64,000 bases of DNA from Armatimonadota bacterium (GTDB lineage Bacteria > Armatimonadota > UBA5829 > DSUL01). Each line of letters begins with the position of its first letter. The first letter of the stretch is position 1. Where the stretch lies: the NCBI GenBank assembly GCA_039811685.1, contig JBDHZC010000009.1, forward strand, positions 72,153 through 136,152, in the 5' to 3' direction. Positions 1-64,000 of this stretch are shown here, one piece after another. The notes beneath the pieces were generated by a model. The model was not told the origin of the DNA and ran no database searches. It was given only the letters and a program-made list of their open reading frames with translations. The position numbers were made by a program, and so were the translations under genes.

Positions 1-75
1 CTGCCGTCCTATAATGCGCCTCAGACGACGCCGGTGACTCTCCCACTCCGGCGGCTACAGGAGACGCTCAAGCCG

Positions 76-1368
76 ATGAATCGCTCTCACAAGTTCCGGA
101 CCTTTCGCCTTGCCAGCCTGGCTATCGCGCTGATGGCTGCGGGCTCTGCATATGCGCAGGCGCCCTCAGCTTCACCTTCTTTTGCGCCGGGGTTTATCCT
201 TGAGCGCTCTCCCAACATTGACGGCGTACGCGAGGCGGATGAGTGGACAGTTTTTTCGACAGTGAAGACCGGCGATGGGGATGTGCTGGGCGCAGCGTCG
301 TGGGATTCCGACAACCTTTACCTCATGGTTGAGGGGCCGGTTCTGTCCTCAGCGGTCGTGTATCTGGATGTCAAGATGGATGGATGGTTGAACGGTACGG
401 ACAATTACCAGATAACCGTCACGCCCAACGCGGACAAAGCTGATGTTCTGACTGAAGTGTACAGCTCTGATGCGCCTTCCCCCGCCACAGCCCTGACAAA
501 GGTGGCCGTCGGCGTGCGCGCGGCTTCCAGGACAAGTGATGGCCGCACGGTTGTGGAGATTGCCATTCCCAGGGATGGCCTTGCGGACCTGAAACTGGCG
601 CCCAGGACGAAGGTGGGAGTGTCGTGTGGGGCGACGCTTGCCTCAGACCCCGGCAAAACTTACCCTGCCGACCCGCGCGAGCGTATAGAGCCGCTTTTGC
701 TCGTGAACGAGCTGAGCTCGGGCGTGGATGGGGTGAATCTGGAATTGAGAATCCGCGACCGGCGCGTCGTTCCCGGGCAGACGCTGAGCCTGGACTTTTT
801 TGCCAAGAACACGTCTGAGCTGCCTCTCAAATACAACAACTTCGCGATCGGCGGAGAGGCGCGCGTGGCTGATCTGGTGAACTACCTGCGCGTGCGCGGC
901 GGTGAGCTTGAGGCAGGCAAGACGCTGAAGTGGGGCTATTCGACGGACCTGCCTCAGACTATGCCCCTCGGAGCCTACGTGATGGAAGCGCGCTTCAACC
1001 TTGCGGACGGCCGCCAGGGTACGGTGCTGTCCAGCTTTGAAGTGGTTGAGGTACTGGACGCCAGTCTGGACCTGGGAAACGGCCCGATCAGCCCCATCAG
1101 TGAGCGCAAGATGTTCGTGGTTATCCGCAACAACAAGAATCGCTCTATCAAGGGGACTGTAACCCTCAAGCTGCCCGCAGAGCTGGCGTCGGGGTTGGAC
1201 CGCACAGAGGCGAAGTTCTGGATTCAGGCTGAAAATGAGGTGATCCGGGCGCCGTTCAAGTTCAAACCGAAGGAGCCTGTCGCCGCCGGGCATTATCCGG
1301 TGACAGCAGAGGTCTCAAGCGGAGACTTCACCCGGACGCTGGACGCGGTGCTGCAGGTGGGGCGCTGA
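76..1368 (+). CDS. Secreted hypothetical protein (CBM9/DOMON-like N-terminus, Ig-like/NEW3-like C-terminal domains)
   Basis: Signal peptide ending AYA-Q; 'P.IDG....EW' and 'WD..NLYL' resemble CBM9-like sugar-binding domains; beta-rich C-terminus. ATG at 76 preferred over GTG at 34. Confidence 0.55.
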   Translation: MNRSHKFRTFRLASLAIALMAAGSAYAQAPSASPSFAPGFILERSPNIDGVREADEWTVFSTVKTGDGDVLGAASWDSDNLYLMVEGPVLSSAVVYLDVKMDGWLNGTDNYQITVTPNADKADVLTEVYSSDAPSPATALTKVAVGVRAASRTSDGRTVVEIAIPRDGLADLKLAPRTKVGVSCGATLASDPGKTYPADPRERIEPLLLVNELSSGVDGVNLELRIRDRRVVPGQTLSLDFFAKNTSELPLKYNNFAIGGEARVADLVNYLRVRGGELEAGKTLKWGYSTDLPQTMPLGAYVMEARFNLADGRQGTVLSSFEVVEVLDASLDLGNGPISPISERKMFVVIRNNKNRSIKGTVTLKLPAELASGLDRTEAKFWIQAENEVIRAPFKFKPKEPVAAGHYPVTAEVSSGDFTRTLDAVLQVGR

Positions 1369-1392
1369 CAAGAAGAGAAGCCGGGAGCCAGA

Positions 1393-1466
1393 TAGCGGAG
1401 GTCGGACTCGAACCGACGACTCCACGGGTATGAACCGTGTGCTCTAACCAACTGAGCTACTCCGCC
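1393..1466 (-). tRNA. tRNA-Met (CAT), elongator type, CCA not encoded
   Basis: Reverse complement GGCGGAGTAGCTCAGTTGGTTAGAGCACACGGTTCATACCCGTGGAGTCGTCGGTTCGAGTCCGACCTCCGCTA folds as a cloverleaf; anticodon arm CACGG-TTCATAC-CCGTG. Confidence 0.93.
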
Positions 1467-1545
1467 ACAAAAATGCCTCTGCTATAGGCGCCTCTTTGGC
1501 AGGCGGTATTATATACAAAACCGCACGCGGCCTTCAACAGAGGGC

Positions 1546-1941
1546 TCACGACTCCCAGACAGACGTGGGTTTGGCGTCATCCAGAGAGCCGTCCGCAGGC
1601 ATTGGCGTTCCCTGCTCATTGAAATGGATGGGGCGCTGGCAGAAGTCGCAATCAAACTCCGAGACCCCCACAAACACCGAGTTGGCGTTGTCACAGTAAG
1701 GACAGCGGATTTCGCGGCGCGGCGCTTTTTGCAGGTGGATCATCCAGACAAAGACGCCAAACATCAATATCCCGCTCAGAACCATGAGTGGAACGGCCAG
1801 GAGCACCAGCGGAGCCATCAAGAACATGAGGAACCCGACGCCCATCACCACGCCAAGCGGCTTGAGCAGTCCGTAACAACTGCGCTCAAGCTGGCGGATT
1901 GTGGCGAACTCTTTGCGCCAGATAACTGATACAGCCTTCAC
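1546..1941 (-). CDS. Small two-TM membrane protein with C-terminal zinc ribbon
   Basis: GTG at 1941 with AGGAGAG SD; two hydrophobic helices; CPYC...CDFC. Confidence 0.65.
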   Translation of the reverse strand: MKAVSVIWRKEFATIRQLERSCYGLLKPLGVVMGVGFLMFLMAPLVLLAVPLMVLSGILMFGVFVWMIHLQKAPRREIRCPYCDNANSVFVGVSEFDCDFCQRPIHFNEQGTPMPADGSLDDAKPTSVWES

Positions 1942-2032
1942 ACTCTCTCCTGTCTTGCCCGCGATCTTATTGAGAAGAATTCTACCCTGCGCCCGGTGGG
2001 GTGTCAAACGAGCGGATAGGGAGGTGGTGAGA

Positions 2033-2164
2033 GGCGGCGGTTGAAACCGCATTGGGTTCGACGGTCACAGCCGGCGGTTGAAACAGTCGCGGAAGCGGCA
2101 TCGGGTTTAGCGCAGCCGGCGGTTGAAACCGCGCCTGCGCAAACGAAGTCTGCCTTCGCAGACT
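2033..2164. repeat. REP-like palindromic repeat cluster A
   Basis: Three GGCGGTTGAAAC(CGC) units, the last followed by ACGAAGTCTGCCTTCGCAGACT; same family at 25.1, 29.0 and 37.1 kb. Confidence 0.85.
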
Positions 2165-3344
2165 AGTGCGGAGTTGTTTCCAGTATTTGTTGCAGGGTGG
2201 CGGGGTCGGTTCTGTGGCCCATTTGCACCGCCAGGACAAACTCCAGATTGTATCCTCTCGCGGATGGGCGCTGGCTGGAAACGCGGTAGCGTTTGTACGG
2301 CCTGTGAACCCAGGAGAGGCGGCCATGTTCCGACAGCATTGTGAGCACGCGCTCCAGTGGAATCAGGCCGTCCGTCGAATAGCTCATCAGCACCCAGCGA
2401 GCCCTCAGACGGCCCAGAAGATCCCGCAGCGCCGTCTCCGCATGCCACCGCCGGCAGTAAGCGCTGTTGCGCAGTGTGCGCCAGTCGCGCCGTATGGCCG
2501 CTTTGTGTCCGCGCTCACCCGGCGTTACCCGCGCCGGAATGGGCGGTTTATCCCACAGAGCTACTGTGTTGAGCAGGTGGTAGTTGGCGCCGTACTGGTG
2601 CTGGTTGTAGGGTGGGTCCAGATAGGCGATGTCGCAGTCTATGTGCGCTGCGAGTGTTGCGGCGTCTTCCTGAAACACCAGATTGTGCTCAGAGTTGTCC
2701 AGCAGCACAGGCGCGCGCAGCACCAGCGGCTCTTTTATCCGGTACCAGGCCGTCTGCGTTGCGCCACCCCAGCCCCGGTGGAACCCCTTGAATACACCGG
2801 AGGTGTTGGAGCACCAGCTCGTTCCCCACACCAGCGCGGCTGTCAGCAGGTCGCTTTCGGCTGGCGTGAGTTGTCCGGTCTCGGTGAGGTCGAATACGCG
2901 CTGGCGCATGGCATCCAGACGGCGTCCGTTGGCCTGTGTGAAGAACATGCGCTCATGATCCAGGTCCGGGCGTTCATCGTCAGCCGGGCAGTAGTGACGG
3001 GCGATGTATCCGCGCTGTCCGGGAAGACTGTTAAGATAGCCGAAGGCGGCGTCCATGCCCCCCAGGGCTGCGAAGGCAGGCGGGCGATTGAGCGAGATAT
3101 AGGTATTGTTGATGCAGCGGGTGTACGGCTCCCAGTCATTGGCTATCACCCGAAAGCCAAGGCTCTTGGCCAGGCGGCTCACAACGCCACTTCCGGAAAA
3201 AGCGTCAAAGAAAACACCTGTGCGGAGTCCCGTAAGCGCAATAGCTTCCGAGATGAGATCGCGCAGCTTGCGCTTGTTGCCAATATAGGCGATGAGTTGG
3301 TCGGTAACGTAGTCCCGCGACGCCAGGCGCCGAGCCTCCGTCAT
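2163..3344 (-). CDS. N6-adenine DNA methyltransferase (D12/FokI-like), apparently orphan
   Basis: YIGNKRKL, FFDAFSGSGVVS (motif I), YLDPPY (motif IV), LMSYS; ATG at 3344 overlaps the upstream stop (ATGA). Confidence 0.88.
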   Translation of the reverse strand: MTEARRLASRDYVTDQLIAYIGNKRKLRDLISEAIALTGLRTGVFFDAFSGSGVVSRLAKSLGFRVIANDWEPYTRCINNTYISLNRPPAFAALGGMDAAFGYLNSLPGQRGYIARHYCPADDERPDLDHERMFFTQANGRRLDAMRQRVFDLTETGQLTPAESDLLTAALVWGTSWCSNTSGVFKGFHRGWGGATQTAWYRIKEPLVLRAPVLLDNSEHNLVFQEDAATLAAHIDCDIAYLDPPYNQHQYGANYHLLNTVALWDKPPIPARVTPGERGHKAAIRRDWRTLRNSAYCRRWHAETALRDLLGRLRARWVLMSYSTDGLIPLERVLTMLSEHGRLSWVHRPYKRYRVSSQRPSARGYNLEFVLAVQMGHRTDPATLQQILETTPH

Positions 3345-4519
3345 TTGCGGGCCGCTTTGAGAACCGGAGACCATGTGGCGGAGGAGTTTGATCCCTGACC
3401 CCTGGTGAGGTTGAGCGTCTTGCCGGTCTTCATGTCGTAGCGCCATAGATCGCCGCCAGACTCATACAGCATCCATTTTCCATCCGGGCTGAAGAGCGGG
3501 CGGTGAGCGTCTCCCTTAACAAGTTGACGCAGCGTGCCGGAGCCGTCCGCAGCGACCAGCCATATCCCCTCTGGAGTCTGCGTGAGGTCGGAGGCCAGCC
3601 TGATGCGCTCAAAGCCGATACTCGCTGCGTCAGCGGTGAAGGCGGGATTGCGGAATCCGTCAGTCTTTGGCGACACGCTTATCAGCGCTCTGGCAGGCGC
3701 TTCAAAAGGAATGGGACCCTGCTCACTCTGCTGGGGATCGGGTTGGTAGATCGCCAGAAAGGAAGGACTCTGGTCTCCGATGCTTGCGACCGCCAGCGTG
3801 GAGCCGTCGGGCGACCAGCCGTACGTGCACTCGTTCACCAGCATTGGCGCGTTGGCGACATCCAGCAGAGTGCGCGTGACTGTCTGGTCGCCCAGTGAAA
3901 GGTAAGCCCGCTCTCCGATGAACAGATCGTCCTTCGCGCCGGAGCCCTGAGATGTTGCGGCGATCCAGCCGGTTTCAGGCGCAAAGACAGCGTTGGAATA
4001 GCGGCGCAGCGACGGTACGTCTGCTTCGTTGATCTGAATGGCTTCATCCGCGTGCGACGGGAGGACTTTTTCCAGACCCTTGCCATCGAACCCGCACGCA
4101 AAGACGTGGGAATTGCTGATGTAGCCGATGACGCCGGCTCCTGCGGAGATATTTGACTGAGGCCCCTGCACGCTCAGCAGGCGACCGGAAGCGCGGCCGT
4201 CCGGGCGAACGCGCCCGAGCTGGTTGGTGTCTTTGGCATATTGAGCGGTGTAAAACACCCATTCTCCGCTGGCAGCGATTGCTGTTTCGCGGATTTCTCC
4301 TGGTTGGCCGACAACCTCTTTTGCTCCAGAGCCGTCAGCGTTCATACTCCACACCGCCGGTCCGGAGCCCCGGTCGCTGACGAAGAATATCTCGCCGGGC
4401 CGGGCAACTGAGTGTGTCCAGCCGCCCGCGGCCAGCCAGTTGGCCACCCAGATGAAGCCTACAACCAGCACAAAGGCAATCAGAATAAAAACGGCAAGGC
4501 TGCGTCGCTCTCTACTCAC
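3341..4519 (-). CDS. TolB-like PD40 beta-propeller protein, N-terminally membrane anchored
   Basis: N-terminal TM helix; IFFVSDR, MNADGSG, WSPDG, FSPDGKW and WSP repeats. Confidence 0.8.
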   Translation of the reverse strand: MSRERRSLAVFILIAFVLVVGFIWVANWLAAGGWTHSVARPGEIFFVSDRGSGPAVWSMNADGSGAKEVVGQPGEIRETAIAASGEWVFYTAQYAKDTNQLGRVRPDGRASGRLLSVQGPQSNISAGAGVIGYISNSHVFACGFDGKGLEKVLPSHADEAIQINEADVPSLRRYSNAVFAPETGWIAATSQGSGAKDDLFIGERAYLSLGDQTVTRTLLDVANAPMLVNECTYGWSPDGSTLAVASIGDQSPSFLAIYQPDPQQSEQGPIPFEAPARALISVSPKTDGFRNPAFTADAASIGFERIRLASDLTQTPEGIWLVAADGSGTLRQLVKGDAHRPLFSPDGKWMLYESGGDLWRYDMKTGKTLNLTRGQGSNSSATWSPVLKAARK

Positions 4520-4534
4520 GTCACTTTCTCCGGA

Positions 4535-6142
4535 TTACGCTCGCGATTCCCTCAGCACACTCCCGCTCTGGACACCGGTGATTTTGTAGTCTCTCAGCGC
4601 AAACTCCCCGTTGACCAGCACGTGCTCAATACCCGCAGAGAGCTGATGAGGCTCAACGAACGTTGCCGTATCCTGCACGGAGACGGGGTCAAAGACGACG
4701 ATGTCCGCTTTGCATCCGGCCTGCAGGCGTCCTCTGTTCTTTATTCCCAGACGGTCTGTAGCAAGAGAAGTCATCTTCTGAATCGCCAGCTCCAGCGGGA
4801 TCACGCCCCGGTCGCGGACGTAGTGGGAGAGGATGCGCGGAAACGTCCCAAACGCGCGCGGGTGCGGCCTTCCCTTGCTCATCGGTCCACTGCAGGCGCG
4901 CGCAGTTGCGTCTGAACCAAACAGCGTGTATGGCGTGCGCATGACAGCTTCCACGTCCGTTTCCGACAGACAGAAGTGAACCATCCCGATTTCGAAATCC
5001 TCTTCAAGCAGGAAATCCAGCAGCGCGGGCACAGGCTCTTTGCCGAGCTTAGCGGCAATCTGCGCCATATTCAGCCCTTCCGTCCAGCGGTTTTGCTCTG
5101 TGCGCACTGAAGAGATGACGATGCTCTCCATCCCACCGGCATCATACTGATACCCGCCAGGCTCAAAGTCTCGCGTCACCTCCGCTTCAATCTGCGCCCG
5201 GGTCTCAGGGTCCGTCAGGCGCGCGCGCATAGCCTGTGCCCCTCCGGAGTGCGCCCAGGCGGGAATGGCCGTATCCAGTCCTGTGCTGGTGGCAATGTAA
5301 GGGTACTGATCCGCCGTCACATCTACTCCGCGAAAACGGGCCTGCTCGATCAGTTCAAGCGCGCAAATGGCGTCTCCGTGGTTGGATTTCCCACAGGCTT
5401 TCAGGTGAGAAATCTGGACTTTTGCGCCGGATTTTTCTCCGATTTCGATGGCTTCGCGAACGCTGTTCAACAGATCATCAGCTTCGCTTCGCATGTGAGT
5501 GGCGTAAATGCCCCCGCGAGCGGCCACCGGCTGACACAGCGCGACGAGCTCCTCAGTGGAGGCGTAGCAGCTCGGAGGGTAGATCAGGCCAGTTGAAAGA
5601 CCGATCGCGCCCTCATCCATCGCCCGCGCAACGACGGACTGCATTTCGCTGATTTCTGAGGGTGTGGCGGGTCTGTCCTCTTCACCGACCACCTGACGGC
5701 GCACATTGCCGTGTCCGAGAAGCGTGCAGAAGTTGACACTCGATCCGCGCTCTTCCAGCACGTCCAGCATCTCGCCCATTTCCGTCCAATTGAGATCAAT
5801 CCCCATCCGCTTCCAGGCGTCCTGCGCGCGCCGCCGGGCTTCGGGCCCGCCGATCGGAGCGTCTGAGGCTCCGCAGTTGCCATTGACCTCCAGCGTCATC
5901 CCCTGAGAGATTTTGCTCTCGCAGGTCGGGTTAACCAGCAGCGTCATGTCTGTGTGGGCGTGAAAATCCACAAAGCCGGGACAGACAACTTTGCCAGAGA
6001 CATCCAGCAATTCAGCGCCGTCGCGCGGCCCTTCGTCCACCCAGGCTATATCCTGTCCGGATAAGCGCACGTCTCCTCTGCGTCCTGCGCTACCGGTACC
6101 GTCCACAATCGTCCCACCCGTCAGAATTATGTCCTTGTGCAT
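4535..6142 (-). CDS. N-acyl-D-amino-acid deacylase (D-aminoacylase)
   Basis: GGTIVDGTG, PGFVDFHAHTD, GNCG, GLSTGLIYPP, HMRSE, SHLK, GSD, PHPRAFGTFPR. Confidence 0.92.
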   Translation of the reverse strand: MHKDIILTGGTIVDGTGSAGRRGDVRLSGQDIAWVDEGPRDGAELLDVSGKVVCPGFVDFHAHTDMTLLVNPTCESKISQGMTLEVNGNCGASDAPIGGPEARRRAQDAWKRMGIDLNWTEMGEMLDVLEERGSSVNFCTLLGHGNVRRQVVGEEDRPATPSEISEMQSVVARAMDEGAIGLSTGLIYPPSCYASTEELVALCQPVAARGGIYATHMRSEADDLLNSVREAIEIGEKSGAKVQISHLKACGKSNHGDAICALELIEQARFRGVDVTADQYPYIATSTGLDTAIPAWAHSGGAQAMRARLTDPETRAQIEAEVTRDFEPGGYQYDAGGMESIVISSVRTEQNRWTEGLNMAQIAAKLGKEPVPALLDFLLEEDFEIGMVHFCLSETDVEAVMRTPYTLFGSDATARACSGPMSKGRPHPRAFGTFPRILSHYVRDRGVIPLELAIQKMTSLATDRLGIKNRGRLQAGCKADIVVFDPVSVQDTATFVEPHQLSAGIEHVLVNGEFALRDYKITGVQSGSVLRESRA

Positions 6143-6181
6143 CTCGACAGAGGTTTATCCGCGCGTGACCGGCTTTCCTTT

Positions 6182-6271
6182 ACGGCCACTGTGGCCGACA
6201 CGGCCGCTCTGGCCAACACGGCCACTCTGGCCGACACGGCCGCTCTGGCCAACACGGCCACTCTGGCCAAA
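6182..6271. repeat. 5 x 18-bp intergenic tandem repeat with GGCC every 9 bp
   Basis: ACGGCC(A/G)CT(G/C)TGGCC(G/A)AC repeated five times between divergent genes. Confidence 0.9.
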
Positions 6272-6336
6272 GCATCCAGTCGTCCGCTATGCTTCCACAG
6301 GCGCAGCTTGACAGGGCGGCCCGCAGGGAGATTTGT

Positions 6337-6750
6337 ATGAAAGCGTACACAGACTATCTCTGGTTCAACACGGAAAAGCAGAAGGAGTTTGTCAACATCA
6401 CATCAGACTGTGAGCGGATACTGAGAGAGTCCGGCATCCGTGACGGGATGATGCTGGTTTCGGCGATGCACATCACCGCCGGAATCTGGGTAAACGACAA
6501 CGAGTCTGGAATTCTCGCGGACGCGATGGAGTTTCTGGAGCGTCTGGCTCCGTTTGACAGGGGCTATCGCCATCATCGCACGGGTGAGACCAATGGTGAT
6601 GCGCACCTGAAGAATCTTCTGACGCACCATCAGGCGATTATTCCCGTCACTGCCGGAACACTGGACCTTGGCCCGTGGCAGACGATCTTTTATGCGGAGT
6701 TTGACGGTCAGCGCCGCAAGCGGGTAGTCGTCAAGGTGATGGGAGAGTAG
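6337..6750 (+). CDS. yjbQ: YjbQ/UPF0047 family protein
   Basis: MHITAG, N.DAHLK, LDLGPWQTIFYAEFDGQR signature. Confidence 0.92.
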   Translation: MKAYTDYLWFNTEKQKEFVNITSDCERILRESGIRDGMMLVSAMHITAGIWVNDNESGILADAMEFLERLAPFDRGYRHHRTGETNGDAHLKNLLTHHQAIIPVTAGTLDLGPWQTIFYAEFDGQRRKRVVVKVMGE

Positions 6751-6940
6751 CCTGACGTCTCAGGTGCGCTGTTGACGGGCTTCGAAGCGCGAGGTAGCGA
6801 CGTCGAGCTTGTCGTGCCTGGCGCGAGCTCCGTGGCAGGTCTTCGGGCAGGAACAACAACGGCGCGGCGCGCTTGCGCCGGGTGAGGGCATCGGGTATTG
6901 TGCGTGTGACTTTCAGGAACTATGCAAAGGAGTAGCTAAA

Positions 6941-8776
6941 ATGGCTCTGCGTCCGCTCATCCCCCGCGAGATTCTCTTCGGCAATCCCGAGCGTATGAAT
7001 GTGCGCCTGTCGCCGGACGGCTCGAAGATCGGGTACATCGCGCCCCATGAGGGTGTGCTTAACGTCTGGGTGCGCTCGCTGGAAGGCGGCGACGACCGGC
7101 CGGTCACCTTTGACAAACACCGCGGCATTCACGCGTTTTTCTGGGCGTTCGACGGGGAGCGGCTCTGCTACATTCAGGATAAGGACGGCGACGAAAACTG
7201 GCATGTTTACGCTGTCAATATCCAGTCAATGGAGGCGCTGGATCTCACGCCTTTTGAGAACGTACAGGCGCATATCATCTCTGTCCGGCCGGAACATCCG
7301 GACCGCATTCTCGTAGGGCTGAACAAGGAGGAGCCACAGCTTCACGACGTGTACAGCGTCAACATCCGCACCGGTGAGTGTGAGCTGCAGGTGGAAAACA
7401 CCGGCGACATCCTCGGCTGGGACGCGGACTGGCACATGCAGGTGCGGGGCGCGAGCGCGCAGACGGGAGACGGCGGGACGGACCTGCGTCTGTATCACGC
7501 TGATTCCGGCGAGTGGGAGACACTGCTGCATGCGCCCTTTGGCGAAATGATAGGCGCGGTGGCTGTGACGCCGGATGGCGACGGCTTCTACATTATGAGC
7601 ACGCTGGAATCCAACACCATGCGCATTCTGACTCTGGATTTCAGCACGAAAGAACAGCGCGTTATCGCCGAGCGCCCGGATGTGGATGTGGACGGTAGCG
7701 CGGTTATCCACCCCACCAGGCACCATCTCCAGGCTGTGTCCTTCACACGCGCGCGGCAGGAGTGGATGTATCTGGATCCAGAGTTTGAGGCCAGCTTCAA
7801 AGAAGCGGCGCGGCTGCATCATGGAGATGCGGATCTCGTCAGCCGGGACATTGAAGACCGCGTCTGGATTGTGGCGTTTTCTTCTGATACAGACCCGGTA
7901 CGCTACTACATCTTCAACCGGCAGAGCGGCGAAGCGCGCTATCTGTTCAGTCAGAACTCCCGCCTGGAAGAGGCTCCTCTCACGCCGATGCAGCCTGTGG
8001 ACATTGCCACCCGTGACGGTTTGACGATGGTGTGCTACCTGAGTCTGCCGCCCGGAGTGGAGCCGAAGAATCTCCCGCTGGTGCTCAACGTCCACGGCGG
8101 CCCGTGGGCGCGCGATGAGTGGGGTCTCAACTCGGAGGTTCAGTGGCTGGCGAATCGCGGCTATGCGGTTCTGCAGGTGAACTACCGCGGGTCAACGGGC
8201 TTCGGTAAAGACTTTGTGAACGCCTCCAACAAGGAATGGGGCGGCAAGATGCACGAGGATCTGATTGACGCGGTGAACTGGGCGATTGAAAAGGGCTATG
8301 CAGACCCCGAGAAAGTCGCCATCTTCGGCTGGTCCTACGGCGGCTATGCGGCGCTGGTTGGCATGACGTTTACGCCGGAAGTCTTTGCCGCTGGAGTCGC
8401 CGGCGTTGGCATCAGCAATCTAATCTCCTGGTATCATACGATTCCTCCCTACTGGGAGCCTTACCGGGAACAGCTCAATTTGAGGGTGGGCAATGCGGAC
8501 ACGGAGGAGGAGTTTATGCGCTCGCGTTCGCCTCTGTTCAGGGTTGATCAGATCAGAAATCCACTGCTGATAGCGCAGGGCGCCAACGACCCGCGAGTGC
8601 CGCGCGCAGAGGCGGACCAGATGGTGGAAGCGCTGCGCGCGCGGGGGATTGCCGTGGAGTACCTCCTGTTTGAAGACGAAGGGCACGGATTTGCGCGCCC
8701 TGAGAACCGGCTGACATTTTACGCCTCGGCTGAGAACTTCCTGTCCAGAGTGCTCGGCGGGCGTGTGGAGGCCTAG
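6941..8776 (+). CDS. S9 family peptidase (acylaminoacyl/dipeptidyl aminopeptidase)
   Basis: HGGPWARD, NYRGSTGFG, GWSYGGY, GANDPRV, DEGHGF; AAGGAG SD before ATG at 6941. Confidence 0.93.
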   Translation: MALRPLIPREILFGNPERMNVRLSPDGSKIGYIAPHEGVLNVWVRSLEGGDDRPVTFDKHRGIHAFFWAFDGERLCYIQDKDGDENWHVYAVNIQSMEALDLTPFENVQAHIISVRPEHPDRILVGLNKEEPQLHDVYSVNIRTGECELQVENTGDILGWDADWHMQVRGASAQTGDGGTDLRLYHADSGEWETLLHAPFGEMIGAVAVTPDGDGFYIMSTLESNTMRILTLDFSTKEQRVIAERPDVDVDGSAVIHPTRHHLQAVSFTRARQEWMYLDPEFEASFKEAARLHHGDADLVSRDIEDRVWIVAFSSDTDPVRYYIFNRQSGEARYLFSQNSRLEEAPLTPMQPVDIATRDGLTMVCYLSLPPGVEPKNLPLVLNVHGGPWARDEWGLNSEVQWLANRGYAVLQVNYRGSTGFGKDFVNASNKEWGGKMHEDLIDAVNWAIEKGYADPEKVAIFGWSYGGYAALVGMTFTPEVFAAGVAGVGISNLISWYHTIPPYWEPYREQLNLRVGNADTEEEFMRSRSPLFRVDQIRNPLLIAQGANDPRVPRAEADQMVEALRARGIAVEYLLFEDEGHGFARPENRLTFYASAENFLSRVLGGRVEA

Positions 8777-8802
8777 TCTCCCACGTCACTCACCAGCGAG
8801 AT

Positions 8803-9366
8803 GTGAGCGGATCTGATCGTGGCGGTTGCTGTGGCGGTCTATTGCGGATTGTACGGGAGACAGCGTCTGAACAAGTGCTGAGACATCAGTTCTGGGAGAT
8901 TATTGAGCGCAGCAGAAGCAGCTATGCGGACTGTGCGGATCATGCGCGAAAGCTGAGCATCCTGCTGGAGGCGCTGAATCCGGAGGAGATCATCTCCTTT
9001 GACGCGCAACTGCGAGAGCTGCTGGTGCGGGCCTTCCGCTGGGATGTGTGGGGAGCGGCTTACATAGTGCTGGGCGGGTGCTCGGATGAGGAGTTTGAGT
9101 CTTTCAGGCTGTGGCTGATTGGTCAGGGTGAGGATGCTTTTGAGCAGGTTATCGCCGAACCCGAGGCCGTGCTGGAGTATCTGGCTGAAGAGGAACCTCC
9201 GCAGTGTGAAGAGCTGCTCTATGCGGCTTCCTGGGCCTATGAAAACCAGACAGGCCGCCCTCTGCCGATCCCCGAAGTGAGCCACCCGCTGGAGCCGGAA
9301 GGAGAGCCGTGGGACGAGGAGGACCTGCGTACGATGTTTCCTGATCTCTATGAAGCCTGCCGCTGA
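8803..9366 (+). CDS. DUF4240 family protein
   Basis: FWEIIE, WGAAYIVLGGCSDEEFESFRLWLIGQG, 'L...FP.L'; true start may be GTG at 8875. Confidence 0.8.
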   Translation: MSGSDRGGCCGGLLRIVRETASEQVLRHQFWEIIERSRSSYADCADHARKLSILLEALNPEEIISFDAQLRELLVRAFRWDVWGAAYIVLGGCSDEEFESFRLWLIGQGEDAFEQVIAEPEAVLEYLAEEEPPQCEELLYAASWAYENQTGRPLPIPEVSHPLEPEGEPWDEEDLRTMFPDLYEACR

Positions 9367-9488
9367 GAACACTCTCCGGCTGGACGGATTTCATCCGGGT
9401 ACAGGCAGGGAAGCGCGGGGATTTGCCGAACCCATACGCTGTTTGTGTAAGTCATGCGAACAGCACATTTGCGTAAGGATTACTAACC

Positions 9489-10220
9489 ATGGGCGATATT
9501 CGAGTAACAGTCTGGCACGAGTTCCGGCACGAAAAAGACGGGCAGCACCCTTCCGGCAAGATTTACCCGGAAGGCATGCATAAACCTATCGCGGACTATC
9601 TGAACGCGCAACCGGGCCTGAGCGCGCGCACGGCCACTCTGGATGAACCGGAGCACGGTCTTACCGAAGAGGCGCTGGCCAACACCGACGTCCTGACGTG
9701 GTGGGGGCACATGGCTCACGGTGACGTGCGGGACGACATCGCCGAGCGCGTTGTGCAGCGGGTCTGGCAGGGGATGGGGCTGATTGTTCTGCATTCGGCG
9801 CACTTCTCCAAAGTCTTCAAGCGTCTGATGGGCGCTTCATGCGACTTGAAGTGGCGGGAAGCCGATGAAAAGGAGCGCATCTGGGTTGTGGAACCCGGAC
9901 ACCCTATCGCCAACGGTCTGCCTCACTATTTCGAGCTTGAAAAGGAGGAGATGTACGGCGAGCGCTTCGACATTCCACAGCCTGATGAGCTGGTGTTTAT
10001 CTCGTGGTTTGAGGGCGGCGAGGTCTTCCGGTCCGGCTGCTGCTGGACGCGGCAGAAGGGGCGCATCTTCTACTTCCGGCCCGGGCATGAGTCTTATCCC
10101 ACCTATTACAATGAGACCATTTTGAAGGTTATCGCCAACGGCGTACGCTGGGCTGCGCCGCAGGAAGGCGCAGAGCAGGTGTACGGGCACTGTGAGCCGC
10201 TGGAGCAGATAGGCAGATAG
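9489..10220 (+). CDS. thuA: ThuA domain protein (trehalose utilisation family)
   Basis: [46 protein letters not shown]. Confidence 0.9.
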
Positions 10221-10245
10221 GGAGCAGGGAAGGGGAGAGGCGGAG

Positions 10246-10812
10246 TTGATGCTGGATCCGAAAATTGATTCGTTCCTGAAGGAGCTGGAGGGCTTTGCCC
10301 GTGAGAATGACCGGATGTGGAACATCCCGCCGGAGACCGGACGATTCCTGCACATGCTCGTGCGGGCGACCAACGCCCAGAGCGCTCTTGAAGTCGGGAT
10401 GTCCAACGGCTATTCGGGTATCTGGATAGCTTCGGCGCTGCGCAGCACTGGCGGTCACCTGACCACGCTGGAAGCTGACCCGTGGAAAGTGGAGCTTGCG
10501 ACAGAGAACTTCGCAAAGGCGGGTTTGCAGGACATCATCACGATCGTGGAGGGCGATGCGCGGGAGAATCTCGGCAGTCTCGAGGGCGTCTTTGATTTTG
10601 CGTTTGTCGATGCGACGAAAGATCAGTACCTCACCTACCTCAAGCTCATAGAGCCGAAGATGGCGCCCAATTCCCTGATTTTCGCCGACAACGCTATCAG
10701 CCACGGCGCCAGTATGCAGGACTACTTTGATCACATCCAGAGCTCAAGCGGCCTGGAAGGTGTCATGGTTCCCATCGGCACAGGCGTCATGATGGCGCTG
10801 AAAGACGCGTGA
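10246..10812 (+). CDS. SAM-dependent O-methyltransferase (Methyltransf_3)
   Basis: LEVGMSNGYS, FDFAFVDA.K..Y, ADN. Confidence 0.88.
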   Translation: MMLDPKIDSFLKELEGFARENDRMWNIPPETGRFLHMLVRATNAQSALEVGMSNGYSGIWIASALRSTGGHLTTLEADPWKVELATENFAKAGLQDIITIVEGDARENLGSLEGVFDFAFVDATKDQYLTYLKLIEPKMAPNSLIFADNAISHGASMQDYFDHIQSSSGLEGVMVPIGTGVMMALKDA

Positions 10813-11984
10813 GCCCGGCGAGAGTGCCGGAGGTCTGCGGAATCATCGTGGCTGCGGGGCAGTCATCGCGCTTTGGCGGGCGTGCGAAAGTGCTGGCGGC
10901 TCTTCTGGGACATCCGGTGCTGGAGTGGTCTATCCGGGCGCATGCCGCCTGCGAGGCGGTCCGGCAGATAGTTGTCGTAGGGCAGCGTGAGCATCGCGCC
11001 GAGATCGAGCTGATGCTTCAGGAGTGCGGCGCAGGCGGCAAGGCTTCGGTCTTTGCTGAAGGCGGCGCAGACCGGCAGGCATCTGTGCGCAGCGGACTGG
11101 CACACGCGCGCGGAGATCTGGATCTGATTTCAATTCATGACGGGGCCCGCCCGGGTGTAAGCGCGTCTTTGATTGAACAGGTAGCGGCGCAGGCAGAGGT
11201 GAGCGGCGCGGCTGTGGCGGCCCAGAGGGTGCACGATACGGTGAAGCGGTGCACGACCGACGGGGTGGTGGAGGAGACGCTGGATCGGTCGCGGCTGTGG
11301 CGCATTGCGACACCTCAGATTTTCCGCCGGGAGCTGATTGTCCGGGCGCATGAGGATTCCTCTGAGGCGGCAACCGACGATGCGGCTCTAGTGGAGCGCA
11401 GCGGGCACAGAGTCAGTGTAGTGGAAGCGGATGAGCGGATTGGAAAGATTACGACGGCTCTGGATCTGCGCGCGCTGGAAGGGATGCTGGGAGGCGAGAG
11501 CATGCGCGTTGGCTTTGGTTACGATATTCACAGGACTGATCCGTCACGCTCGCTTTTTCTCGGAGGTGTGCATTTTCCAGAAGGGCCCGGCCTCAGCGGG
11601 CACTCAGATGCGGACGTGGTGTGTCATGCGGTGGCGGATGGGCTTCTGGGCGCCGCAGCGCTGGGTGATATCGGACGCCACTTTCCCAACACAGACCCGC
11701 GCTATGCCGGTATTTCCAGTCTGGAGCTGCTCAGGGAGGTTGCCGCCAGACTGAGAGAGGCTGGAGCTCGAGTCATAAACGTGGACGCGGTGCTGATTGC
11801 GGAGCGGCCAAAAATAGCGGACAGGGTGGATGAAATGCGCGCGCGCATGGGGCAGGCGCTTGGAGTGGACGTTGAGAGGATCAGCGTCAAGGCGACAACG
11901 GCGGAGAAGACAGGGCCGGCCGGGCGCGGAGAGTGTATGGAGGCGCATGCGGTAGCTCAGATTGCATTGTGTTCCGCGCGGTGA
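10809..11984 (+). CDS. ispDF: Bifunctional IspD/IspF
   Basis: IspD motifs AAGQSSRFG, HDGARP, TDDA fused to IspF motifs RVGFGYDIH, GHSDAD, GDIG.HFP, KATT.E. Confidence 0.93.
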   Translation: MSPARVPEVCGIIVAAGQSSRFGGRAKVLAALLGHPVLEWSIRAHAACEAVRQIVVVGQREHRAEIELMLQECGAGGKASVFAEGGADRQASVRSGLAHARGDLDLISIHDGARPGVSASLIEQVAAQAEVSGAAVAAQRVHDTVKRCTTDGVVEETLDRSRLWRIATPQIFRRELIVRAHEDSSEAATDDAALVERSGHRVSVVEADERIGKITTALDLRALEGMLGGESMRVGFGYDIHRTDPSRSLFLGGVHFPEGPGLSGHSDADVVCHAVADGLLGAAALGDIGRHFPNTDPRYAGISSLELLREVAARLREAGARVINVDAVLIAERPKIADRVDEMRARMGQALGVDVERISVKATTAEKTGPAGRGECMEAHAVAQIALCSAR

Positions 11985-12020
11985 GCCTGCCTGTGCCTCA
12001 GTGCGAGGGGGTGGGTTCGT

Positions 12021-12049
12021 TTGACAGCCACCCGGCTATTTGGTACACT
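12021..12049 (+). promoter_or_regulatory. sigma70-type promoter of hpf
   Basis: TTGACA-17 bp-TACACT with extended -10 TG. Confidence 0.7.
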
Positions 12050-12088
12050 TTGAGGCGAAGAGAACAGATGGGAGAAACTGCCCGGTCA

Positions 12089-12652
12089 ATGCTGGTAACT
12101 GTCAAAGGGAAGAATGTCGAGGTCACCCCGGCCTTGCGAGATTACGCTGAGAAGAAGCTGTCCAGGCTGTCGAAGTATTTCGGGGAGATAAAAGAAGCGC
12201 GGGTCGTGCAGAGTGTCCAGCGCAATCAGCACATTGTCGAGGTGATGCTGGAGGGCGATGGGGTGCTGCTGCGGGGCGAGGAGCGCGGAGCGGACATGTA
12301 CGCGGCCGTCGATCTGGTGCTGGAGAAGCTGGAGCATCGCGTGAAGAAGTTCAAGGGCAAGCTCCACAACCGCGCCCACCAGCAGGGGCCGCGCGAGAAG
12401 GAACACCTCAAGGAACGGACGGTCACGGAGGCGCAGACACCCGAGGGCGTTGTCCCGGAGGAAGAGTACGAACCCACCATTGCCCGCGTCAAGCGCTTTG
12501 CCGCCAAGCCGATGGCGCCAGAGGAAGCGGCCCGGCAGATGGAGCTTCTGCATCACGACTTTTTCGTTTTTGTTAACTCTGAGTCTTCTGAGGTGAGCGT
12601 GGTTTACCGGCGCAAACATGGAGATTACGGTCTCTTGGTGCCGGACTACTAG
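12089..12652 (+). CDS. hpf: Long-form ribosome hibernation promoting factor
   Basis: GKNVEVTPALRDYAEKKL, DMYAAVD, C-terminal 'KPM..EEA..QMELL.HDFFVF' and YGL. Confidence 0.93.
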   Translation: MLVTVKGKNVEVTPALRDYAEKKLSRLSKYFGEIKEARVVQSVQRNQHIVEVMLEGDGVLLRGEERGADMYAAVDLVLEKLEHRVKKFKGKLHNRAHQQGPREKEHLKERTVTEAQTPEGVVPEEEYEPTIARVKRFAAKPMAPEEAARQMELLHHDFFVFVNSESSEVSVVYRRKHGDYGLLVPDY

Positions 12653-12793
12653 TACCGGTTTTGGCGCGGCTATGGCCGCATTGAAACACTGATTCTTGCA
12701 GGAGAGTTGTACGGACTACAGTATTATCTGCTCTTGCCGCTGCGTTAGCGGCTGACCAGGACGCCGGTGTCTGACAGGCAAAACAGGACAAAA

Positions 12794-14464
12794 ATGATAG
12801 ACACACAGCGCGCTGCTGACGCAGTTTCCCCTCTGGATCGCATCCGGCAGGCTTACCAGCCTCGTCTTCCTCGCGGGCTAAGCGGATCGATTCGGCTCCA
12901 TCTGGACCCGGAGCCGCTGGTCTCTGACTACCCGGCTCAGATTCTCGAGGAGTTTCCGAACTCACTCAACAAGCCGGTGGTCCGCTTTGTGCAGGGCGAA
13001 GGCGGCCTCACGACTGAGGCGATTACTGTTGGTGTTGTGTTTTCCGGCGGACAGGCGCCTGGCGGACACAACGTCATCGCGGGGCTACTGGATGCTTTGA
13101 AGAGCGCCAACCCGGAAAGCCGGCTTATCGGGTTTCTCGATGGGCCTATCGGCATTGTCAAAGACAACTGGATTGAGCTGACTCCAGAGCTTGTACAGGC
13201 GTACCGGAACACGGGCGGGTTCGATATGATCGGCTCGGGGCGTGACAAGATCGAAAAGGCGGCTGATCTGGCGGCCTGCAAAAAGACTCTGGAAAGCCAT
13301 AACGCGCGGGGTCTGGTGGTCATCGGCGGGGACGACTCCAACACAAACGCCGCCGTGATGGCTGAGTACTTCCTGCAGCAGAAGAGCAGTGTTCAGGTGA
13401 TTGGCGCTCCAAAGACTATTGACGGGGACCTGAAGAACGATCTGATTGACGCGAGTTTTGGCTTTGATACGGCCGCCAAGGTGTATTCCGAGCTGGCTGG
13501 TTCTATCTGCCGCGACTCCGCCTCCGCGCGCAAGTACTATCACTTCATTCGCTTGATGGGACGCGCCGCCAGCCATGTGACTCTGGAAGTGGCGCTTCAG
13601 ATTCATCCAAACCTCACAATCATTTCCGAGGAAGCTGAAGCCGCCCAGTGGACTCTGGAGCAGGTGGTTGATCAGATTGTGGATGTGGTTGTCCGCAGGT
13701 CGGCAGCGGGTAAAAACTACGGCGTGATTGTCATTCCGGAAGGTCTGCTGGAGTTTCTGGCTGATGTTAAGGTGATGATCAGCGAGCTCAGCGACATTCT
13801 TGCCGCGGATGAAAGCCACATTAAGACCCTCAAGCGCCGCACAGACCGCGTGGATTACTTCAACCAAAAGATGTCACCGGCCGCTGCGGCGACCTACGCC
13901 TTTCTGCCGGATTCCATCCAGCTTACGCTGCTCAAGCGCGACAAACACGGCAACATTCCGCTGTCGCAGGTGGAGACGGAAGAGCTTCTGATGGGTCTGG
14001 TGTCACAGAAGCTCAAAGCCCTCAAGAGCGAGGGCAAGTACAGCGGGTCGTTCTCTCCGCTGGGGCATTTCTTCGGGTATGAGGGACGGTGCGTGCAGCC
14101 CTCCAACTTCGACGCGGACTACTGCTATGCGCTGGGGTACACAGGCGCGCAGCTCATTCGCGGAGGTGTTACGGGCTACACGATCAGCGCACAGAATCTG
14201 GCAGCGCCAGTAGAGGACTGGCAAATGGGCGGTGTTCCGGTCACAAGCATGCTGGTCATTGAACAGCGCAAGGGCAAGCCAAAGCCAGTCATAAAGAAGA
14301 CGCTGGTAGATTTGCAGCGTGGGCCGTTCCGCTACTTCGCCAGCCACCGCGGCGACTGGGTGGAGAAAGACGCTTTTCTGTATCCCGGTCCGATTCAGTA
14401 CTTTGGGCCGTCAGATGTCTGTGACGCGCGCACCAAGACGCTGGAGCTGGAAGCCGAAGACTGA
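12794..14464 (+). CDS. pfp: Pyrophosphate-dependent phosphofructokinase (long clade)
   Basis: SGGQAPGGHNVIAG, GGDDSNTNA, PKTIDGD, MGR, FGYEGR, YPGPIQY. Confidence 0.93.
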   Translation: MIDTQRAADAVSPLDRIRQAYQPRLPRGLSGSIRLHLDPEPLVSDYPAQILEEFPNSLNKPVVRFVQGEGGLTTEAITVGVVFSGGQAPGGHNVIAGLLDALKSANPESRLIGFLDGPIGIVKDNWIELTPELVQAYRNTGGFDMIGSGRDKIEKAADLAACKKTLESHNARGLVVIGGDDSNTNAAVMAEYFLQQKSSVQVIGAPKTIDGDLKNDLIDASFGFDTAAKVYSELAGSICRDSASARKYYHFIRLMGRAASHVTLEVALQIHPNLTIISEEAEAAQWTLEQVVDQIVDVVVRRSAAGKNYGVIVIPEGLLEFLADVKVMISELSDILAADESHIKTLKRRTDRVDYFNQKMSPAAAATYAFLPDSIQLTLLKRDKHGNIPLSQVETEELLMGLVSQKLKALKSEGKYSGSFSPLGHFFGYEGRCVQPSNFDADYCYALGYTGAQLIRGGVTGYTISAQNLAAPVEDWQMGGVPVTSMLVIEQRKGKPKPVIKKTLVDLQRGPFRYFASHRGDWVEKDAFLYPGPIQYFGPSDVCDARTKTLELEAED

Positions 14465-14586
14465 CGAGTCCCCGGACTCCGGACACGCTCTGAACAGATA
14501 GCGCACAAAGCCGGCTGAGCCTCGCGCACCGTCAGGGACTGTACTCAGCCTCGCACTCAAGCACACATAGTCAACACGAGGAACGC

Positions 14587-15570
14587 ATGAAGCTCAACCA
14601 GTCGGGAAAATATATTATTGGCGTGGACATCGGCGGTACAAACGTGCGCGCCGCGGTGACGGACCGGGCGGGCAAGGCTTTCGGTGAGAGCCGCAACAAG
14701 ACGCTGGCGGACGATGGCCCCAAGGCTGTCCTGGCTCAGATTGTCAAGACAGTCCAGGAGGCTATGGCCAGTGGCGAGGTCACGGCGGAGCAGATTACCG
14801 GCGTCGGTTGTGGAATGCCTGGAAGGACCAACCGGGAAGGTGTTGTCACCTGGTCGCCCAACTTCGTTGACATTGAGGGCTTTGAGCTGGTTGGCGGGCT
14901 GAGCAAGGCCCTGAACATGGCCGTGCTGGTGGAAAACGACGTCAATACCGCCGCGGTGGGGGAGTTTCGCTTTGGCGCTGGGCAGGGAGTTGACAGCCTC
15001 GTTATGCTCACGCTTGGCACGGGCATAGGTGGCGGCATTATCCTGAACCGCCAGCTCTGGCGGGGAGCGAATGCGGGCGCGGCGGAGATCGGTCACATGG
15101 TGGTCAATCCGGGTGGCCGGAAGTGTGAGTGTGGCAATCACGGATGTCTGGAAGCGATGGCGCAGCGCGACGCGATCGTGGAGCGCGCGGCTCGCAAGAT
15201 GCAGGCGGGGATGCCAAGCTCTCTGGCGGAAGAGGCGGACTATCAGGTGGACAAAATCACTCCTGAGATTATCTCCCGCCATGCCGCCAGCGGCGATGAG
15301 CTCTGTCTGGAGACCCTGGCGGAGACCGGTCACTGGGTCGGCATCGGAATCGCCAACTGTATCAATCTGCTCAATCCCGATATGGTCATCGTGGGCGGTG
15401 GCATCGCTCAGGCGGGTCCGCCGCTCTGGGAGCCGCTAAAGCGCGGAGTGCGGGCGTATGCCATTCAGGAATCCAGAGTTGTCTGCCAGGTAGTTGAGTC
15501 CAAACTGGGTGACGACGCGGGGATTATGGGCGGAGTTGTGCTTGTGCTGCAGGCGCTGGAGAGAGCGTAA
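14587..15570 (+). CDS. ROK family sugar kinase (glucokinase-like)
   Basis: GVDIGGT, ENDVN, LGTGIGGG, EIGH, CECGNHGCLE. Confidence 0.9.
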   Translation: MKLNQSGKYIIGVDIGGTNVRAAVTDRAGKAFGESRNKTLADDGPKAVLAQIVKTVQEAMASGEVTAEQITGVGCGMPGRTNREGVVTWSPNFVDIEGFELVGGLSKALNMAVLVENDVNTAAVGEFRFGAGQGVDSLVMLTLGTGIGGGIILNRQLWRGANAGAAEIGHMVVNPGGRKCECGNHGCLEAMAQRDAIVERAARKMQAGMPSSLAEEADYQVDKITPEIISRHAASGDELCLETLAETGHWVGIGIANCINLLNPDMVIVGGGIAQAGPPLWEPLKRGVRAYAIQESRVVCQVVESKLGDDAGIMGGVVLVLQALERA

Positions 15571-15736
15571 ACTCCAAAAGCTCAGGCTGAGGAGCCGAAT
15601 CGCAGGCCTTGCGCGTCTCATACAGGGTATCCGTGTGATGTGTCCCTCAGCAGGTGACTGCAAGTAAGAAACCTGCCAGCAAAACAAGCCTTCAGCGCAC
15701 TGCCGGGCTGAGGACGAAGGACAGGAGAAAGAAACA

Positions 15737-16696
15737 ATGACCGTTTCGAAACTGCTGCGAGCTCTTCTGGCGCTTGTTGCGGGAGTGTGCGTAGCGTCCC
15801 CGGGGTGTTGTGATTTTACGTTCGTTCAGATCAGTGACATCCACGTGACTCCTGAGAAGTCCGAGGTCGGGCAGAATTGGGCCCGCAACCGCGAAGCTTT
15901 GATCCGTCAGGTAAACGCGCAGCGGCCGGACTTTGTCATCGTTACGGGAGATCTCACAGAGACCGGCGCAAGCGCGGATTTCCGGGCGCTGAAGGGCTGG
16001 CTGCGCAAGTTTGACGCGCCGGTTTACGTGGTGCCTGGCAACCACGACGTCGGCCGCAGAGTCAGCCGCTCCCCCGCTCGCTCCGCCAAGCCTCCTTACA
16101 CCCGCTCTTTGCTGAATTACGAGCGAGTTTTCGGGCGGTCTTTCTATTCCTTTGCGCACGAGAACGCCTACTTCATCTTCATGAACTCCGGACTGTTTTC
16201 GACGGATAACCCGCGTTACCCGTATCAGCGTATGCGCGAGATGGAAGCCGCGCAATGGCTGGATTCTGAGCTGCGCTATGCGAACAATGCGGCCTACCCC
16301 CTTGTGTTTGTCCTGCAGCACTATCCGCTCAAGGAAACTCAAGGGTTGGGTGACACGCTGAATCGCGCGGAGGTTTCAGCGCTGATGTTTGGGCATATCC
16401 ACCGTTTTACAAGTGGCGTGAGAGGCAGGGTACTGACGGTGTCTGTATCTTCGTCCAAGGGAGGCGCCGCGCCAAACGCGCTTCCGTGTTTTGCGCTCGT
16501 AAAAGTCAGCGGGGACGGCGCTATCTACAACTATATTGCGGCGAACGGAGAGGTTGTTCGTCCGCCCGTGAGTATCCCGGCGAGGGCTGTCGGTAGCAAT
16601 ACGCTGTGGGACGTGCGAAGCGCGCTCTTTCCCCGGCTTCCGGCTGCGTCGCTGGAGCGCATACTCCCGGAGCCACGTGAGGGACACAGACTATGA
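15737..16696 (+). CDS. Secreted calcineurin-like metallophosphoesterase
   Basis: Signal peptide; SDIH, TGDL, PGNHD, HYP, GHIH. Confidence 0.85.
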   Translation: MTVSKLLRALLALVAGVCVASPGCCDFTFVQISDIHVTPEKSEVGQNWARNREALIRQVNAQRPDFVIVTGDLTETGASADFRALKGWLRKFDAPVYVVPGNHDVGRRVSRSPARSAKPPYTRSLLNYERVFGRSFYSFAHENAYFIFMNSGLFSTDNPRYPYQRMREMEAAQWLDSELRYANNAAYPLVFVLQHYPLKETQGLGDTLNRAEVSALMFGHIHRFTSGVRGRVLTVSVSSSKGGAAPNALPCFALVKVSGDGAIYNYIAANGEVVRPPVSIPARAVGSNTLWDVRSALFPRLPAASLERILPEPREGHRL

Positions 16697-17787
16697 GAAA
16701 ATGCAGGTGGTCTAGCGCTATCTCGGCCGGGCTGCTGATTGCTGTTGCTCTTTCGAGCACAGCTTCGGCGACGAAGGTCGTTTTTAACGGAGACGGTGTG
16801 GCGGTTGTGGATGGGCGGCCTTTCTTTCCGATTGGCATCTACTGTTACAACCTTACCAGCGACATAATGGCTGATTTACACGAGCGGCGCTTCAACACGA
16901 TAGTCAACATTGTTACGGGATTCGAGGCTTCGCAGCTTGACTTCATTCATCAGAATGGGCTGATGAGCGTTGTTCCTTACACTCCGGAGTGGGTGAAGGC
17001 CGCCAAAGACCACCCTTCTCTGCTGGCGTACTATCTGACGGATGAGCCGGAAGGGCACGGCGACGTGGTAGAGAAGGAGCGGGAGAAGTACCTGGAGATG
17101 CGCCGGGAAGACCCGAACCATCCGGGCGGGTTGTGTCACTATCTCTTCGGGGCGATCGAGCGCTTCAAAGACGCATGCGACTTCACGATGAGCGATGTGT
17201 ATCCTGTGACGGCCAGCCGGGATACGCCGCTGCGAAATGTCGGGGTTCACATAGACGAGGCGCACCGCGTACACGGGCGCATGTGGCCGACGTGGGCGTG
17301 GATTCAGGTTTTTGGCGGGCCGGATACCGATGGTGGCAAATGGGCGCAGCCTCTGGCGCAAGAGGTGCGCTGCATGACTTACATCGCTCTGGCGCATGGA
17401 GCAACGGGGATTCTCTACTTCTCTTACTGGCCGAAAGCTCCGGAGACTTGGGGGTCGTTGGGTGAGTTGAACCGGGAGATAGAGGTGATAACTCCCTATC
17501 TGGTTGCTCCGGGCAAAGAGAGTGCGGTGTCTTCTGACAAAAATCAGATCGAGATGCGGGCTCGCAAGTGCGTGAGTGGAGGGGTTGTCATAGCCGTCAA
17601 CACTCAGCCAACTTATGTCAGCGCAAAGCTGAAGGTGGACGGTTTGCGCAACTCTCTGGAAGCGCCCTTTGAGAACCGCGCGCTGGAGACGGAGAACGGG
17701 TCCTGGCAGGATCGCTTCGCGCCCCATGAAGCGCATGTGTATGTCTGGGGAAAGGCTCCGAAAGTTGAGCTGGGAGGGATGAGATGA
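16693..17787 (+). CDS. Secreted putative glycoside hydrolase (TIM-barrel type)
   Basis: Signal peptide; VDGRPFFPIGIY, HPSLLAYYLTDEP, 'D.YP', HGATGILYF. Confidence 0.6.
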   Translation: MRKCRWSSAISAGLLIAVALSSTASATKVVFNGDGVAVVDGRPFFPIGIYCYNLTSDIMADLHERRFNTIVNIVTGFEASQLDFIHQNGLMSVVPYTPEWVKAAKDHPSLLAYYLTDEPEGHGDVVEKEREKYLEMRREDPNHPGGLCHYLFGAIERFKDACDFTMSDVYPVTASRDTPLRNVGVHIDEAHRVHGRMWPTWAWIQVFGGPDTDGGKWAQPLAQEVRCMTYIALAHGATGILYFSYWPKAPETWGSLGELNREIEVITPYLVAPGKESAVSSDKNQIEMRARKCVSGGVVIAVNTQPTYVSAKLKVDGLRNSLEAPFENRALETENGSWQDRFAPHEAHVYVWGKAPKVELGGMR

Positions 17788-18671
17788 AGCTGGCGATGGG
17801 TGAGCGTGAGATGGAGCTGGGCGGCCCTTACCTGGGCACGTTGCCGGAGGCCACACATCTTATGGGAGATGCGGATGCGTTGCGTGAGCAGATGGAGCGT
17901 GACGGATTTTTGCTGATCCGCAAGCTGCACGATCCGGAGAAGGTGAAGGCGGCGCGGCGGCTGGTTCTGGAGAATCTGCGCGACAACGGCCAGCTTGACT
18001 CGGAAGCGTCGTTGGAAGAAGGGTTGCTGCGCGAAGGCGGTCGCGGCGCGTTTCTGGGAGGCTCAAAAGCAGTGACGCACACACCAGAGTTCCTTTCGGT
18101 CGTGGAATCTCCGGAGCTGATGCGGTTCTTCAGCGATTTTCTGGGGGCGCCGGCGCTGACTTTTAGCTACAAATGGCTGCGAGCAGTGGGGCGTGGGGAG
18201 TTCACGGGCGCGCACTACGACGTGGTCTATATGGGGCGTGGAACAGCACGGCTTTTCACATGCTGGACTCCACTGGGCGATGTGTCTTTTGAAAACAGTC
18301 CCCTGGCTATTCTGGAGGGCTCGACGCGCATTGAGCGGCTGAAGCAGACGTACGGGCGGATGGACGTGGACAGAGACAACGTCGAAGGGTGGTTTTCCAA
18401 TGATCCTGTTGAACTGGTCGAAAACTTCGGCGGGCGCTGGCTGACTTCAGAGTTTGAGATGGGCGATGCTTTGATCTTCGGGATGTATCTGATGCATGGA
18501 TCGCTGAGGAATATGACGAATCGCGTACGCCTGAGTTGTGACACGCGCTATCAGAGCGCAAATGAGCCGGCGGATGAGCGCTGGACCGGGGAGAATCCTC
18601 TGGCGCACTACGCATGGGGACAAACTGAGATGACTCCAATGGCCGAGGCGCGCAGACGCTGGGGCGTCTGA
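17784..18671 (+). CDS. Phytanoyl-CoA dioxygenase (PhyH) family protein
   Basis: HYD iron-binding motif, WTPLGD, H-G-S, RLSCDTRYQ. Confidence 0.85.
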   Translation: MKLAMGEREMELGGPYLGTLPEATHLMGDADALREQMERDGFLLIRKLHDPEKVKAARRLVLENLRDNGQLDSEASLEEGLLREGGRGAFLGGSKAVTHTPEFLSVVESPELMRFFSDFLGAPALTFSYKWLRAVGRGEFTGAHYDVVYMGRGTARLFTCWTPLGDVSFENSPLAILEGSTRIERLKQTYGRMDVDRDNVEGWFSNDPVELVENFGGRWLTSEFEMGDALIFGMYLMHGSLRNMTNRVRLSCDTRYQSANEPADERWTGENPLAHYAWGQTEMTPMAEARRRWGV

Positions 18672-18898
18672 CGAATCGTCGCTGTCTCTTCAGAAATTCG
18701 CCTGTAAGTGCGCGCCAGTCGCTGTCGCGCCTTGAGAAAGACGCGCGCCGCACACGCCTGTATGCCGTCAATCTTTGCCCGGCCTCGTTAAACAGCGCCT
18801 TTTCTGATTCCACTGCCTGCTTACTCCTCACGGTCTAGCGCCGGTTCGCGCTTCTGATACTCGCACGAATTTAGTTCTTATATTTTTGCATAAAGTAC

Positions 18899-18927
18899 TT
18901 GCATTTGCCTAAAACGCCTGTTATGAT
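18899..18927 (+). promoter_or_regulatory. sigma70-type promoter of the phage-like cluster
   Basis: TTGCAT (18899-18904), 17-bp spacer, TATGAT (18922-18927), AT-rich upstream element. Confidence 0.75.
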
Positions 18928-18928
18928 A

Positions 18929-18942
18929 CGAACAAATGTTCT
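18929..18942. promoter_or_regulatory. Putative LexA (SOS/Cheo) box
   Basis: CGAACAAATGTTCT = GAAC-N4-GTTC directly after the -10 element, over the predicted TSS. Confidence 0.7.
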
Positions 18943-18960
18943 GTTCAAGGAGGGCGAGGA

Positions 18961-19323
18961 GTGGTCCACGGTGCGGCGGTGGCGATCGGTTCTTCGCGCG
19001 GGTTGGCGCAGACGCTCTGGCGGCCGGCGCTGGAGGCGGTTGGCTCTGAGGGCACAGAAGCGCAGACGGGAGTGGCGTATCTGCTGGAGCGCGAGTTTCG
19101 CGAAGTGGTGGCGCTGGCGCGGATGAGCTTTCGGGAACGCGAGGCTCTGGAAATGGCTCGCTGCGGATGGAGTGAGACGGAGATGGGCAGGGCGCTTTCT
19201 CTCAGCCGCTCTCAGACGACAGAGTTGCTCTCCAAAGCGCGACGGAAGCTACAGGCGGCGCGCGAGAGATATCCGTTTGCGGGTCTGTGGGAAGTTTACC
19301 GGGATGAAGTAGCGCGGCTGTAG
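18961..19323 (+). CDS. sigma70 region-4/LuxR-type HTH protein, putative activator
   Basis: 'MSFREREALEMARCGWSETEMGRALSLSRSQTTELLSKARRKL' fits the sigma r4 HTH pattern; AAGGAGG/GAGGAG SD. Confidence 0.7.
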   Translation: MVHGAAVAIGSSRGLAQTLWRPALEAVGSEGTEAQTGVAYLLEREFREVVALARMSFREREALEMARCGWSETEMGRALSLSRSQTTELLSKARRKLQAARERYPFAGLWEVYRDEVARL

Positions 19324-19354
19324 GCACGGTGGTGGAGGTTGGGCTGAAGGGACT

Positions 19355-19735
19355 TTGCTGAAGAAAAAACAGAGCCAGGCAGTGGATCTGCTGTTTCTGG
19401 GCTCCCCGGAGAAGGTGGCGCAGAAAGTGGGCGTGCGGCACTCGACGCTGCAACGCTGGCTGGAGGACAGGCGCTTTCAGCAGGCGTTGAAGGCGCGGGC
19501 AAAGCAGAAGCGCAGGGCCAGCGAGCGCCTGGCGCTGCAGGCGGTGATGATGGCATCGAGCGCTCTTGAGGCGGCTCTTCGAACAGGTGAGGACCGGCCC
19601 GTGACGCGAGCGGCTCTGGAGACGTTGAAGATCAGCGGCGTATTGCCGGGCTGCCTGGAAGCGACGCGGGACAGCGCGGACTCTCTGGCGGATGTGATTG
19701 CGCGGGTGAAGGCGGAGATGGATGAGCACGGTTAG
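19355..19735 (+). CDS. Putative terminase small subunit (N-terminal HTH)
   Basis: 'KQSQAVDLL...EKVAQKVGVRHSTLQRWLED..F' HTH followed by helices; overlaps the TerL start. Confidence 0.65.
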   Translation: MLKKKQSQAVDLLFLGSPEKVAQKVGVRHSTLQRWLEDRRFQQALKARAKQKRRASERLALQAVMMASSALEAALRTGEDRPVTRAALETLKISGVLPGCLEATRDSADSLADVIARVKAEMDEHG

Positions 19736-21083
19736 CCGGGCGGGAAGTCAACCTCGGCTCCGGCTGGCCCTGGCTAAAGCGCTATGGAACTGGCAGGCGC
19801 ATCCGACGCAGAGAGAGTGGCTGTTGTGTGACGCTTCTGTAAAAACTGCGGCTTGCGGGCGGCGGTGGGGAAAGACGGAAGCGCAGGCCGTGGACGCAGC
19901 GAGCTTCGCGTTGGTGCACGATGGCTCTGAACAGATAGTGGTTGCGCCGACCTACGACCAGGCGTCACTCATTGCGCGCGGGGTCGAGCGCCTGTTGCTC
20001 GGCTCACCGGCAACGCGCACGCTAACGCAGGTGCGCCGGACTCCCTATCCGTTGATTACTGTTGGTCGGAGCCGGATTTCCGCCCGAACGGCGGATGAAG
20101 ACGGGCGCGCTCTGCGGGGACACCGCGCGGATCGCGTGATTGTGGACGAGGCGGCTTTTGTGCGTGACAGCGTTATCTCGGAGGTCATCCAACCTATGCT
20201 GGCGGACTCCGACGGGCAGCTTATCCTGATCAGCACTCCTTACGGGCGCAACCTGTTCTGGAAGCTGTGGAGCCAGGGCGCCTCCGGGAACCCGAAAGCC
20301 GCCTTCCGCTTTCCGTCCAGCGCAAATCCGCACATCAGCGCCCGCTATGTGGAAGAGCAGCGGGAGCGCCTGCCCGAGCGGGCCTTCCGGGCGGAGTATC
20401 TGGCTGAGTTTGTGGACGATCAGGCGCAGGTGTTCGCGTGGACGGATATTCAGCAGTGCTTTGAGCTTGGGCGCACGCCTCACCAACCCTCTAGCTCTGT
20501 GCGGGAGCGGCGCATTGTGGCGGGGATTGACTGGGCCCGCTACTCGGATTGGACGGTGTGTGCGGCGGTGGAGTGCGCCTGCGATCCATGGCGCGTTGTG
20601 GCTCTGGACAGGTTTCAGGGGCTGAGCTGGCAGGCGGCGGTGGAGCGCGTGGCAGGTTTTCTGAAAGACACTGAAGCGTGCGCTGCGCTCTCAGACGCAA
20701 CCGCAACAGGAGGAGATGCGCTCCTGGAGCAGCTTTGCGTGGCTGTAGCGGGAGCGGGTTGCGAGGTAGATGGTTATGTCTTCACGTCAACGTCCAAGCA
20801 GCATCTGGTGGAGAATCTGAGCGTGGTTATGGCGCGTGGCGGCCTTGCGCTGCCGCCGGAAGAGCTTTCGCATTCTGGGGCGCTGATTCACGAGTTGAAG
20901 AGCTATCAGTATGTCCAGCGCCCTGGCGGCGCTGTCAGCTTTGGCGCAGCGCCGGGGGAGCATGATGACTGCGTCACAGCGCTGGCTCTGGCCGTGTGGC
21001 AGGCGAAGAACGCGCCGCAGTGGCGGATTATGACATCGGGTGCGCTGCTCGGCGATCGGCGGCGCGGGCGCGCGTTGTGGTGA
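19722..21083 (+). CDS. terL: Terminase large subunit (Terminase_6-type)
   Basis: HPTQ, Walker A GRRWGKT, Walker B VIVDEAAF, ISTP, nuclease GIDWAR and HDDCVTALALA. Confidence 0.92.
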   Translation: MSTVSRAGSQPRLRLALAKALWNWQAHPTQREWLLCDASVKTAACGRRWGKTEAQAVDAASFALVHDGSEQIVVAPTYDQASLIARGVERLLLGSPATRTLTQVRRTPYPLITVGRSRISARTADEDGRALRGHRADRVIVDEAAFVRDSVISEVIQPMLADSDGQLILISTPYGRNLFWKLWSQGASGNPKAAFRFPSSANPHISARYVEEQRERLPERAFRAEYLAEFVDDQAQVFAWTDIQQCFELGRTPHQPSSSVRERRIVAGIDWARYSDWTVCAAVECACDPWRVVALDRFQGLSWQAAVERVAGFLKDTEACAALSDATATGGDALLEQLCVAVAGAGCEVDGYVFTSTSKQHLVENLSVVMARGGLALPPEELSHSGALIHELKSYQYVQRPGGAVSFGAAPGEHDDCVTALALAVWQAKNAPQWRIMTSGALLGDRRRGRALW

Positions 21084-21134
21084 TAAGTGAGCAGTCTCTC
21101 TGGTTAGGGCAGGGACACTGAGAAGGAGGGTTTT

Positions 21135-22232
21135 GTGGCAATAGCTGGTCTCTTGAAGCGTCTGAGGCGTGAGGGGAAGGGGTCTGAAGCGCCGGTGGAG
21201 CTGGCGGCAGCCAGGCGACGGTACTTATCCGGACCGGGCGCCTTGCTGCCGTACAATCCGGACGACCTTGCCCGGCGCGAGGGGCTGGAAGTGTACGACC
21301 GGATGCAGACGGATGCCCAGATTGCGGCGGCGCTGGTGACGAAGAAGTTTGCGGCACTGTCCGGGGGCTGGCGGGTTACGCCCGCTTCAGAGCGGCGCGA
21401 GGACGTGCAGGCGGCGCAGTTTTGTCACCGGGCACTGGAGGAGATGAAAGGGACGGTGGAAGACGCGCTCTACGGAGTGCTGGACGCTCTGGCAAAGGGC
21501 TACTCGGTGGCTGAGATGAACTTTGCGCGCGTTGGAGACCGCGTCGGTCTGGCGTCTATCAAACAGAAGGATCCGGCGCTGTTTGAGTTTGAGACAGACG
21601 AGTATCTGAACATCACAGCGCTTGTCAGGATAGGAACAGACGGAGATGAGCCCCGGAAGCTGCCTGTGGAGAAGTTCATCATCTACACCTACATGCCCAC
21701 CTATGCGGACCCGCGGGGACGCTCGGATCTGCGCTCATGCTACCGCCACTGGTGGACCAAAGATGTCATTCTGCGCTTTTTCGCGTCGTATCTGGAGCGC
21801 TTTGGCTCACCCGTGGTCAAGGGGACGTACCGCCGCGGGGCGACGCGCGCCCAGCAGGAGGATCTCCTGCGGATTCTGGACCGCATCCAGCAGGAGACCG
21901 CCATCGTCATTCCGGAGGACGTGACGGTGGATCTCCTTCAGGCGGGGCTGCAGGGCGAGAAGGGATTTCTGGAGGCCATCGCCTATCACGACCGGCAGAT
22001 GGCCAAAGCCATCCTCGGAGAAACGCTGACACAGGAAGAGGGGCTGCGCACGGGCGCTCTGGCTCTGGCGAAGGTGCATCAGGATACGCTGAAGCTGCGT
22101 CTGCAGAAGATCAAGCGCGATCTGGAGGAGACTGTGGCGCGTGAGCAGATTCTGCGTCCGCTGACACGGCTGAACTTTGCCGGAGCGGCTGTACCGCGGT
22201 TTGAGCTGGGCGCATTCGACGCCAGCGTGTGA
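21135..22232 (+). CDS. Portal protein, DUF935 / Mu gp29-like
   Basis: 'Y.RM..DAQI', LDALAKGYSVAEM, ERFGSP, MAKAILGETLT, 'A.VH', LNF..P; follows TerL. Confidence 0.87.
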   Translation: MAIAGLLKRLRREGKGSEAPVELAAARRRYLSGPGALLPYNPDDLARREGLEVYDRMQTDAQIAAALVTKKFAALSGGWRVTPASERREDVQAAQFCHRALEEMKGTVEDALYGVLDALAKGYSVAEMNFARVGDRVGLASIKQKDPALFEFETDEYLNITALVRIGTDGDEPRKLPVEKFIIYTYMPTYADPRGRSDLRSCYRHWWTKDVILRFFASYLERFGSPVVKGTYRRGATRAQQEDLLRILDRIQQETAIVIPEDVTVDLLQAGLQGEKGFLEAIAYHDRQMAKAILGETLTQEEGLRTGALALAKVHQDTLKLRLQKIKRDLEETVAREQILRPLTRLNFAGAAVPRFELGAFDASV

Positions 22233-22311
22233 AGCGCATGTGTTGGGTTTGGGCGGCGGACCCTGAGAGCCCGCTGACAGCAGGTAGGTTTGCCTGTTCT
22301 GCCTAAATTGA

Positions 22312-22360
22312 TTGACATAAACTACCGAAGAGGGTATAAGATAATTAACCTGGAAGTTAA
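22312..22360 (+). promoter_or_regulatory. Promoter and putative operator of the TAC module
   Basis: TTGACA-17 bp-TATAAG, then inverted repeat TTAAC-N6-GTTAA (22345-22360) just before the toxin ATG. Confidence 0.65.
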
Positions 22361-22362
22361 CA

Positions 22363-22746
22363 ATGCCAGTCTCGCTCTGTAAGCTGCCGCTCGCAGAGAG
22401 GGTCCCTGCTGTTCAGTATGAGTTCTACCTGTGGACGGATGGTGAGCGCTCGCCCGTTGCCGAGTTTCTGAGTAGCCTCCAGCCCGCAGACCTGGACAAG
22501 GTCAAGGCGTTGCTGGTCCGGGTGGCGCGCTGCGGGATTCCGAGGAATGGCGAGAGATACAAGCGTCTGGCGGGGAACTACGAAAATCTCCATGAGTTCA
22601 AGTTGCACCAGGTGAGGCTCTATTTCTTTATGGAGGGCAAGAAGATTGTCTTCACGGAGGCAGAGATCAAGAAGAGGGACCGGTCCAACCCCCAGGCGCT
22701 TGCCCGAGCTGATGCGCGACGACGGAGATATTCCAGTGAGAAGTAA
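22363..22746 (+). CDS. RelE/HigB-family toxin (Gp49-like)
   Basis: 'SPVAEFL..L', 'YKRL....LHEFK...VRLYFF', 'KK......ALARA'. Confidence 0.8.
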   Translation: MPVSLCKLPLAERVPAVQYEFYLWTDGERSPVAEFLSSLQPADLDKVKALLVRVARCGIPRNGERYKRLAGNYENLHEFKLHQVRLYFFMEGKKIVFTEAEIKKRDRSNPQALARADARRRRYSSEK

Positions 22747-22759
22747 AAGGACAGGCGAA

Positions 22760-23188
22760 ATGGCTGTAGATGATTTGTTGAAGAAGATGGCCGGGGGCGC
22801 CGAAAGCCCTGTCTATCAGACGGAGAAGGTTATTCTGGATTTCACGGAGCGCATCTGTGAGATTATGGAAGACTCGGGAACAAGCCGTGCTGAGCTGGCT
22901 GAACGGCTCGGGCGCTCTCGTCCGTGGGTGACCAAGCTCCTGAGAGGTGATCAGAATATGACCATTGCAACGATGGTCGGGGTCATGCTGGCTCTTGGCT
23001 ACGAACTGAGGCTTGAGGCGCTGCCACGTGACAGGGTCGCTGCGCAGTGGCAACTCATTGAAGAGAGCCATCCTCCGGTGATTAAACTCTTTCCCAGGGC
23101 TGCGCGAGATATCTCTTATGAGTTTGAGGAAGAGCTGGTTGCAGCGGAAGCAGGGAGCACAGCCGATGGACACACTGTCGCCGCTTGA
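22760..23188 (+). CDS. XRE-HTH antitoxin (HigA-like) with C-terminal ChAD-like extension
   Basis: 'SRAELAERLGRSRPWVTKLLRGDQNMTIATM..V..ALG' HTH followed by a ~50-aa low-structure tail. Confidence 0.82.
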   Translation: MAVDDLLKKMAGGAESPVYQTEKVILDFTERICEIMEDSGTSRAELAERLGRSRPWVTKLLRGDQNMTIATMVGVMLALGYELRLEALPRDRVAAQWQLIEESHPPVIKLFPRAARDISYEFEEELVAAEAGSTADGHTVAA

Positions 23189-23624
23189 GGCGAACCGGAT
23201 CTGGGTGGAGCGTCTGGATATTCGTTTTGCGCAGGAGCTTAGGGCGCACGACTGCTCGGCCTACGATCTGAAGATTGAGCCAAAGGCATGGAAGGACGCC
23301 AGTGGTGTCTCATACAAAGTGCGCCTGGCTTTTGCGCTGCGGCCTCGAGAAGTGGACCAGTGCTGCTACTCAAAGCTGGATGTCGCGATCGTTGGGGTTT
23401 TTACACTTCCTAGTGATACGGATGAGGCGATTCGTAGAAACCTGATTCCACTCAACTGTTATGTGATTCTCTACGGTTTTGCGCGCGGTCTTGTTGCACA
23501 GGTTACCGGTCTGAACCCGGGTGGGCCGTTTCTCTTGCCAGCGGTCAATTTTATGGAAGTCCTGCGCGCACAGCGGGCTCCGCGTCGCAAGGCCCTGAGG
23601 AGTGAGGTGGCGCAGGCTCAATAG
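23166..23624 (+). CDS. SecB-like chaperone
   Basis: SPL start, 'V.I.G.F', 'NCYVILYGFARGLVAQVT...P.GPFLLPAVNF' match the SecB C-terminal signature. Confidence 0.8.
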   Translation: MDTLSPLEANRIWVERLDIRFAQELRAHDCSAYDLKIEPKAWKDASGVSYKVRLAFALRPREVDQCCYSKLDVAIVGVFTLPSDTDEAIRRNLIPLNCYVILYGFARGLVAQVTGLNPGGPFLLPAVNFMEVLRAQRAPRRKALRSEVAQAQ

Positions 23625-23658
23625 ATAGGCGCGTTTTTCTGATAACGGCGGTTTTTTG

Positions 23659-23692
23659 AAGGCTCTTCGGACTTGTTCCGGAGGGCCTTTTT
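23659..23692 (+). terminator. Rho-independent terminator after the TAC module
   Basis: AAGGCTCTTCGGA-loop-TCCGGAGGGCCTT followed by a T run. Confidence 0.7.
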
Positions 23693-23736
23693 CATTGCCT
23701 GGCTTCGGTGTGAACCAGGAGAAAGGAAGGGTAGGC

Positions 23737-23880
23737 ATGGGGCTTCGTTGGCTGACACCTTTGTGGGCGGTGGTGCGCTCGGCGGTGCGGCGCAGGCTGC
23801 ATGAGCTTGTAGATTCTGTGGATGAAGAAGATGTGGAGCGCTTTCGCGAGCGGCTGCACACCTGTATAGACCTGCTGTGA
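23737..23880 (+). CDS. 47-aa hypothetical protein
   Basis: AAGGAAGG SD, amphipathic sequence, abuts the protease gene. Confidence 0.55.
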   Translation: MGLRWLTPLWAVVRSAVRRRLHELVDSVDEEDVERFRERLHTCIDLL

Positions 23881-23894
23881 GAGGAGATGTTCGT

Positions 23895-24695
23895 ATGACG
23901 CAAGGCAACAAGGGGACGACGCGCGGCCCGCTTGATGGGCAGCGCGCCGTAGTAGAACGCGAAGCGCTGCTGTTTGAAACCGGGGACTACCCGGACAAAA
24001 ACCTGAGCGTTACAGAAGAGACTCTGACGGCAATGGAGAGCGCGTTTGCGGCTCCAGCGCCCATTCGAGTGGAGCATACGGAGTCTCCAGTGCGCTTTGG
24101 CTGGCTGACAAAGGTCTGGAAGAGCGGACGGGCGCTGATGGGCAAGCTCTCGTTTACGCAGGCGGCATGGGAGTTGGTGCGTGAGAGCGGGGCGCGTTGT
24201 CTGTCCATCGGACTCAACCGCGACACACTGGCCATCGAGGAAGTCTCGTTGGTACGCAGTCCACGTGTGGCTACCGCGCGCATCTTTTCAAACGAAGCGC
24301 TGGCCATTTTCACGGCCGATCTGACAGAGGCTTTTTCAGCGGACTCAGTTGGCGTGGAGGTGGCAAAGCTGCGCTCGGAGCTGGCGCTGCGGGACGCAAA
24401 GGAGGATGTGCGGCGCTTTCTTGAGCGCGGCAAGCTTGCTCCCGCGGCTCAGGACGCGGCGCTGGCTCTGTTGGCGGCCCGATCGGAGCGTGTCAACTTT
24501 GGTTCTGAGCCTACCTGCGTAGCTGAGGTGTTCCGGCAGTTTATGGAAGCGCAGCCGCCTGTGGTACTGTTTGGCGAGCTGGCACCCGGATCTGCTGCGA
24601 AGGCCGGCCGGTTCGGCCAGGAAGATAGAAGGGTCTTTGCTCTGATGGGGATCAGCGAAGACGACATTGCGCGATTTGAGAAGGAGGGAGACTGA
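23895..24695 (+). CDS. Prohead protease/scaffold (Mu gpI-like)
   Basis: 'F.TG.Y', 'P..VEH', 'GW', 'FT..A..LV', 'LS', 'VSLV..P' protease-like N-domain; helical scaffold C-domain with GKLAPA. Confidence 0.75.
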   Translation: MTQGNKGTTRGPLDGQRAVVEREALLFETGDYPDKNLSVTEETLTAMESAFAAPAPIRVEHTESPVRFGWLTKVWKSGRALMGKLSFTQAAWELVRESGARCLSIGLNRDTLAIEEVSLVRSPRVATARIFSNEALAIFTADLTEAFSADSVGVEVAKLRSELALRDAKEDVRRFLERGKLAPAAQDAALALLAARSERVNFGSEPTCVAEVFRQFMEAQPPVVLFGELAPGSAAKAGRFGQEDRRVFALMGISEDDIARFEKEGD

Positions 24696-25109
24696 ATGGC
24701 GGCATTGACACAGGACAGGGACATCTGGCGCAGGGAGGGTCAGATTCTGAGCGTACCGGTGAAGGGCAACAAGGTGATTTTCAAAGGGGCGCTGGTGTGC
24801 TCCAGCGCGGGTTTCGCCACACCCGGCTCTGATACGAACGGGCTGCGTTTCTGCGGTGTGGCGCTTGAGAGCGCGGACAACACGGGTGGCCCGGACGGCG
24901 CGCTGAGTGTGCGAATCTGGCAGAGCGGTGTCTTTCCCGTCAGCAAGCCCTCCGCAACAGCTTCCGACATTGGCGCGGAGGTGGCGGTCGTGGACGATCA
25001 GACAGTTGATCTGCTCAGCGTCACGACCAATGACGTGAAGTGTGGGCGGATCGTCCGGGTGCTGTCCTCGAGTGAAGTGGAGCTGAAGGTGGATGGCTAC
25101 GCTTATTGA
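24696..25109 (+). CDS. Capsid decoration/cement protein
   Basis: MAALTQDR, 'IFKGALV', 'GVA.E.ADNT.G.DG', 'DIG..V...DDQTV' typical of Mu-like head decoration proteins; directly before the capsid gene. Confidence 0.72.
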   Translation: MAALTQDRDIWRREGQILSVPVKGNKVIFKGALVCSSAGFATPGSDTNGLRFCGVALESADNTGGPDGALSVRIWQSGVFPVSKPSATASDIGAEVAVVDDQTVDLLSVTTNDVKCGRIVRVLSSSEVELKVDGYAY

Positions 25110-25119
25110 GGGAGGGTGT

Positions 25120-25321
25120 CGGTCTTGATGGCCGGGTGCAGGTGGCCGGCGGATAAAACCGCGCTTTCGAAGCGAAGTCTCCCTTCGGAGACTATTCGCT
25201 TTGTCACGTGTCGGGGGTGCCGGTCTTGATGGCCTGGTGCAGGTGGCCGGCGGTTAAAACCGCGCTTTCGAAGCGAAGTCTCCCTTCGGAGACTGTTGGT
25301 TTTGTCACGTGTCGGGGGTGG
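25120..25321. repeat. 2 x 101-bp tandem repeat containing REP units (cluster B)
   Basis: Near-identical units each with GCCGGCGG(A/T)TAAAACCGCG...GCGAAGTCTCCCTTCGGAGACT. Confidence 0.88.
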
Positions 25322-25371
25322 GCCGGTGATGCGGGTGCGGGTGCGGGAAAATAGGGAGGTTAGAAGAAGCT

Positions 25372-26268
25372 ATGGGAATTGTAAAATCGGACATTCCCGC
25401 CGGGCTGACGGCGGGCGTGCGGGCGCTGTTTCTGAGATCAATGGAGACAGCGCCCTCGCACTACCGGAAGCTGGCGATGGTGATGCCATCCACAAAAAGT
25501 GAGGAGAAATACGCCTGGCTTTCGAGCGTGCCGGGCGTGCGGGAGTTCGTGGACGAGCGCCGGGCGGCGAGTTTGCAGGAGCGCTCCTTCACCATTGAAA
25601 ACAAGACGTGGGAAGCGACTATTGAGGTGGAGCGCGCGGCGCTGGAAGACGAGCAGTATGGGCAGATCAAACTGAGAGTGCAATCTCTGGCTGAGGCAGC
25701 GGCGCGCCACAAAGAGCAGATGGTCATAGACCTGCTGGCCAGAGGCTTTACTGATGAGTGCTATGATGGAGAGCCGTTCTTTTCCAGCACTCACCCTGCC
25801 GGGAGCGCTACACAATCCAACACGGGCGCCTCCGCTCTGTCTGCGTCTGCTGTGCAGTCAGCTATCTCTCAGATGGCGAAGCTGACGGACGAAGAGGGGC
25901 GGCCGCTGGGAGTTGTTGCGGACACGCTGATTGTGCCCCCCGATCTGGAATGGAAAGCTCTGGAGCTGGTAGGCAGTATTCTGGGTCCGGAGACGAGCCT
26001 GAACGCGATCAACCCTCTGCGCGGTCGTCTGGAAGTTATCGTGAGTCCGTACCTGACAGACGCGAACAACTGGTTTGTCGCAGCGACGAAAAGCGCCCTG
26101 AAGCCGTTCATTCTGCAGGAACGCACGGCTGTGGAGTTTGAGGCTCTGGATGGGCAGTCCGGCTCTGAGAGCGCCTTCATGCGGGATCGCTTCTACTACG
26201 GTGTGCGCGCCCGCTACAACGCGGGATACGGGCTTTGGCAGCTTGCCTATGGCAGCGCGGTTAGCTAG
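25372..26268 (+). CDS. Major capsid protein, Mu gpT family
   Basis: 'ST..EEKYAWL..VP..RE', IENKTWEAT, CYDGEPFFS..HP, LIVPP.LE, KPFILQER, YGVRARYNAGYGLWQLAYGS. Confidence 0.92.
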   Translation: MGIVKSDIPAGLTAGVRALFLRSMETAPSHYRKLAMVMPSTKSEEKYAWLSSVPGVREFVDERRAASLQERSFTIENKTWEATIEVERAALEDEQYGQIKLRVQSLAEAAARHKEQMVIDLLARGFTDECYDGEPFFSSTHPAGSATQSNTGASALSASAVQSAISQMAKLTDEEGRPLGVVADTLIVPPDLEWKALELVGSILGPETSLNAINPLRGRLEVIVSPYLTDANNWFVAATKSALKPFILQERTAVEFEALDGQSGSESAFMRDRFYYGVRARYNAGYGLWQLAYGSAVS

Positions 26269-26294
26269 CCGGCTACGGGTATCAGCTTGTTTCG

Positions 26295-26328
26295 GAGGCC
26301 CCGGATGGATTTCCGCGGCCTCTTTTTT
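26295..26328 (+). terminator. Rho-independent terminator after the capsid gene
   Basis: GAGGCC.CGGA...TCCG.GGCCTC followed by TTTTTT. Confidence 0.7.
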
Positions 26329-26349
26329 CATCTATTGAAAGGAGCGGAT

Positions 26350-26853
26350 ATGAGCGATTCTAGAAACGTGCTACCCGTAGCCGTTGATCTGGCGACAAAG
26401 CTGGCGGGTGAGGATCAGGTTAACGACTGGACAAAAACGGTGCGTGGCGGCCCGAGCGCCGCTCGCGTCTATACGCCGGAAGACACCGGCATCAACGGCC
26501 AGACGCTCGGGTCGGCGCTTGCGGGCAACTGGGTGGACACTGCGGGCTTTCGCACTGCCGTCGCGTTCATCCGCGTCGCGGGGACGTACGGCGGGTCCCC
26601 TTACGGTCTGGACCTGCTCGGCAGTCCCGTCGGCCCTGGAGACACCTGGGGGACGGACAATCAGTGGGCGGTGTCTCTTGGAAACCGCAGCGGTCTCACG
26701 GCGCTTGGCAGCTTCGTGCTCGGCAACACAGGCGTGGGCAACTACGCGTCGTCCTCGGCGTGGACTGGCTGCGTTGCCCGAAAGAGCCGTGTGGACGTCG
26801 GGGCAGCCGGCGCGAGCGCTCAGGCCTGGGCCTATCTGGTTTGTCTGCCATGA
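26350..26853 (+). CDS. Hypothetical virion-associated protein (Gly/Ser/Thr-rich, beta-rich)
   Basis: AAAGGAG SD; located after the capsid gene; composition. Confidence 0.6.
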   Translation: MSDSRNVLPVAVDLATKLAGEDQVNDWTKTVRGGPSAARVYTPEDTGINGQTLGSALAGNWVDTAGFRTAVAFIRVAGTYGGSPYGLDLLGSPVGPGDTWGTDNQWAVSLGNRSGLTALGSFVLGNTGVGNYASSSAWTGCVARKSRVDVGAAGASAQAWAYLVCLP

Positions 26854-27539
26854 GAGCCAGATTCCACTACAGACGCATCTGGTTTCTGGGCGACAGCCTG
26901 ACTGCTGGCTATGACGCATCCGCTGAGAGCGCGTGCTTTCGCACTGTCGCTACAGCATCGCTGCAGGCAGCAGCCCTGCTGCAGGACGCAGGGGCCCTGG
27001 TGATCCATTCAGCCAACCAGTACGGTGGAAAAGTCAAAGACGGCGTACGGCAGGCCATTGCGGAGGCCTCCTTTGCCGCAGACATCGCGGTGCTGCAGTT
27101 TGGAGAAAATGACCGGCCCTACGCTGTAGCCTTTCCAGAGCAGTACGCCCGGCTGATTGCCCAGTTTCAGCGGGAAGGGCGGCGGCCGCTGATTGTGGCT
27201 TTCTCCATCTGGGCGCCAACGCCAGACGCCTACAGCGCAGCCGTCAATGCCGATATTCGCGCTCTGGTAGAGACTTCAGGAGGCGCTTTTGTGGACATTC
27301 AGGCGGCGGCATCCGATCCGTTGAACCGCGAAGAAGGCCGGGATGTCACCTGGCTGGGGGATGAGCAGCACACTCTGTCTGACAGTTTTCATCCCAACGA
27401 CAGAGGGCATGCAAAGATGGCCACTGCCCTGATAGACGCGCTGTCCCCGTGGACAGCAGCAGGGCCACGGCGTCTCGCGGCTTCCGGGCGGCAGAGCTCG
27501 CAGACGCGCGGGGCTGCAGCGGAGCGGGTGAGCGCGTGA
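26850..27539 (+). CDS. SGNH/GDSL hydrolase
   Basis: Block I FLGDSLTAG, block III FGEND, block V DSFHPNDRGH; ATGA coupling to the upstream gene. Confidence 0.85.
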   Translation: MRARFHYRRIWFLGDSLTAGYDASAESACFRTVATASLQAAALLQDAGALVIHSANQYGGKVKDGVRQAIAEASFAADIAVLQFGENDRPYAVAFPEQYARLIAQFQREGRRPLIVAFSIWAPTPDAYSAAVNADIRALVETSGGAFVDIQAAASDPLNREEGRDVTWLGDEQHTLSDSFHPNDRGHAKMATALIDALSPWTAAGPRRLAASGRQSSQTRGAAAERVSA

Positions 27540-27555
27540 GCGAAAGGAGTGAGCA

Positions 27556-27990
27556 GTGAGTCTGACTATCACAAAGGCGGATGTCAAGCGCAAATGCATG
27601 ATTGATGCGGCGGACACAACCTGGGATGCCCCGATTGAGTCGCTGATTGACGAGATGCAGCCAGCCATCGAGTACACGCTGGATGAGAGCGCTCTGAACG
27701 ATCCGGAAGCGGGGCTCCAGGCGCTTCTACAGCTTGGCGTCCTGGAGCTGATTGTGGCGGAATTTCTGGCGCAGCGGTTCCGGGAGGCTGGCTATGCGGA
27801 GGAGTTTCAGGTTGGCGCAATTCGTATCGGCCAGCTCTGGGAGCGCGGAAAGGCGATTTTTGAGCAGGGCGCTGCGCGTCTGGCGCCATTTCGAAAGGCG
27901 ATGGGCGTGTCGGATGCGCAGACGAAAGTCCTGTCAAGCAGCGTATCCCACCCTCGTTTGATGTCTTCGACTGAACGGAAGGGCTGGTGA
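27556..27990 (+). CDS. Putative head-completion adaptor protein
   Basis: 'IT.ADVKR......D..I..LI' helical start like gp6/gp15-type adaptors; position; AAGGAG SD. Confidence 0.55.
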   Translation: MSLTITKADVKRKCMIDAADTTWDAPIESLIDEMQPAIEYTLDESALNDPEAGLQALLQLGVLELIVAEFLAQRFREAGYAEEFQVGAIRIGQLWERGKAIFEQGAARLAPFRKAMGVSDAQTKVLSSSVSHPRLMSSTERKGW

Positions 27991-28292
27991 TGGGGGCTTT
28001 TACAAAGCGGATGGATGCGAAGCTGGCAGTGTACGGTGAGCTTATCTCGCTGGGTGGTGTGGATGTGCGCGCGCTGGTGCAGGACATGACCAGCAGCTAC
28101 ATTACTACCTACTTTGACCCGCCGGATCAGTCTTCCGTGATCCGTCCGGGACTGCTGGCCGTTGTCGGGGCGGACGTTTCGGCGAGCGCTGGGCAGTCGG
28201 TAAGTCTGGGCGCGCGGACCTACACCGTGTGGAAGGTGGCGCCTCAACATCTGGCTGGTCAGGTCGTCTGTCAGGTGCTGGCGCTTTATTGA
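27990..28292 (+). CDS. Putative head-closure (stopper, FII/gp16-like) protein
   Basis: ~100-aa beta protein, 'YGE.I', 'G..V.LG.RTYTV..V'; follows the adaptor. Confidence 0.5.
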   Translation: MGAFTKRMDAKLAVYGELISLGGVDVRALVQDMTSSYITTYFDPPDQSSVIRPGLLAVVGADVSASAGQSVSLGARTYTVWKVAPQHLAGQVVCQVLALY

Positions 28293-28303
28293 AAGGAGGG
28301 AGA

Positions 28304-28534
28304 GTGGATAGTAGAGATATTATGTCGCGCCTGGCGGTTATTGAGGCGCGGCTGCAGGATGCGCTTGGGCATCTAGTGGAGATCCGCCGGCATGTGCCAG
28401 GCACGCTGATTTCGCATACCGAACGGATAGCCTCTGTTGAGCGCGCGCAGAGAAGTCTGGTCTGGGGACTGGCGGCTGCGTTTGGTGGGTTCTTGAGCGC
28501 TTTTGTCGCTCACATCTTTGGAGGATTGCCATGA
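28304..28534 (+). CDS. Putative holin (XhlA-like coiled coil plus C-terminal TM)
   Basis: 'RLAVIEARL...ERIASVE...W' then one TM helix; AAGGAGG SD; directly before the endolysin. Confidence 0.6.
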   Translation: MDSRDIMSRLAVIEARLQDALGHLVEIRRHVPGTLISHTERIASVERAQRSLVWGLAAAFGGFLSAFVAHIFGGLP

Positions 28535-28989
28535 TAAGCGCGCAGAGCGCCGGCGCCCAGCTCGCCGAAGTTTGTGCCCATCTGGCGCACTGGCGCAAGG
28601 GCGCGGCCAACCCGGAAGGACGTTGTCTGGAAGCGGTGCGCTGGGCCCTGGCGCAGGAAGCCTTGAGTCTCCCTGGCCCCTTTGTGCGCCCGAACAACAC
28701 GGCATTGGGGTGCTTTGATGCCCTGGAGAAAGCGCCGGAGCGGTGGAGCTGGCAGAGATGGACCCACGCGCAGCATCCCGGACAGAGCCTGCCGCTATGC
28801 CTGGTGTTTTTCAAGGACTGCGGGTATCTGTCCGACGGTCGCGTTGCCGGGCACGTGGCGGTGTACGACCCGGCCCGCCGCCGCCATGAGGCGAATCAGG
28901 TATATCCGATGACGCTGTGGTGGGCGCAGCGGTTGATCGGGGCGTTTGTGCCGCTCAGAAGGCCGGGTATTGGAGGCGCCGGCGGTTGA
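28531..28989 (+). CDS. Putative endolysin, CHAP/NlpC-P60-like Cys-His amidase
   Basis: 'GRCLEAVRWAL', 'P..LVFF', 'AGHVAVY'. Confidence 0.65.
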   Translation: MISAQSAGAQLAEVCAHLAHWRKGAANPEGRCLEAVRWALAQEALSLPGPFVRPNNTALGCFDALEKAPERWSWQRWTHAQHPGQSLPLCLVFFKDCGYLSDGRVAGHVAVYDPARRRHEANQVYPMTLWWAQRLIGAFVPLRRPGIGGAGG

Positions 28990-29156
28990 AACCGACTCTG
29001 CGGGACGGGGAGGCGCCGGCGGTTGAAACCGCGCCTGTGGGACGGGGAGGCGCCGGCGGTTGAAACCGCGCCTGTGGAACGAAGTCTCCCTTCGGAGACT
29101 TTTGGTTGTGAGCCTGCGAAGGCAGGCTTTGTCTGGTTAGAGGCGACTTCAGTCGC
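28972..29156. repeat. REP cluster C (three 37-bp-spaced units plus an inverted variant, BIME-like)
   Basis: GGAGGCGCCGGCGGTTGAAACCG x3, then AGTCTCCCTTCGGAGACT, then opposite-orientation AGCCTGCGAAGGCAGGCT...GCGACTTCAGTCGC. Confidence 0.88.
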
Positions 29157-29523
29157 TCAGCTCTCTTGACCGGAGAGAATCGACTATCTCCTGTGTCTGG
29201 TACACGACTCGGGACTCGGTCCAGGAGGGATTCTGGACGTGGAGCAGCTCATGCACAATGTCCTCCAGCGTCAGAATTCGCGTGTGATAGATGGTCGCGA
29301 TATGTGTGTCATAGACCACTCCGACCAGTGACCAGCCCGGGCGGCCGTCTTCGCCCGTCACCTGAAACCGGCTGATGCGCTCCAGAATGATGCGCTGGGG
29401 TATGCGCAGGCGTTGACGCCAGAAATGCGCCGCATCTCTGGCCTGGTCGTCAGTCAGAGGCTGAAGAGGCGCTCGATGGGATATCTGTGTGTGAACGTGC
29501 TGCAAAGACTCCGGCTCCGACAT
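29149..29523 (-). CDS. Small HExxH-motif (zincin-like) hypothetical protein
   Basis: IVHELLHV motif; start uncertain. Confidence 0.55.
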   Translation of the reverse strand: MSEPESLQHVHTQISHRAPLQPLTDDQARDAAHFWRQRLRIPQRIILERISRFQVTGEDGRPGWSLVGVVYDTHIATIYHTRILTLEDIVHELLHVQNPSWTESRVVYQTQEIVDSLRSRELSD

Positions 29524-29876
29524 CCTGCGATGTGAGTGATCCGCCGCCGGTCTCATCCTGTGCGGCCTTTGCGGACAAGACTTTCACTTGCGACATGTCT
29601 AATCATCGGCACAGTTCTGACAGGTCTCCAGTCCTGCTATTCAACGTAGAGGAGGCTGGCGCGGGCGGTCAGGCGGTGGAGGGCTTCGGACCAGCGCGCC
29701 CGCAGAGACTCTCTCACAAAAGGCCCTGCTCAGGCGCCTGCGGCTTCAGAAAATGGCGAATTCTGGGCTCTCAGTAGAACAAACCGGGCGGTGTCACGCG
29801 TCTTTATATGTGCGCGTGTAGAGGGATTGCGGGCGCGCCTTTGTTGTCCGGCATCGGAGTAAATGAACCAGAGCCT

Positions 29877-31004
29877 ATGAAAGCGTCATCTAACGCACAG
29901 CAACAGGAAGGGTCAACTGCGCAGGCGTCCGAGCCGAGACTGCGGGAGGCGATCGCAAGCATTCCGGAGCTTCTGCGCCCCGCCAGACCATCCATCCCCA
30001 AAGGACTGGGGTATTTCGCGCTGGACTTGGCGCTGTATCTGGTGTCGCTGTGGGGAATGATCTTAGGCGGAGTCTGGCTCTATCTCCCGTCGCTTGTCCT
30101 CAATGTGTTCTCTATCGGCGGGTTATTCATCGTCGCTCACGACTGTTGTCACGGCTCACTTTTCGGCAACAAATCCGCCGTGCGGCGTATGCTTAGCTAT
30201 ATCGTAGGGCAGAGCGCCATGCTCACAGGAGCTCACATGTATCAGGTGTGGGAGTACGGCCACAACCGCGTACACCATGGCCACACCACCAAGCAGTCTT
30301 TCGACTTCGTCTGGCATCCCGTGACGCCTCAGCAGTACCAGCAGCTTGGACGCCTGGGGAGATGGTGGCACAGGCTCTGCTGGAGTCCTTTCGGGCATGG
30401 ACTGTACTATCTGGTGCATATCTGGATCGGGAAGATGTGGGCGTTCAGGGGTCTGCGGGACGGTGCGCTCAAATGGCGCATGACGCGCGATAAGCTCATC
30501 GTTGCCGCTTACCTTAGCGTGGTGGCTGTGCTGTTTTTCCGCTATCTTGGCTTCTGGGCCTGGGCGCGCGCGGTGCTTGTCCCATTTCTTATCTGGAATC
30601 ACTACATCGGCTTTGTGGTGTACGTGCAGCACATTCACGAGATGGTGATCTGGCGCGTGCGCAGGTCGTGGACTCCCTTTAAGGGTCAGGTAGAGGGAAC
30701 TGTGAGCTTTCGTTTTCCCTCTGTCCTCAACTTTTTCTCGCACAACATCTTCGTCCACACTCCCCACCATGTGGACATGCGTATTCCTTTCTACTACCTG
30801 CCCAAGGCCATGGCGGCGCTGCGCGATCAGTACTCAGGATACGTCATTGAGCACCCATTCAGACTCAGGGAGTATCTGCGCACGGTGAGACAGTGCAAGC
30901 TGTTTGATTTCGAGCTGGGATGCTGGTTTGAGAGTCTGAAGACACATCAGATGGCGCTTGCCCATACCCGCCCCGATGCTGCGCTGCAACTTGGTGACCT
31001 CTGA
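29877..31004 (+). CDS. Membrane fatty acid desaturase (delta12-like)
   Basis: His boxes HDCCH, HNRVHH, HTPHH; IPFYYLP; TM segments. Confidence 0.9.
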   Translation: MKASSNAQQQEGSTAQASEPRLREAIASIPELLRPARPSIPKGLGYFALDLALYLVSLWGMILGGVWLYLPSLVLNVFSIGGLFIVAHDCCHGSLFGNKSAVRRMLSYIVGQSAMLTGAHMYQVWEYGHNRVHHGHTTKQSFDFVWHPVTPQQYQQLGRLGRWWHRLCWSPFGHGLYYLVHIWIGKMWAFRGLRDGALKWRMTRDKLIVAAYLSVVAVLFFRYLGFWAWARAVLVPFLIWNHYIGFVVYVQHIHEMVIWRVRRSWTPFKGQVEGTVSFRFPSVLNFFSHNIFVHTPHHVDMRIPFYYLPKAMAALRDQYSGYVIEHPFRLREYLRTVRQCKLFDFELGCWFESLKTHQMALAHTRPDAALQLGDL

Positions 31005-31016
31005 GGCGGACGGGTT

Positions 31017-31454
31017 TCACTTTATCTTTTCGTAGGTGACCAGAATCTCTCCCATGCGCTGAGGCACAGAGGTGAGCTTTCTGTTGTCGTCGCTGACGTT
31101 GAAGGCGATAGGCTCTCGATCAGCTTCGGGGGAGGGCTTCAGCAACAGGTTTTGTCCGGAGAGCTTCCATGTGCCTGAAAACTCCTTTTCGACAGTCATC
31201 ATGAACGTGTGGTTGGGGTAGAGGGTCAGCGAGCTGTTGCCGAGCCGCGCGTTCAGCTCCGCTACCTGCGGGTCTGGCTTAGTGGAGCGCAGGGGCCTGG
31301 TCTCGTTTTCCCCGGGCATTGGTCCAGGAATCAGAAAATAGGGTTGGCGCGCTGAGATGGGCTGATACTTCCATACGCCAATCAACTCCGGCGCGCGCGC
31401 TGAGCATCCCGCAACTGTCGCTACGGCGATCAGCGCTGCAACAAATCGCTTCAT
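31017..31454 (-). CDS. Lipoprotein, hypothetical
   Basis: MKRFVAALIAVATVAGC lipobox; AGGAGA SD; 'LIGVWK' and 'GTWK'. Confidence 0.75.
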   Translation of the reverse strand: MKRFVAALIAVATVAGCSARAPELIGVWKYQPISARQPYFLIPGPMPGENETRPLRSTKPDPQVAELNARLGNSSLTLYPNHTFMMTVEKEFSGTWKLSGQNLLLKPSPEADREPIAFNVSDDNRKLTSVPQRMGEILVTYEKIK

Positions 31455-31629
31455 TCTCCTATTATGCGCGGTGTCTCGTGTGCGCGGTGGCGGGACGAGC
31501 GGAGGTCTCCCAAATACCGAAGCGCCAGGCTGCGGCCGCCCGGGCGGGATCGGTCTGTCCAGAGCGCGGTACACAAAATCGGCTCCGGGGTCTCCGGAGC
31601 CGAGTGAAATCCTGCGTCTGCAGTGTGCT

Positions 31630-33015
31630 TCAGGCGGCGCTTGCCAGCGTCTGGCGGATCTGTTCACAGGCTTCCGTCAGTACCAGCGTCTCCTCATTCT
31701 CGCAGGCATGTGTCGAGGTGACCACCAGCGGTTCCCCCTGTTCGATGGCGACAAGCACGTCTGTGAAGTTGGAGGCCTCCTCCGGGTAGGTCACGAAAGT
31801 CAGCGTTCCGCGCAGAGTCAGAAGCTCCTGTGCGTGTTCCCCGTTGAGCTGCTCGACAATGTCGCGGATGCGCTCGCACACTCTGGCGCCGGCGCTACCC
31901 GTATGCGGCAGCACCAGCCCTATCTGATGATCGTTGTAGCGGGCGACGATGTCAGCCTTGCGCACCCGGGAGCGAATGATCTGACCAATACGGAACAGCC
32001 GCTCGTCCGTGGACATGGGCGTCCATCCACGGCCAGAGTCGCACATGTACTCCATTGTCAACACCATCGCGGCTACGGGATAGCCATGGCGGCTGGCGCG
32101 TGAGAGCTCTTCTTCCAGCCTTGCCAGAAAATAGGCTCGCGAATACAGCTCTGTCGCTGAGTCTGTCACCTCAGCCGCAGGAGTCACACCGCGCGCGCCC
32201 GCATGCTTGTGCATGGAGCGCATCTGGATCTGAACTTCGCGGATATCTTCCGTTGTGATGATCTTGCGCAGTTTCTTGGTGGAGTTGCGCAGAATGTGCG
32301 ACACGTAGTTGCACGAGATTCCCAGCTTTCGCGCAATCTCCGTCTGGTTCAGGTCTTTGAAGTAGTACTCGTGAATGACGTCCTGCTCGATGTTCTTCAG
32401 ACGCTCCACAGAGGTTTCCAGCACCATCCGATCTTCCAGGGGCAACTGAAAAGTCTCGTACTTCAGGCGTTTGGCGGACTCGGCGTCCGCCGCCAGCGAG
32501 CCAGTGGGGTCGTCCCGGTCGCCGTCCAGCGATGATACCTTGAACACCTCCCGCGTCGTCAGCATCTCTCGCACGTCATCTTCGCTGATTTTCATGACAG
32601 AGGCAATCTCAGCTTCCGCAGGCGCGCGGCCAAACTGCTGGGCGAGTGACTCTATGACGCGCGTCATCCGCTGGTTGAGCTCCTGTAGCCAGGCTGGCTC
32701 CTTGATGATCTTGCCCTTGTCTCTCAGATAGTGCTTAATCTGCCCGATGACAAAGTGCGTCGCGTACGTGGAGAACTTGACGCCTTTGCTGACGTCGAAG
32801 CCTTCCACTGCGGAAATCAGCCCGATGTAGCCCTCCTGAACAAGGTCCTCCACAGGCTCTCCCGCGCCTGCAAAGCGGCGGCCGACAGACTCCACCAGAT
32901 TAGTGTACTGCGTCACCAGCCGGTCCCGGGCGCGAGTATCCCGCTTTTCCCGATATCTGTTAAGTAACTTGAGTATCTGCTCTTCCGTGAGCCGTGATGC
33001 TTGCGTGTTTCTCAT
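31630..33015 (-). CDS. SigB/SigF-type RNA polymerase sigma factor fused to a degenerate GGDEF domain
   Basis: Region 2 EDLVQEGYIGL/FSTYA/G.IKHYLRDKG, region 3 SLD, region 4 LNQTEIARKLGISCNYVS; C-terminal 'D..T.LY.R.YF..RLEEELSRA.R' and RKADIVARYNDHQI. Confidence 0.88.
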   Translation of the reverse strand: MRNTQASRLTEEQILKLLNRYREKRDTRARDRLVTQYTNLVESVGRRFAGAGEPVEDLVQEGYIGLISAVEGFDVSKGVKFSTYATHFVIGQIKHYLRDKGKIIKEPAWLQELNQRMTRVIESLAQQFGRAPAEAEIASVMKISEDDVREMLTTREVFKVSSLDGDRDDPTGSLAADAESAKRLKYETFQLPLEDRMVLETSVERLKNIEQDVIHEYYFKDLNQTEIARKLGISCNYVSHILRNSTKKLRKIITTEDIREVQIQMRSMHKHAGARGVTPAAEVTDSATELYSRAYFLARLEEELSRASRHGYPVAAMVLTMEYMCDSGRGWTPMSTDERLFRIGQIIRSRVRKADIVARYNDHQIGLVLPHTGSAGARVCERIRDIVEQLNGEHAQELLTLRGTLTFVTYPEEASNFTDVLVAIEQGEPLVVTSTHACENEETLVLTEACEQIRQTLASAA

Positions 33016-34235
33016 TATTGGATGTTGTTCACAATCTTGAACATAGGCGCCATGATTGAGACAGCGATAAATCCAACTATCCCACCCATGATGACAATAA
33101 GAGCAGGTTCGATCATCGAGGTGAGTCCTTTCACCGCGTTGTCGACCTCGTCGTCAAAGAAGTCAGCCACTTTGACGAGCATTTCTGAAAGCCGGCCAGT
33201 TTCCTCACCGACGTCGATCATGTGAGTTACCATTGCCGGGAACACGCCGCTGGCGGCCAGTGGCGCACTCACTTTCTGACCCTCCCGGATGGAGTTTCGC
33301 GCCTGGTCCACGGCCCGGGCAATCACCATGTTGCCGGAGGTCTCCCCGACAATCTCAAGTGACCGCATCATTGGGACGCCGCTCGCGATGAGCGTGCCGA
33401 ATGTGCGCGAAAACCGTGACACCGCCATCTTCTGCACCAGTTCTCCGACAACGGGCATGCGCAGCTTCAACTGGTCGTAGTGGAAGCGCCCGGCAGGCTG
33501 TTTGAGCACCCATTTGATGCCAAACCATCCAGCCAGACCCAGGCCAATCGGAACATAGATGTAGTGTCTCAAAATATCGCTCATTGCGAAAAGCATGGCG
33601 GTTGCGGGCGGGAGCTCCGCGTTCATGGAAGAGAATATCTCCTTGAACGTGGGCAGGACGAAGATGAAGATACCGTTGACCATGCCCGCAGCAAATATGA
33701 GAACGATGATGGGGTACATCATAGCGCTCTTGATCTTGTTGCGGATCTCCTGTTCCTTCTCCAGGAATCCGGAGACGCGTTCGAGAATTGTGTCCAGAAT
33801 ACCGCCCGTCTCCGCAGCTTTGATCATATTCACGTAGAGCTTGTTGAAGACACCGGGATGTTTGCTGAACGCCTCGGTGAGGCTGACTCCGCCCTTGACA
33901 TCTTTCTTGCAGATGTCAATAACCTCAGCCAGTACCGGGTCTTTCGTCTGCTGCCCCAGAATCTCCAGACACTTGATAATCCCGATTCCAGCCTCGATCA
34001 TTGTGGCCAACTGCCGGGTAAAGACGACAAGCTGCTGCAGCTTGATCTTCTTGCCTTTAGTCGAGACACTTTTGGTTTTGGCGCCCGTAGTGGCGCTGCG
34101 CCGCTTCTTGATGTTGACGACGTGAAAGTGCTGCTGCTGGAGCTTACTGAGCACCAGGCTCTCGGACTCTGCTTCGATTCTTCCGCTGATCGTCTTTCCG
34201 GAGGGATCGACGACGCTGTACTGATAAACTGGCAT
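33015..34235 (-). CDS. pilC: Type IV pilus platform protein PilC
   Basis: FTRQLATMI.AG, AAETGG.LD, KIKSAMMYP, GEETG.L, IEP. Confidence 0.93.
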   Translation of the reverse strand: MPVYQYSVVDPSGKTISGRIEAESESLVLSKLQQQHFHVVNIKKRRSATTGAKTKSVSTKGKKIKLQQLVVFTRQLATMIEAGIGIIKCLEILGQQTKDPVLAEVIDICKKDVKGGVSLTEAFSKHPGVFNKLYVNMIKAAETGGILDTILERVSGFLEKEQEIRNKIKSAMMYPIIVLIFAAGMVNGIFIFVLPTFKEIFSSMNAELPPATAMLFAMSDILRHYIYVPIGLGLAGWFGIKWVLKQPAGRFHYDQLKLRMPVVGELVQKMAVSRFSRTFGTLIASGVPMMRSLEIVGETSGNMVIARAVDQARNSIREGQKVSAPLAASGVFPAMVTHMIDVGEETGRLSEMLVKVADFFDDEVDNAVKGLTSMIEPALIVIMGGIVGFIAVSIMAPMFKIVNNIQ

Positions 34236-35410
34236 TAGGACTCCTTCAGATAGCGGTCAAACGATTCAGGATCAATCGTGCGCGCTCTCGCTTCGTCGTA
34301 GGAGATGTATCCTCTGATGTGCAGGGTAGCCAGCGAGCGGTCCATCAGAATCATCCCTTGAGACTCGCTGGTTTCCATAGTGTTGGGAATGAGGTGTGTC
34401 TTGCCTTCGCGCACCAGGTTCTTGATAGCCCCGGTGGCGGTCATCACCTCGACCGCCGCGATACGGCCGCCGTTTTGCATGGGGACGAGTAGCTGAGAAA
34501 CGACACCAAGCAGATTGTTGGCAAGCTGCGCCTTCACCTGTCCCTGTTGGTGAGGCGGAAAGACGTCCACAATGCGGTCAATCGTCTGGGCGGCGCTGCG
34601 GGTGTGCAGTGTGCCAAACACCAGATGTCCGGTCTCCGCAAGCGTAAGAGCGGCGGAGATCGTCTCCAGGTCCCGCATCTCACCGACCAGGATGACGTCC
34701 GGGTCTTCCCGCAGTACGGCTCGCAGTGCATCGCTGAAGCTGGCGGTATCCGTGTGCATCTCACGCTGAGTCACCATCGCGACCTTGTCACGGTGGAGGT
34801 ACTCGATTGGATCCTCTATTGTCACAATGTGCACGGAGCGCTGCTGGTTGATAAAATCAATCATTGAAGCGATAGTGGTGGACTTGCCGGCGCCTGTTGG
34901 GCCTGTGACGATGACAAATCCGCTGTTGCGCCCGGCGAGTTCCCGGATAACCGGTGGCAGCCCGAGGCTCTCGAAGCTCGGCACTTCGTACGGTACAGCC
35001 CTCAGAGCGACACTGAGCGATCCGCGCTGACGGTAGACGTTGGCGCGGAAGCGTCCCAGATCTGTTGTCGAATAGGAGAAGTCCAGCTCGTGCTTGTGCT
35101 GGAGAATGGCGATCTGATCGTTGTTCAGAATACCGTAGATCAGCCGCTCCACCCCCTCGGGCGTCAACACGGGAAATCCGGTGCGCTGCAGGCTGCCGTC
35201 AATGCGGATCATCGGCGGAAGCGCCGCCCGCAGATGAATGTCCGAAGCGTTGTGAGCGAGCCCCTCCCGCAGGACGTCGTCGATGTGGGCGGTCGGGCTG
35301 TCCTGACTCTGCGCTTCATCGGCAGAGTCTGATGACTCAATGCTCAGCAGCTCCACCGGGCCCTGATCCTCCTCAGGCAGGCGCTCAAAGTTGAAGGCGA
35401 AATCGTTCAT
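34235..35410 (-). CDS. pilT: Type IV pilus retraction ATPase PilT, paralog 2
   Basis: GPTGAGKSTT, TIEDPIEY, LREDPDVILVGEMRD, TLHT, AIKNLVRE. Confidence 0.9.
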   Translation of the reverse strand: MNDFAFNFERLPEEDQGPVELLSIESSDSADEAQSQDSPTAHIDDVLREGLAHNASDIHLRAALPPMIRIDGSLQRTGFPVLTPEGVERLIYGILNNDQIAILQHKHELDFSYSTTDLGRFRANVYRQRGSLSVALRAVPYEVPSFESLGLPPVIRELAGRNSGFVIVTGPTGAGKSTTIASMIDFINQQRSVHIVTIEDPIEYLHRDKVAMVTQREMHTDTASFSDALRAVLREDPDVILVGEMRDLETISAALTLAETGHLVFGTLHTRSAAQTIDRIVDVFPPHQQGQVKAQLANNLLGVVSQLLVPMQNGGRIAAVEVMTATGAIKNLVREGKTHLIPNTMETSESQGMILMDRSLATLHIRGYISYDEARARTIDPESFDRYLKES

Positions 35411-35444
35411 AAATGAATCTCCAGGGCGCCGCATGCGCCGCCCG

Positions 35445-36881
35445 TTACTGATTTTTCAGGTAGCGGTCGAAGTTTTCAGCGTCCAGCGCGCGGACACGCG
35501 CCTCTTCCAGCGAGACAAGCCCCTGAAGATAAAGCTGTGCGAGCGATTTGTCCATCGCCACCATTCCCATTGCCTGCCCGGTTTCCAGAGCGGTGGGAAT
35601 CTGGAATGACTTGCCGTCCCGAATGAGATTGCGGATGCCTGACGTGGCGACCATGACTTCAATAGCTGCCGTGCGGCCGCCGCCGTTCATCGGCAGAAGC
35701 AACTGAGAGATGACTCCCTCCATCGTGTTGGCAAGCTGCACGCGGATCTGCTCTTGCTGATGGGGCGGAAAGACGTCAATGATTCGGTCAATGGTCTGGG
35801 AAGCGCTGCGTGTGTGCAGAGTGCCAAACACCAGATGTCCGGTTTCCGCCAGCGTCAACGCTGCGCTGATAGTCTCAAGGTCGCGCATCTCACCCACCAG
35901 AATGACGTCCGGGTCTTCCCGCAGCACGGCTCGCAGCGCGTTGTCGAAGGAGTCGGTGTCAGAGTTCAATTCGCGCTGATTCACCATGGCCTTCTTGTGC
36001 TTGTGAAGGTACTCGATGGGGTCTTCAATGGTCATGATGTGCACGGCGCGCGTCTGGTTGATGTAGTCGATCATGGACGCGATCGTGGTGGACTTACCTG
36101 AACCGGTGGGCCCGGTCACCAGTATCATTCCGCTGTGGCGCGTGGTCATCTCTTTGGCGACTGGTGGCATCCGGAGCTGTTCAAGAGTTGGGATTTCGCT
36201 CGGGACTGTCCGGAAAGCTGCGCCGACAGACCCGCGCTGACGGTAGATGTTCACACGGAAGCGCCCAAGCCCAGCCACGCCATGGGACATGTCCAGCTCC
36301 CGCATTTTCTCGAACCACTGAATCTGCTCGCCGGACAAAATATCATAGACCATGCGCTGGATGATCTCGGGCTCCAGCGGCGCGTAGTCCATCTGGACCA
36401 GCTTGCCGTCGACGCGAATGGTGGGTGACAATCCGGCGGTAAGGTGGATGTCCGAAGACCCGCGGCTGACGCCTTCCCGCAGAATCTCCTCCACATGCAC
36501 ATTGTCAGCGCTGCGCCGGGAAACAAAAGCCGGCTCCTCGTCCAACAGCGGCGCCATGTCAATGTCGTCGTCTTCAGAGAGTGGCTCGATTGGCATTTCC
36601 TGAAATTGTGTCACCTCAGATGGGGGCGATGCGCTCCACTGTGACAGGTCCATCTCGGTATTGACGCGCGACTCGCCCGCAACAGCCTGCGGTAAGGGTG
36701 ATTCCTCATCCAGAGCCGAAGAATCGGTTCCTTCTGAGGGAACTTGTTGGCCGGGTTCAAGGCTGTAGCCCCAGGATGCGTCTACCACGGCGGTGTCCTG
36801 GGCTTCTCCCGGCGCTGCTTGCGACGGGGTCTGCTCCTGGTCGTCCAGAGGATCCAGATTAAAGATGGATGCTGATTCCAT
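35445..36881 (-). CDS. pilT: Type IV pilus retraction ATPase PilT, paralog 1, long acidic N-terminus
   Basis: GPTGSGKSTT, EDPIEY, LREDPD, GIRNLIRD. Confidence 0.9.
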   Translation of the reverse strand: MESASIFNLDPLDDQEQTPSQAAPGEAQDTAVVDASWGYSLEPGQQVPSEGTDSSALDEESPLPQAVAGESRVNTEMDLSQWSASPPSEVTQFQEMPIEPLSEDDDIDMAPLLDEEPAFVSRRSADNVHVEEILREGVSRGSSDIHLTAGLSPTIRVDGKLVQMDYAPLEPEIIQRMVYDILSGEQIQWFEKMRELDMSHGVAGLGRFRVNIYRQRGSVGAAFRTVPSEIPTLEQLRMPPVAKEMTTRHSGMILVTGPTGSGKSTTIASMIDYINQTRAVHIMTIEDPIEYLHKHKKAMVNQRELNSDTDSFDNALRAVLREDPDVILVGEMRDLETISAALTLAETGHLVFGTLHTRSASQTIDRIIDVFPPHQQEQIRVQLANTMEGVISQLLLPMNGGGRTAAIEVMVATSGIRNLIRDGKSFQIPTALETGQAMGMVAMDKSLAQLYLQGLVSLEEARVRALDAENFDRYLKNQ

Positions 36882-37005
36882 TCAGTTCTCCCGCGGAGGC
36901 CGTGCGAAGGCTCTCCAGTGAAGGCCGCCCTCATCGGGACGTCCTGTTTCTTAAACGGCACGCAAAGACGCCGCATCCTGCGGCTGTTATTGACGGACAC
37001 CCTTA

Positions 37006-37033
37006 TTATCGGCAGTCCGATGGCTTTGGTTGA
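37006..37033 (-). promoter_or_regulatory. sigma28 (FliA/WhiG)-like promoter upstream of pilT
   Basis: Minus strand TCAA-N16-GCCGATAA. Confidence 0.55.
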
Positions 37034-37079
37034 ATCCCCCAAAACCCAAATTTTCACGCTCAACTCGGGCGGCGAGAAT

Positions 37080-37201
37080 GCCCGGCGATTGAAATCGCGG
37101 CTGCGAAACGAAGTCTCCCTTCGGAGACTGTCTGGCTCCTCAACTAACGCCCCCCGGCGATTGAAATCGCGGTTGCGAAACGAAGTCTCCCTTCGGAGAC
37201 T
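37080..37201. repeat. REP cluster D (two units, 72-bp period)
   Basis: CCCGGCGATTGAAATCGCGG(C/T)TGCGAAACGAAGTCTCCCTTCGGAGACT x2. Confidence 0.88.
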
Positions 37202-37260
37202 GCTGGACGCTTCAAGTCATCTCTGTAGTCGGTACGGGACGCTCTCTTTCGGCTCTTTGA

Positions 37261-38979
37261 CTATCCGGAATAGATCACTCGCAGAGACTCCTCAAGGGTG
37301 GTCATCCCGAGCAGAATTTTCTCCATCGCGTCATCGCGCAGGGTTTTCATTCCCTGCTCCACAGCGGCTTCCTTGACCGCGTACGACGATGCCCGCGCCA
37401 GAATCAGATCTCGCAACTGGTCAGTGATGGGCATCAGTTCGTAGATGCCGATGCGGCCTTTGTAGCCGATTCCCTTACAATGCCCGCAGCCCTTGCCGCG
37501 GAAAAACGTGAGCTTGTCAGGGTCATCCACCTGCATTCCCAGGCGCTTGATAGCGTCGGGCGGCGGCTGATAGGATTCCTTGCACTTCGGGCAGATGGTG
37601 CGCAGGAGCCTCTGGGCGTTAACCCCGATCAGCGCGGAGGCGATCAGAAACGGCTCGATACCCATGTCCACCAGACGCGTGATAGCTCCGGAGGCGTCAT
37701 TGGTGTGCAGCGTGGAGAGCACAAGGTGTCCGGTCAGGGCCGCCTCCATGGCGATGAGCGCGGTCTCCTGGTCGCGGATCTCACCCACCATGATGATGTC
37801 CGGGTCCTGGCGCAGCATCGTGCGCAGTCCCGAGGCGAACGTGAGCCCCGCCTTCGGATTTACCATCGTCTGCGTGATGCCTTCGAGGTCGTACTCCACC
37901 GGGTCTTCCAGCGTCAAAATGTTCTTCTCACCCGAGTTCAACTTGGCCAGAATTGAGTAAAGCGTGGTTGACTTACCGGATCCTGTAGGTCCTGTGACCA
38001 GGATGATTCCGTAGGCGCGCGAAATCAGATTCTCAAAGCGCTCCAGAGTGTGCGGCAGAATTCCGAGCTTGTTCAGGCCGACATGGATGCTGCCCTTGTC
38101 CAGAACGCGCATAACGATCTTTTCGCCGTAAACGCTCGGCAGCGTGGAGACGCGGAAATCGTAATCGCGCTCATTCACCCTCGCGGAGATGCGTCCGTCC
38201 TGCGGTGCCCGCTTCTCGGCGATATCCATATCCGCCATAATCTTGAAGCGCGATGTCAACGACCCCTGGGCCTTCTTGGGTACGTCCAGCGCCTCGTGCA
38301 TGATCCCGTCAATCCGGAAGCGGACTTTCAGGATGCTCTTTTGTGGCTCCATGTGCAGGTCGCTGGCGCCGTCCGAGATTGCCCGCGAAATAATCATGTT
38401 GGCCAGCTTGATGATCGGAGCTTCTTCGGACAAAGTCCGCAACTGCTCGATCGACTCTTCTTCTTCCTTTTCGTGCTCCGTAATATCAACCAGGTCGGAG
38501 CTGATGTCGCGGATAACGTCAGAGACAACAGCGCTGACTTCGGTTTCGGAGCGATAGGCGCGGTTGAGCGCCTGGACAACGTCCTCTTCCGTGGCGATGA
38601 CCGGTTCGATCTCCGCTCCGGTGATGAGGCGGATCTCGTCGATGGCGAAGATATCCAGCGGATTCTTCATCGCCAGGGTGAGCTTGCCGTTCTCTCTGGC
38701 GAGAGGGACGACTTTGTAGCGTCTGGCGATGGACTGCGCGAGGGATTTGACGGCGTCGGTGTCCAGGGGATAGTCCGCCAGATCGACAAACTTCACACCC
38801 CACTGATCGCCCAGGCAGCGCACGCGATCCCGCTCGGTGATAAGCCCCATGCTGACGAGCATGTCTCCGAGCGACTGATCGCGGTTGATGTGTCCCTGTT
38901 TCGCGAGGACATCGGCGAGCTGCTCTTCAGTTATAAGACCTGATCTTACGAAGATCGCGCCGATACCGCGAAGTTCCAT
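37261..38979 (-). CDS. pilB: Type IV pilus extension ATPase PilB with MshEN-type N-terminus
   Basis: SDLH.EP, PQDG, GPTGSGKSTT, LRQDPD, tetracysteine CPKC/CGHC; N-terminal 'IG..F...GLIT..QL...L..Q' repeat. Confidence 0.93.
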   Translation of the reverse strand: MELRGIGAIFVRSGLITEEQLADVLAKQGHINRDQSLGDMLVSMGLITERDRVRCLGDQWGVKFVDLADYPLDTDAVKSLAQSIARRYKVVPLARENGKLTLAMKNPLDIFAIDEIRLITGAEIEPVIATEEDVVQALNRAYRSETEVSAVVSDVIRDISSDLVDITEHEKEEEESIEQLRTLSEEAPIIKLANMIISRAISDGASDLHMEPQKSILKVRFRIDGIMHEALDVPKKAQGSLTSRFKIMADMDIAEKRAPQDGRISARVNERDYDFRVSTLPSVYGEKIVMRVLDKGSIHVGLNKLGILPHTLERFENLISRAYGIILVTGPTGSGKSTTLYSILAKLNSGEKNILTLEDPVEYDLEGITQTMVNPKAGLTFASGLRTMLRQDPDIIMVGEIRDQETALIAMEAALTGHLVLSTLHTNDASGAITRLVDMGIEPFLIASALIGVNAQRLLRTICPKCKESYQPPPDAIKRLGMQVDDPDKLTFFRGKGCGHCKGIGYKGRIGIYELMPITDQLRDLILARASSYAVKEAAVEQGMKTLRDDAMEKILLGMTTLEESLRVIYSG

Positions 38980-39175
38980 GCTTGCTGCGTCCCAGAGTAT
39001 AACGTTCGGTCGAGGCTGCTATCGCCGTCTTGAGACTGTCGCCGCCGTGGCGGCAGCCTTAAGAAAGCGACTTCTGTCTGCCGCCCCCCTGCCGTGACCT
39101 GGTAAAGTGGGCAGGGGAGCCGGTCCCTGCGCCCCCCGGAGAAGCAGAGGGGCGCAGGTGTTTCAGACAGGCGTA

Positions 39176-42100
39176 TTACACGTCCTTTAGAATGGTGGAG
39201 GTGATGAAGATCATCAGCTCCCGCTTGCTGGAGCTCTTGTCGCGATGGCGGAAGAGCTGTCCCAGGAACGGCAGATCGCTCAGATACGGGATCTTTGTCA
39301 GCGTGTTGCTTTCGGTCTGGCTGATAAGCCCGCCGATGACAATGGTCTGCCCGCTCTTGACGCGGATTGTCGAGTCCGCATAGCGGGTCGCCACCTGTGG
39401 CAGAGTGATGCCGGTTCGCGGGTCGGTGATGAAGGTGGGCGTGCTGGCCTCCGGATGGATGCGCATGGTCACGCGGTCACCGGCCACGTCAATCAGCGGC
39501 ATGCACTGCAGATCGACACCAGCGCTGACGTTGCCCGTGGTCACCGTCGTTCCGTTGGAGTTGGCCTGGATGCTTTCAATGTAGCGAATCACGTCGCCGA
39601 TGAAGATTCGGGCCTGCTGTCCGTCCAGCACGGATATCTTCGGGCTGGCCAGAATGTTGCCGTTCACGTTGACGACTTTTCCGTCAATGGTCGCGGTCAG
39701 ACGGGTGGGCAGCATGCTAAGGTTCGGATTGACCTGCTCCGGCTGGCTGAGTGAGTCCAGATTCCCGACGTTGTTCACAACGCCGACCGTGTAGCCGTTG
39801 CCGTTCCAGTCGTAGGTGATGCCGAGCTTCTTGCTGTCGCTGGCGTCCACGTCCACGACCTTGGCTTCTATCAGCACCTGCGGAAGAGGCGTGTCAATCT
39901 TGTCCAGAATCGAAAGCGCTCGCTTGACCAGCGCTGTCGGTCCTGCAAGCACGATGGTGCGCGCTCCGTCACCGCTGCTTGCGTTGCTGTCCTGCGCGGA
40001 GCCACCAGCCGCAGGTGGGGCTGATCCCATGTCGCTGGCGCCTGCGGGCGCTCCTGCGCCTCCGCCCATTCCGCCTGTCGTGCTGCCGGTGCTTCCGGAG
40101 CCGGGCGTCGTCAGGCCGGCCGGGGCCGCTCCCGGGGCGCTCTGGACGCCAGGGACGAGCTTGTCAAGCACCTTCAACAGGTCCTTGGCCTTGCTGTAGC
40201 GGATGCTGTAAACCTCGACAGTCGGGTCGTTGACAGACGGGTCTATCACGGCATCCATGCGGTTTATCATTCCGGCGGCTTCAGCAATCTGATTGGCCGG
40301 ACCGGTCACGATCAGCGTTCTGCCGTTTCCATCCCCGGCGGGAATTGTCGAGGAGAGACTCGGGAACTGAGAGCTGACCAGCTTGAGCATTTCAGAGGAA
40401 GTCGCGTTGTTGAACGCGATAACCTGGGTTGTCGGCAGGTTTGAGCCGCCGGTTGAATCAAAGGCCGCCATGGATTTGTCAGAGGCGACGTAATAGGTGT
40501 TTCCCTCACGCAGCCAGCTATAGCCGGACAGCTTTGTGATGGAGTTCAGAGCGCTTTCGAAGTCCACGTTCTGCAGTGAGACAGTCACGTCTCCCTTGAC
40601 GTCAGTCGCGGTCACAATGTTGGATCCAGACTGCATCGTCAAGGCTTTGAGTACGTCGTTGATGTCGGTGCCCACGAAGTTGAGACTGACCAGTTCTCTG
40701 GGTCTCGCTTCCGCCATTGCTGCGGAGTCGGCCGACGCCATTCGTGTCTTAGCAGAGGCGTACTGTCCGGCGCGAACAGGTCGCTGGGCAGCAGGCGCAG
40801 GTGACGCCGCATGCTCTGCGGCTGGCTCTGCGGCTGGCTCTGCGGCTTTGGCGACAGGCTGGCCAGTGGTGGACGGTTGTTCAGGAGCGTCCTTGACAAC
40901 CACACTCTTTGCCTCACCCGTAGCGGGGTCTGTCGCTTTCAGTTCGGCGGACGGCGGCAGTACATCGCCAGGCTTGAGCTGAGAGGCGTCAATTTCCTCT
41001 TTGACACCGGCAACCTTCGTCTCAATGGCCACGGGCGTCTTGTGGGCGACTGCGGCGACCACAACCGGTCTGGCCGGCTCAGACAGGGCGAACTCATTGT
41101 CCTGAGAAATCTGAGCGGTCTGGACAGTTCCGGGCGCAAAGTGGACGGCGGGCGCTACGGAGAAAAGACGCGGCGCATCCAACGTCCCCATAGCCGGTTC
41201 GACAAGGGCCGTTATCTGTCGGTCGGACGGCCGCGCCAGCGCCATTTCGGTCACCGGAACAGGCTGAGGGATAATTTTGCCAGTCTGGAAGTTTGTCGCA
41301 GGCGCGACGCCCTGGGGGTCCACTACACCCATGGCGGTCTCGGACTGCGTCTGGGCAATGAACTCTTCAGGCACATGCGCGGCGACCATTTCGTCCGGCC
41401 GGCTGGCAGGTTTGTTCGTACCGGCAGCTACTGCCGCCTGCCGGGCCGCTTCGCTCTTCCACACTGTAAGAATGACGGAGTTGTTTCCGGTCGTGTCCAG
41501 ATCGTAGGGCACCTTTTTGGTGACGCTGACGACGACACGGCTCATTGCCGGGCGGCTCTGGAAGAGTCCGGCGTCCACGTGAACGACGTTCTCATTCAGA
41601 ATGCCCTGCCACACAGGTTTGGTCTTGTAGTCAGCCATAATGCCAAGGCTGATGACGCGGCCGTTGAGTCCGCGGTTGCACCATGCGCCGACTTTGCCGT
41701 CGGTAATGGCTCGAATCTCAACGCGATCCGGCTTGTCGAAGACCTGCATGCCTGTGATCTGCGTTCCCTTTTTGGTCTCAGCAGTCTGAGCTGAGACAGG
41801 CTGCGCAGGCGTCTCAACGCGAGAGATAGACGGCATCTGTGGCAGGCTGGCATTCAGGCTGCCCGGCTTGCCTTTCCACAGCACCCATCTCAGCTGTCCC
41901 GGTTCGGACTTTGAGAGGCTGTAGGCGATCTTTCTGCCTGTGGCCACGGAAACTCTTGAAAGCCCCGGGCCGTTGCCGCTGACGCGGATGTGGCGCACGG
42001 CGTCGTTTCGCAGTCCGGTGTCAACGGGGCGCGCGGCGTACTTCGCGCCAATGTTGAGCACAATCCACTTGCCAGCAGGTGACTGCTGAACGGATGTCCT

Positions 42101-42253
42101 GGCGCTGCCGCTGACGCTTGTGGTAACTTCCACGCGGTCAGACAGATCGCTGACCTTGACGCTGGTTACAGTCGCCGCGGCGGCCAATGTCACGGAGGCG
42201 GATAGAGCCGCTCCCATCAGACTCAACATAATTGCCAGCAGTTTTGCTCGCAT
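39176..42253 (-). CDS. pilQ: PilQ-like secretin with AMIN-like N-terminal domains
   Basis: Signal peptide; N-domains; PQVLIEAKVVD, ILASPKI, SGQTIVIGGL, KIPYLSDLPFLGQLFR. Confidence 0.88.
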   Translation of the reverse strand: MRAKLLAIMLSLMGAALSASVTLAAAATVTSVKVSDLSDRVEVTTSVSGSARTSVQQSPAGKWIVLNIGAKYAARPVDTGLRNDAVRHIRVSGNGPGLSRVSVATGRKIAYSLSKSEPGQLRWVLWKGKPGSLNASLPQMPSISRVETPAQPVSAQTAETKKGTQITGMQVFDKPDRVEIRAITDGKVGAWCNRGLNGRVISLGIMADYKTKPVWQGILNENVVHVDAGLFQSRPAMSRVVVSVTKKVPYDLDTTGNNSVILTVWKSEAARQAAVAAGTNKPASRPDEMVAAHVPEEFIAQTQSETAMGVVDPQGVAPATNFQTGKIIPQPVPVTEMALARPSDRQITALVEPAMGTLDAPRLFSVAPAVHFAPGTVQTAQISQDNEFALSEPARPVVVAAVAHKTPVAIETKVAGVKEEIDASQLKPGDVLPPSAELKATDPATGEAKSVVVKDAPEQPSTTGQPVAKAAEPAAEPAAEHAASPAPAAQRPVRAGQYASAKTRMASADSAAMAEARPRELVSLNFVGTDINDVLKALTMQSGSNIVTATDVKGDVTVSLQNVDFESALNSITKLSGYSWLREGNTYYVASDKSMAAFDSTGGSNLPTTQVIAFNNATSSEMLKLVSSQFPSLSSTIPAGDGNGRTLIVTGPANQIAEAAGMINRMDAVIDPSVNDPTVEVYSIRYSKAKDLLKVLDKLVPGVQSAPGAAPAGLTTPGSGSTGSTTGGMGGGAGAPAGASDMGSAPPAAGGSAQDSNASSGDGARTIVLAGPTALVKRALSILDKIDTPLPQVLIEAKVVDVDASDSKKLGITYDWNGNGYTVGVVNNVGNLDSLSQPEQVNPNLSMLPTRLTATIDGKVVNVNGNILASPKISVLDGQQARIFIGDVIRYIESIQANSNGTTVTTGNVSAGVDLQCMPLIDVAGDRVTMRIHPEASTPTFITDPRTGITLPQVATRYADSTIRVKSGQTIVIGGLISQTESNTLTKIPYLSDLPFLGQLFRHRDKSSSKRELMIFITSTILKDV

Positions 42254-42335
42254 AGTGATGCTCCCTGCAAATGCTCCTCTGGATTGAGACATATGATTTC
42301 CCCACCCGGCATGGCAGACGGGGACGCTCGCCCGT

Positions 42336-43058
42336 TTAGCGAGGCCGATCAGACGCCTTCGCATCTTGCGCTCCTCCTAATTTCAGAAAGACCCTCTGGT
42401 CTTTGTTTTTCAGGACCACCCCGCCGGGGGAGATCATGCTTACAACATAGCCATTGCCAACGCTCTGGCCCTGGCGGACGAAGTAACGGCTTCCGCCCTC
42501 GCCACGGATGATGGCGATATCTTCCTTGCCTCTGACCACGCCTGTCGCCGTATAAGGCGATTGCTGCTCAGACGGGGACATCCCACCGGAGACGCTGGAG
42601 CCAGACGGCCCCTGCACCTGCAGATCCGGGAGTCCCTTAAACTGATAGGGCGCCAGGGAACCTGGCTGTGGGAAGCGCAGTTTTGACCCATTTGCGGCCT
42701 TGGACGTCCGCGAGCGCTTCGCTGGTTCGGGCGGCGCGGAGGGTGGGGCCTTTATGAACCCGCCATGCGCTTCGCCGGGCATTGCTCCCTGCATTTGAGG
42801 AGCGAAAGGATCGCGCGGAGGGTTGCCCACAAAGTGGTACTGGGCGCCTTCGCCGTCGTCTGCCGGAGCCGCCATTGCCTGCTGGGGCTCAGAAGTCCCA
42901 TCGGCGGTTTTTCCGGCGCCTGCTTCCTGCGTCTGCTGCGCCGGGGCCGCCGCCTGGCCGGAAGACAACGATTTCTTCACGGAATACAGCACGGCCAGCA
43001 GCAGCACCGCGGACAGCGCGATCAATACTGGAACCTGGTTTTTCTTCTCAGATGGCAT
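42336..43058 (-). CDS. PilP-like pilus assembly protein
   Basis: N-terminal TM, RDPF motif, C-terminal 'TGVV.G....AII....RYFVR.GQ' beta domain; between pilO and pilQ. Confidence 0.65.
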   Translation of the reverse strand: MPSEKKNQVPVLIALSAVLLLAVLYSVKKSLSSGQAAAPAQQTQEAGAGKTADGTSEPQQAMAAPADDGEGAQYHFVGNPPRDPFAPQMQGAMPGEAHGGFIKAPPSAPPEPAKRSRTSKAANGSKLRFPQPGSLAPYQFKGLPDLQVQGPSGSSVSGGMSPSEQQSPYTATGVVRGKEDIAIIRGEGGSRYFVRQGQSVGNGYVVSMISPGGVVLKNKDQRVFLKLGGAQDAKASDRPR

Positions 43059-43161
43059 TGTTCAGTAGCTCTCAATGTCAGACCGCACCCCTGAGGGGGC
43101 GGCCATCAATGTCAGTCCAAGCCCGTAGTCAGAGCTCGGTGGCTAAACCATGTTCGGTTGT

Positions 43162-43896
43162 TCACACGTCTGGCTGAAGGGCTATGCCGCTGCCAGCTGG
43201 TGTCTGGGCCGTCTTTTTGACATCCGGTTCCCCCTGCTGCGGATTCTTCGGAGCGTCCAGAACGAAGGCTGTCACGTTGATCTTGATGTCCAGCCGTCCC
43301 GTGGCGTCAATCCTGGAGCCTCCCCCGATAGGGCTCATTTCCACCGAGTTGACGGTCATAATCTTCGGAAATGTCGTCAGGCGGTAGAGAAAGCTCAGGG
43401 CGTTTGAGTAGCTGCCCTGAAAACTGATGTCGATGCGCTGCTCTTCGTAGGGAGGTTTGGCGGCCTTGGGTTTGGGCGTCTGCTCTTCTGCCTTGCTGTC
43501 GCTGTTGTTCTCGGCAGCGGGTTTGGACTGCTGCGGAGCTTCCACAGGCTGCACCACCGGGCGCACAGCCACCACCTTTAGATCAACAGAGCGTCCGAGC
43601 GCTTCGAGCTGTTTGAGTAGTGTGGGAACGTAGGCTCTGGTGGAGACAGACTTCTCCAGGTAGTGCAGCTCCTTCTGAGAGTTGAAGTAGCGTTCCTGGG
43701 CGAGGTCCACCTTTCCCGCGTTGGTTTCACACTCCTGAGCCTGCGCTTTGCGCTGTGTCAATTCGGCGTTAGCCGCGTTGATCCGGCTCATGCCAAAGAG
43801 CGCAACGCCGCACAGCGCCAGAAACGCAATGCCTGACGTGGCCGTCAGCAGCATCACAGAGTTGCGCGTGGGTTCAAGATTTAGTCTGGTTCGCAT
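43162..43896 (-). CDS. pilO: Type IV pilus assembly protein PilO
   Basis: TM plus coiled coil, 'I.F.GSY.....FL..L..FP.I'; synteny. Confidence 0.82.
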   Translation of the reverse strand: MRTRLNLEPTRNSVMLLTATSGIAFLALCGVALFGMSRINAANAELTQRKAQAQECETNAGKVDLAQERYFNSQKELHYLEKSVSTRAYVPTLLKQLEALGRSVDLKVVAVRPVVQPVEAPQQSKPAAENNSDSKAEEQTPKPKAAKPPYEEQRIDISFQGSYSNALSFLYRLTTFPKIMTVNSVEMSPIGGGSRIDATGRLDIKINVTAFVLDAPKNPQQGEPDVKKTAQTPAGSGIALQPDV

Positions 43897-44536
43897 TTGC
43901 CTCTCCTTCCGCCGGGGCGTTGGCCTTCTGCGTGGCGGTATCCACAAAGATGGCCGGCAGATCCTTGATATTGGTGGCGACCTCAAACTCGACTGTCGGA
44001 GTTTCGCCAATCTTGCCTTCCTGCGTGTAGTGCAGCTCCACTTTGTCCAAAAGCGCGGAGTAGCGGTTCAGGCTGAGCATGGTTTCGCCGACCAGCTTTT
44101 GGCTGAGCGTGATCCCCTGCACATTCACTACGGCGTTAGGCGGGGGCGTGCCCGGCTGCTGGACCTGCTGGCCTGTTGCCGGAGAGATTCTCGTCAGCCA
44201 GGTGTTTTCAGGCAGACTGCGCGCAACCACCTGGAGGTAGGAGTACCACCTCAGCGTATGCTCGCGTGACTCCCCGTAGAGGTTGATCTTCGGCTGCAGG
44301 GCCGCCGTCTGTTTGTCGAACTCCTCCACCTTGTCTATTCTGGGTTGGAGCTTCTGGATTTGAGAATCCAGCGACGTTATCTCCCCTCTAATCCGGAACC
44401 ACTGGGCGGAGAGCATGAAAAACAGCAGCCCGGTGGCGACGACAAGGGTACTTGTCAGAAGAAAGAGCCTGCGGATTAGCCGTTCGAGCCTGGCTTTCTC
44501 CTGTCTTTTCTGTGCTATCAGGTTAATGTTGGGCAT
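43874..44536 (-). CDS. pilN: Type IV pilus assembly protein PilN
   Basis: MPNINLI motif, TM, coiled coil, 'LP...WLT'. Confidence 0.87.
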   Translation of the reverse strand: MPNINLIAQKRQEKARLERLIRRLFLLTSTLVVATGLLFFMLSAQWFRIRGEITSLDSQIQKLQPRIDKVEEFDKQTAALQPKINLYGESREHTLRWYSYLQVVARSLPENTWLTRISPATGQQVQQPGTPPPNAVVNVQGITLSQKLVGETMLSLNRYSALLDKVELHYTQEGKIGETPTVEFEVATNIKDLPAIFVDTATQKANAPAEGEANANQTKS

Positions 44537-44609
44537 AGTCTTAAGTTCCGCTTAGTCTGAGTCGCATAGCAGAGCGCGACCCGATGGCTTTGAGCCGGAC
44601 TGTGGTCTG

Positions 44610-46376
44610 TCAGGCCGCCTTGTCGGTTGACTGACCGGGTACTGTCTCCTCTGGTGATCCTTCAGCAGAAGCGGCCGTCTGGTCGTCGGCGGCATGCTCG
44701 GCTGTTGCGCGCGTGACACGCTTGCGTTTCTTCGCAGGCGTTTCTTCCGAATCTGGCTGTGCGGCGGCTTCGGGCGCGCCGCTCGCTTTGAGCAGTTTGC
44801 TCTCCTCCCCGGGGGCAACCGGGTGAGAGTCGTGCAGCTTTTTCAGCGCCTGTGCCAGCGCGTCTTCGGCTTCGGGTTTGCGCTGCGCTGTTTGAGCCTC
44901 AGGAGCCGGCCTGACAGCGGCTTCACCTGGGACTGGCCCCTGAGCCGCCTGCGGCGCTGGCGTCACCGGAGCGCCTGGAGCACCGCTGTGCGGTGGGGCG
45001 GACGGCTGAGCCTGCGCATGCGCGGCTGGCTGAGGCTGAGAAGGTTGTGCAGTTGGCTGTGGCGCAGGGGGTCGCGGTGTCTGCGGCGCCTGATGTTGCG
45101 CCGGACCCGGCGCTGCGGGTGATGAAATTGACGTTTGAGCCGCCGGAGGCGGTTGAATGTTCGGCGCGGGCTGACGCGGACCGTGGTAGCCTTCGGGCTG
45201 AGCTGCCGTTTGCTCAGTCTGATCCGGGGCTTGGGCAGCCTGCGGTTGCGCGGAGTGCGCTCTTGAAGGCGGCGCGGCGTCTTTCAGCGCCAGACCCGCA
45301 GCGATTCCAAAAAGCGGCCCATCGCTTTTGGCGTCTTCTTCTGTCAGACTGCCGCGCTGAATGACGCCATCGCTCAGTAGGTTCAGAAGCCGCGCTCGCA
45401 CGCCGAGCTTGGCCGAGATATAGTCCGCAAGTCCACTCATCCGCGAAGTCCCGCCAGTCAGCAGAAGCCGGCTGACCGTCTTTTGCTGCTGGTTATCCGG
45501 GAACTGAGACTGGAAGTAGTGGAGTGAGCGCCTGATCTCCCGGAGAAGCTCATCCAGCAGGGGCTGGATAGCGCGAGCGGCCTTTACGAGATTCTCATCC
45601 GGGGTTTCGGTGGATGCGGCAAGTTTCGGGCCGATATGCACGGCCTGCTTGAGCGCTTCCGCCTGCGCGTCCTCACAGTTGATAAGCGACTTGATGGCTT
45701 GGGTGAGGCTGTTTCCGGCAATCGGAATGTTGCGGGTAAGAGCGAAGCGCCCTTCAGAAACTATGTTGAGATCCGTGTGCCCTGCGCCCATATCCAGCAG
45801 GGCCACTGTATCCTGCGCGATGCTCGGGTCCTGCGAATGCTCAACAAGTGAACGGATCAGGGAGAAGGCCTCGACGTCCACAACAAGCGGCTCCAGCCCC
45901 ACCCTTTCAATAACCGCGACACGGGACTCAATCAAATCCCGCGGAGCCGCCACGAGCATGACCTGCATCTGCCCGTCGGCGGTCTCGTGGTCGATAATTT
46001 CAAACTCTACAATGCTGTCTTCGACGTTGGCGGAGATGTACTTGGCCGCTTCAAAGCGGATAGACTTGCGCAGGACGGCTTCCGACATCTTTGGAAGCTG
46101 AACCTGTCGCACCAGTACCTGCGACCCGGAGACTGCCGCCAGAGCGCCGCTCGCGTGGATATCCGCCCCGCGCAGCGCGTCCTTGACAGCCGTGGCCACC
46201 GCGTCGATATCCGTCACCATACCGTCGTGACACGTGCCGGGAGGCGTCGGATGCACGACAGCTCGCGATACACGCCAGCTTCCGCCGGAGGCTTCGATCT
46301 GCATGATTTTGATCAGGACGCTCCCGATGTCTATGCTAATCGTCCGGTCTTTACCAAACAGGTGGGAAAGTGCCAC
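44610..46376 (-). CDS. pilM: Type IV pilus assembly protein PilM with long Pro/Gln/Ala-rich tail
   Basis: IDIGS..IK, LDMGAGHT, EIRRSL.YF, LTGG, GLALK. Confidence 0.9.
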   Translation of the reverse strand: MALSHLFGKDRTISIDIGSVLIKIMQIEASGGSWRVSRAVVHPTPPGTCHDGMVTDIDAVATAVKDALRGADIHASGALAAVSGSQVLVRQVQLPKMSEAVLRKSIRFEAAKYISANVEDSIVEFEIIDHETADGQMQVMLVAAPRDLIESRVAVIERVGLEPLVVDVEAFSLIRSLVEHSQDPSIAQDTVALLDMGAGHTDLNIVSEGRFALTRNIPIAGNSLTQAIKSLINCEDAQAEALKQAVHIGPKLAASTETPDENLVKAARAIQPLLDELLREIRRSLHYFQSQFPDNQQQKTVSRLLLTGGTSRMSGLADYISAKLGVRARLLNLLSDGVIQRGSLTEEDAKSDGPLFGIAAGLALKDAAPPSRAHSAQPQAAQAPDQTEQTAAQPEGYHGPRQPAPNIQPPPAAQTSISSPAAPGPAQHQAPQTPRPPAPQPTAQPSQPQPAAHAQAQPSAPPHSGAPGAPVTPAPQAAQGPVPGEAAVRPAPEAQTAQRKPEAEDALAQALKKLHDSHPVAPGEESKLLKASGAPEAAAQPDSEETPAKKRKRVTRATAEHAADDQTAASAEGSPEETVPGQSTDKAA

Positions 46377-46579
46377 TCGTAATCTCCTTCTGACGGCTGG
46401 ACGGACAATTCCCCTACCGCACGGGGGTTGATTGTGTCCCTGTACAAATGAGCTTCCGAAGCGCCACCGTCAGAAGGCTCACAGCCGTCACTGTCTGTAC
46501 CAGTCGCAGATGTCGAGTGCGCCTCGAACCGTGTATGGCAGGCTGTCCTGCCTGCTGGCGCAGCGACTCCGCAATAAGA

Positions 46580-46606
46580 GTATCGGCAGGCGCGGGAGAT
46601 TCTGGA
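46580..46606 (-). promoter_or_regulatory. sigma28-like promoter upstream of pilM
   Basis: Minus strand TCCA-N15-GCCGATAC, ~200 bp upstream of the pilM start. Confidence 0.4.
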
Positions 46607-46642
46607 GAGTTGCGTTTGCAGAAAAGGGGCGAGGAAAGCGGA

Positions 46643-47242
46643 TTAGCCGGCGGCTTGCTGGAGAAGTTTGCCTATCACCGCGCGCATCGCCTTGCCGCGG
46701 TGGCTGAGGCTGTTCTTGACCTCCTGCGGGACTTCGGCGAGCGTCTTGCCAAGTGAGGGAATGAAAAAGATCGGATCGTAGCCGAATCCTCCTGTGCCCG
46801 ACGGCCGCTGGGTGATAACACCTTCGCAGGTTTCGAATGCTTCCAGTGTCTTGCCGTCCGGAAAGGCGATGCAGGCGGCGCAGGCAAAGCGCGCGGAGCG
46901 CTGATCTTCAGGAGTGCGCCCGAGCAGCCGCAAGAGCGCCTGATTGCGTTCTTCCGGTGTGCTGTGGTCGCCAATGAAACGGTTGGAGTGGATTCCCGGC
47001 GCTCCACCAAGCGCATCCACGCAGATGCCCGAGTCGTCTGCCAGACAGATTTCCCCGGTTTTCCGGGCAGCGGCGCAGGCTTTGAGGCGGGCATTCTCGG
47101 TGAAGGTCTGTCCAGTCTCCTCCGGCAGCTCTGTGTCCGGATACTTATCCAGACCCACAACGTCAACGGGAAAGCCGTGGAGAATGTTGCGGATTTCGTC
47201 AACCTTGTGCGGGTTTGACGTGGCGACGACCAGGCGCTTCAC
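46643..47242 (-). CDS. rdgB: Non-canonical purine NTP pyrophosphatase (RdgB/HAM1)
   Basis: [30 protein letters not shown] overlaps the rph stop. Confidence 0.93.
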
Positions 47243-47961
47243 TGTCCGTTCAGCGCCGCTTTCTGAATCTGCATCAACTGACGTATTCCGCGCTCTCCCA
47301 GATCCAGCAGCTTGTTCAGGCGGTCCCGTCCGAACGGCGTGGCTTCGGCTGTGCCCTGAATTTCCACGAACTTGCCCTCGCCAGTCATGACCAGGTTCAT
47401 ATCCACCTGCGCCACGCTGTCTTCTTCGTAGCACAGATCCAGAAGCTCCGCCCCGGAGACAATGCCTACGCTTACAGCGGCCAGTGACGTGGAAACAGGT
47501 TTGCGGCTGATCAGCTTCTGTTTCGTCAGATAGTCGAAGGCATCCACCAGCGCGACGTACGCCCCGGTAATGGAAGCAGTGCGCGTTCCGCCGTCCGCCT
47601 GAATGACGTCACAGTCCAGCCAGATGGTGCGCTCGCCCATCGCGTCCAGATCAACTACAGAGCGCATTGACCGTCCCACAAGACGCTGAATCTCCAGCGT
47701 GCGCCCGCCCTGCTGCCCGCGTCCTGCCTCCCGCTGGTTGCGCTCCTTGCACGAGCGCGGGATCATTCCATATTCCGCCGTCACCCAGCCGCCGCCTGAG
47801 CCTTTGCGAAACAGCGGGACTTTCTCTTCAACGGAAGCGGTGCAGATGACGCGCGTGTCTCCCATCTCGATGAGGCAGGAGCCTTCGGCGTACTTGATGT
47901 AGTTGCGGGTTATTTTGCAGGGGCGAAGTTCGTCAACGCTGCGCCCGTCAATTCTTGGCAT
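47239..47961 (-). CDS. rph: Ribonuclease PH
   Basis: [45 protein letters not shown]. Confidence 0.96.
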
Positions 47962-48130
47962 GGGTGTAAAAGGGTAGCCGGTTCAGCCTGAAGATGCACC
48001 CAGGCTGGAAAGTCCAGCGCTTGTCTTCAGAAGCTGCGCGCGGTGTGTGTGTTTGTCCGGTCCAGTTTATCGCCGTCCGACCGTCTGTCGCCGTCCGGCA
48101 ATCCACTGCCGGGCAGCAATACCGTATAAC

Positions 48131-48967
48131 TCAAAGCGCGGCGAGTTGGCTACCCCGCGCGGGGCTCAGCTTGAGGTCACCCGGCGCCCAGGGCACAATC
48201 TCCAGCTCCGGCAGCGCCTGGCCAAGGAAGCGCGATCCCACCGGCCGGAAAGTCTCCGAAGGGGCAGAGAGGACAAAGCGGCTCGGGGAGCGCTCGTCAA
48301 TCTGGTCGCCAGTTTGCGCCAGAATCTCCCGCACAGCCTCTTCGGCCGGGTCAACAAAGGCCGTGTCAGGCGGGCAGAGCTCGCGCATACAGGGCACAAG
48401 AAACGGGTAGTGCGTACAGCCGAGCACGAACACTTTCGCTCCTGCGTCCAGGCCGGGCTGAAGGCACTCTTTTACTGCGTCTTCCACCCGGGGGCCGGTG
48501 AGTTGCCCACTCTCGATAAGCGGCACGAACTGTGGACAGCCAGTCTGAATCACCTGCACTGAAGGAGCCTCCGCCGCGATTGCCCGCAGATAGCCACCAC
48601 TGGCGACCGTGCCAGCCGTAGCCAGAACCGCAATTTTGTGCTGAGACAGGCGCGCTGCCGCCCTTGCTCCGGCCTGAATGACGCCGATTACGGGAATGTC
48701 CGGATGAATCCGGCGAGCGTCATCGAGCGCAACGGCGCTGGACATGTTGCAGGCCATCAAAATAGCCCCGGCGCCCTCTGCCAAAAGGTAGTCTATGATG
48801 CCAAGCGCAAAGCCGCGCACTTGCTCGCCCGGGCGGTCCCCGTACGGCACATGCGCTGTGTCCGCGAAATAGATGATGCTGGCGTCTGGATTGACGCTGA
48901 ACAGCGCGCGGACAACGGACAGGCCACCGAGTCCCGAATCAAAGACGCCAATCTTCACACCGCTCAT
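48131..48967 (-). CDS. murI: Glutamate racemase
   Basis: FDSGLGGLSV, PYG, ACN, LGCTHYP. Confidence 0.94.
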   Translation of the reverse strand: MSGVKIGVFDSGLGGLSVVRALFSVNPDASIIYFADTAHVPYGDRPGEQVRGFALGIIDYLLAEGAGAILMACNMSSAVALDDARRIHPDIPVIGVIQAGARAAARLSQHKIAVLATAGTVASGGYLRAIAAEAPSVQVIQTGCPQFVPLIESGQLTGPRVEDAVKECLQPGLDAGAKVFVLGCTHYPFLVPCMRELCPPDTAFVDPAEEAVREILAQTGDQIDERSPSRFVLSAPSETFRPVGSRFLGQALPELEIVPWAPGDLKLSPARGSQLAAL

Positions 48968-49545
48968 TTGGGAATGACCACCATCGTCCTGTCTGGAATC
49001 TGGGGGATTGTGAGGTCTGCCGCGCCTCCCAGAGTCTCCATCTCTCCGCTGTCTGAGACTATCCTGACAGATTTTGTCCCCGGATAGCTTTCGGCCAGAG
49101 TCAGGACCAGCGCGTTCACCGCCGCCGCTTCTTCTGAGGTGCCGCCTGTAAAGTTGCGAATCTGGTCTGTGAGCACCAGCGTCAGATGTCCTTTGCCATC
49201 GTCCTTGACGCTGGAAACGTGCGTGCCCTCCGGGTAGAAGCGCTTGCCGCCAGCCTGCGCTTCCAGCACCTTGTTGACAGGCTCGTATTTGGGCGCGTCT
49301 TCCGGCAGTGTCACCTTTTCGGCGCTGACCTTCTGCTCTCCGTTAACGACTGAGGGGAGATAAATTACGCTCGTGCGCTCTACAGGGGCAGCAGGCGGCG
49401 CTGGTGGTTTGGGTCTGGGAGCGGCAGGGGCGCTTGGCGGAGGTTGCGGCGGCTGATGCGTGCATCCTGCCCCGAAGAGAGTTGAGAGCCCCAGACAGAC
49501 TGCCGCGATAAACGGAATCTTCACTTTCAATAGTCGCTCACGCAC
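48964..49545 (-). CDS. GerMN domain lipoprotein
   Basis: Lipobox GAGC, Pro-rich linker, 'P.GT', 'GG...E...V..LV.TL'. Confidence 0.8.
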   Translation of the reverse strand: MRERLLKVKIPFIAAVCLGLSTLFGAGCTHQPPQPPPSAPAAPRPKPPAPPAAPVERTSVIYLPSVVNGEQKVSAEKVTLPEDAPKYEPVNKVLEAQAGGKRFYPEGTHVSSVKDDGKGHLTLVLTDQIRNFTGGTSEEAAAVNALVLTLAESYPGTKSVRIVSDSGEMETLGGAADLTIPQIPDRTMVVIPK

Positions 49546-49554
49546 TCAGAGATG

Positions 49555-51279
49555 TTACCTGTCTTTGTACGCTTGACCGGCTGAGGCGTAGTAGTTACCC
49601 AAACCCAGACCCGGTCGAAGGGGGCCTTTTGCCTGCACTGGCGCCCCCAGATACACAGAGATACCGTCAACGATCGCCCTGGCCACCTGTTTCTGGAAGT
49701 CTGCGTCACCCAGGCGCGAAGCGTCTCTGGCGTGGTTGACATAGCCCACTTCAACGAGGATAGCCGGAACGCTGGAGTTGCGCAGTACAAAGAGTCCGGT
49801 GCGGTACAATTTTGTGTCGGAACGGGCGCCGCGCGCAGGCATGTCCGTAGCGGCGGTAATCTTGTCGTGCACAATCTGCGCCAGCGCGCGCGAGTTGGGC
49901 TCCTGGTTGTGATAGTAAACCTCCGTTCCCGATGTGCTGTTGGCGCGGGTGTTGGAGTTGGAGTGAATGCTCACAAAAAGCGAAGCGTTGTTCGGCTTGA
50001 TCTGGTCTGTGCGATATCCCAGTGACACAAAGACGTCGGAGTCGCGCGTCAGAACCGGATTGAGTCCTCTATTCCGGGCTTCCTCAGCCGTCGCCAGCCC
50101 GATCGCAAGATTGATGTCCTTCTCCCGGAGCGCGTTTCCGGTTGCCCCTGTGTCTTTACCCCCGTGTCCCGGGTCAATGATAACCGTCGTCCCGCGAAGA
50201 CCCTGCTCGCTTCCGTCAGGTACGCTCATCTCCCACACCAGCTCATTGGGAGAGGAGCCAGCCTTGATGCGTGAAACCAGAAGACGCCTGGTCTCGGCGA
50301 CAAGGCGTGATCTTGGAGGTGAGGAAGGGAAGGAGTCCAGGCGCATGCTCTGCAGCAGTTGTCCTGCCACGTTCCACTGGCGGTCTGCAGAGACCACAAC
50401 AGCGGGACTGAAATCCAGCCAGAGCTGGCCTTCGCTCAGGCGTTGTCCGAGCTCCGGAGAAGCCGGGCGATCTGTCGAGATCACGACGCGCACGATGCCA
50501 TCGGCGGTATCCAGACGCACGTCTTTGATGGTGAGAGGTCCGGTAGGCGCCGGGTCTGATGAGCCGCCCGTGGAAGCCGTCTTTGGCTCACTTAAGCCGC
50601 CCGGGGATCGGATGGTGACAGCGATAGATTCGGAGCGCTGGGGTGAAATCGCGCTGAAATCGAGGCGGCCGACGGTTTCCGCAGTAACGCGGGCGGTGGT
50701 GGCGCCCGCCTGCCCCACGCGCAGCGCCTTCACATTTGACGACTTGGAGCGAGTTTCGTTTGACCCCCCCACCAGAACAGTGTTAGGGAAGTCAATGTAG
50801 ATGCGCTCCGGTGAGCTGAGGCGCTTGACTTCATACCGGACCGGAAGGCTTGTGGCGACTCTGATCTGTCCGCCTGCATAGCGCACATCCGTAATGCGCG
50901 CCAGAAGCGAGAGGCTGTTGGAGCCGCGCACTGCAGAAGCGTTGAGGGCTTCCGCCAGACCGTACATCGAGACATAGTCCTGCCCGTCCACGGCCTTGCG
51001 CGCTACCTTCTTTGAGCCCGGTGTGACCGCAAAGCTGTTTGCGTCAGCTTTCAAGGTGATTGACAGAGCTCTGGCGGCGTCATCCGCCGGCGCCCACGCA
51101 TCCGAGCCTTCGAAAAAAGCGGGTGGGTTGCAGGCCATCGGAGCGCCGGCAACCGTGATGGCGCAGGCCTGTCTGCCTGAGTGCCCGGTTTTGGCGGCTT
51201 GTCCAGGGGCTGCAGCATGGGCGCCGGCGCCCGAAAGCAGTAACAGCGCAGCCGCAACAGCAGGTTTGCAAATCTTCAA
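49555..51279 (-). CDS. N-acetylmuramoyl-L-alanine amidase (Amidase_3) with AMIN domains
   Basis: Signal peptide; P.RIYIDF; IDPGHGGKD.GA, FVSIHSN, PAILVEVGY. Confidence 0.92.
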   Translation of the reverse strand: MKICKPAVAAALLLLSGAGAHAAAPGQAAKTGHSGRQACAITVAGAPMACNPPAFFEGSDAWAPADDAARALSITLKADANSFAVTPGSKKVARKAVDGQDYVSMYGLAEALNASAVRGSNSLSLLARITDVRYAGGQIRVATSLPVRYEVKRLSSPERIYIDFPNTVLVGGSNETRSKSSNVKALRVGQAGATTARVTAETVGRLDFSAISPQRSESIAVTIRSPGGLSEPKTASTGGSSDPAPTGPLTIKDVRLDTADGIVRVVISTDRPASPELGQRLSEGQLWLDFSPAVVVSADRQWNVAGQLLQSMRLDSFPSSPPRSRLVAETRRLLVSRIKAGSSPNELVWEMSVPDGSEQGLRGTTVIIDPGHGGKDTGATGNALREKDINLAIGLATAEEARNRGLNPVLTRDSDVFVSLGYRTDQIKPNNASLFVSIHSNSNTRANSTSGTEVYYHNQEPNSRALAQIVHDKITAATDMPARGARSDTKLYRTGLFVLRNSSVPAILVEVGYVNHARDASRLGDADFQKQVARAIVDGISVYLGAPVQAKGPLRPGLGLGNYYASAGQAYKDR

Positions 51280-51760
51280 GTTATCTCCTCTTCGCGTGCT
51301 GGATGAGTGGCAAACGATGAGCTACTGGCTCACTCATATCACCTTGAGAGAGATCCGGAAGCTACTCTGGAGCTCGACACCGCTCCAGGTAACGCGCGTC
51401 CGGGCCTGGCTCGTCATGATGTCCCTTAGAGCATCTGGCCGGGCGCATCTCTTTGGGCGGAGGACGCACCGGGACCTGTCTGTGGAAATCTCCAGGACCT
51501 TTCGGCCTGACGCCAGGCTAAAGTTGTCCTAAACAATACACCGACTCTGGCACTATTTGCAAGTCTTTACCAGCCATTTTTGACGAGATAACCCGCTTCA
51601 ATAGTAACGCGCAAAAGGCAAATCTCCCTGAAACTGCGCCGTTTGCCCGCTTCTGCGGCGTCGCTTGCGCGTCTTTCCCCTGCTGCACGGCAGGAAACAG
51701 CAGGAGCATCTGAGAACACGCCAGCAACACACACCATGTCATGTATTGTTGGATACACCT

Positions 51761-53197
51761 ATGAAAAACTCCGTTGACCTCATTCCACATCCCACCAGCG
51801 TCACTTCTGGCTCTGGACGCCTGAACCTGACCCGGCCGGTGCGCGTCTTTGCGTCCGAGTCTGAGGCGGTGCGCCCTGCGCTGGCGGCGGTGGAGCGCTG
51901 GCTGGGAGGGACGCGGGAGGCAGACCCGGACAGCGCGCAGATTGCGCTGGAGCTTGCGCCCGGTGAGATGGCGGCGGAGGCCTACACTCTGGAGGTTGGT
52001 GACAGAGTAGTTATTCGCGCTTCTGATGAGGCAGGGCTGTTTTACGGCGTTCAGACTATGCGGCAGTTGGCTGAGGTTCAGGCCAATGGCTGGGTGGCGC
52101 CCCGGGGCCGCATAGAGGACAGTCCGGCATGGGGATACAGAGGGTTCATGCTGGACGTGGGGCGCAACTTCATGTCTGTGGAGTTTCTCAAACGCCAGAT
52201 TGACATTGCCGCCTCTTACAAGCTCAATGTCTTTCACTTTCACCTGACAGAGTTTCCGGGCTGGCGCTTTGAGACAAAGGCCTTTCCAGACCTCAAATCC
52301 GAGCAGTATTACTCACAGGAAGAGATGCGGGAGATTGTGGAGTATGCCGCCGAGCGGTGTATGACTGTCGTTCCTGAAATTGAGATGCCCGGACATTCGA
52401 CAGCGTTTCTGAAGATGATGCCGCACCTGAAATGCACAAACAACACCATGTGCATGGGGAGCGAGGAGACCTACGCGACCCTGGAGACAATTCTCACTGA
52501 GGTGGCCGGCATCTTTCCCGGTCCCTACATCCACATCGGAACGGATGAATGCCGCGGTGGGGTGGGCTGTGCCAGGTGTGCTGCCACATGGGAGGCACTG
52601 CAGGGCTACGCCCATCATCCGCCCTCTCTGATGGCCTATTTCATTGGCCGGATAAATGAGGTGGTCAAAGGTCTCGGCCGCACAACCATGGTCTGGAACG
52701 ATCAGCTTGACGAAGGGCTTCCGGAGGACGTTACTGTTTTTGCGTGGCGGCACGACTCAAACGCTAATTCGATTGCTCAGCGGGGCTGGAAGACAGTCAA
52801 CTGCCACTGCCCCGAGTTGTACTTTGACTACGGCAGCCCGGCGCAGTACATCCCGATCATCTACAACTGGTCACCGGACAACGGCCAGTCTGCGGGCGCT
52901 TCGAACATCCTGGGTGGGGAAGCGGAGGCCTGGCACGACCCGCCCGTGGACTTCGAAGAGCAGATAGTTGAAGATCTCGGGTTCTATCCTCGACTGTTGA
53001 CAGTCGCGGAGCGTGTCTGGGCGGGCGCTGCGGGATCGCCGCCATTTGAAGAGTTTCACGAGCGCCTGCTGGAGCACAAAGCCCGGTTTTTCAGCAGTCT
53101 CGCCTTTCCCTATCCCGAAGCGCCTGAAGAGCCCTGGCAGAAACGCTACGAAGGCAAGTGGCCGCCCCCGCCTGAAGCGGGTCTGACGATGGAGTAG
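51761..53197 (+). CDS. GH20 beta-N-acetylhexosaminidase
   Basis: YRGFMLDVGRNF, HFHLT, PEIEMPGH, HIGTDE. Confidence 0.88.
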   Translation: MKNSVDLIPHPTSVTSGSGRLNLTRPVRVFASESEAVRPALAAVERWLGGTREADPDSAQIALELAPGEMAAEAYTLEVGDRVVIRASDEAGLFYGVQTMRQLAEVQANGWVAPRGRIEDSPAWGYRGFMLDVGRNFMSVEFLKRQIDIAASYKLNVFHFHLTEFPGWRFETKAFPDLKSEQYYSQEEMREIVEYAAERCMTVVPEIEMPGHSTAFLKMMPHLKCTNNTMCMGSEETYATLETILTEVAGIFPGPYIHIGTDECRGGVGCARCAATWEALQGYAHHPPSLMAYFIGRINEVVKGLGRTTMVWNDQLDEGLPEDVTVFAWRHDSNANSIAQRGWKTVNCHCPELYFDYGSPAQYIPIIYNWSPDNGQSAGASNILGGEAEAWHDPPVDFEEQIVEDLGFYPRLLTVAERVWAGAAGSPPFEEFHERLLEHKARFFSSLAFPYPEAPEEPWQKRYEGKWPPPPEAGLTME

Positions 53198-53454
53198 CGT
53201 CCGAACTCCACTTTTCCACCAGCAGCCTCACTGCTTTGCGCAGTCCAGCCTCCTGACCTCACGTGGGACGGGATTGGAGACGCCTGTCTCATTTGTGGCA
53301 AAAGTCTATGGTAAGCCCGCGTGTTTTGCCGCGTTGTGCCCCTCTTGTCAATCTCTCGCTCTGTGCGCCTGCGCAAGCTCCGCGAAAATCAGGCGACAGG
53401 TAAACGGGCCGGTTAGCGCAGACCGGCTGGACGTGCGTCGAAGGTGTCAATGCA

Positions 53455-54939
53455 TTGGCTGGAAAACTGAAAGTCCTGGTAGTGTCCACCGAAGCCGCTC
53501 CGCTGGCGAAGGTTAGCAGCGCTGCTGAGGTGGCGGGAAGCCTGCCCAAAGCGCTGCGAGCTTTCGGAGTGGACGCCCGCATTATGATGCCGGGCTACAG
53601 AGTGATTCTCAAGAGCGCTGAGGCTTATTCGCAGGGCGAGGTTCTTCCTGTTGCGGGCGCAGGCGGCATAGACCACCCGGCGGAGATATGGATTGCGACT
53701 GCCAGTGGCGTGCCGGTCTATCTGGTGGCTAATGAGGACTGCTTCGGGTGTGCCACAGACTCCAGAAGAATCTACCAGAGCGGCCCAGAAGCCTGGATCT
53801 TTTTCTGCCGCGCGGTGTTGGAGTGGCTTCAGAAAAACGCGGAGGGTTGGGTTCCGGACGTCATCCACATCAATGACTGGCACACGTCTCTGTGCGCAGT
53901 CTATCTGGCGACCTATCCGGAGAGCTACCGCAAGCTGGCAAAAACGGCGGTTGTGTGCACTATTCACAACCTGGCTTATCAGGGTGAGTTTGACGACGGC
54001 GTTATTCCCTATGCCAACCTGCCCTGGGACGTTTATCACTACGACAGGCTGGAGTGCTTTGGCCGCGCCAACTTTCTGAAGGGCGGCATTGTCTATTCGG
54101 ATCTGGTGAATACGGTCAGCCGCACGTACGCTCAGGAGATTCAGACTCCGGAGTACGGCTGCCGGCTGGACAGGCTGTTGCGCTATAAGGACGCCAACCA
54201 CCGCCTGTGGGGAATTGTCAGTGGCATCGACTACAAGGACTACAACCCGCAGACCGATGCGCTCATAGCGAGAACCTTCTCCTCTGGCGATCTTCAGGCG
54301 CGTTCAAAGAACAAGGCGAAGCTGCAGCGCTTGTGCGGTCTGAAAGTGTCCAAAGCGACGCCCATTTTCGGCTTTACCGGAGGCGCCATTCCTCAGAAAG
54401 GCATTGACCTCATGGAGAAGATTCTCCCAAAGATGCTGGAAGTGGGCGCACAGTTTGTCTTTCTCGGGACGGGTGAGCCCGCTTATGAGAAGTCGCTCAC
54501 GCGCTTTGCAGTTGAAAATCCGGAGCAGGTCTTTGTAAAGGTGGGTTTTGACGCCGAGTTTGCCCGGCAGATTTACGCCGGTGTGGACTTCTTTCTGATG
54601 CCCAGCCGCCTTGAACCGTGCGGACAGGAGCAGATGATCGCGCTGCGCTACGGCTCTGTTCCGATCGCGCGCTCGACCGGCGGGCTGGCTGATACGGTCA
54701 GTGAGTGGATCGGCGAGGCGGGCTGCGGGTTCGTCTTTGGTGACTACACTGCCTTCGCCTTCTGGGCTGCTGTGGAACGCGCTCTGGCTGTGTTCAAAGA
54801 CAAGGCGCAATGGGAAAAACTGGTGAGGGGCGCAATGGAGCAGGACTGGTCGTGGTCCCGCTCCAGCAAAGCCTACATCCGCTTCTACAAGGAGGCGATT
54901 CGCGTCCACGCGGGAGAGCCCGCGCGCTCCCCAGCATGA
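53455..54939 (+). CDS. glgA: Glycogen synthase (GT5) homolog with degenerate motifs
   Basis: HINDWHT, TIHNLAYQG, TVS.TYA.EI, MPSRLEPCG, TGGLADTV; KxGGL replaced by KVSSA. Confidence 0.85.
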   Translation: MAGKLKVLVVSTEAAPLAKVSSAAEVAGSLPKALRAFGVDARIMMPGYRVILKSAEAYSQGEVLPVAGAGGIDHPAEIWIATASGVPVYLVANEDCFGCATDSRRIYQSGPEAWIFFCRAVLEWLQKNAEGWVPDVIHINDWHTSLCAVYLATYPESYRKLAKTAVVCTIHNLAYQGEFDDGVIPYANLPWDVYHYDRLECFGRANFLKGGIVYSDLVNTVSRTYAQEIQTPEYGCRLDRLLRYKDANHRLWGIVSGIDYKDYNPQTDALIARTFSSGDLQARSKNKAKLQRLCGLKVSKATPIFGFTGGAIPQKGIDLMEKILPKMLEVGAQFVFLGTGEPAYEKSLTRFAVENPEQVFVKVGFDAEFARQIYAGVDFFLMPSRLEPCGQEQMIALRYGSVPIARSTGGLADTVSEWIGEAGCGFVFGDYTAFAFWAAVERALAVFKDKAQWEKLVRGAMEQDWSWSRSSKAYIRFYKEAIRVHAGEPARSPA

Positions 54940-55012
54940 AGGCAGAAGTATTTCTGAAAGAGACTGTGGCAGCCGGCTCAGACGAGCCGGCTGCGTTTCC
55001 AATTGAGGAGTC

Positions 55013-57055
55013 TTACTTCTTCGCGGGTTTGACCGGTTTGGTGATGGCCCGAAACGCATCCATCGGCGGCGCTTCGGTAAGTCTCTTACAGAGCCCATCC
55101 AGATAGGCGACCGCAACTGTGCCGTCAGCTCCCCATGAAAGCGCCTCCGGCCCCACCGGCACGCCCGGATTACCTTCGAAGAAGACGATCAGCTCTGAAG
55201 GATTTGCTTCTATCTGCTTGAGCTTCAGCCCGGCCACCTTGTAGTTGTAAACGTATGGCTGGCCGGTCGTCGGGCTCTTGAAAACGTCCTTGTTCTGAAC
55301 ATAGGGCTCCAGCGCCTTCATCCAGGTTTTCGAAGGGGGAGTCAGACCGTCGTGGTCATCTGTGTACATCCGCACGGCGACTGCCAACTGTTTCAGATTG
55401 GAAAGGCTGACAGAGTCCTGCGCAGCCTCCCTGGCTCGCGCAAAGACAGGGAACAGGATAGCCGCCGTAATCGCCGGCGCAGCCGTAACATACGCTGAAA
55501 ACAGCGGTGACTGAGGGGCGATGGTGGTCTTTACTCCAAGCTTCAGCGTCGCTCCGCTCTCTGTGGTTCCCACCGACAGCCCGATGCCTTCCGTTCCTTT
55601 CAGCGTGTCCAGAAGCGGTCGCAGAACTGCAAAGTCCCGTCCGACGAGGCCTTCGTACATGTAGCCGATGGCGCTGATGGCATCGAGTCCGATCCACGCG
55701 TCTGCAATCTGAGGCCCACCGACCAGCGTGTTCACTTCCGAGAAGGCCGCCCGGCTGGCCAGAGAGTTTTCCGGAGTGACGGCCTCGGCTTTCTGCATAC
55801 TGCGCAGGTCGCTGGCATAGATAACCTTCGAGCCTGTCTGTGCGATGTAGCCTGCGCCTTTTGCTTCCTTGTGGGTCAGCTTTGCCCGGCTCCCCTGCCG
55901 CGTCACAGTGAACTTACGCGCGCGTAAGGCGTCCTGAAGCGCGCCCAGGATTCGAGCCGCCTGCTGCTCGCTGGAAGCCTGCGCAACGACCACCAGACTG
56001 GGCTGAGGGACAATGGCCATCAGCGCGGCCCCTACGGGAACATTGCCTGCAGAGGCCGCCAGGAGCGCTGCGGGAACAAAGGGGTCGTTTGCGCCGCTCG
56101 ACAGCGCGCTTGTTATGCCATCGGCGGGCAGGGTGTCCGCAGAGGCCAGTGCTACGCAGGCCAGCGCCTCGCGCGGCATGGCTTTGGCGATGTCAGCTTT
56201 GGCGGCGCCAGCCGGGACAAAGGACGAGAGCATCATCATGAGCATGGGCGGCAGATCGCCGTTGACGCTCAGCACAACGCCATGTTCGTTCAGCGCAACC
56301 CCGCCGTCCGCCTTGAGTTGTGATGCGGCCATCGCCAGAAGACCCGCCGTGCCCTCGTCTTCACTTCCTTCAGCTTTGTCTGGCATCATTTTGCCTGCGA
56401 TAGGCTCCAGATTCACAGCAAAAGCCAGCAGATCGTCCTGGTGCTTATCGAGCGCAGCGTTGAGTGAATGAACTTTACCGGAGTCAGATGTCAGGGCAGC
56501 CTGGATGCGAGAGGCGCTGTCGGCAAACAGAACAAAACCGTCACCGATAGCGTAGGCTGGCTCAATCTTCTGATCCGGGATCTTCCAGGTGGTGACTCTT
56601 GCGCCGGCTACCTCGCGCACGACCGGGTCGGAGTCTCTCAAGACAGAGCCTATCAACTCGGACATGGCGGTTTCAGCGGCGGCTCTGTCTCTGGAGGCAA
56701 GCGCCACAACAAACGCCGGGTCCTTTCCGGAGACCGGGTCAACGCCTATCACCACGCGCTCGGCCCACCAGGGCAACAGGCCCTCCTGAGCGCCCAGGTT
56801 TATGCCAAGTGCGCGCAGCAGCCTGGAAACCCCTGTCGCAAACGACTGGTTGAGCTGCTTGATGTCCTGATAGTCAGCTTTCTCCGCGACGCTTTTCAGA
56901 TAGGCGCCGCTGGCGGTATTTGCGCTGGCGTCAACGCGGACGACCACCGGCCAGTCAGGTGGGACGAACCTCATCAGGTCGTCAGCGGCACGCGCCGTAC
57001 CCACGGCGAGTATCCACACCGCCGCAACAACAAGTAGAAGGCTTATTTTTTTCAT
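55013..57055 (-). CDS. Secreted DUF3352-like protein fused to a DUF1559-type pilin-like C-domain
   Basis: Signal peptide; C-terminal AAILFPVFARAREAA...SNLKQL...MY..D.D and 'YLDG'. Confidence 0.7.
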   Translation of the reverse strand: MKKISLLLVVAAVWILAVGTARAADDLMRFVPPDWPVVVRVDASANTASGAYLKSVAEKADYQDIKQLNQSFATGVSRLLRALGINLGAQEGLLPWWAERVVIGVDPVSGKDPAFVVALASRDRAAAETAMSELIGSVLRDSDPVVREVAGARVTTWKIPDQKIEPAYAIGDGFVLFADSASRIQAALTSDSGKVHSLNAALDKHQDDLLAFAVNLEPIAGKMMPDKAEGSEDEGTAGLLAMAASQLKADGGVALNEHGVVLSVNGDLPPMLMMMLSSFVPAGAAKADIAKAMPREALACVALASADTLPADGITSALSSGANDPFVPAALLAASAGNVPVGAALMAIVPQPSLVVVAQASSEQQAARILGALQDALRARKFTVTRQGSRAKLTHKEAKGAGYIAQTGSKVIYASDLRSMQKAEAVTPENSLASRAAFSEVNTLVGGPQIADAWIGLDAISAIGYMYEGLVGRDFAVLRPLLDTLKGTEGIGLSVGTTESGATLKLGVKTTIAPQSPLFSAYVTAAPAITAAILFPVFARAREAAQDSVSLSNLKQLAVAVRMYTDDHDGLTPPSKTWMKALEPYVQNKDVFKSPTTGQPYVYNYKVAGLKLKQIEANPSELIVFFEGNPGVPVGPEALSWGADGTVAVAYLDGLCKRLTEAPPMDAFRAITKPVKPAKK

Positions 57056-57227
57056 GGGCTTGTTTTCTTTTTGCGTCTTATCGCTGCTAGGGTCCGGCGC
57101 GGCATCGCGCGCCGGAATGGGCCAGGATATTCCCCGCGCGCAACAGCTCACACAAACAGCCGTCCGCTACGCCGGGAATAACCCGTAATTACATCTCAAT
57201 GTCAGAAATCCTCTTCGCTTGCCTTAG

Positions 57228-59039
57228 TTAGCGGTAGAGTGGTCCAAAGTTGGCGCAGGCGCGAAAATCCGCGCCTGCAATATCCGATGTGCCAAAGCGG
57301 CTCCAGACAGCCGGACGGAAGACCTTCTCCTCCTCCACGTTGTGCATATCAACGGGGATGCGCAGCATGGACGCAAGCGTAATGAGGTCCGCGCCGATGT
57401 GCCCGAAGCTGATAGCGCCGTGGTTGGCGCCCCAGTTGTTCATCACCGTATATACGTCCGTAAAAGCACCGGCGCCCGTGAGCCTGGGCGCGAACCAGGT
57501 GGTGGGCCAGGTCGGGTCTGTGCGATCCATCAGCTTGCGTCCAACTTCCTCCGGCAGGTCCACCGTGTAGCCTTCGGCAATCTGCAAAGTCGCTCCCAGT
57601 CCGCTGACCAGATTCAGACGGGCCATCGTCACCGGCATGCCGCCCCGTGTGAGAAACTCTGACGAATAACCGCCGCCCCGGAAATAGCCCAGATTTGCCG
57701 GGCACCAGCGCGTGTTCTCAACGCAGGCGGCGGCTTCCTCGGGCGTTATGTCCTGAAACCTCTTCAGCACGGGCTTTCCGTCTTCACACTGCTGTCCTGT
57801 CCAGTCCAGCGCGGAAGCTCCAGAGTTGATCAGGTGCAGCACCCCCTCGGCGGCCGGCACGACCAGAGAGTATCCCGTCACCCGCTTCACCGCATCAGCG
57901 CTCCAGAAAGTGCGAACGTCTGAGAACATCTGCGCTGTGCCCGTGAGCAGGTGTCCCAGGAGCATGGTCGCGCCGTTCAGGCTGTCGTTTTCCGTGGCCA
58001 TAATGTAGGGCTGGCGGATTCCATTCCAATCGAAGGACGAACAGAGGATCGCCTCCAGAAAATCGCCATTCGGGAAGGTGTCCGTCCATTGGCGCTGTCC
58101 CTGAAAGCCTGCCGCCAGGGCATTGTGGCCCTCCGACTCTTCCGGATAGCCCATCTCGGCCAGACGCGGGTTGCCGTTCATCAGGTCGCGGGCAATCAAA
58201 GCCATCTTGACGCTGAACTCCCACGCCTCGTCTTTCTGCTGAGGTGACAGTTGCCTGTCCGGACTGTTCGGGTCCTGTCCTTCCTTTGCGTTGGCCTTCA
58301 CCCACTCAAGCGCAATCTCGAACTCCTGCCTGTCGTAGATCTGATCCCGTATGCGCCGATACACTTCGGTCATATCAATGGATTCCACGCGCATTCCCAG
58401 AGACTGCTCGAAGAAGGGATTGTTGACGATGGAGCCTGCGATGCCCATAGACGTACCGCCGATGGCCAGGTACGATGCGCCCCGCATTGTCGCCACCGCA
58501 ATGCCCGCCTGAGCAAAACGAATCAGCTTTTCCTGCACGTCTGCGGGAATGGATGTGTCGCCCATGTCCTGCACGTCGTGTCCGTAGATACCGAAGGCTG
58601 GCAGCCCTTTTTGAGCGTGCCCGGAGAGAACCGCCGCCAGATACACCGCACCGGGGCGCTCCGTGCCGTTAAAGCCCCAGACCGCCTTGGGGATGAGCGG
58701 GTCCATGTCCATCGTCTCCGCGCCGTAGCACCAGCAGGGCGTCACGGTGAGAGAGACACCAACCCCCGCTCGCGCAAACTTCTCGGCGCATCTGGCCGCC
58801 TCGGAAACGCCTCCGATGCACGTATCAGCGATGACGCACTCCACCGCCTGTCCGCACGCATGCCGGACATTCTTCGTCAGGAACTCAGCAGTTGCGCGCG
58901 CCATTCCCATCACCTGATCTTCCAGAGACTCGCGCACGCCTCCGTAGCGGCCGTCTATGGCCGGCCGGATGCCGATTTTCGGCAAAGATGCGCGCAGTCT
59001 GTTCACTGGCGCCTGATGTTTCGTCCAACTGTGGGCCAT
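57228..59039 (-). CDS. fucI: L-fucose isomerase
   Basis: [40 protein letters not shown]. Confidence 0.95.
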
Positions 59040-59155
59040 AATCGCTCTCCTGTTCACGCGGTGTCGCTAGTTATGCCTTCTCCGGCGCAAAATCAACTTC
59101 CTGCCGCGAGACCGCCCGCGTCAGGCGGCTTGTGGAGGGGTGCTATGGAAATTCT

Positions 59156-59182
59156 TCAGCGCGCCGGACCGGCCGCCGATAA
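59156..59182 (+). promoter_or_regulatory. sigma28-like promoter, probably leaderless transcript
   Basis: TCAG-N15-GCCGATAA ending 7 nt before ATG 59190; no SD. Confidence 0.5.
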
Positions 59183-59189
59183 TCATGTC

Positions 59190-59396
59190 ATGGACCTCGA
59201 CATCGGCCATCTTTATGTGTCTCTTCTGATTTCTCTGGTGGGCTACGGCTACTTTATGTACGGCAAGAAACAGGCGCGCACGCCGTTTCTGTTAGCGGGG
59301 GCGGCGTTGATGTCTTTCGGCTACTTTGTACCGTCCATAGCACTGAGCGCGCTGGTGGCTGCGGTTTTGGCCGGCGCGCCGTTCTTCTTTAGCTGA
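59190..59396 (+). CDS. 68-aa small integral membrane protein
   Basis: 'S.VG.GYFMYGKKQ.....L.AG.ALM.F.YFV' hydrophobic pattern of a recurrent small-protein family. Confidence 0.7.
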   Translation: MDLDIGHLYVSLLISLVGYGYFMYGKKQARTPFLLAGAALMSFGYFVPSIALSALVAAVLAGAPFFFS

Positions 59397-60289
59397 GGAG
59401 CTGCCGCCGCCGGATTAGCTCGCTGCTCGCGCACTCTGTTCACATAGTCGTAGTGGCGCAGCATCTCGGGGACTGTCACAAAGCGGTAGCCTTTGCGGCT
59501 AAGCGCCTCCAGGATAGCCGGCAACGCCTGGGCTGTGCGTTTGTGACCCGGGCCGTCGTGCATCACCACCACATCTCCGCGCTTGCGTCCGTTGACGACG
59601 ATCTGGCTGATGCGCTGAGAGTTGATTCTGGTCACATCCAGAGACGGCAAAGACCAGAGCACCACTGTGTAGCTTTTCTTCAGCGCCTCACTGGCAAGCT
59701 CATCGCTGCGCAGTCCGTAGGGTGGACGAAACAGCAGGGTAGAGCGCCCGACGGCGCGCCTGATGCATGCGTCCGTACTGTCAATCTCCAGCGCAGCCTG
59801 CTCCGGTGAAACGGTCTTCGGGTGCGAAAAGCTGTGGTTGCCTATGGCATGTCCATCGCGGACAATGTCTTTCAAGAGATCTGGATAGCGCTCGGCCTGG
59901 CGTCCCAGCACGAAGAAGGTGGCCTTAGCGCCATAGTCTCGCAGTTGCTTCAGGATCTGCGGCGTCACTTTTGGGTCGGGACCGTCGTCGAAGGTGAGCG
60001 CGATCAGCTTTGGGCGGAAGGCTCTGGGCTGCAGCGGCATCACCCTGTTCCGGTAGCGGTGCGGGATTGTCCAGTCATCTATGCCTGGCGTCTTTTTGGC
60101 GCCAGATTTCCGGGTGACAGAAGACGCAACGCCAGCCGCCTGAGAAGTGACTTTGCTCTCTGGGGGAGCGGAGGTGAGACGCGCGGTGCGGGCCATTCCA
60201 GCCGCGAAAAGGCCGCCGATGGCAACCAGAGCGATTATTCTCGGCCGGCTTCTGGAGCGGCGGGTGGATTGTGAGACTCTTTTGTTCAT
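59321..60289 (-). CDS. Polysaccharide deacetylase (CE4/NodB)
   Basis: LTFDDGP, ATFFVLG, NHSFSH, FRPPYG, MHD; N-terminal TM. Confidence 0.9.
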   Translation of the reverse strand: MNKRVSQSTRRSRSRPRIIALVAIGGLFAAGMARTARLTSAPPESKVTSQAAGVASSVTRKSGAKKTPGIDDWTIPHRYRNRVMPLQPRAFRPKLIALTFDDGPDPKVTPQILKQLRDYGAKATFFVLGRQAERYPDLLKDIVRDGHAIGNHSFSHPKTVSPEQAALEIDSTDACIRRAVGRSTLLFRPPYGLRSDELASEALKKSYTVVLWSLPSLDVTRINSQRISQIVVNGRKRGDVVVMHDGPGHKRTAQALPAILEALSRKGYRFVTVPEMLRHYDYVNRVREQRANPAAAAPQLKKNGAPAKTAATSALSAMDGTK

Positions 60290-60492
60290 CCCAGGTGCAA
60301 AGGCTCTATTATACATAAGCCGTCTGCTCAAATGGGACAACAGCGGGCATCTCGCGAAGGATTTTTTACAACTTGCGTTGCCAGCGAGCGTCACAGCGTG
60401 GCAAAGCGGGAAAACGCAGGGTTTGCGGGCGGACAAGCGCTCCAGCCGGATGAGGATTAGCCGGGCTTCCCGCGCTTTCGAGGGAATCAGCA

Positions 60493-60565
60493 TGGGCCCA
60501 GCCGGATTCGAACCAGCGACCAAGCGGTTATGAGCCGCCCGCTCTAACCACTGAGCTATGGGCCC
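60493..60565 (-). tRNA. tRNA-Ile2 (CAT, lysidine type), CCA not encoded
   Basis: Reverse complement GGGCCCATAGCTCAGTGGTTAGAGCGGGCGGCTCATAACCGCTTGGTCGCTGGTTCGAATCCGGCTGGGCCCA; CTCATAA loop and body resemble ileX-type tRNAs. Confidence 0.88.
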
Positions 60566-60747
60566 GCTGCGCCGCATTTTACCACCGATTGCGCGGCACG
60601 CGCTAGAAGCGGCGCGCCAGGGGGCTGGCCGTCAACTCCACTCGTGACCCTGCGAAGTATCTCCCTTGTCGCGTGGCACGCCGCAGGAACACTGGGACTT
60701 TCAGAGGTGTCTGTATGGCTTGGCGGGCGCAGCGCGCGCGTTCGTGC

Positions 60748-60756
60748 TGTTATAAT
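60748..60756 (+). promoter_or_regulatory. Extended -10 promoter of mutS
   Basis: TGTTATAAT 12 nt before the ATG; no SD, so a very short leader is implied. Confidence 0.55.
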
Positions 60757-60768
60757 AGCTGCGGCGCC

Positions 60769-63399
60769 ATGACAGACTCCCCCAAAGCTAATCAGGTTCT
60801 TCTGGACGTTGCTCCCACTGAGCGTCTGACGCCCATGCAGCGCCAGTACAAAGCCGTCAAAGAGCAGTATCCGGACGTGCTGGTGATGTTCCGGATGGGC
60901 GACTTCTACGAGATGTTCGGCGAAGACGCCACCCGCGCCGCGCCCGTGCTGGAAGTGGTGCTTACCAGCCGCGACAGCGACAAGACGCCGATGTGCGGTG
61001 TGCCTTATCACTCTGTGGACCGCTATATCGCCAAGCTGCTGGCCGCGGGAATGCGCGTTGCGGTGTGCGATCAGGTGGAGGACCCTAAAAAAGCCAAGGG
61101 TTTGGTACGCCGCGAGGTCACGCGCGTGGTTTCGGCGGGCACGGTGCTGGAAGACAGCTTTCTCCCACAGACCTCCAACAATTTTCTGACGGCGCTGGCT
61201 TCCGGAGCTTCGCGGACCGGCCTGGCGGTGGCAGACATCTCCACGGGTGAGTTTCTGGTGACGGAGTTCACGGGCGAGGGGCATCTGCGCCTGGCTGTGC
61301 AGGAGATTGAGAGGCTGCGCCCGGCGGAGTGCGTCGTCAAAGACACGGAGGAGGACCTTCGCGATCCGATTCAAAGCGCCGGTTGCGCGCTTGTCACGGC
61401 GTTCCGGCGCGAGGGCGTCTTCACATCCAGCGCGCGTCAGAGCCTGCTGGAGCACTTTCAGGTATCCAGTCTGCGGGGATATGGCTGTGAGGAGATGGAG
61501 TCCGCCCAAGAGGCCGCCGCTCTGCTGCTGGGCTATCTGGAACGGACTAACCGCGCCGCCCTGTCACACTTGCGCTCGTTGTCGGCGTACTCCACCAGCG
61601 CCTTCATGCAGTTGGACGCACCCACCCGGCGCAATCTTGAACTGACAGTCTCTCAAAGCGGCGATCCGTCCACAAGCCTCCTCCGGGTGCTGGACAGAAC
61701 GCGCACTCCGATGGGCGCGCGGCTGCTGAGGCGGTGGCTGGATCAACCTCTGATTGACATGGCGGCCATTCGCGAGCGTCAGGACGCTGTGGCGGCGCTG
61801 GTGGGGGACATTCTGCTCAGAGGCGATGCGCGGGAGCATCTGGAGGGTGTGCAGGATATTGAGCGCATCGCCAGCCGTGTGGCCTCGGGCGCGGCGGGAC
61901 CGCGGGATCTTCTGGCGCTGGCGCGCTCCCTGGACAGAAGCGCTCCGCTGGTTGCTCTGCTGGGACCTTCTGAGAATGAAAGGCTGTCCGCTCTCGGTCT
62001 TTCGTGCGGTGCGCCGGAGGGTGTGTGCGAGGTTATCCGCGCGGCGATAAGTCCGGAAACGCCGCTGCATCTGCGGGACGGAGGAGTCATCAACAGCGGC
62101 TACAGCTCGGAGCTGGATGAGCTGCGGGATACTTCGCGCGGCGGCAAGGAGTGGATTACGCTGATTGAGCAGCGCGAACGTGAGCGCACAGGCTTTAGGA
62201 GCCTCAAGGTGGGCTATAACTCGGTCTTTGGCTACTACATCGAGGTCTCAAAGGCGCACTCAGAGCATATCCCTGAAGACTACATCCGCAAGCAGACTAC
62301 CACAAACGCCGAGCGCTACATCACTCCGGAGCTCAAGGAGCACGAATCACGCGTGCTGGGGGCACAGGAAAAGGCCGTCTCGCTGGAGCAGGATATCTTC
62401 TCGCAGGTGCGCTCAGAGGTGGCCAAGCGCGCGCAGGAGCTGCTTGTAGTGGCCCGGGCGGTGGCCGAAATTGACGCGCTGCAGTCTCTGGCGGAGGTGG
62501 CTCATACCAGCCGCTGGACACCTCCGGAGCTAAGCGATTCAGACGAGATACTGATTCAGGCCGGCCGCCATCCGGTTGTTGAGTGCGCCCTTGGCCCGTC
62601 TGTTTTTATCCCGAACGATACGACACTGGATACGCGGGACAACTGCCTGCTGATTATCACGGGCCCGAATATGGCCGGTAAGAGCACCTATCTCCGGCAG
62701 GTGGCGTTGATTGTGTTGCTCGCGCAGATCGGCAGCTTTGTGCCTGCGGACCGGGCGCGTGTCAGCGTCGTGGACCGCATTTTCACCCGCATAGGCGCGC
62801 GCGATGATCTCGCCAGCGCTCAAAGCACCTTTATGGTGGAGATGAATGAGACCGCCAACATCCTCAACAACGCCACCGAGCGCAGCCTGATCCTGCTGGA
62901 CGAAATCGGGCGGGGCACCAGCACTTACGATGGGCTCTCCATTGCGTGGGCTGTGGCGGAGCACATTCTGCAGCTTCGCGCCCGCACACTTTTTGCCACA
63001 CACTATCATCACCTCAATGATCTGGCTTCGCAGAAAGACGGCGTGCGCAACTACCGCGTCGCTGTCAAAGAAGAGCCAGACCGCATCATCTGGCTGCACA
63101 AGATAATGCCGGGAGGCACAGACCGCAGCTACGGGGTGCAGGTGGCCCGGCTGGCCGGACTGCCTGAGGAGGTTATCCTCCGCGCTGAGGAGATTCTCAA
63201 AGACCTCGAGAGCGCGCCTAACTCTGACGTTCACGCCGCCCCCAGTGAAACGGCCCTCAAGCGCCAGCAGCTTACGCTCTTTGAAGCCGCCGTCCCGCCA
63301 GTTGTTGAGAAGCTGCGCAAGCTGGATATCCAGACAATGTCCCCCGTAGAAGCCCTTACCGCCCTCTGGCAACTTCAGAAAGAGGCGGAGGAAGGGTGA
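60769..63399 (+). CDS. mutS: DNA mismatch repair protein MutS
   Basis: TPM..QY, GDFYE.F, ITGPNMAGKSTYLRQ, STFMVEM, DEIGRGTST, ATHYH, SYG. Confidence 0.97.
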   Translation: MTDSPKANQVLLDVAPTERLTPMQRQYKAVKEQYPDVLVMFRMGDFYEMFGEDATRAAPVLEVVLTSRDSDKTPMCGVPYHSVDRYIAKLLAAGMRVAVCDQVEDPKKAKGLVRREVTRVVSAGTVLEDSFLPQTSNNFLTALASGASRTGLAVADISTGEFLVTEFTGEGHLRLAVQEIERLRPAECVVKDTEEDLRDPIQSAGCALVTAFRREGVFTSSARQSLLEHFQVSSLRGYGCEEMESAQEAAALLLGYLERTNRAALSHLRSLSAYSTSAFMQLDAPTRRNLELTVSQSGDPSTSLLRVLDRTRTPMGARLLRRWLDQPLIDMAAIRERQDAVAALVGDILLRGDAREHLEGVQDIERIASRVASGAAGPRDLLALARSLDRSAPLVALLGPSENERLSALGLSCGAPEGVCEVIRAAISPETPLHLRDGGVINSGYSSELDELRDTSRGGKEWITLIEQRERERTGFRSLKVGYNSVFGYYIEVSKAHSEHIPEDYIRKQTTTNAERYITPELKEHESRVLGAQEKAVSLEQDIFSQVRSEVAKRAQELLVVARAVAEIDALQSLAEVAHTSRWTPPELSDSDEILIQAGRHPVVECALGPSVFIPNDTTLDTRDNCLLIITGPNMAGKSTYLRQVALIVLLAQIGSFVPADRARVSVVDRIFTRIGARDDLASAQSTFMVEMNETANILNNATERSLILLDEIGRGTSTYDGLSIAWAVAEHILQLRARTLFATHYHHLNDLASQKDGVRNYRVAVKEEPDRIIWLHKIMPGGTDRSYGVQVARLAGLPEEVILRAEEILKDLESAPNSDVHAAPSETALKRQQLTLFEAAVPPVVEKLRKLDIQTMSPVEALTALWQLQKEAEEG

Positions 63400-63478
63400 G
63401 AGGCTGGACGCCAGGGCTCAGGGATGGCGTTTGTCGATACAGGTGCGCTCTGCCCAAAGCTCCACAAAGCATCCGGAC

Positions 63479-64000
63479 AATCCCCTTGACAGGCGGCTCT
63501 GGCAGTCGTAGACTAGCCGAAATCGCCGCTCGCCACTGAGCGTTTCTCGGCCTTGATGCGGATGTGCGAACGCTGGCGAGGAGGTTCGGCCCTTCTAGGG
63601 GTTGAGGTTCCACGGGACAGGAGAATACGCGTGCTTGCCAGTCATACCAATCGAGCCGTGAGCTACCCGCGTCAGCTACGATTTCGGGATTTCCGGGTTG
63701 GAGCCCCGCTTTATCCGGGTTCTGCCAGTCTCAACGTCCAACCCTCAAATCCCGAAATACCTAAATCCCCTTGACAGGCGGCTTTCGCAGTCGTAGACTA
63801 GCCGAAATCGCCGCTCGCCACTGAGCGTTTCTCGGCCTTGATGCGGATGTGCGAACGCTGGCGAGGAGGTTCGGCCCTTCTAGGGGTTGAGGTTCCACGG
63901 GACAGGAGAATACGCGTGCTTGCCAGTCATACCAATCGAGCCGTGAGCTACCCGCGTCAGCTACGATTTCGGGATTTCCAGGTTGGAGCCCCGCTTTATC
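63479..64000 (+). repeat. 285-bp tandem duplication, each unit with a sigma70 promoter and structured leader (second unit runs off the window)
   Basis: TTGACA at 63486 and 63771, each followed by 17 bp and TAGACT; units differ at only three positions that I could see. Confidence 0.9.

Follow-up and report, generated by a model that had tools for sequence, protein, structure and literature searches.

A GTA-like head, packaging and lysis module that is probably resident in one class of Armatimonadota

Introduction

Packaging of random host DNA is the defining behavior of GTAs. They have been described as fixed, phage-derived structural clusters without replication and integration genes, and further traits named in these accounts are co-divergence with the host, purifying selection, host-type regulation, release by lysis, and occasional loss or decay (PMC11841831, PMC10883770, PMC9765227). 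These traits appear to be common to GTAs, both RcGTA-type and other independent lineages, and to the module described here. It differs from RcGTA in its Mu-type head genes, in the presence of lysis genes inside the cluster and in the host phylum. In addition, the RcGTA virion is tailed (PDB 6tba, which was among the fold matches), whereas tail genes were found neither in the cluster nor elsewhere in the genome.

Capsid-forming PICIs (cf-PICIs) are reported to encode capsid, portal, terminase and head-tail connectors themselves but no tail, and the DNA-filled capsids without tails that they release can afterwards be joined to free phage tails (bioRxiv 10.1101/2025.02.11.637232). The presence of these genes without a tail is common to the module. 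However, an integrase/replication module was not found here, the packaging genes are of the Mu type and not of the HK97 type, and the module has its own LexA-type putative operator and its own lysis genes. Identical cf-PICIs have been reported in several species and genera, whereas the module seems to be vertically inherited across a class.

The nearest sequence and fold relatives are the head modules of Mu and JBD30, with a DUF935 portal, a protease-scaffold fusion, a capsid protein of the gpT superfamily and a neck adaptor. In contrast to these phages, the module has no transposase, no Mu F-like protein and no tail, its portal lacks about 150 C-terminal residues, and the C-terminal segments of its capsid protein are swapped. 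In lateral transduction, the terminase acts on an integrated, non-excised locus and packages the neighboring chromosomal DNA headful by headful. Such a mode is plausible for the module too, given its lack of excision and replication genes, whereas the known cases are complete tailed phages. A published description of a module of this kind was not found.

Results

Layout of the locus

The window, i.e., the whole stretch of DNA that was analyzed, comprises 64,000 nucleotides of a 97%-complete genome. The cluster of about 10 kb occupies positions 18899..28989 on one strand (+), to which the promoter and all genes below belong, and most features of a first-pass annotation, made from the sequence alone, were located where it had placed them. 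All reading frames are intact and coupled, and the GC3 of the cluster genes (0.63-0.80) is the same as that of host genes. As had been claimed, both flanks are host genes, encoding a PhyH dioxygenase and a fatty-acid desaturase, and a repeat search revealed no att-like direct repeat flanking the cluster. In two other studies, public DNA contigs extend across the left junction into the same host gene. RNA libraries of two studies yielded exact-match contigs inside eight cluster genes, which is a weak hint at expression and may be explained by DNA carry-over.

Two repeat regions, both without strand assignment, were detected. Between the decoration and capsid genes there are two tandem 101-bp REP-like units (25110..25371; families D1 and D2), each with the hairpin AGTCTCCCTTCGGAGACT, which has 12 copies in the genome. 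At the 3′ end, three 37-bp tandem repeats are followed by a REP-like hairpin of the AGTCTCCCTTCGGAGACT type and a T-rich tail (28972..29110; families D1 and D3), and the operon likely ends here. Public contigs break at the first of these two regions, and also at 29031-29048.

Promoter, putative operator and regulator

A promoter-like region with a putative operator was read from the sequence at 18899..18941. TTGCAT (18899-18904) and TATGAT (18922-18927) are separated by a 17-nt spacer, and 3′ of them is the palindrome GAACAAATGTTC (18930-18941); this site was absent from the list produced by a consensus promoter scan. The motif GAAC-N4-GTTC is described as the Bacillus-type LexA operator (PMC4234289), and the palindrome is thus a putative LexA operator overlapping the promoter. 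LexA is encoded in the genome. Only six intergenic GAAC-N4-GTTC sites exist in the genome, including that of the cluster; this type of motif also lies 36 bp before a gene for a Y-family polymerase and 29 bp before ftsK. The motif was also found upstream of the gene for the small terminase subunit (TerS) in 11 of 21 relatives; some of the conserved sites in relatives fall within coding sequence, and they may not all be operators. The proposal that the cluster is SOS-inducible gained support from the sites at its promoter, at the polymerase gene and upstream of TerS in the relatives. The lexA and recA genes of this genome, which both closely follow another gene, do not have such an operator, and this counts against SOS control. 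Taken together, the module is probably under SOS control.

The first gene (18961..19323; SD AAGGAGGG at 18947-18954) encodes a small regulator with a sigma-70 region-4-like helix-turn-helix, which matched Pfam Sigma70_r4_2 weakly (E 5.8e-4, below the curated cut-off). Homologues with 42-44% identity are present in two relatives of the same family, upstream of TerS and in divergent orientation.

Packaging and head genes

For comparison, 16 loci of the class were used, in which genes were called with our own ORF and GC3 heuristic, so that small genes may have been missed. TerS (19355..19735) has an N-terminal helix-turn-helix and matched phrog_7344 (9.5e-8), three other TerS PHROGs and Pfam HTH_Tnp_1_2; it was found by tblastn in 11/16 class loci. 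The gene for the large terminase subunit TerL (19722..21083) overlaps the end of TerS. TerL matched phrog_2 (5.5e-38, residues 24-432) and is the only match to Terminase_6N (2.3e-12) in the genome, and 45 of the 52 other class genomes gave matches, including a few weak or fragmentary ones. The Mu-type DUF935 portal (21135..22232, 365 aa; Portal_Mu 4.5e-70) has a single copy in the genome and is likewise present in 45/52 other class genomes. Its closest solved structures are the portals of Mu (512 aa) and JBD30 (526 aa), with an alignment that spans residues 53-352, and the open frames of relatives have lengths of 369-474 aa.

The next core gene (23877..24695) encodes a prohead protease joined to a scaffold-like C-terminus (Mu gpI/Z-like; C-terminal match to Mu-like_Pro positions 219-329; phrog_976, head maturation protease). 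The motifs EH (His67), LS (Ser110) and EVS.V..PR are invariant in an alignment of 17 sequences, in which the C-terminus is also conserved and the linker varies, and we infer a catalytic role of His67 and Ser110. It is followed by a head decoration/cement protein (24696..25109; phrog_1731 7.4e-28, weak Phage_cement_2), the gene of which is present in all 16 class loci. The major capsid protein of the Mu gpT superfamily (25372..26268) has a single gene copy in the genome and matched Mu-like_gpT (1.6e-74) and, colinearly, Phage_capsid_4 (1.8e-17). Its nearest solved structures are the JBD30 and Mu capsids, relative to which the order of the C-terminal segments is permuted.

Cargo and accessory genes

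A cassette (22363..23624) is inserted between the portal and protease genes. It encodes a Gp49/HigB-like toxin (22363-22746; Pfam Gp49 27.2 bits, cut-off 23.9), an antitoxin with a helix-turn-helix (22760, the probable start, to 23188; HTH_31 and phrog_1373) and a SecB-like chaperone (23118 or 23166 to 23624; SecB 25.8 bits, cut-off 26). The local GC content drops to 0.57, and the cassette is present in only one of the 16 class loci (G004). It is a toxin-antitoxin-chaperone-like moron outside the core.

Two further genes are located downstream of the capsid gene. One encodes a protein without a Pfam or PHROG match (26350..26853; the ORF opens at 26287, and relatives align from about residue 22), which has homologues in two of the 16 class loci, both of the same family. 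The other, which has an ATGA overlap with it, encodes a GDSL/SGNH hydrolase (26850..27539; Lipase_GDSL_2 3.6e-16) that was found in 1/16 class loci only; envelope or polysaccharide esterase are candidate roles.

Neck and lysis genes

The head-to-tail adaptor (27556..27990), present in 16/16 class loci, was assigned by fold matches of an AlphaFold model (pLDDT 75). In a wide VIA-align search most of the top rows were phage adaptors, including the P74-26 neck (Z 9.2), HK97 gp6 (Z 7.8), the Mu neck subunit (Z 6.8) and an RcGTA virion chain (Z 5.5), values that are modest for a helical protein. The next gene (27987..28292), found in 15/16 class loci, encodes a stopper/head-closure protein of the lambda gpFII/SPP1 gp16 type (AlphaFold model pLDDT 91). 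The top Foldseek rows were stoppers, i.e., 2pp6, the T1 and R4C stoppers, the lambda neck and the SPP1 connector (E 1.5e-3 to 5e-2, probability 0.99-1.0, TM 0.5-0.65).

The clean junction between head completion and lysis genes that had been described was verified: it consists of the 11 bp AAGGAGGGAGA, which carry an SD, before the GTG at 28304. The holin-like small membrane protein (28304..28534, 76 aa) has one C-terminal membrane helix and no Pfam or PHROG family match. An RLAVIE motif and the C-terminal hydrophobic helix (Kyte-Doolittle 1.8-2.3) are conserved in eight relatives, the gene lies directly 5′ of the endolysin gene in relatives, and it was detected in 8/16 class loci. The conserved helix and the gene position point to a holin function.

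The putative papain-like (CHAP/NlpC-P60-like) endolysin (28531..28989) is specific to this genome and has no Pfam or PHROG match; its assignment draws on language-model (Atlas) neighbors, which include CHAP, NlpC_P60 and Amidase_5 clusters (scores 0.93-0.94), and on a Cys/His pattern. In relatives the same position is occupied by endolysins of the Amidase_3, M15/VanY, NlpC/P60 or M23-like type. Endolysins have been swapped between families, and this occupation of one position by non-orthologous enzymes argues that the lysis function was retained. Most of the gene list of the first-pass annotation was confirmed by profile or fold matches, while the HigB/HigA/SecB-like cassette had been missed and the holin and endolysin calls remained weak.

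Searches for tail, mobility and replication genes

The absence of recognizable tail, integrase, transposase and replication genes had been claimed, and this held for the cluster ORFs. Integrase, transposase, primase and tail families were found neither among them nor in the flanks of six class-level loci examined in detail, and no replication gene was recognizable in the cluster. Phage_sheath_1, PhageMin_Tail and Baseplate_J had no match in the genome, nor was there a second terminase. The ORFs of 86 related viral or prophage loci, 2730 in total, served as baits and matched no other phage-like cluster in the genome; the lone suspicious match turned out to be a BNR_4 glycosidase adjoining ribosomal protein genes. 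With the queries used, an unlinked tail locus was thus not found, and relatives did not contain a full prophage at these loci.

Distribution, descent and selection

The capsid gene was found in 46 of the 52 other class genomes, mostly as a single copy, and in two of eight genomes sampled outside the class; in a phylum sample restricted to a completeness of at least 85%, 41/44 class genomes had it. The gene order TerS-TerL-portal-protease-decoration-capsid-adaptor-stopper, the recurrence of which had been proposed as a check, is kept in 15/16 class loci, down to about 50% protein identity. The flanking genes are common to two species of one genus (92-98% identity), but vary between genera and families, which fits rearrangement over deep divergence and also occasional relocation. 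Three high-quality class genomes do not have the module (G002, G011 and G014), and a few copies contain in-frame stops or are fragmented (G017, G029, G020, G022 and G023). The module is dispensable, which counts against a resident, host-kept module.

Gene distances and trees were compared with those of MutS. The Mantel r of p-distances was 0.90 for the capsid (20 taxa), 0.93 for the portal (15), 0.91 for TerL (12), 0.87 for the decoration protein (20), 0.89 for the adaptor (19) and 0.92 for the protease (16), and for no gene was the observed value attained in any of 2000 permutations. The capsid is as slow-evolving as MutS (mean p-distance 0.355 versus 0.362). The capsid tree recovers the families f1, f2 and f3, and f4 except for one weakly placed taxon, and its sister pairs agree with those of the MutS tree. 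In unsaturated pairs, dN/dS was far below 1, namely 0.04-0.10 in the first pair (dS 0.22-0.31; all six core genes) and 0.025-0.066 in the second. The distance correlations, the tree congruence and the dN/dS values therefore indicate that the module is vertically inherited and under strong purifying selection, as judged from sequence comparison.

Discussion

The gene set covers all that is required for capsid assembly, DNA filling and portal sealing (TerS, TerL, portal, protease-scaffold, decoration, capsid, adaptor and stopper), together with a lysis pair. The favored explanation, with a probability of roughly 0.55, is that a head, packaging, neck and lysis module of phage origin, GTA-like in status, is now resident and vertically inherited in one Armatimonadota class. 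The Mu-type head genes, the missing tail and transposition genes, the damaged copies in a few relatives and the three genomes without the cluster could also be expected of a decaying Mu-like prophage on its way to loss, from which the tail, transposase and regulatory genes have already disappeared. However, the frames are intact and coupled here, dN/dS is 0.03-0.10, the capsid evolves as slowly as MutS, the same truncated architecture recurs in 15/16 class loci, and the endolysins were replaced in place and not lost. Decay is contradicted by the conserved architecture, the MutS-tracking, the congruent trees and the low dN/dS, and is thus very improbable.

Mobile or episomal relatives occur in another class, and they count against the favored explanation. 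Some Capsulimonadaceae genomes have two to four copies, among them a 15.3-kb head-only, episome-like unit that is repeated head to tail and carries an HTH_17 (excisionase-like) gene; a relative in another class lies near a Prim-Pol/DUF3987 primase, and IMG/VR classes similar contigs as viral. Together with the capsid and packaging genes without a tail, as in cf-PICIs (bioRxiv 10.1101/2025.02.11.637232), and with the different flanks between genera, this would fit a satellite, cf-PICI-like or of a new kind, that is still mobile by an unrecognized recombinase and owes its distribution to infection and not to inheritance. Frequent horizontal spread would erase the MutS-tracking signal (r 0.87-0.93), and host families and sister pairs are recovered in the capsid tree. 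Furthermore, nearly all class genomes have exactly one copy, neither the cluster nor the class-level loci examined yielded an integrase, primase or excisionase family, att-like repeats are missing, contigs of two other studies join the left end to the same host gene, and an own SOS operator and lysis genes are not needed by helper-dependent satellites. Persisting mobility is therefore improbable.

The 15.3-kb head-only relative suggests a satellite ancestor, which may already have been tail-less. A domesticated capsid-forming satellite could have been kept for a role other than transfer, either phage interference, with tail-ready heads that soak up phage tails or with DNA cutting and packaging and early lysis, or SOS-triggered altruistic lysis with DNA release. 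Selection would then act on defense or a population-level benefit and not on DNA delivery, and vertical inheritance under purifying selection is compatible with any role that benefits the host. With its terminal adaptor and stopper, the head offers a docking surface for a siphovirus-type tail, and defense-like or moron cargo is present in the gaps (the cassette here, restriction-modification genes in locus L100). In one reported case, cf-PICIs cut the yield of the helper phage >100-fold (bioRxiv 10.1101/2025.02.11.637232). However, a LexA-controlled promoter would answer to general DNA damage and not specifically to infection, and a helper phage or compatible tail is not known for these organisms. 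Such a role is conceivable, but rather unlikely.

If the resident module serves gene transfer, LexA would be removed upon DNA damage, with expression of the small regulator and the operon in some cells. The locus can neither excise nor replicate, and therefore the terminase would have to cut chromosomal DNA, either at many sites (GTA-like) or at a pac site in the locus, with packaging of neighboring DNA (lateral-transduction-like). Adaptor and stopper would close the filled heads, and holin and endolysin would release them. To our knowledge, a tail-less capsid has no way to deliver DNA, and a gene-transfer role therefore needs an outside partner. Delivery would require an outside tail, for which the free tails of co-occurring phages, as for cf-PICIs, are the best precedent.

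The reading as a host-domesticated packaging particle, which had been put forward in the first-pass annotation, is supported, and the in silico checks proposed beforehand all favored it. The comparative result is the decisive one: an intact module has been kept across the class, and it looks like a module kept by its hosts and not like a dead prophage.

Gene content of the cluster

The ORF listing and the family scans revealed that the cluster is a single co-directional and tightly packed operon, which spans about 18.9–29.0 kb of the window. Its first gene (18961–19323) encodes a small regulator that weakly matches sigma-70 region 4, and is followed by the genes for TerS (19355–19735), TerL (19722–21083), a Mu-type DUF935 portal (21135–22232; Portal_Mu, 4.5e-70), a protease-scaffold fusion (23877–24695), a decoration protein (24696–25109), a capsid protein of the gpT superfamily (25372–26268; Mu-like_gpT, 1.6e-74), an unknown protein of 168 aa (26350–26853), and a GDSL/SGNH hydrolase (26850–27539). 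The assignment of the protease was strengthened by the finding that His67, Ser110, and an EVS.V..PR block are invariant in 17 sequences. Four small genes at the 3′ end of the cluster had no match in the family scans. The holin-like gene starts with a GTG at 28304 and encodes a protein of 76 aa with a single conserved C-terminal membrane helix; direct reading verified the gap of 11 bp in front of this start codon, carrying AAGGAGGG, that the first-pass annotation had described. The 168-aa protein, the holin-like protein, and the product of the last gene had zero Pfam or PHROG family matches, and the last gene had solely language-model neighbors, which belong to CHAP, NlpC-P60, and Amidase_5 clusters. 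The operon itself and the ordinary host genes on both sides were as they had been annotated at first pass, while an insert at 22363–23624 and REP-like repeats had been overlooked.

The insert is situated between the portal and the protease genes and comprises three genes, encoding a Gp49/HigB-like toxin, an HTH antitoxin, and a SecB-like protein. It is a putative toxin-antitoxin-chaperone-like cassette: Gp49 scored above its cut-off, the HTH families were weak, and SecB reached 25.8 bits compared to a cut-off of 26. The same three genes in identical order were present in one relative (G004) and in no other of 16 loci of the class. The GC content of the cassette is below that of its surroundings, and the antitoxin has a long C-terminal tail.

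The REP-like repeats are found at two places, i.e., as two tandem units of 101 bp between the decoration and the capsid genes (25110–25371), and as a third, partial copy after the last gene (within 28972–29110), which is preceded by three tandem repeats of 37 bp. The two 101-bp units and the partial copy have the hairpin AGTCTCCCTTCGGAGACT in common, which occurs in 12 copies genome-wide, many of them arranged in arrays or located at the ends of contigs, and public assemblies break at both places. A single RNA-library contig, of depth 2 and with 31 letters on its shorter side, skips 25110–25366, which is most simply explained by a strain without the REP-like insert.

At the end of the cluster, a convergent minus-strand ORF of 135 aa (29149–29556) contains a HELLH motif. 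It was kept out of the cluster, as it had neither a family match nor a homolog in the loci of relatives. The more distant downstream region encodes, 2.6 kb from the cluster, a fusion protein composed of sigma-70 regions 2, 3, and 4 and a GGDEF domain (31630–33015, minus strand). In one family (loci L028, L087, L089, L095) a GGDEF gene with weak similarity to this protein is located between the protease and the decoration genes, and a PAS-GGDEF-EAL gene is the upstream neighbor in two Capsulimonadaceae loci (L073, L078). A set of type IV pilus genes begins 4 kb downstream of the cluster (33015–46376, minus strand), encoding PilC, two PilT-like ATPases, PilB, a secretin, PilO, PilN, and PilM.

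Absence of tail and mobility genes

Neither tail nor integrase, transposase, or replication families were detected among the cluster ORFs with Pfam and PHROG. Families for replication, integration, or excision were also missing from the flanks and from the class-level loci examined, and a search for flanking direct, att-like repeats around the cluster yielded none. The family scans and the repeat search therefore agree with the earlier view of a tail-less locus devoid of mobility genes and att-like repeats.

As tail genes might be encoded at an unlinked locus, a possibility raised at first pass, the whole genome (97% complete, 15 contigs) was scanned with profiles and with baits, both of which divergent tail genes may evade, and no such locus was found. 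Portal, gpT capsid, and Terminase_6N genes are each present in a single copy. Phage_sheath_1, PhageMin_Tail, and Baseplate_J had zero matches. When ORFs of four fuller phage-like relatives served as baits, all hits were to the cluster or to host genes, and the same was true for a set of 2730 bait ORFs, which came from 86 related loci of viral or prophage origin, with the exception of one suspicious hit. This region (C3:5124–6257), which was hit by two long prophage ORFs in tblastn, turned out to encode a BNR_4 glycosidase beside ribosomal protein genes and was discarded as a tail locus.

Predicted structures of adaptor and stopper, and segment order of the capsid

Two of the four small proteins were modeled, using alignments of 17 and 16 relatives, respectively. 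The model of the 144-aa protein is a helical bundle, and in a VIA-align wide search its best neighbors were overwhelmingly phage head-to-tail adaptors, with Z scores of 9.2 for the P74-26 neck, 7.8 for HK97 gp6, and 6.8 for the Mu neck subunit, which are modest values for a helical protein. Foldseek did not yield a significant result with this model (the top row was a phage connector with an E value of 1.2), and the adaptor call thus rests on the VIA-align search. The 101-aa protein (pLDDT 91) resembled the phage stoppers of T1, R4C, the lambda neck, and SPP1 gp16 with probabilities of 0.99–1.0. The alignment profiles of both proteins had no match to PDB sequences at E values up to 1.

The C-terminal half of the capsid protein (25372–26268) is permuted in comparison to the gpT capsids of Mu and JBD30. 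Residues 226–294 align with residues 162–229 of JBD30, and residues 172–202 align with residues 250–280. The Pfam gpT match is likewise split, and the alignment with Phage_capsid_4 is colinear. The same three-piece match was observed for the capsid of a 15.3-kb element from Capsulimonadaceae.

Distribution and conservation within the class

Using one genome per species, the capsid gene was detected in 46 of the 52 other genomes of the class, and the portal and TerL genes in 45 each, with a few of the TerL matches being weak or fragmentary. The capsid gene was present in all five families of the class (f1, 4/5; f2, 6/6; f3, 10/11; f4, 24/28; f5, 2/2), and it was single-copy in nearly all class genomes. 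Outside the class it was found in two of eight sampled genomes. In a sample of the phylum, comprising 401 genomes that were each at least 85% complete, 41 of 44 class genomes contained the capsid gene; it was also frequent in some other families (f18, 15/16; f29, 22/31; f13, 35/71) and not found in many others (f8, 0/21; f27, 0/20; f25, 0/14).

Twenty loci were fetched, 16 of which are primary copies of the class. Portal, protease, decoration protein, capsid, and adaptor genes were present in all 16, the stopper gene in 15, TerL in 13, and a TerS detectable by tblastn in 11. The comparison with relatives that had been suggested at first pass revealed the same gene order in 15 of the 16 loci, while the gaps are filled differently, e.g., with a GNAT gene, a GGDEF gene, or a gene for a 1005-aa protein. 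No tail, integrase, or primase family was found in those class-level loci that were annotated. Downstream of the holin-like gene the relatives encode Amidase_3, M15/VanY, NlpC/P60, or M23-like endolysins, and these different families at the same position indicate that lysis was kept while the enzyme was exchanged. In a relative of the same family (L017, G004:C2:925000–942500) the cluster ends with the Amidase_3 endolysin, about 0.6 kb from dnaA.

Three class members with genomes of high quality (G002, G011, G014; 96–99% complete) lack the capsid gene, and in five further genomes (G017, G029, G020, G022, G023) the capsid, portal, or TerL gene is interrupted by in-frame stops, or only fragments of TerL are present. 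This looks like lineage-specific decay or loss, and it shows that the element is dispensable.

Co-divergence with the host and purifying selection

Head genes were compared with the host marker protein MutS for 20 genomes. The Mantel correlation with MutS was 0.90 for the capsid (20 taxa), 0.93 for the portal (15 taxa), 0.91 for TerL (12 taxa), 0.87 for the decoration protein (20 taxa), 0.89 for the adaptor (19 taxa), and 0.92 for the protease (16 taxa), and for every gene the observed value was higher than in all of 2000 permutations. With mean distances of 0.355 and 0.362, respectively, the capsid evolves as slowly as MutS. The capsid tree recovered the families f1, f2, and f3, and also f4 with the exception of one taxon, which was placed with a support of 22, and the sister pairs were identical in the capsid and MutS trees, which are quick trees of single genes. 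The dN/dS values (NG86) of all six core genes were 0.04–0.10 for one pair with a dS of 0.22–0.31, and 0.025–0.066 for a second pair; comparisons involving this genome were saturated (0.14–0.38). The two tests of vertical inheritance proposed in the first-pass annotation, gene trees against the host tree and a dN/dS below 1, both pointed to such inheritance under constraint, with correlations of 0.87–0.93, congruent trees, and ratios of 0.03–0.10 in the unsaturated pairs. Flanking genes are common to two species of one genus (92–98% identity), and the flanks are unlike between families.

Relatives outside the class

The genes are arranged as decoration-protease-capsid-adaptor-x-portal in Capsulimonadaceae and Armatimonadales, with TerL elsewhere, whereas Fimbriimonadia have the order protease-decoration-capsid-adaptor, in some cases with TerL and portal next to it on the downstream side. 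One Fimbriimonadia locus is situated between a tRNA synthetase gene and rpsD. Such rearrangement and dispersal of head genes is unusual for phages and fits a long chromosomal residence.

Some Capsulimonadaceae genomes contain extra copies. One of them (L100) is near a Prim-Pol/DUF3987 primase and restriction-modification genes. Another (L226, G279:C3:1–16400) is a unit of 15,312 bp that is repeated head to tail on a contig of 25 kb, with 1000 of 1000 bases identical at an offset of 15,312 bp. The unit encodes TerL, decoration protein, protease, capsid, adaptor, and portal, in addition to HTH_17 and some ten small unknown proteins, and no tail family was found in it. These two loci, as well as L115 and L116, are candidates for mobile or episomal capsid-forming satellites of Armatimonadota. 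The extra copies in Capsulimonadaceae have the appearance of head-only elements that are mobile or episomal, and the fixed module of the class may therefore descend from an ancestor that was tail-less already.

A putative LexA operator at the cluster promoter

A promoter-like sequence, TTGCAT-17-TATGAT, is followed two bases further on by GAACAAATGTTC. The motif GAAC-N4-GTTC has been described as the LexA operator of Bacillus subtilis (PMC4234289). It occurs at 27 sites in this genome, which is not an enrichment compared to the about 47 sites expected from base composition, and meaning was drawn only from the six intergenic sites. These include the cluster promoter, a site 29 bp before ftsK, and a site 36 bp before the gene for a Y-family polymerase, a classic SOS gene. 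The lexA and recA genes of this genome, each of which almost directly follows its upstream gene, had no box.

Of 21 distinct relatives, 11 have a perfect site upstream of TerS at a distance of no more than 700 bp. Altogether, 80 related loci (1.17 Mb) contained 70 sites, distributed over 46 loci, which corresponds to about 60 sites per Mb compared to 7.9 per Mb in this genome. On this reading of the sequence, the promoter is overlapped by a putative LexA-type operator with a motif conserved in relatives, and LexA would be expected to bind there. In some relatives the coding sequence contains GAACATACGTTC or GAACATATGTTC at a constant position. In one family (L044, L047, L048, L050, L052) this position is 234 nt into the decoration-gene match, and in Capsulimonadaceae (L066–L078, L099, L114) it is close to the 3′ end of the gene for the protease and about 330 bp upstream of that for the capsid. 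These sites could be internal LexA operators or promoters, or conserved codons.

The window was found in DNA runs from sludge, wastewater, and soil of several studies, and in contigs from two other studies the left-hand neighbor of the cluster is the same host gene. Eight cluster genes contain short exact matches to contigs that were assembled from RNA libraries of two studies. These matches are a weak hint of transcription, because carry-over of DNA is possible; gaps in the RNA-library cover and the lack of a contig across 29031–29048 among the contigs listed are uninformative.

Nature of the element

The results are best explained by a domesticated, probably SOS-controlled module, which is predicted to produce sealed, tail-ready, DNA-filled heads and to lyse the cell. 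A remnant prophage is contradicted by the kept gene order, the co-divergence with MutS in Mantel tests and trees, and the low dN/dS values. In Mu-like prophages a DUF935 portal and a gpT capsid are likewise present (in the cluster with permuted segment order), but their transposase and replication genes, Mu F-like head protein, and tail were not found among the cluster ORFs. That the cluster is a currently mobile satellite in this class is unlikely, because of the co-divergence, the single copies, and the missing mobility genes. It does resemble capsid-forming PICIs (cf-PICIs), satellites that make tail-less heads, in that capsid, portal, terminase, and connector are encoded by the element itself and tail genes are missing. 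However, PICIs are mobile islands with an integrase and a regulatory and replication module, which were not found in the cluster and its flanks, and they spread horizontally as near-identical elements in different species, whereas the divergence of the cluster tracks that of the host. A role in defense or altruistic lysis may also apply to the domesticated module.

Like gene transfer agents (GTAs), the module consists of chromosome-resident, phage-derived structural genes without replication, integration, or excision functions of their own, and it is inherited vertically with the host lineage under purifying selection. GTA particles package host DNA irrespective of whether it encodes them. In contrast to GTAs, a complete head-plus-tail delivery particle was not found encoded in this 97%-complete genome. 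To our knowledge, all well-studied GTAs are head-plus-tail particles, and the formation of tail-less capsids has been described for mobile satellites only. A search of open-access papers and bioRxiv did not yield a published description of a GTA or a head-only element in Armatimonadota. For the delivery of packaged DNA, tail piracy as practiced by cf-PICIs would be the best precedent (bioRxiv 10.1101/2025.02.11.637232). It is tempting to speculate, with a probability of roughly 0.3, that the domestication of capsid-forming, tail-less satellites, from a lineage specific to Armatimonadota, gave rise to a class-wide, LexA-controlled module, which packages chromosomal DNA into sealed, tail-ready heads that are infectious only via free tails pirated from phages in the surroundings.

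If this were true, the module would be the first example of a GTA-like element with a satellite instead of a complete prophage as its ancestor, and the first that is tail-less by design, and other viruses would set the recipient range of host gene transfer. The Armatimonadota, a phylum common in sludge and soil, have received little study. A tail-less module for heads, packaging, and lysis whose inheritance across a class resembles that of a housekeeping gene would connect GTAs and satellites, and it would open testable questions about the selection that keeps such elements, about domestication that starts from satellites, and about tail piracy in host gene exchange or defense.
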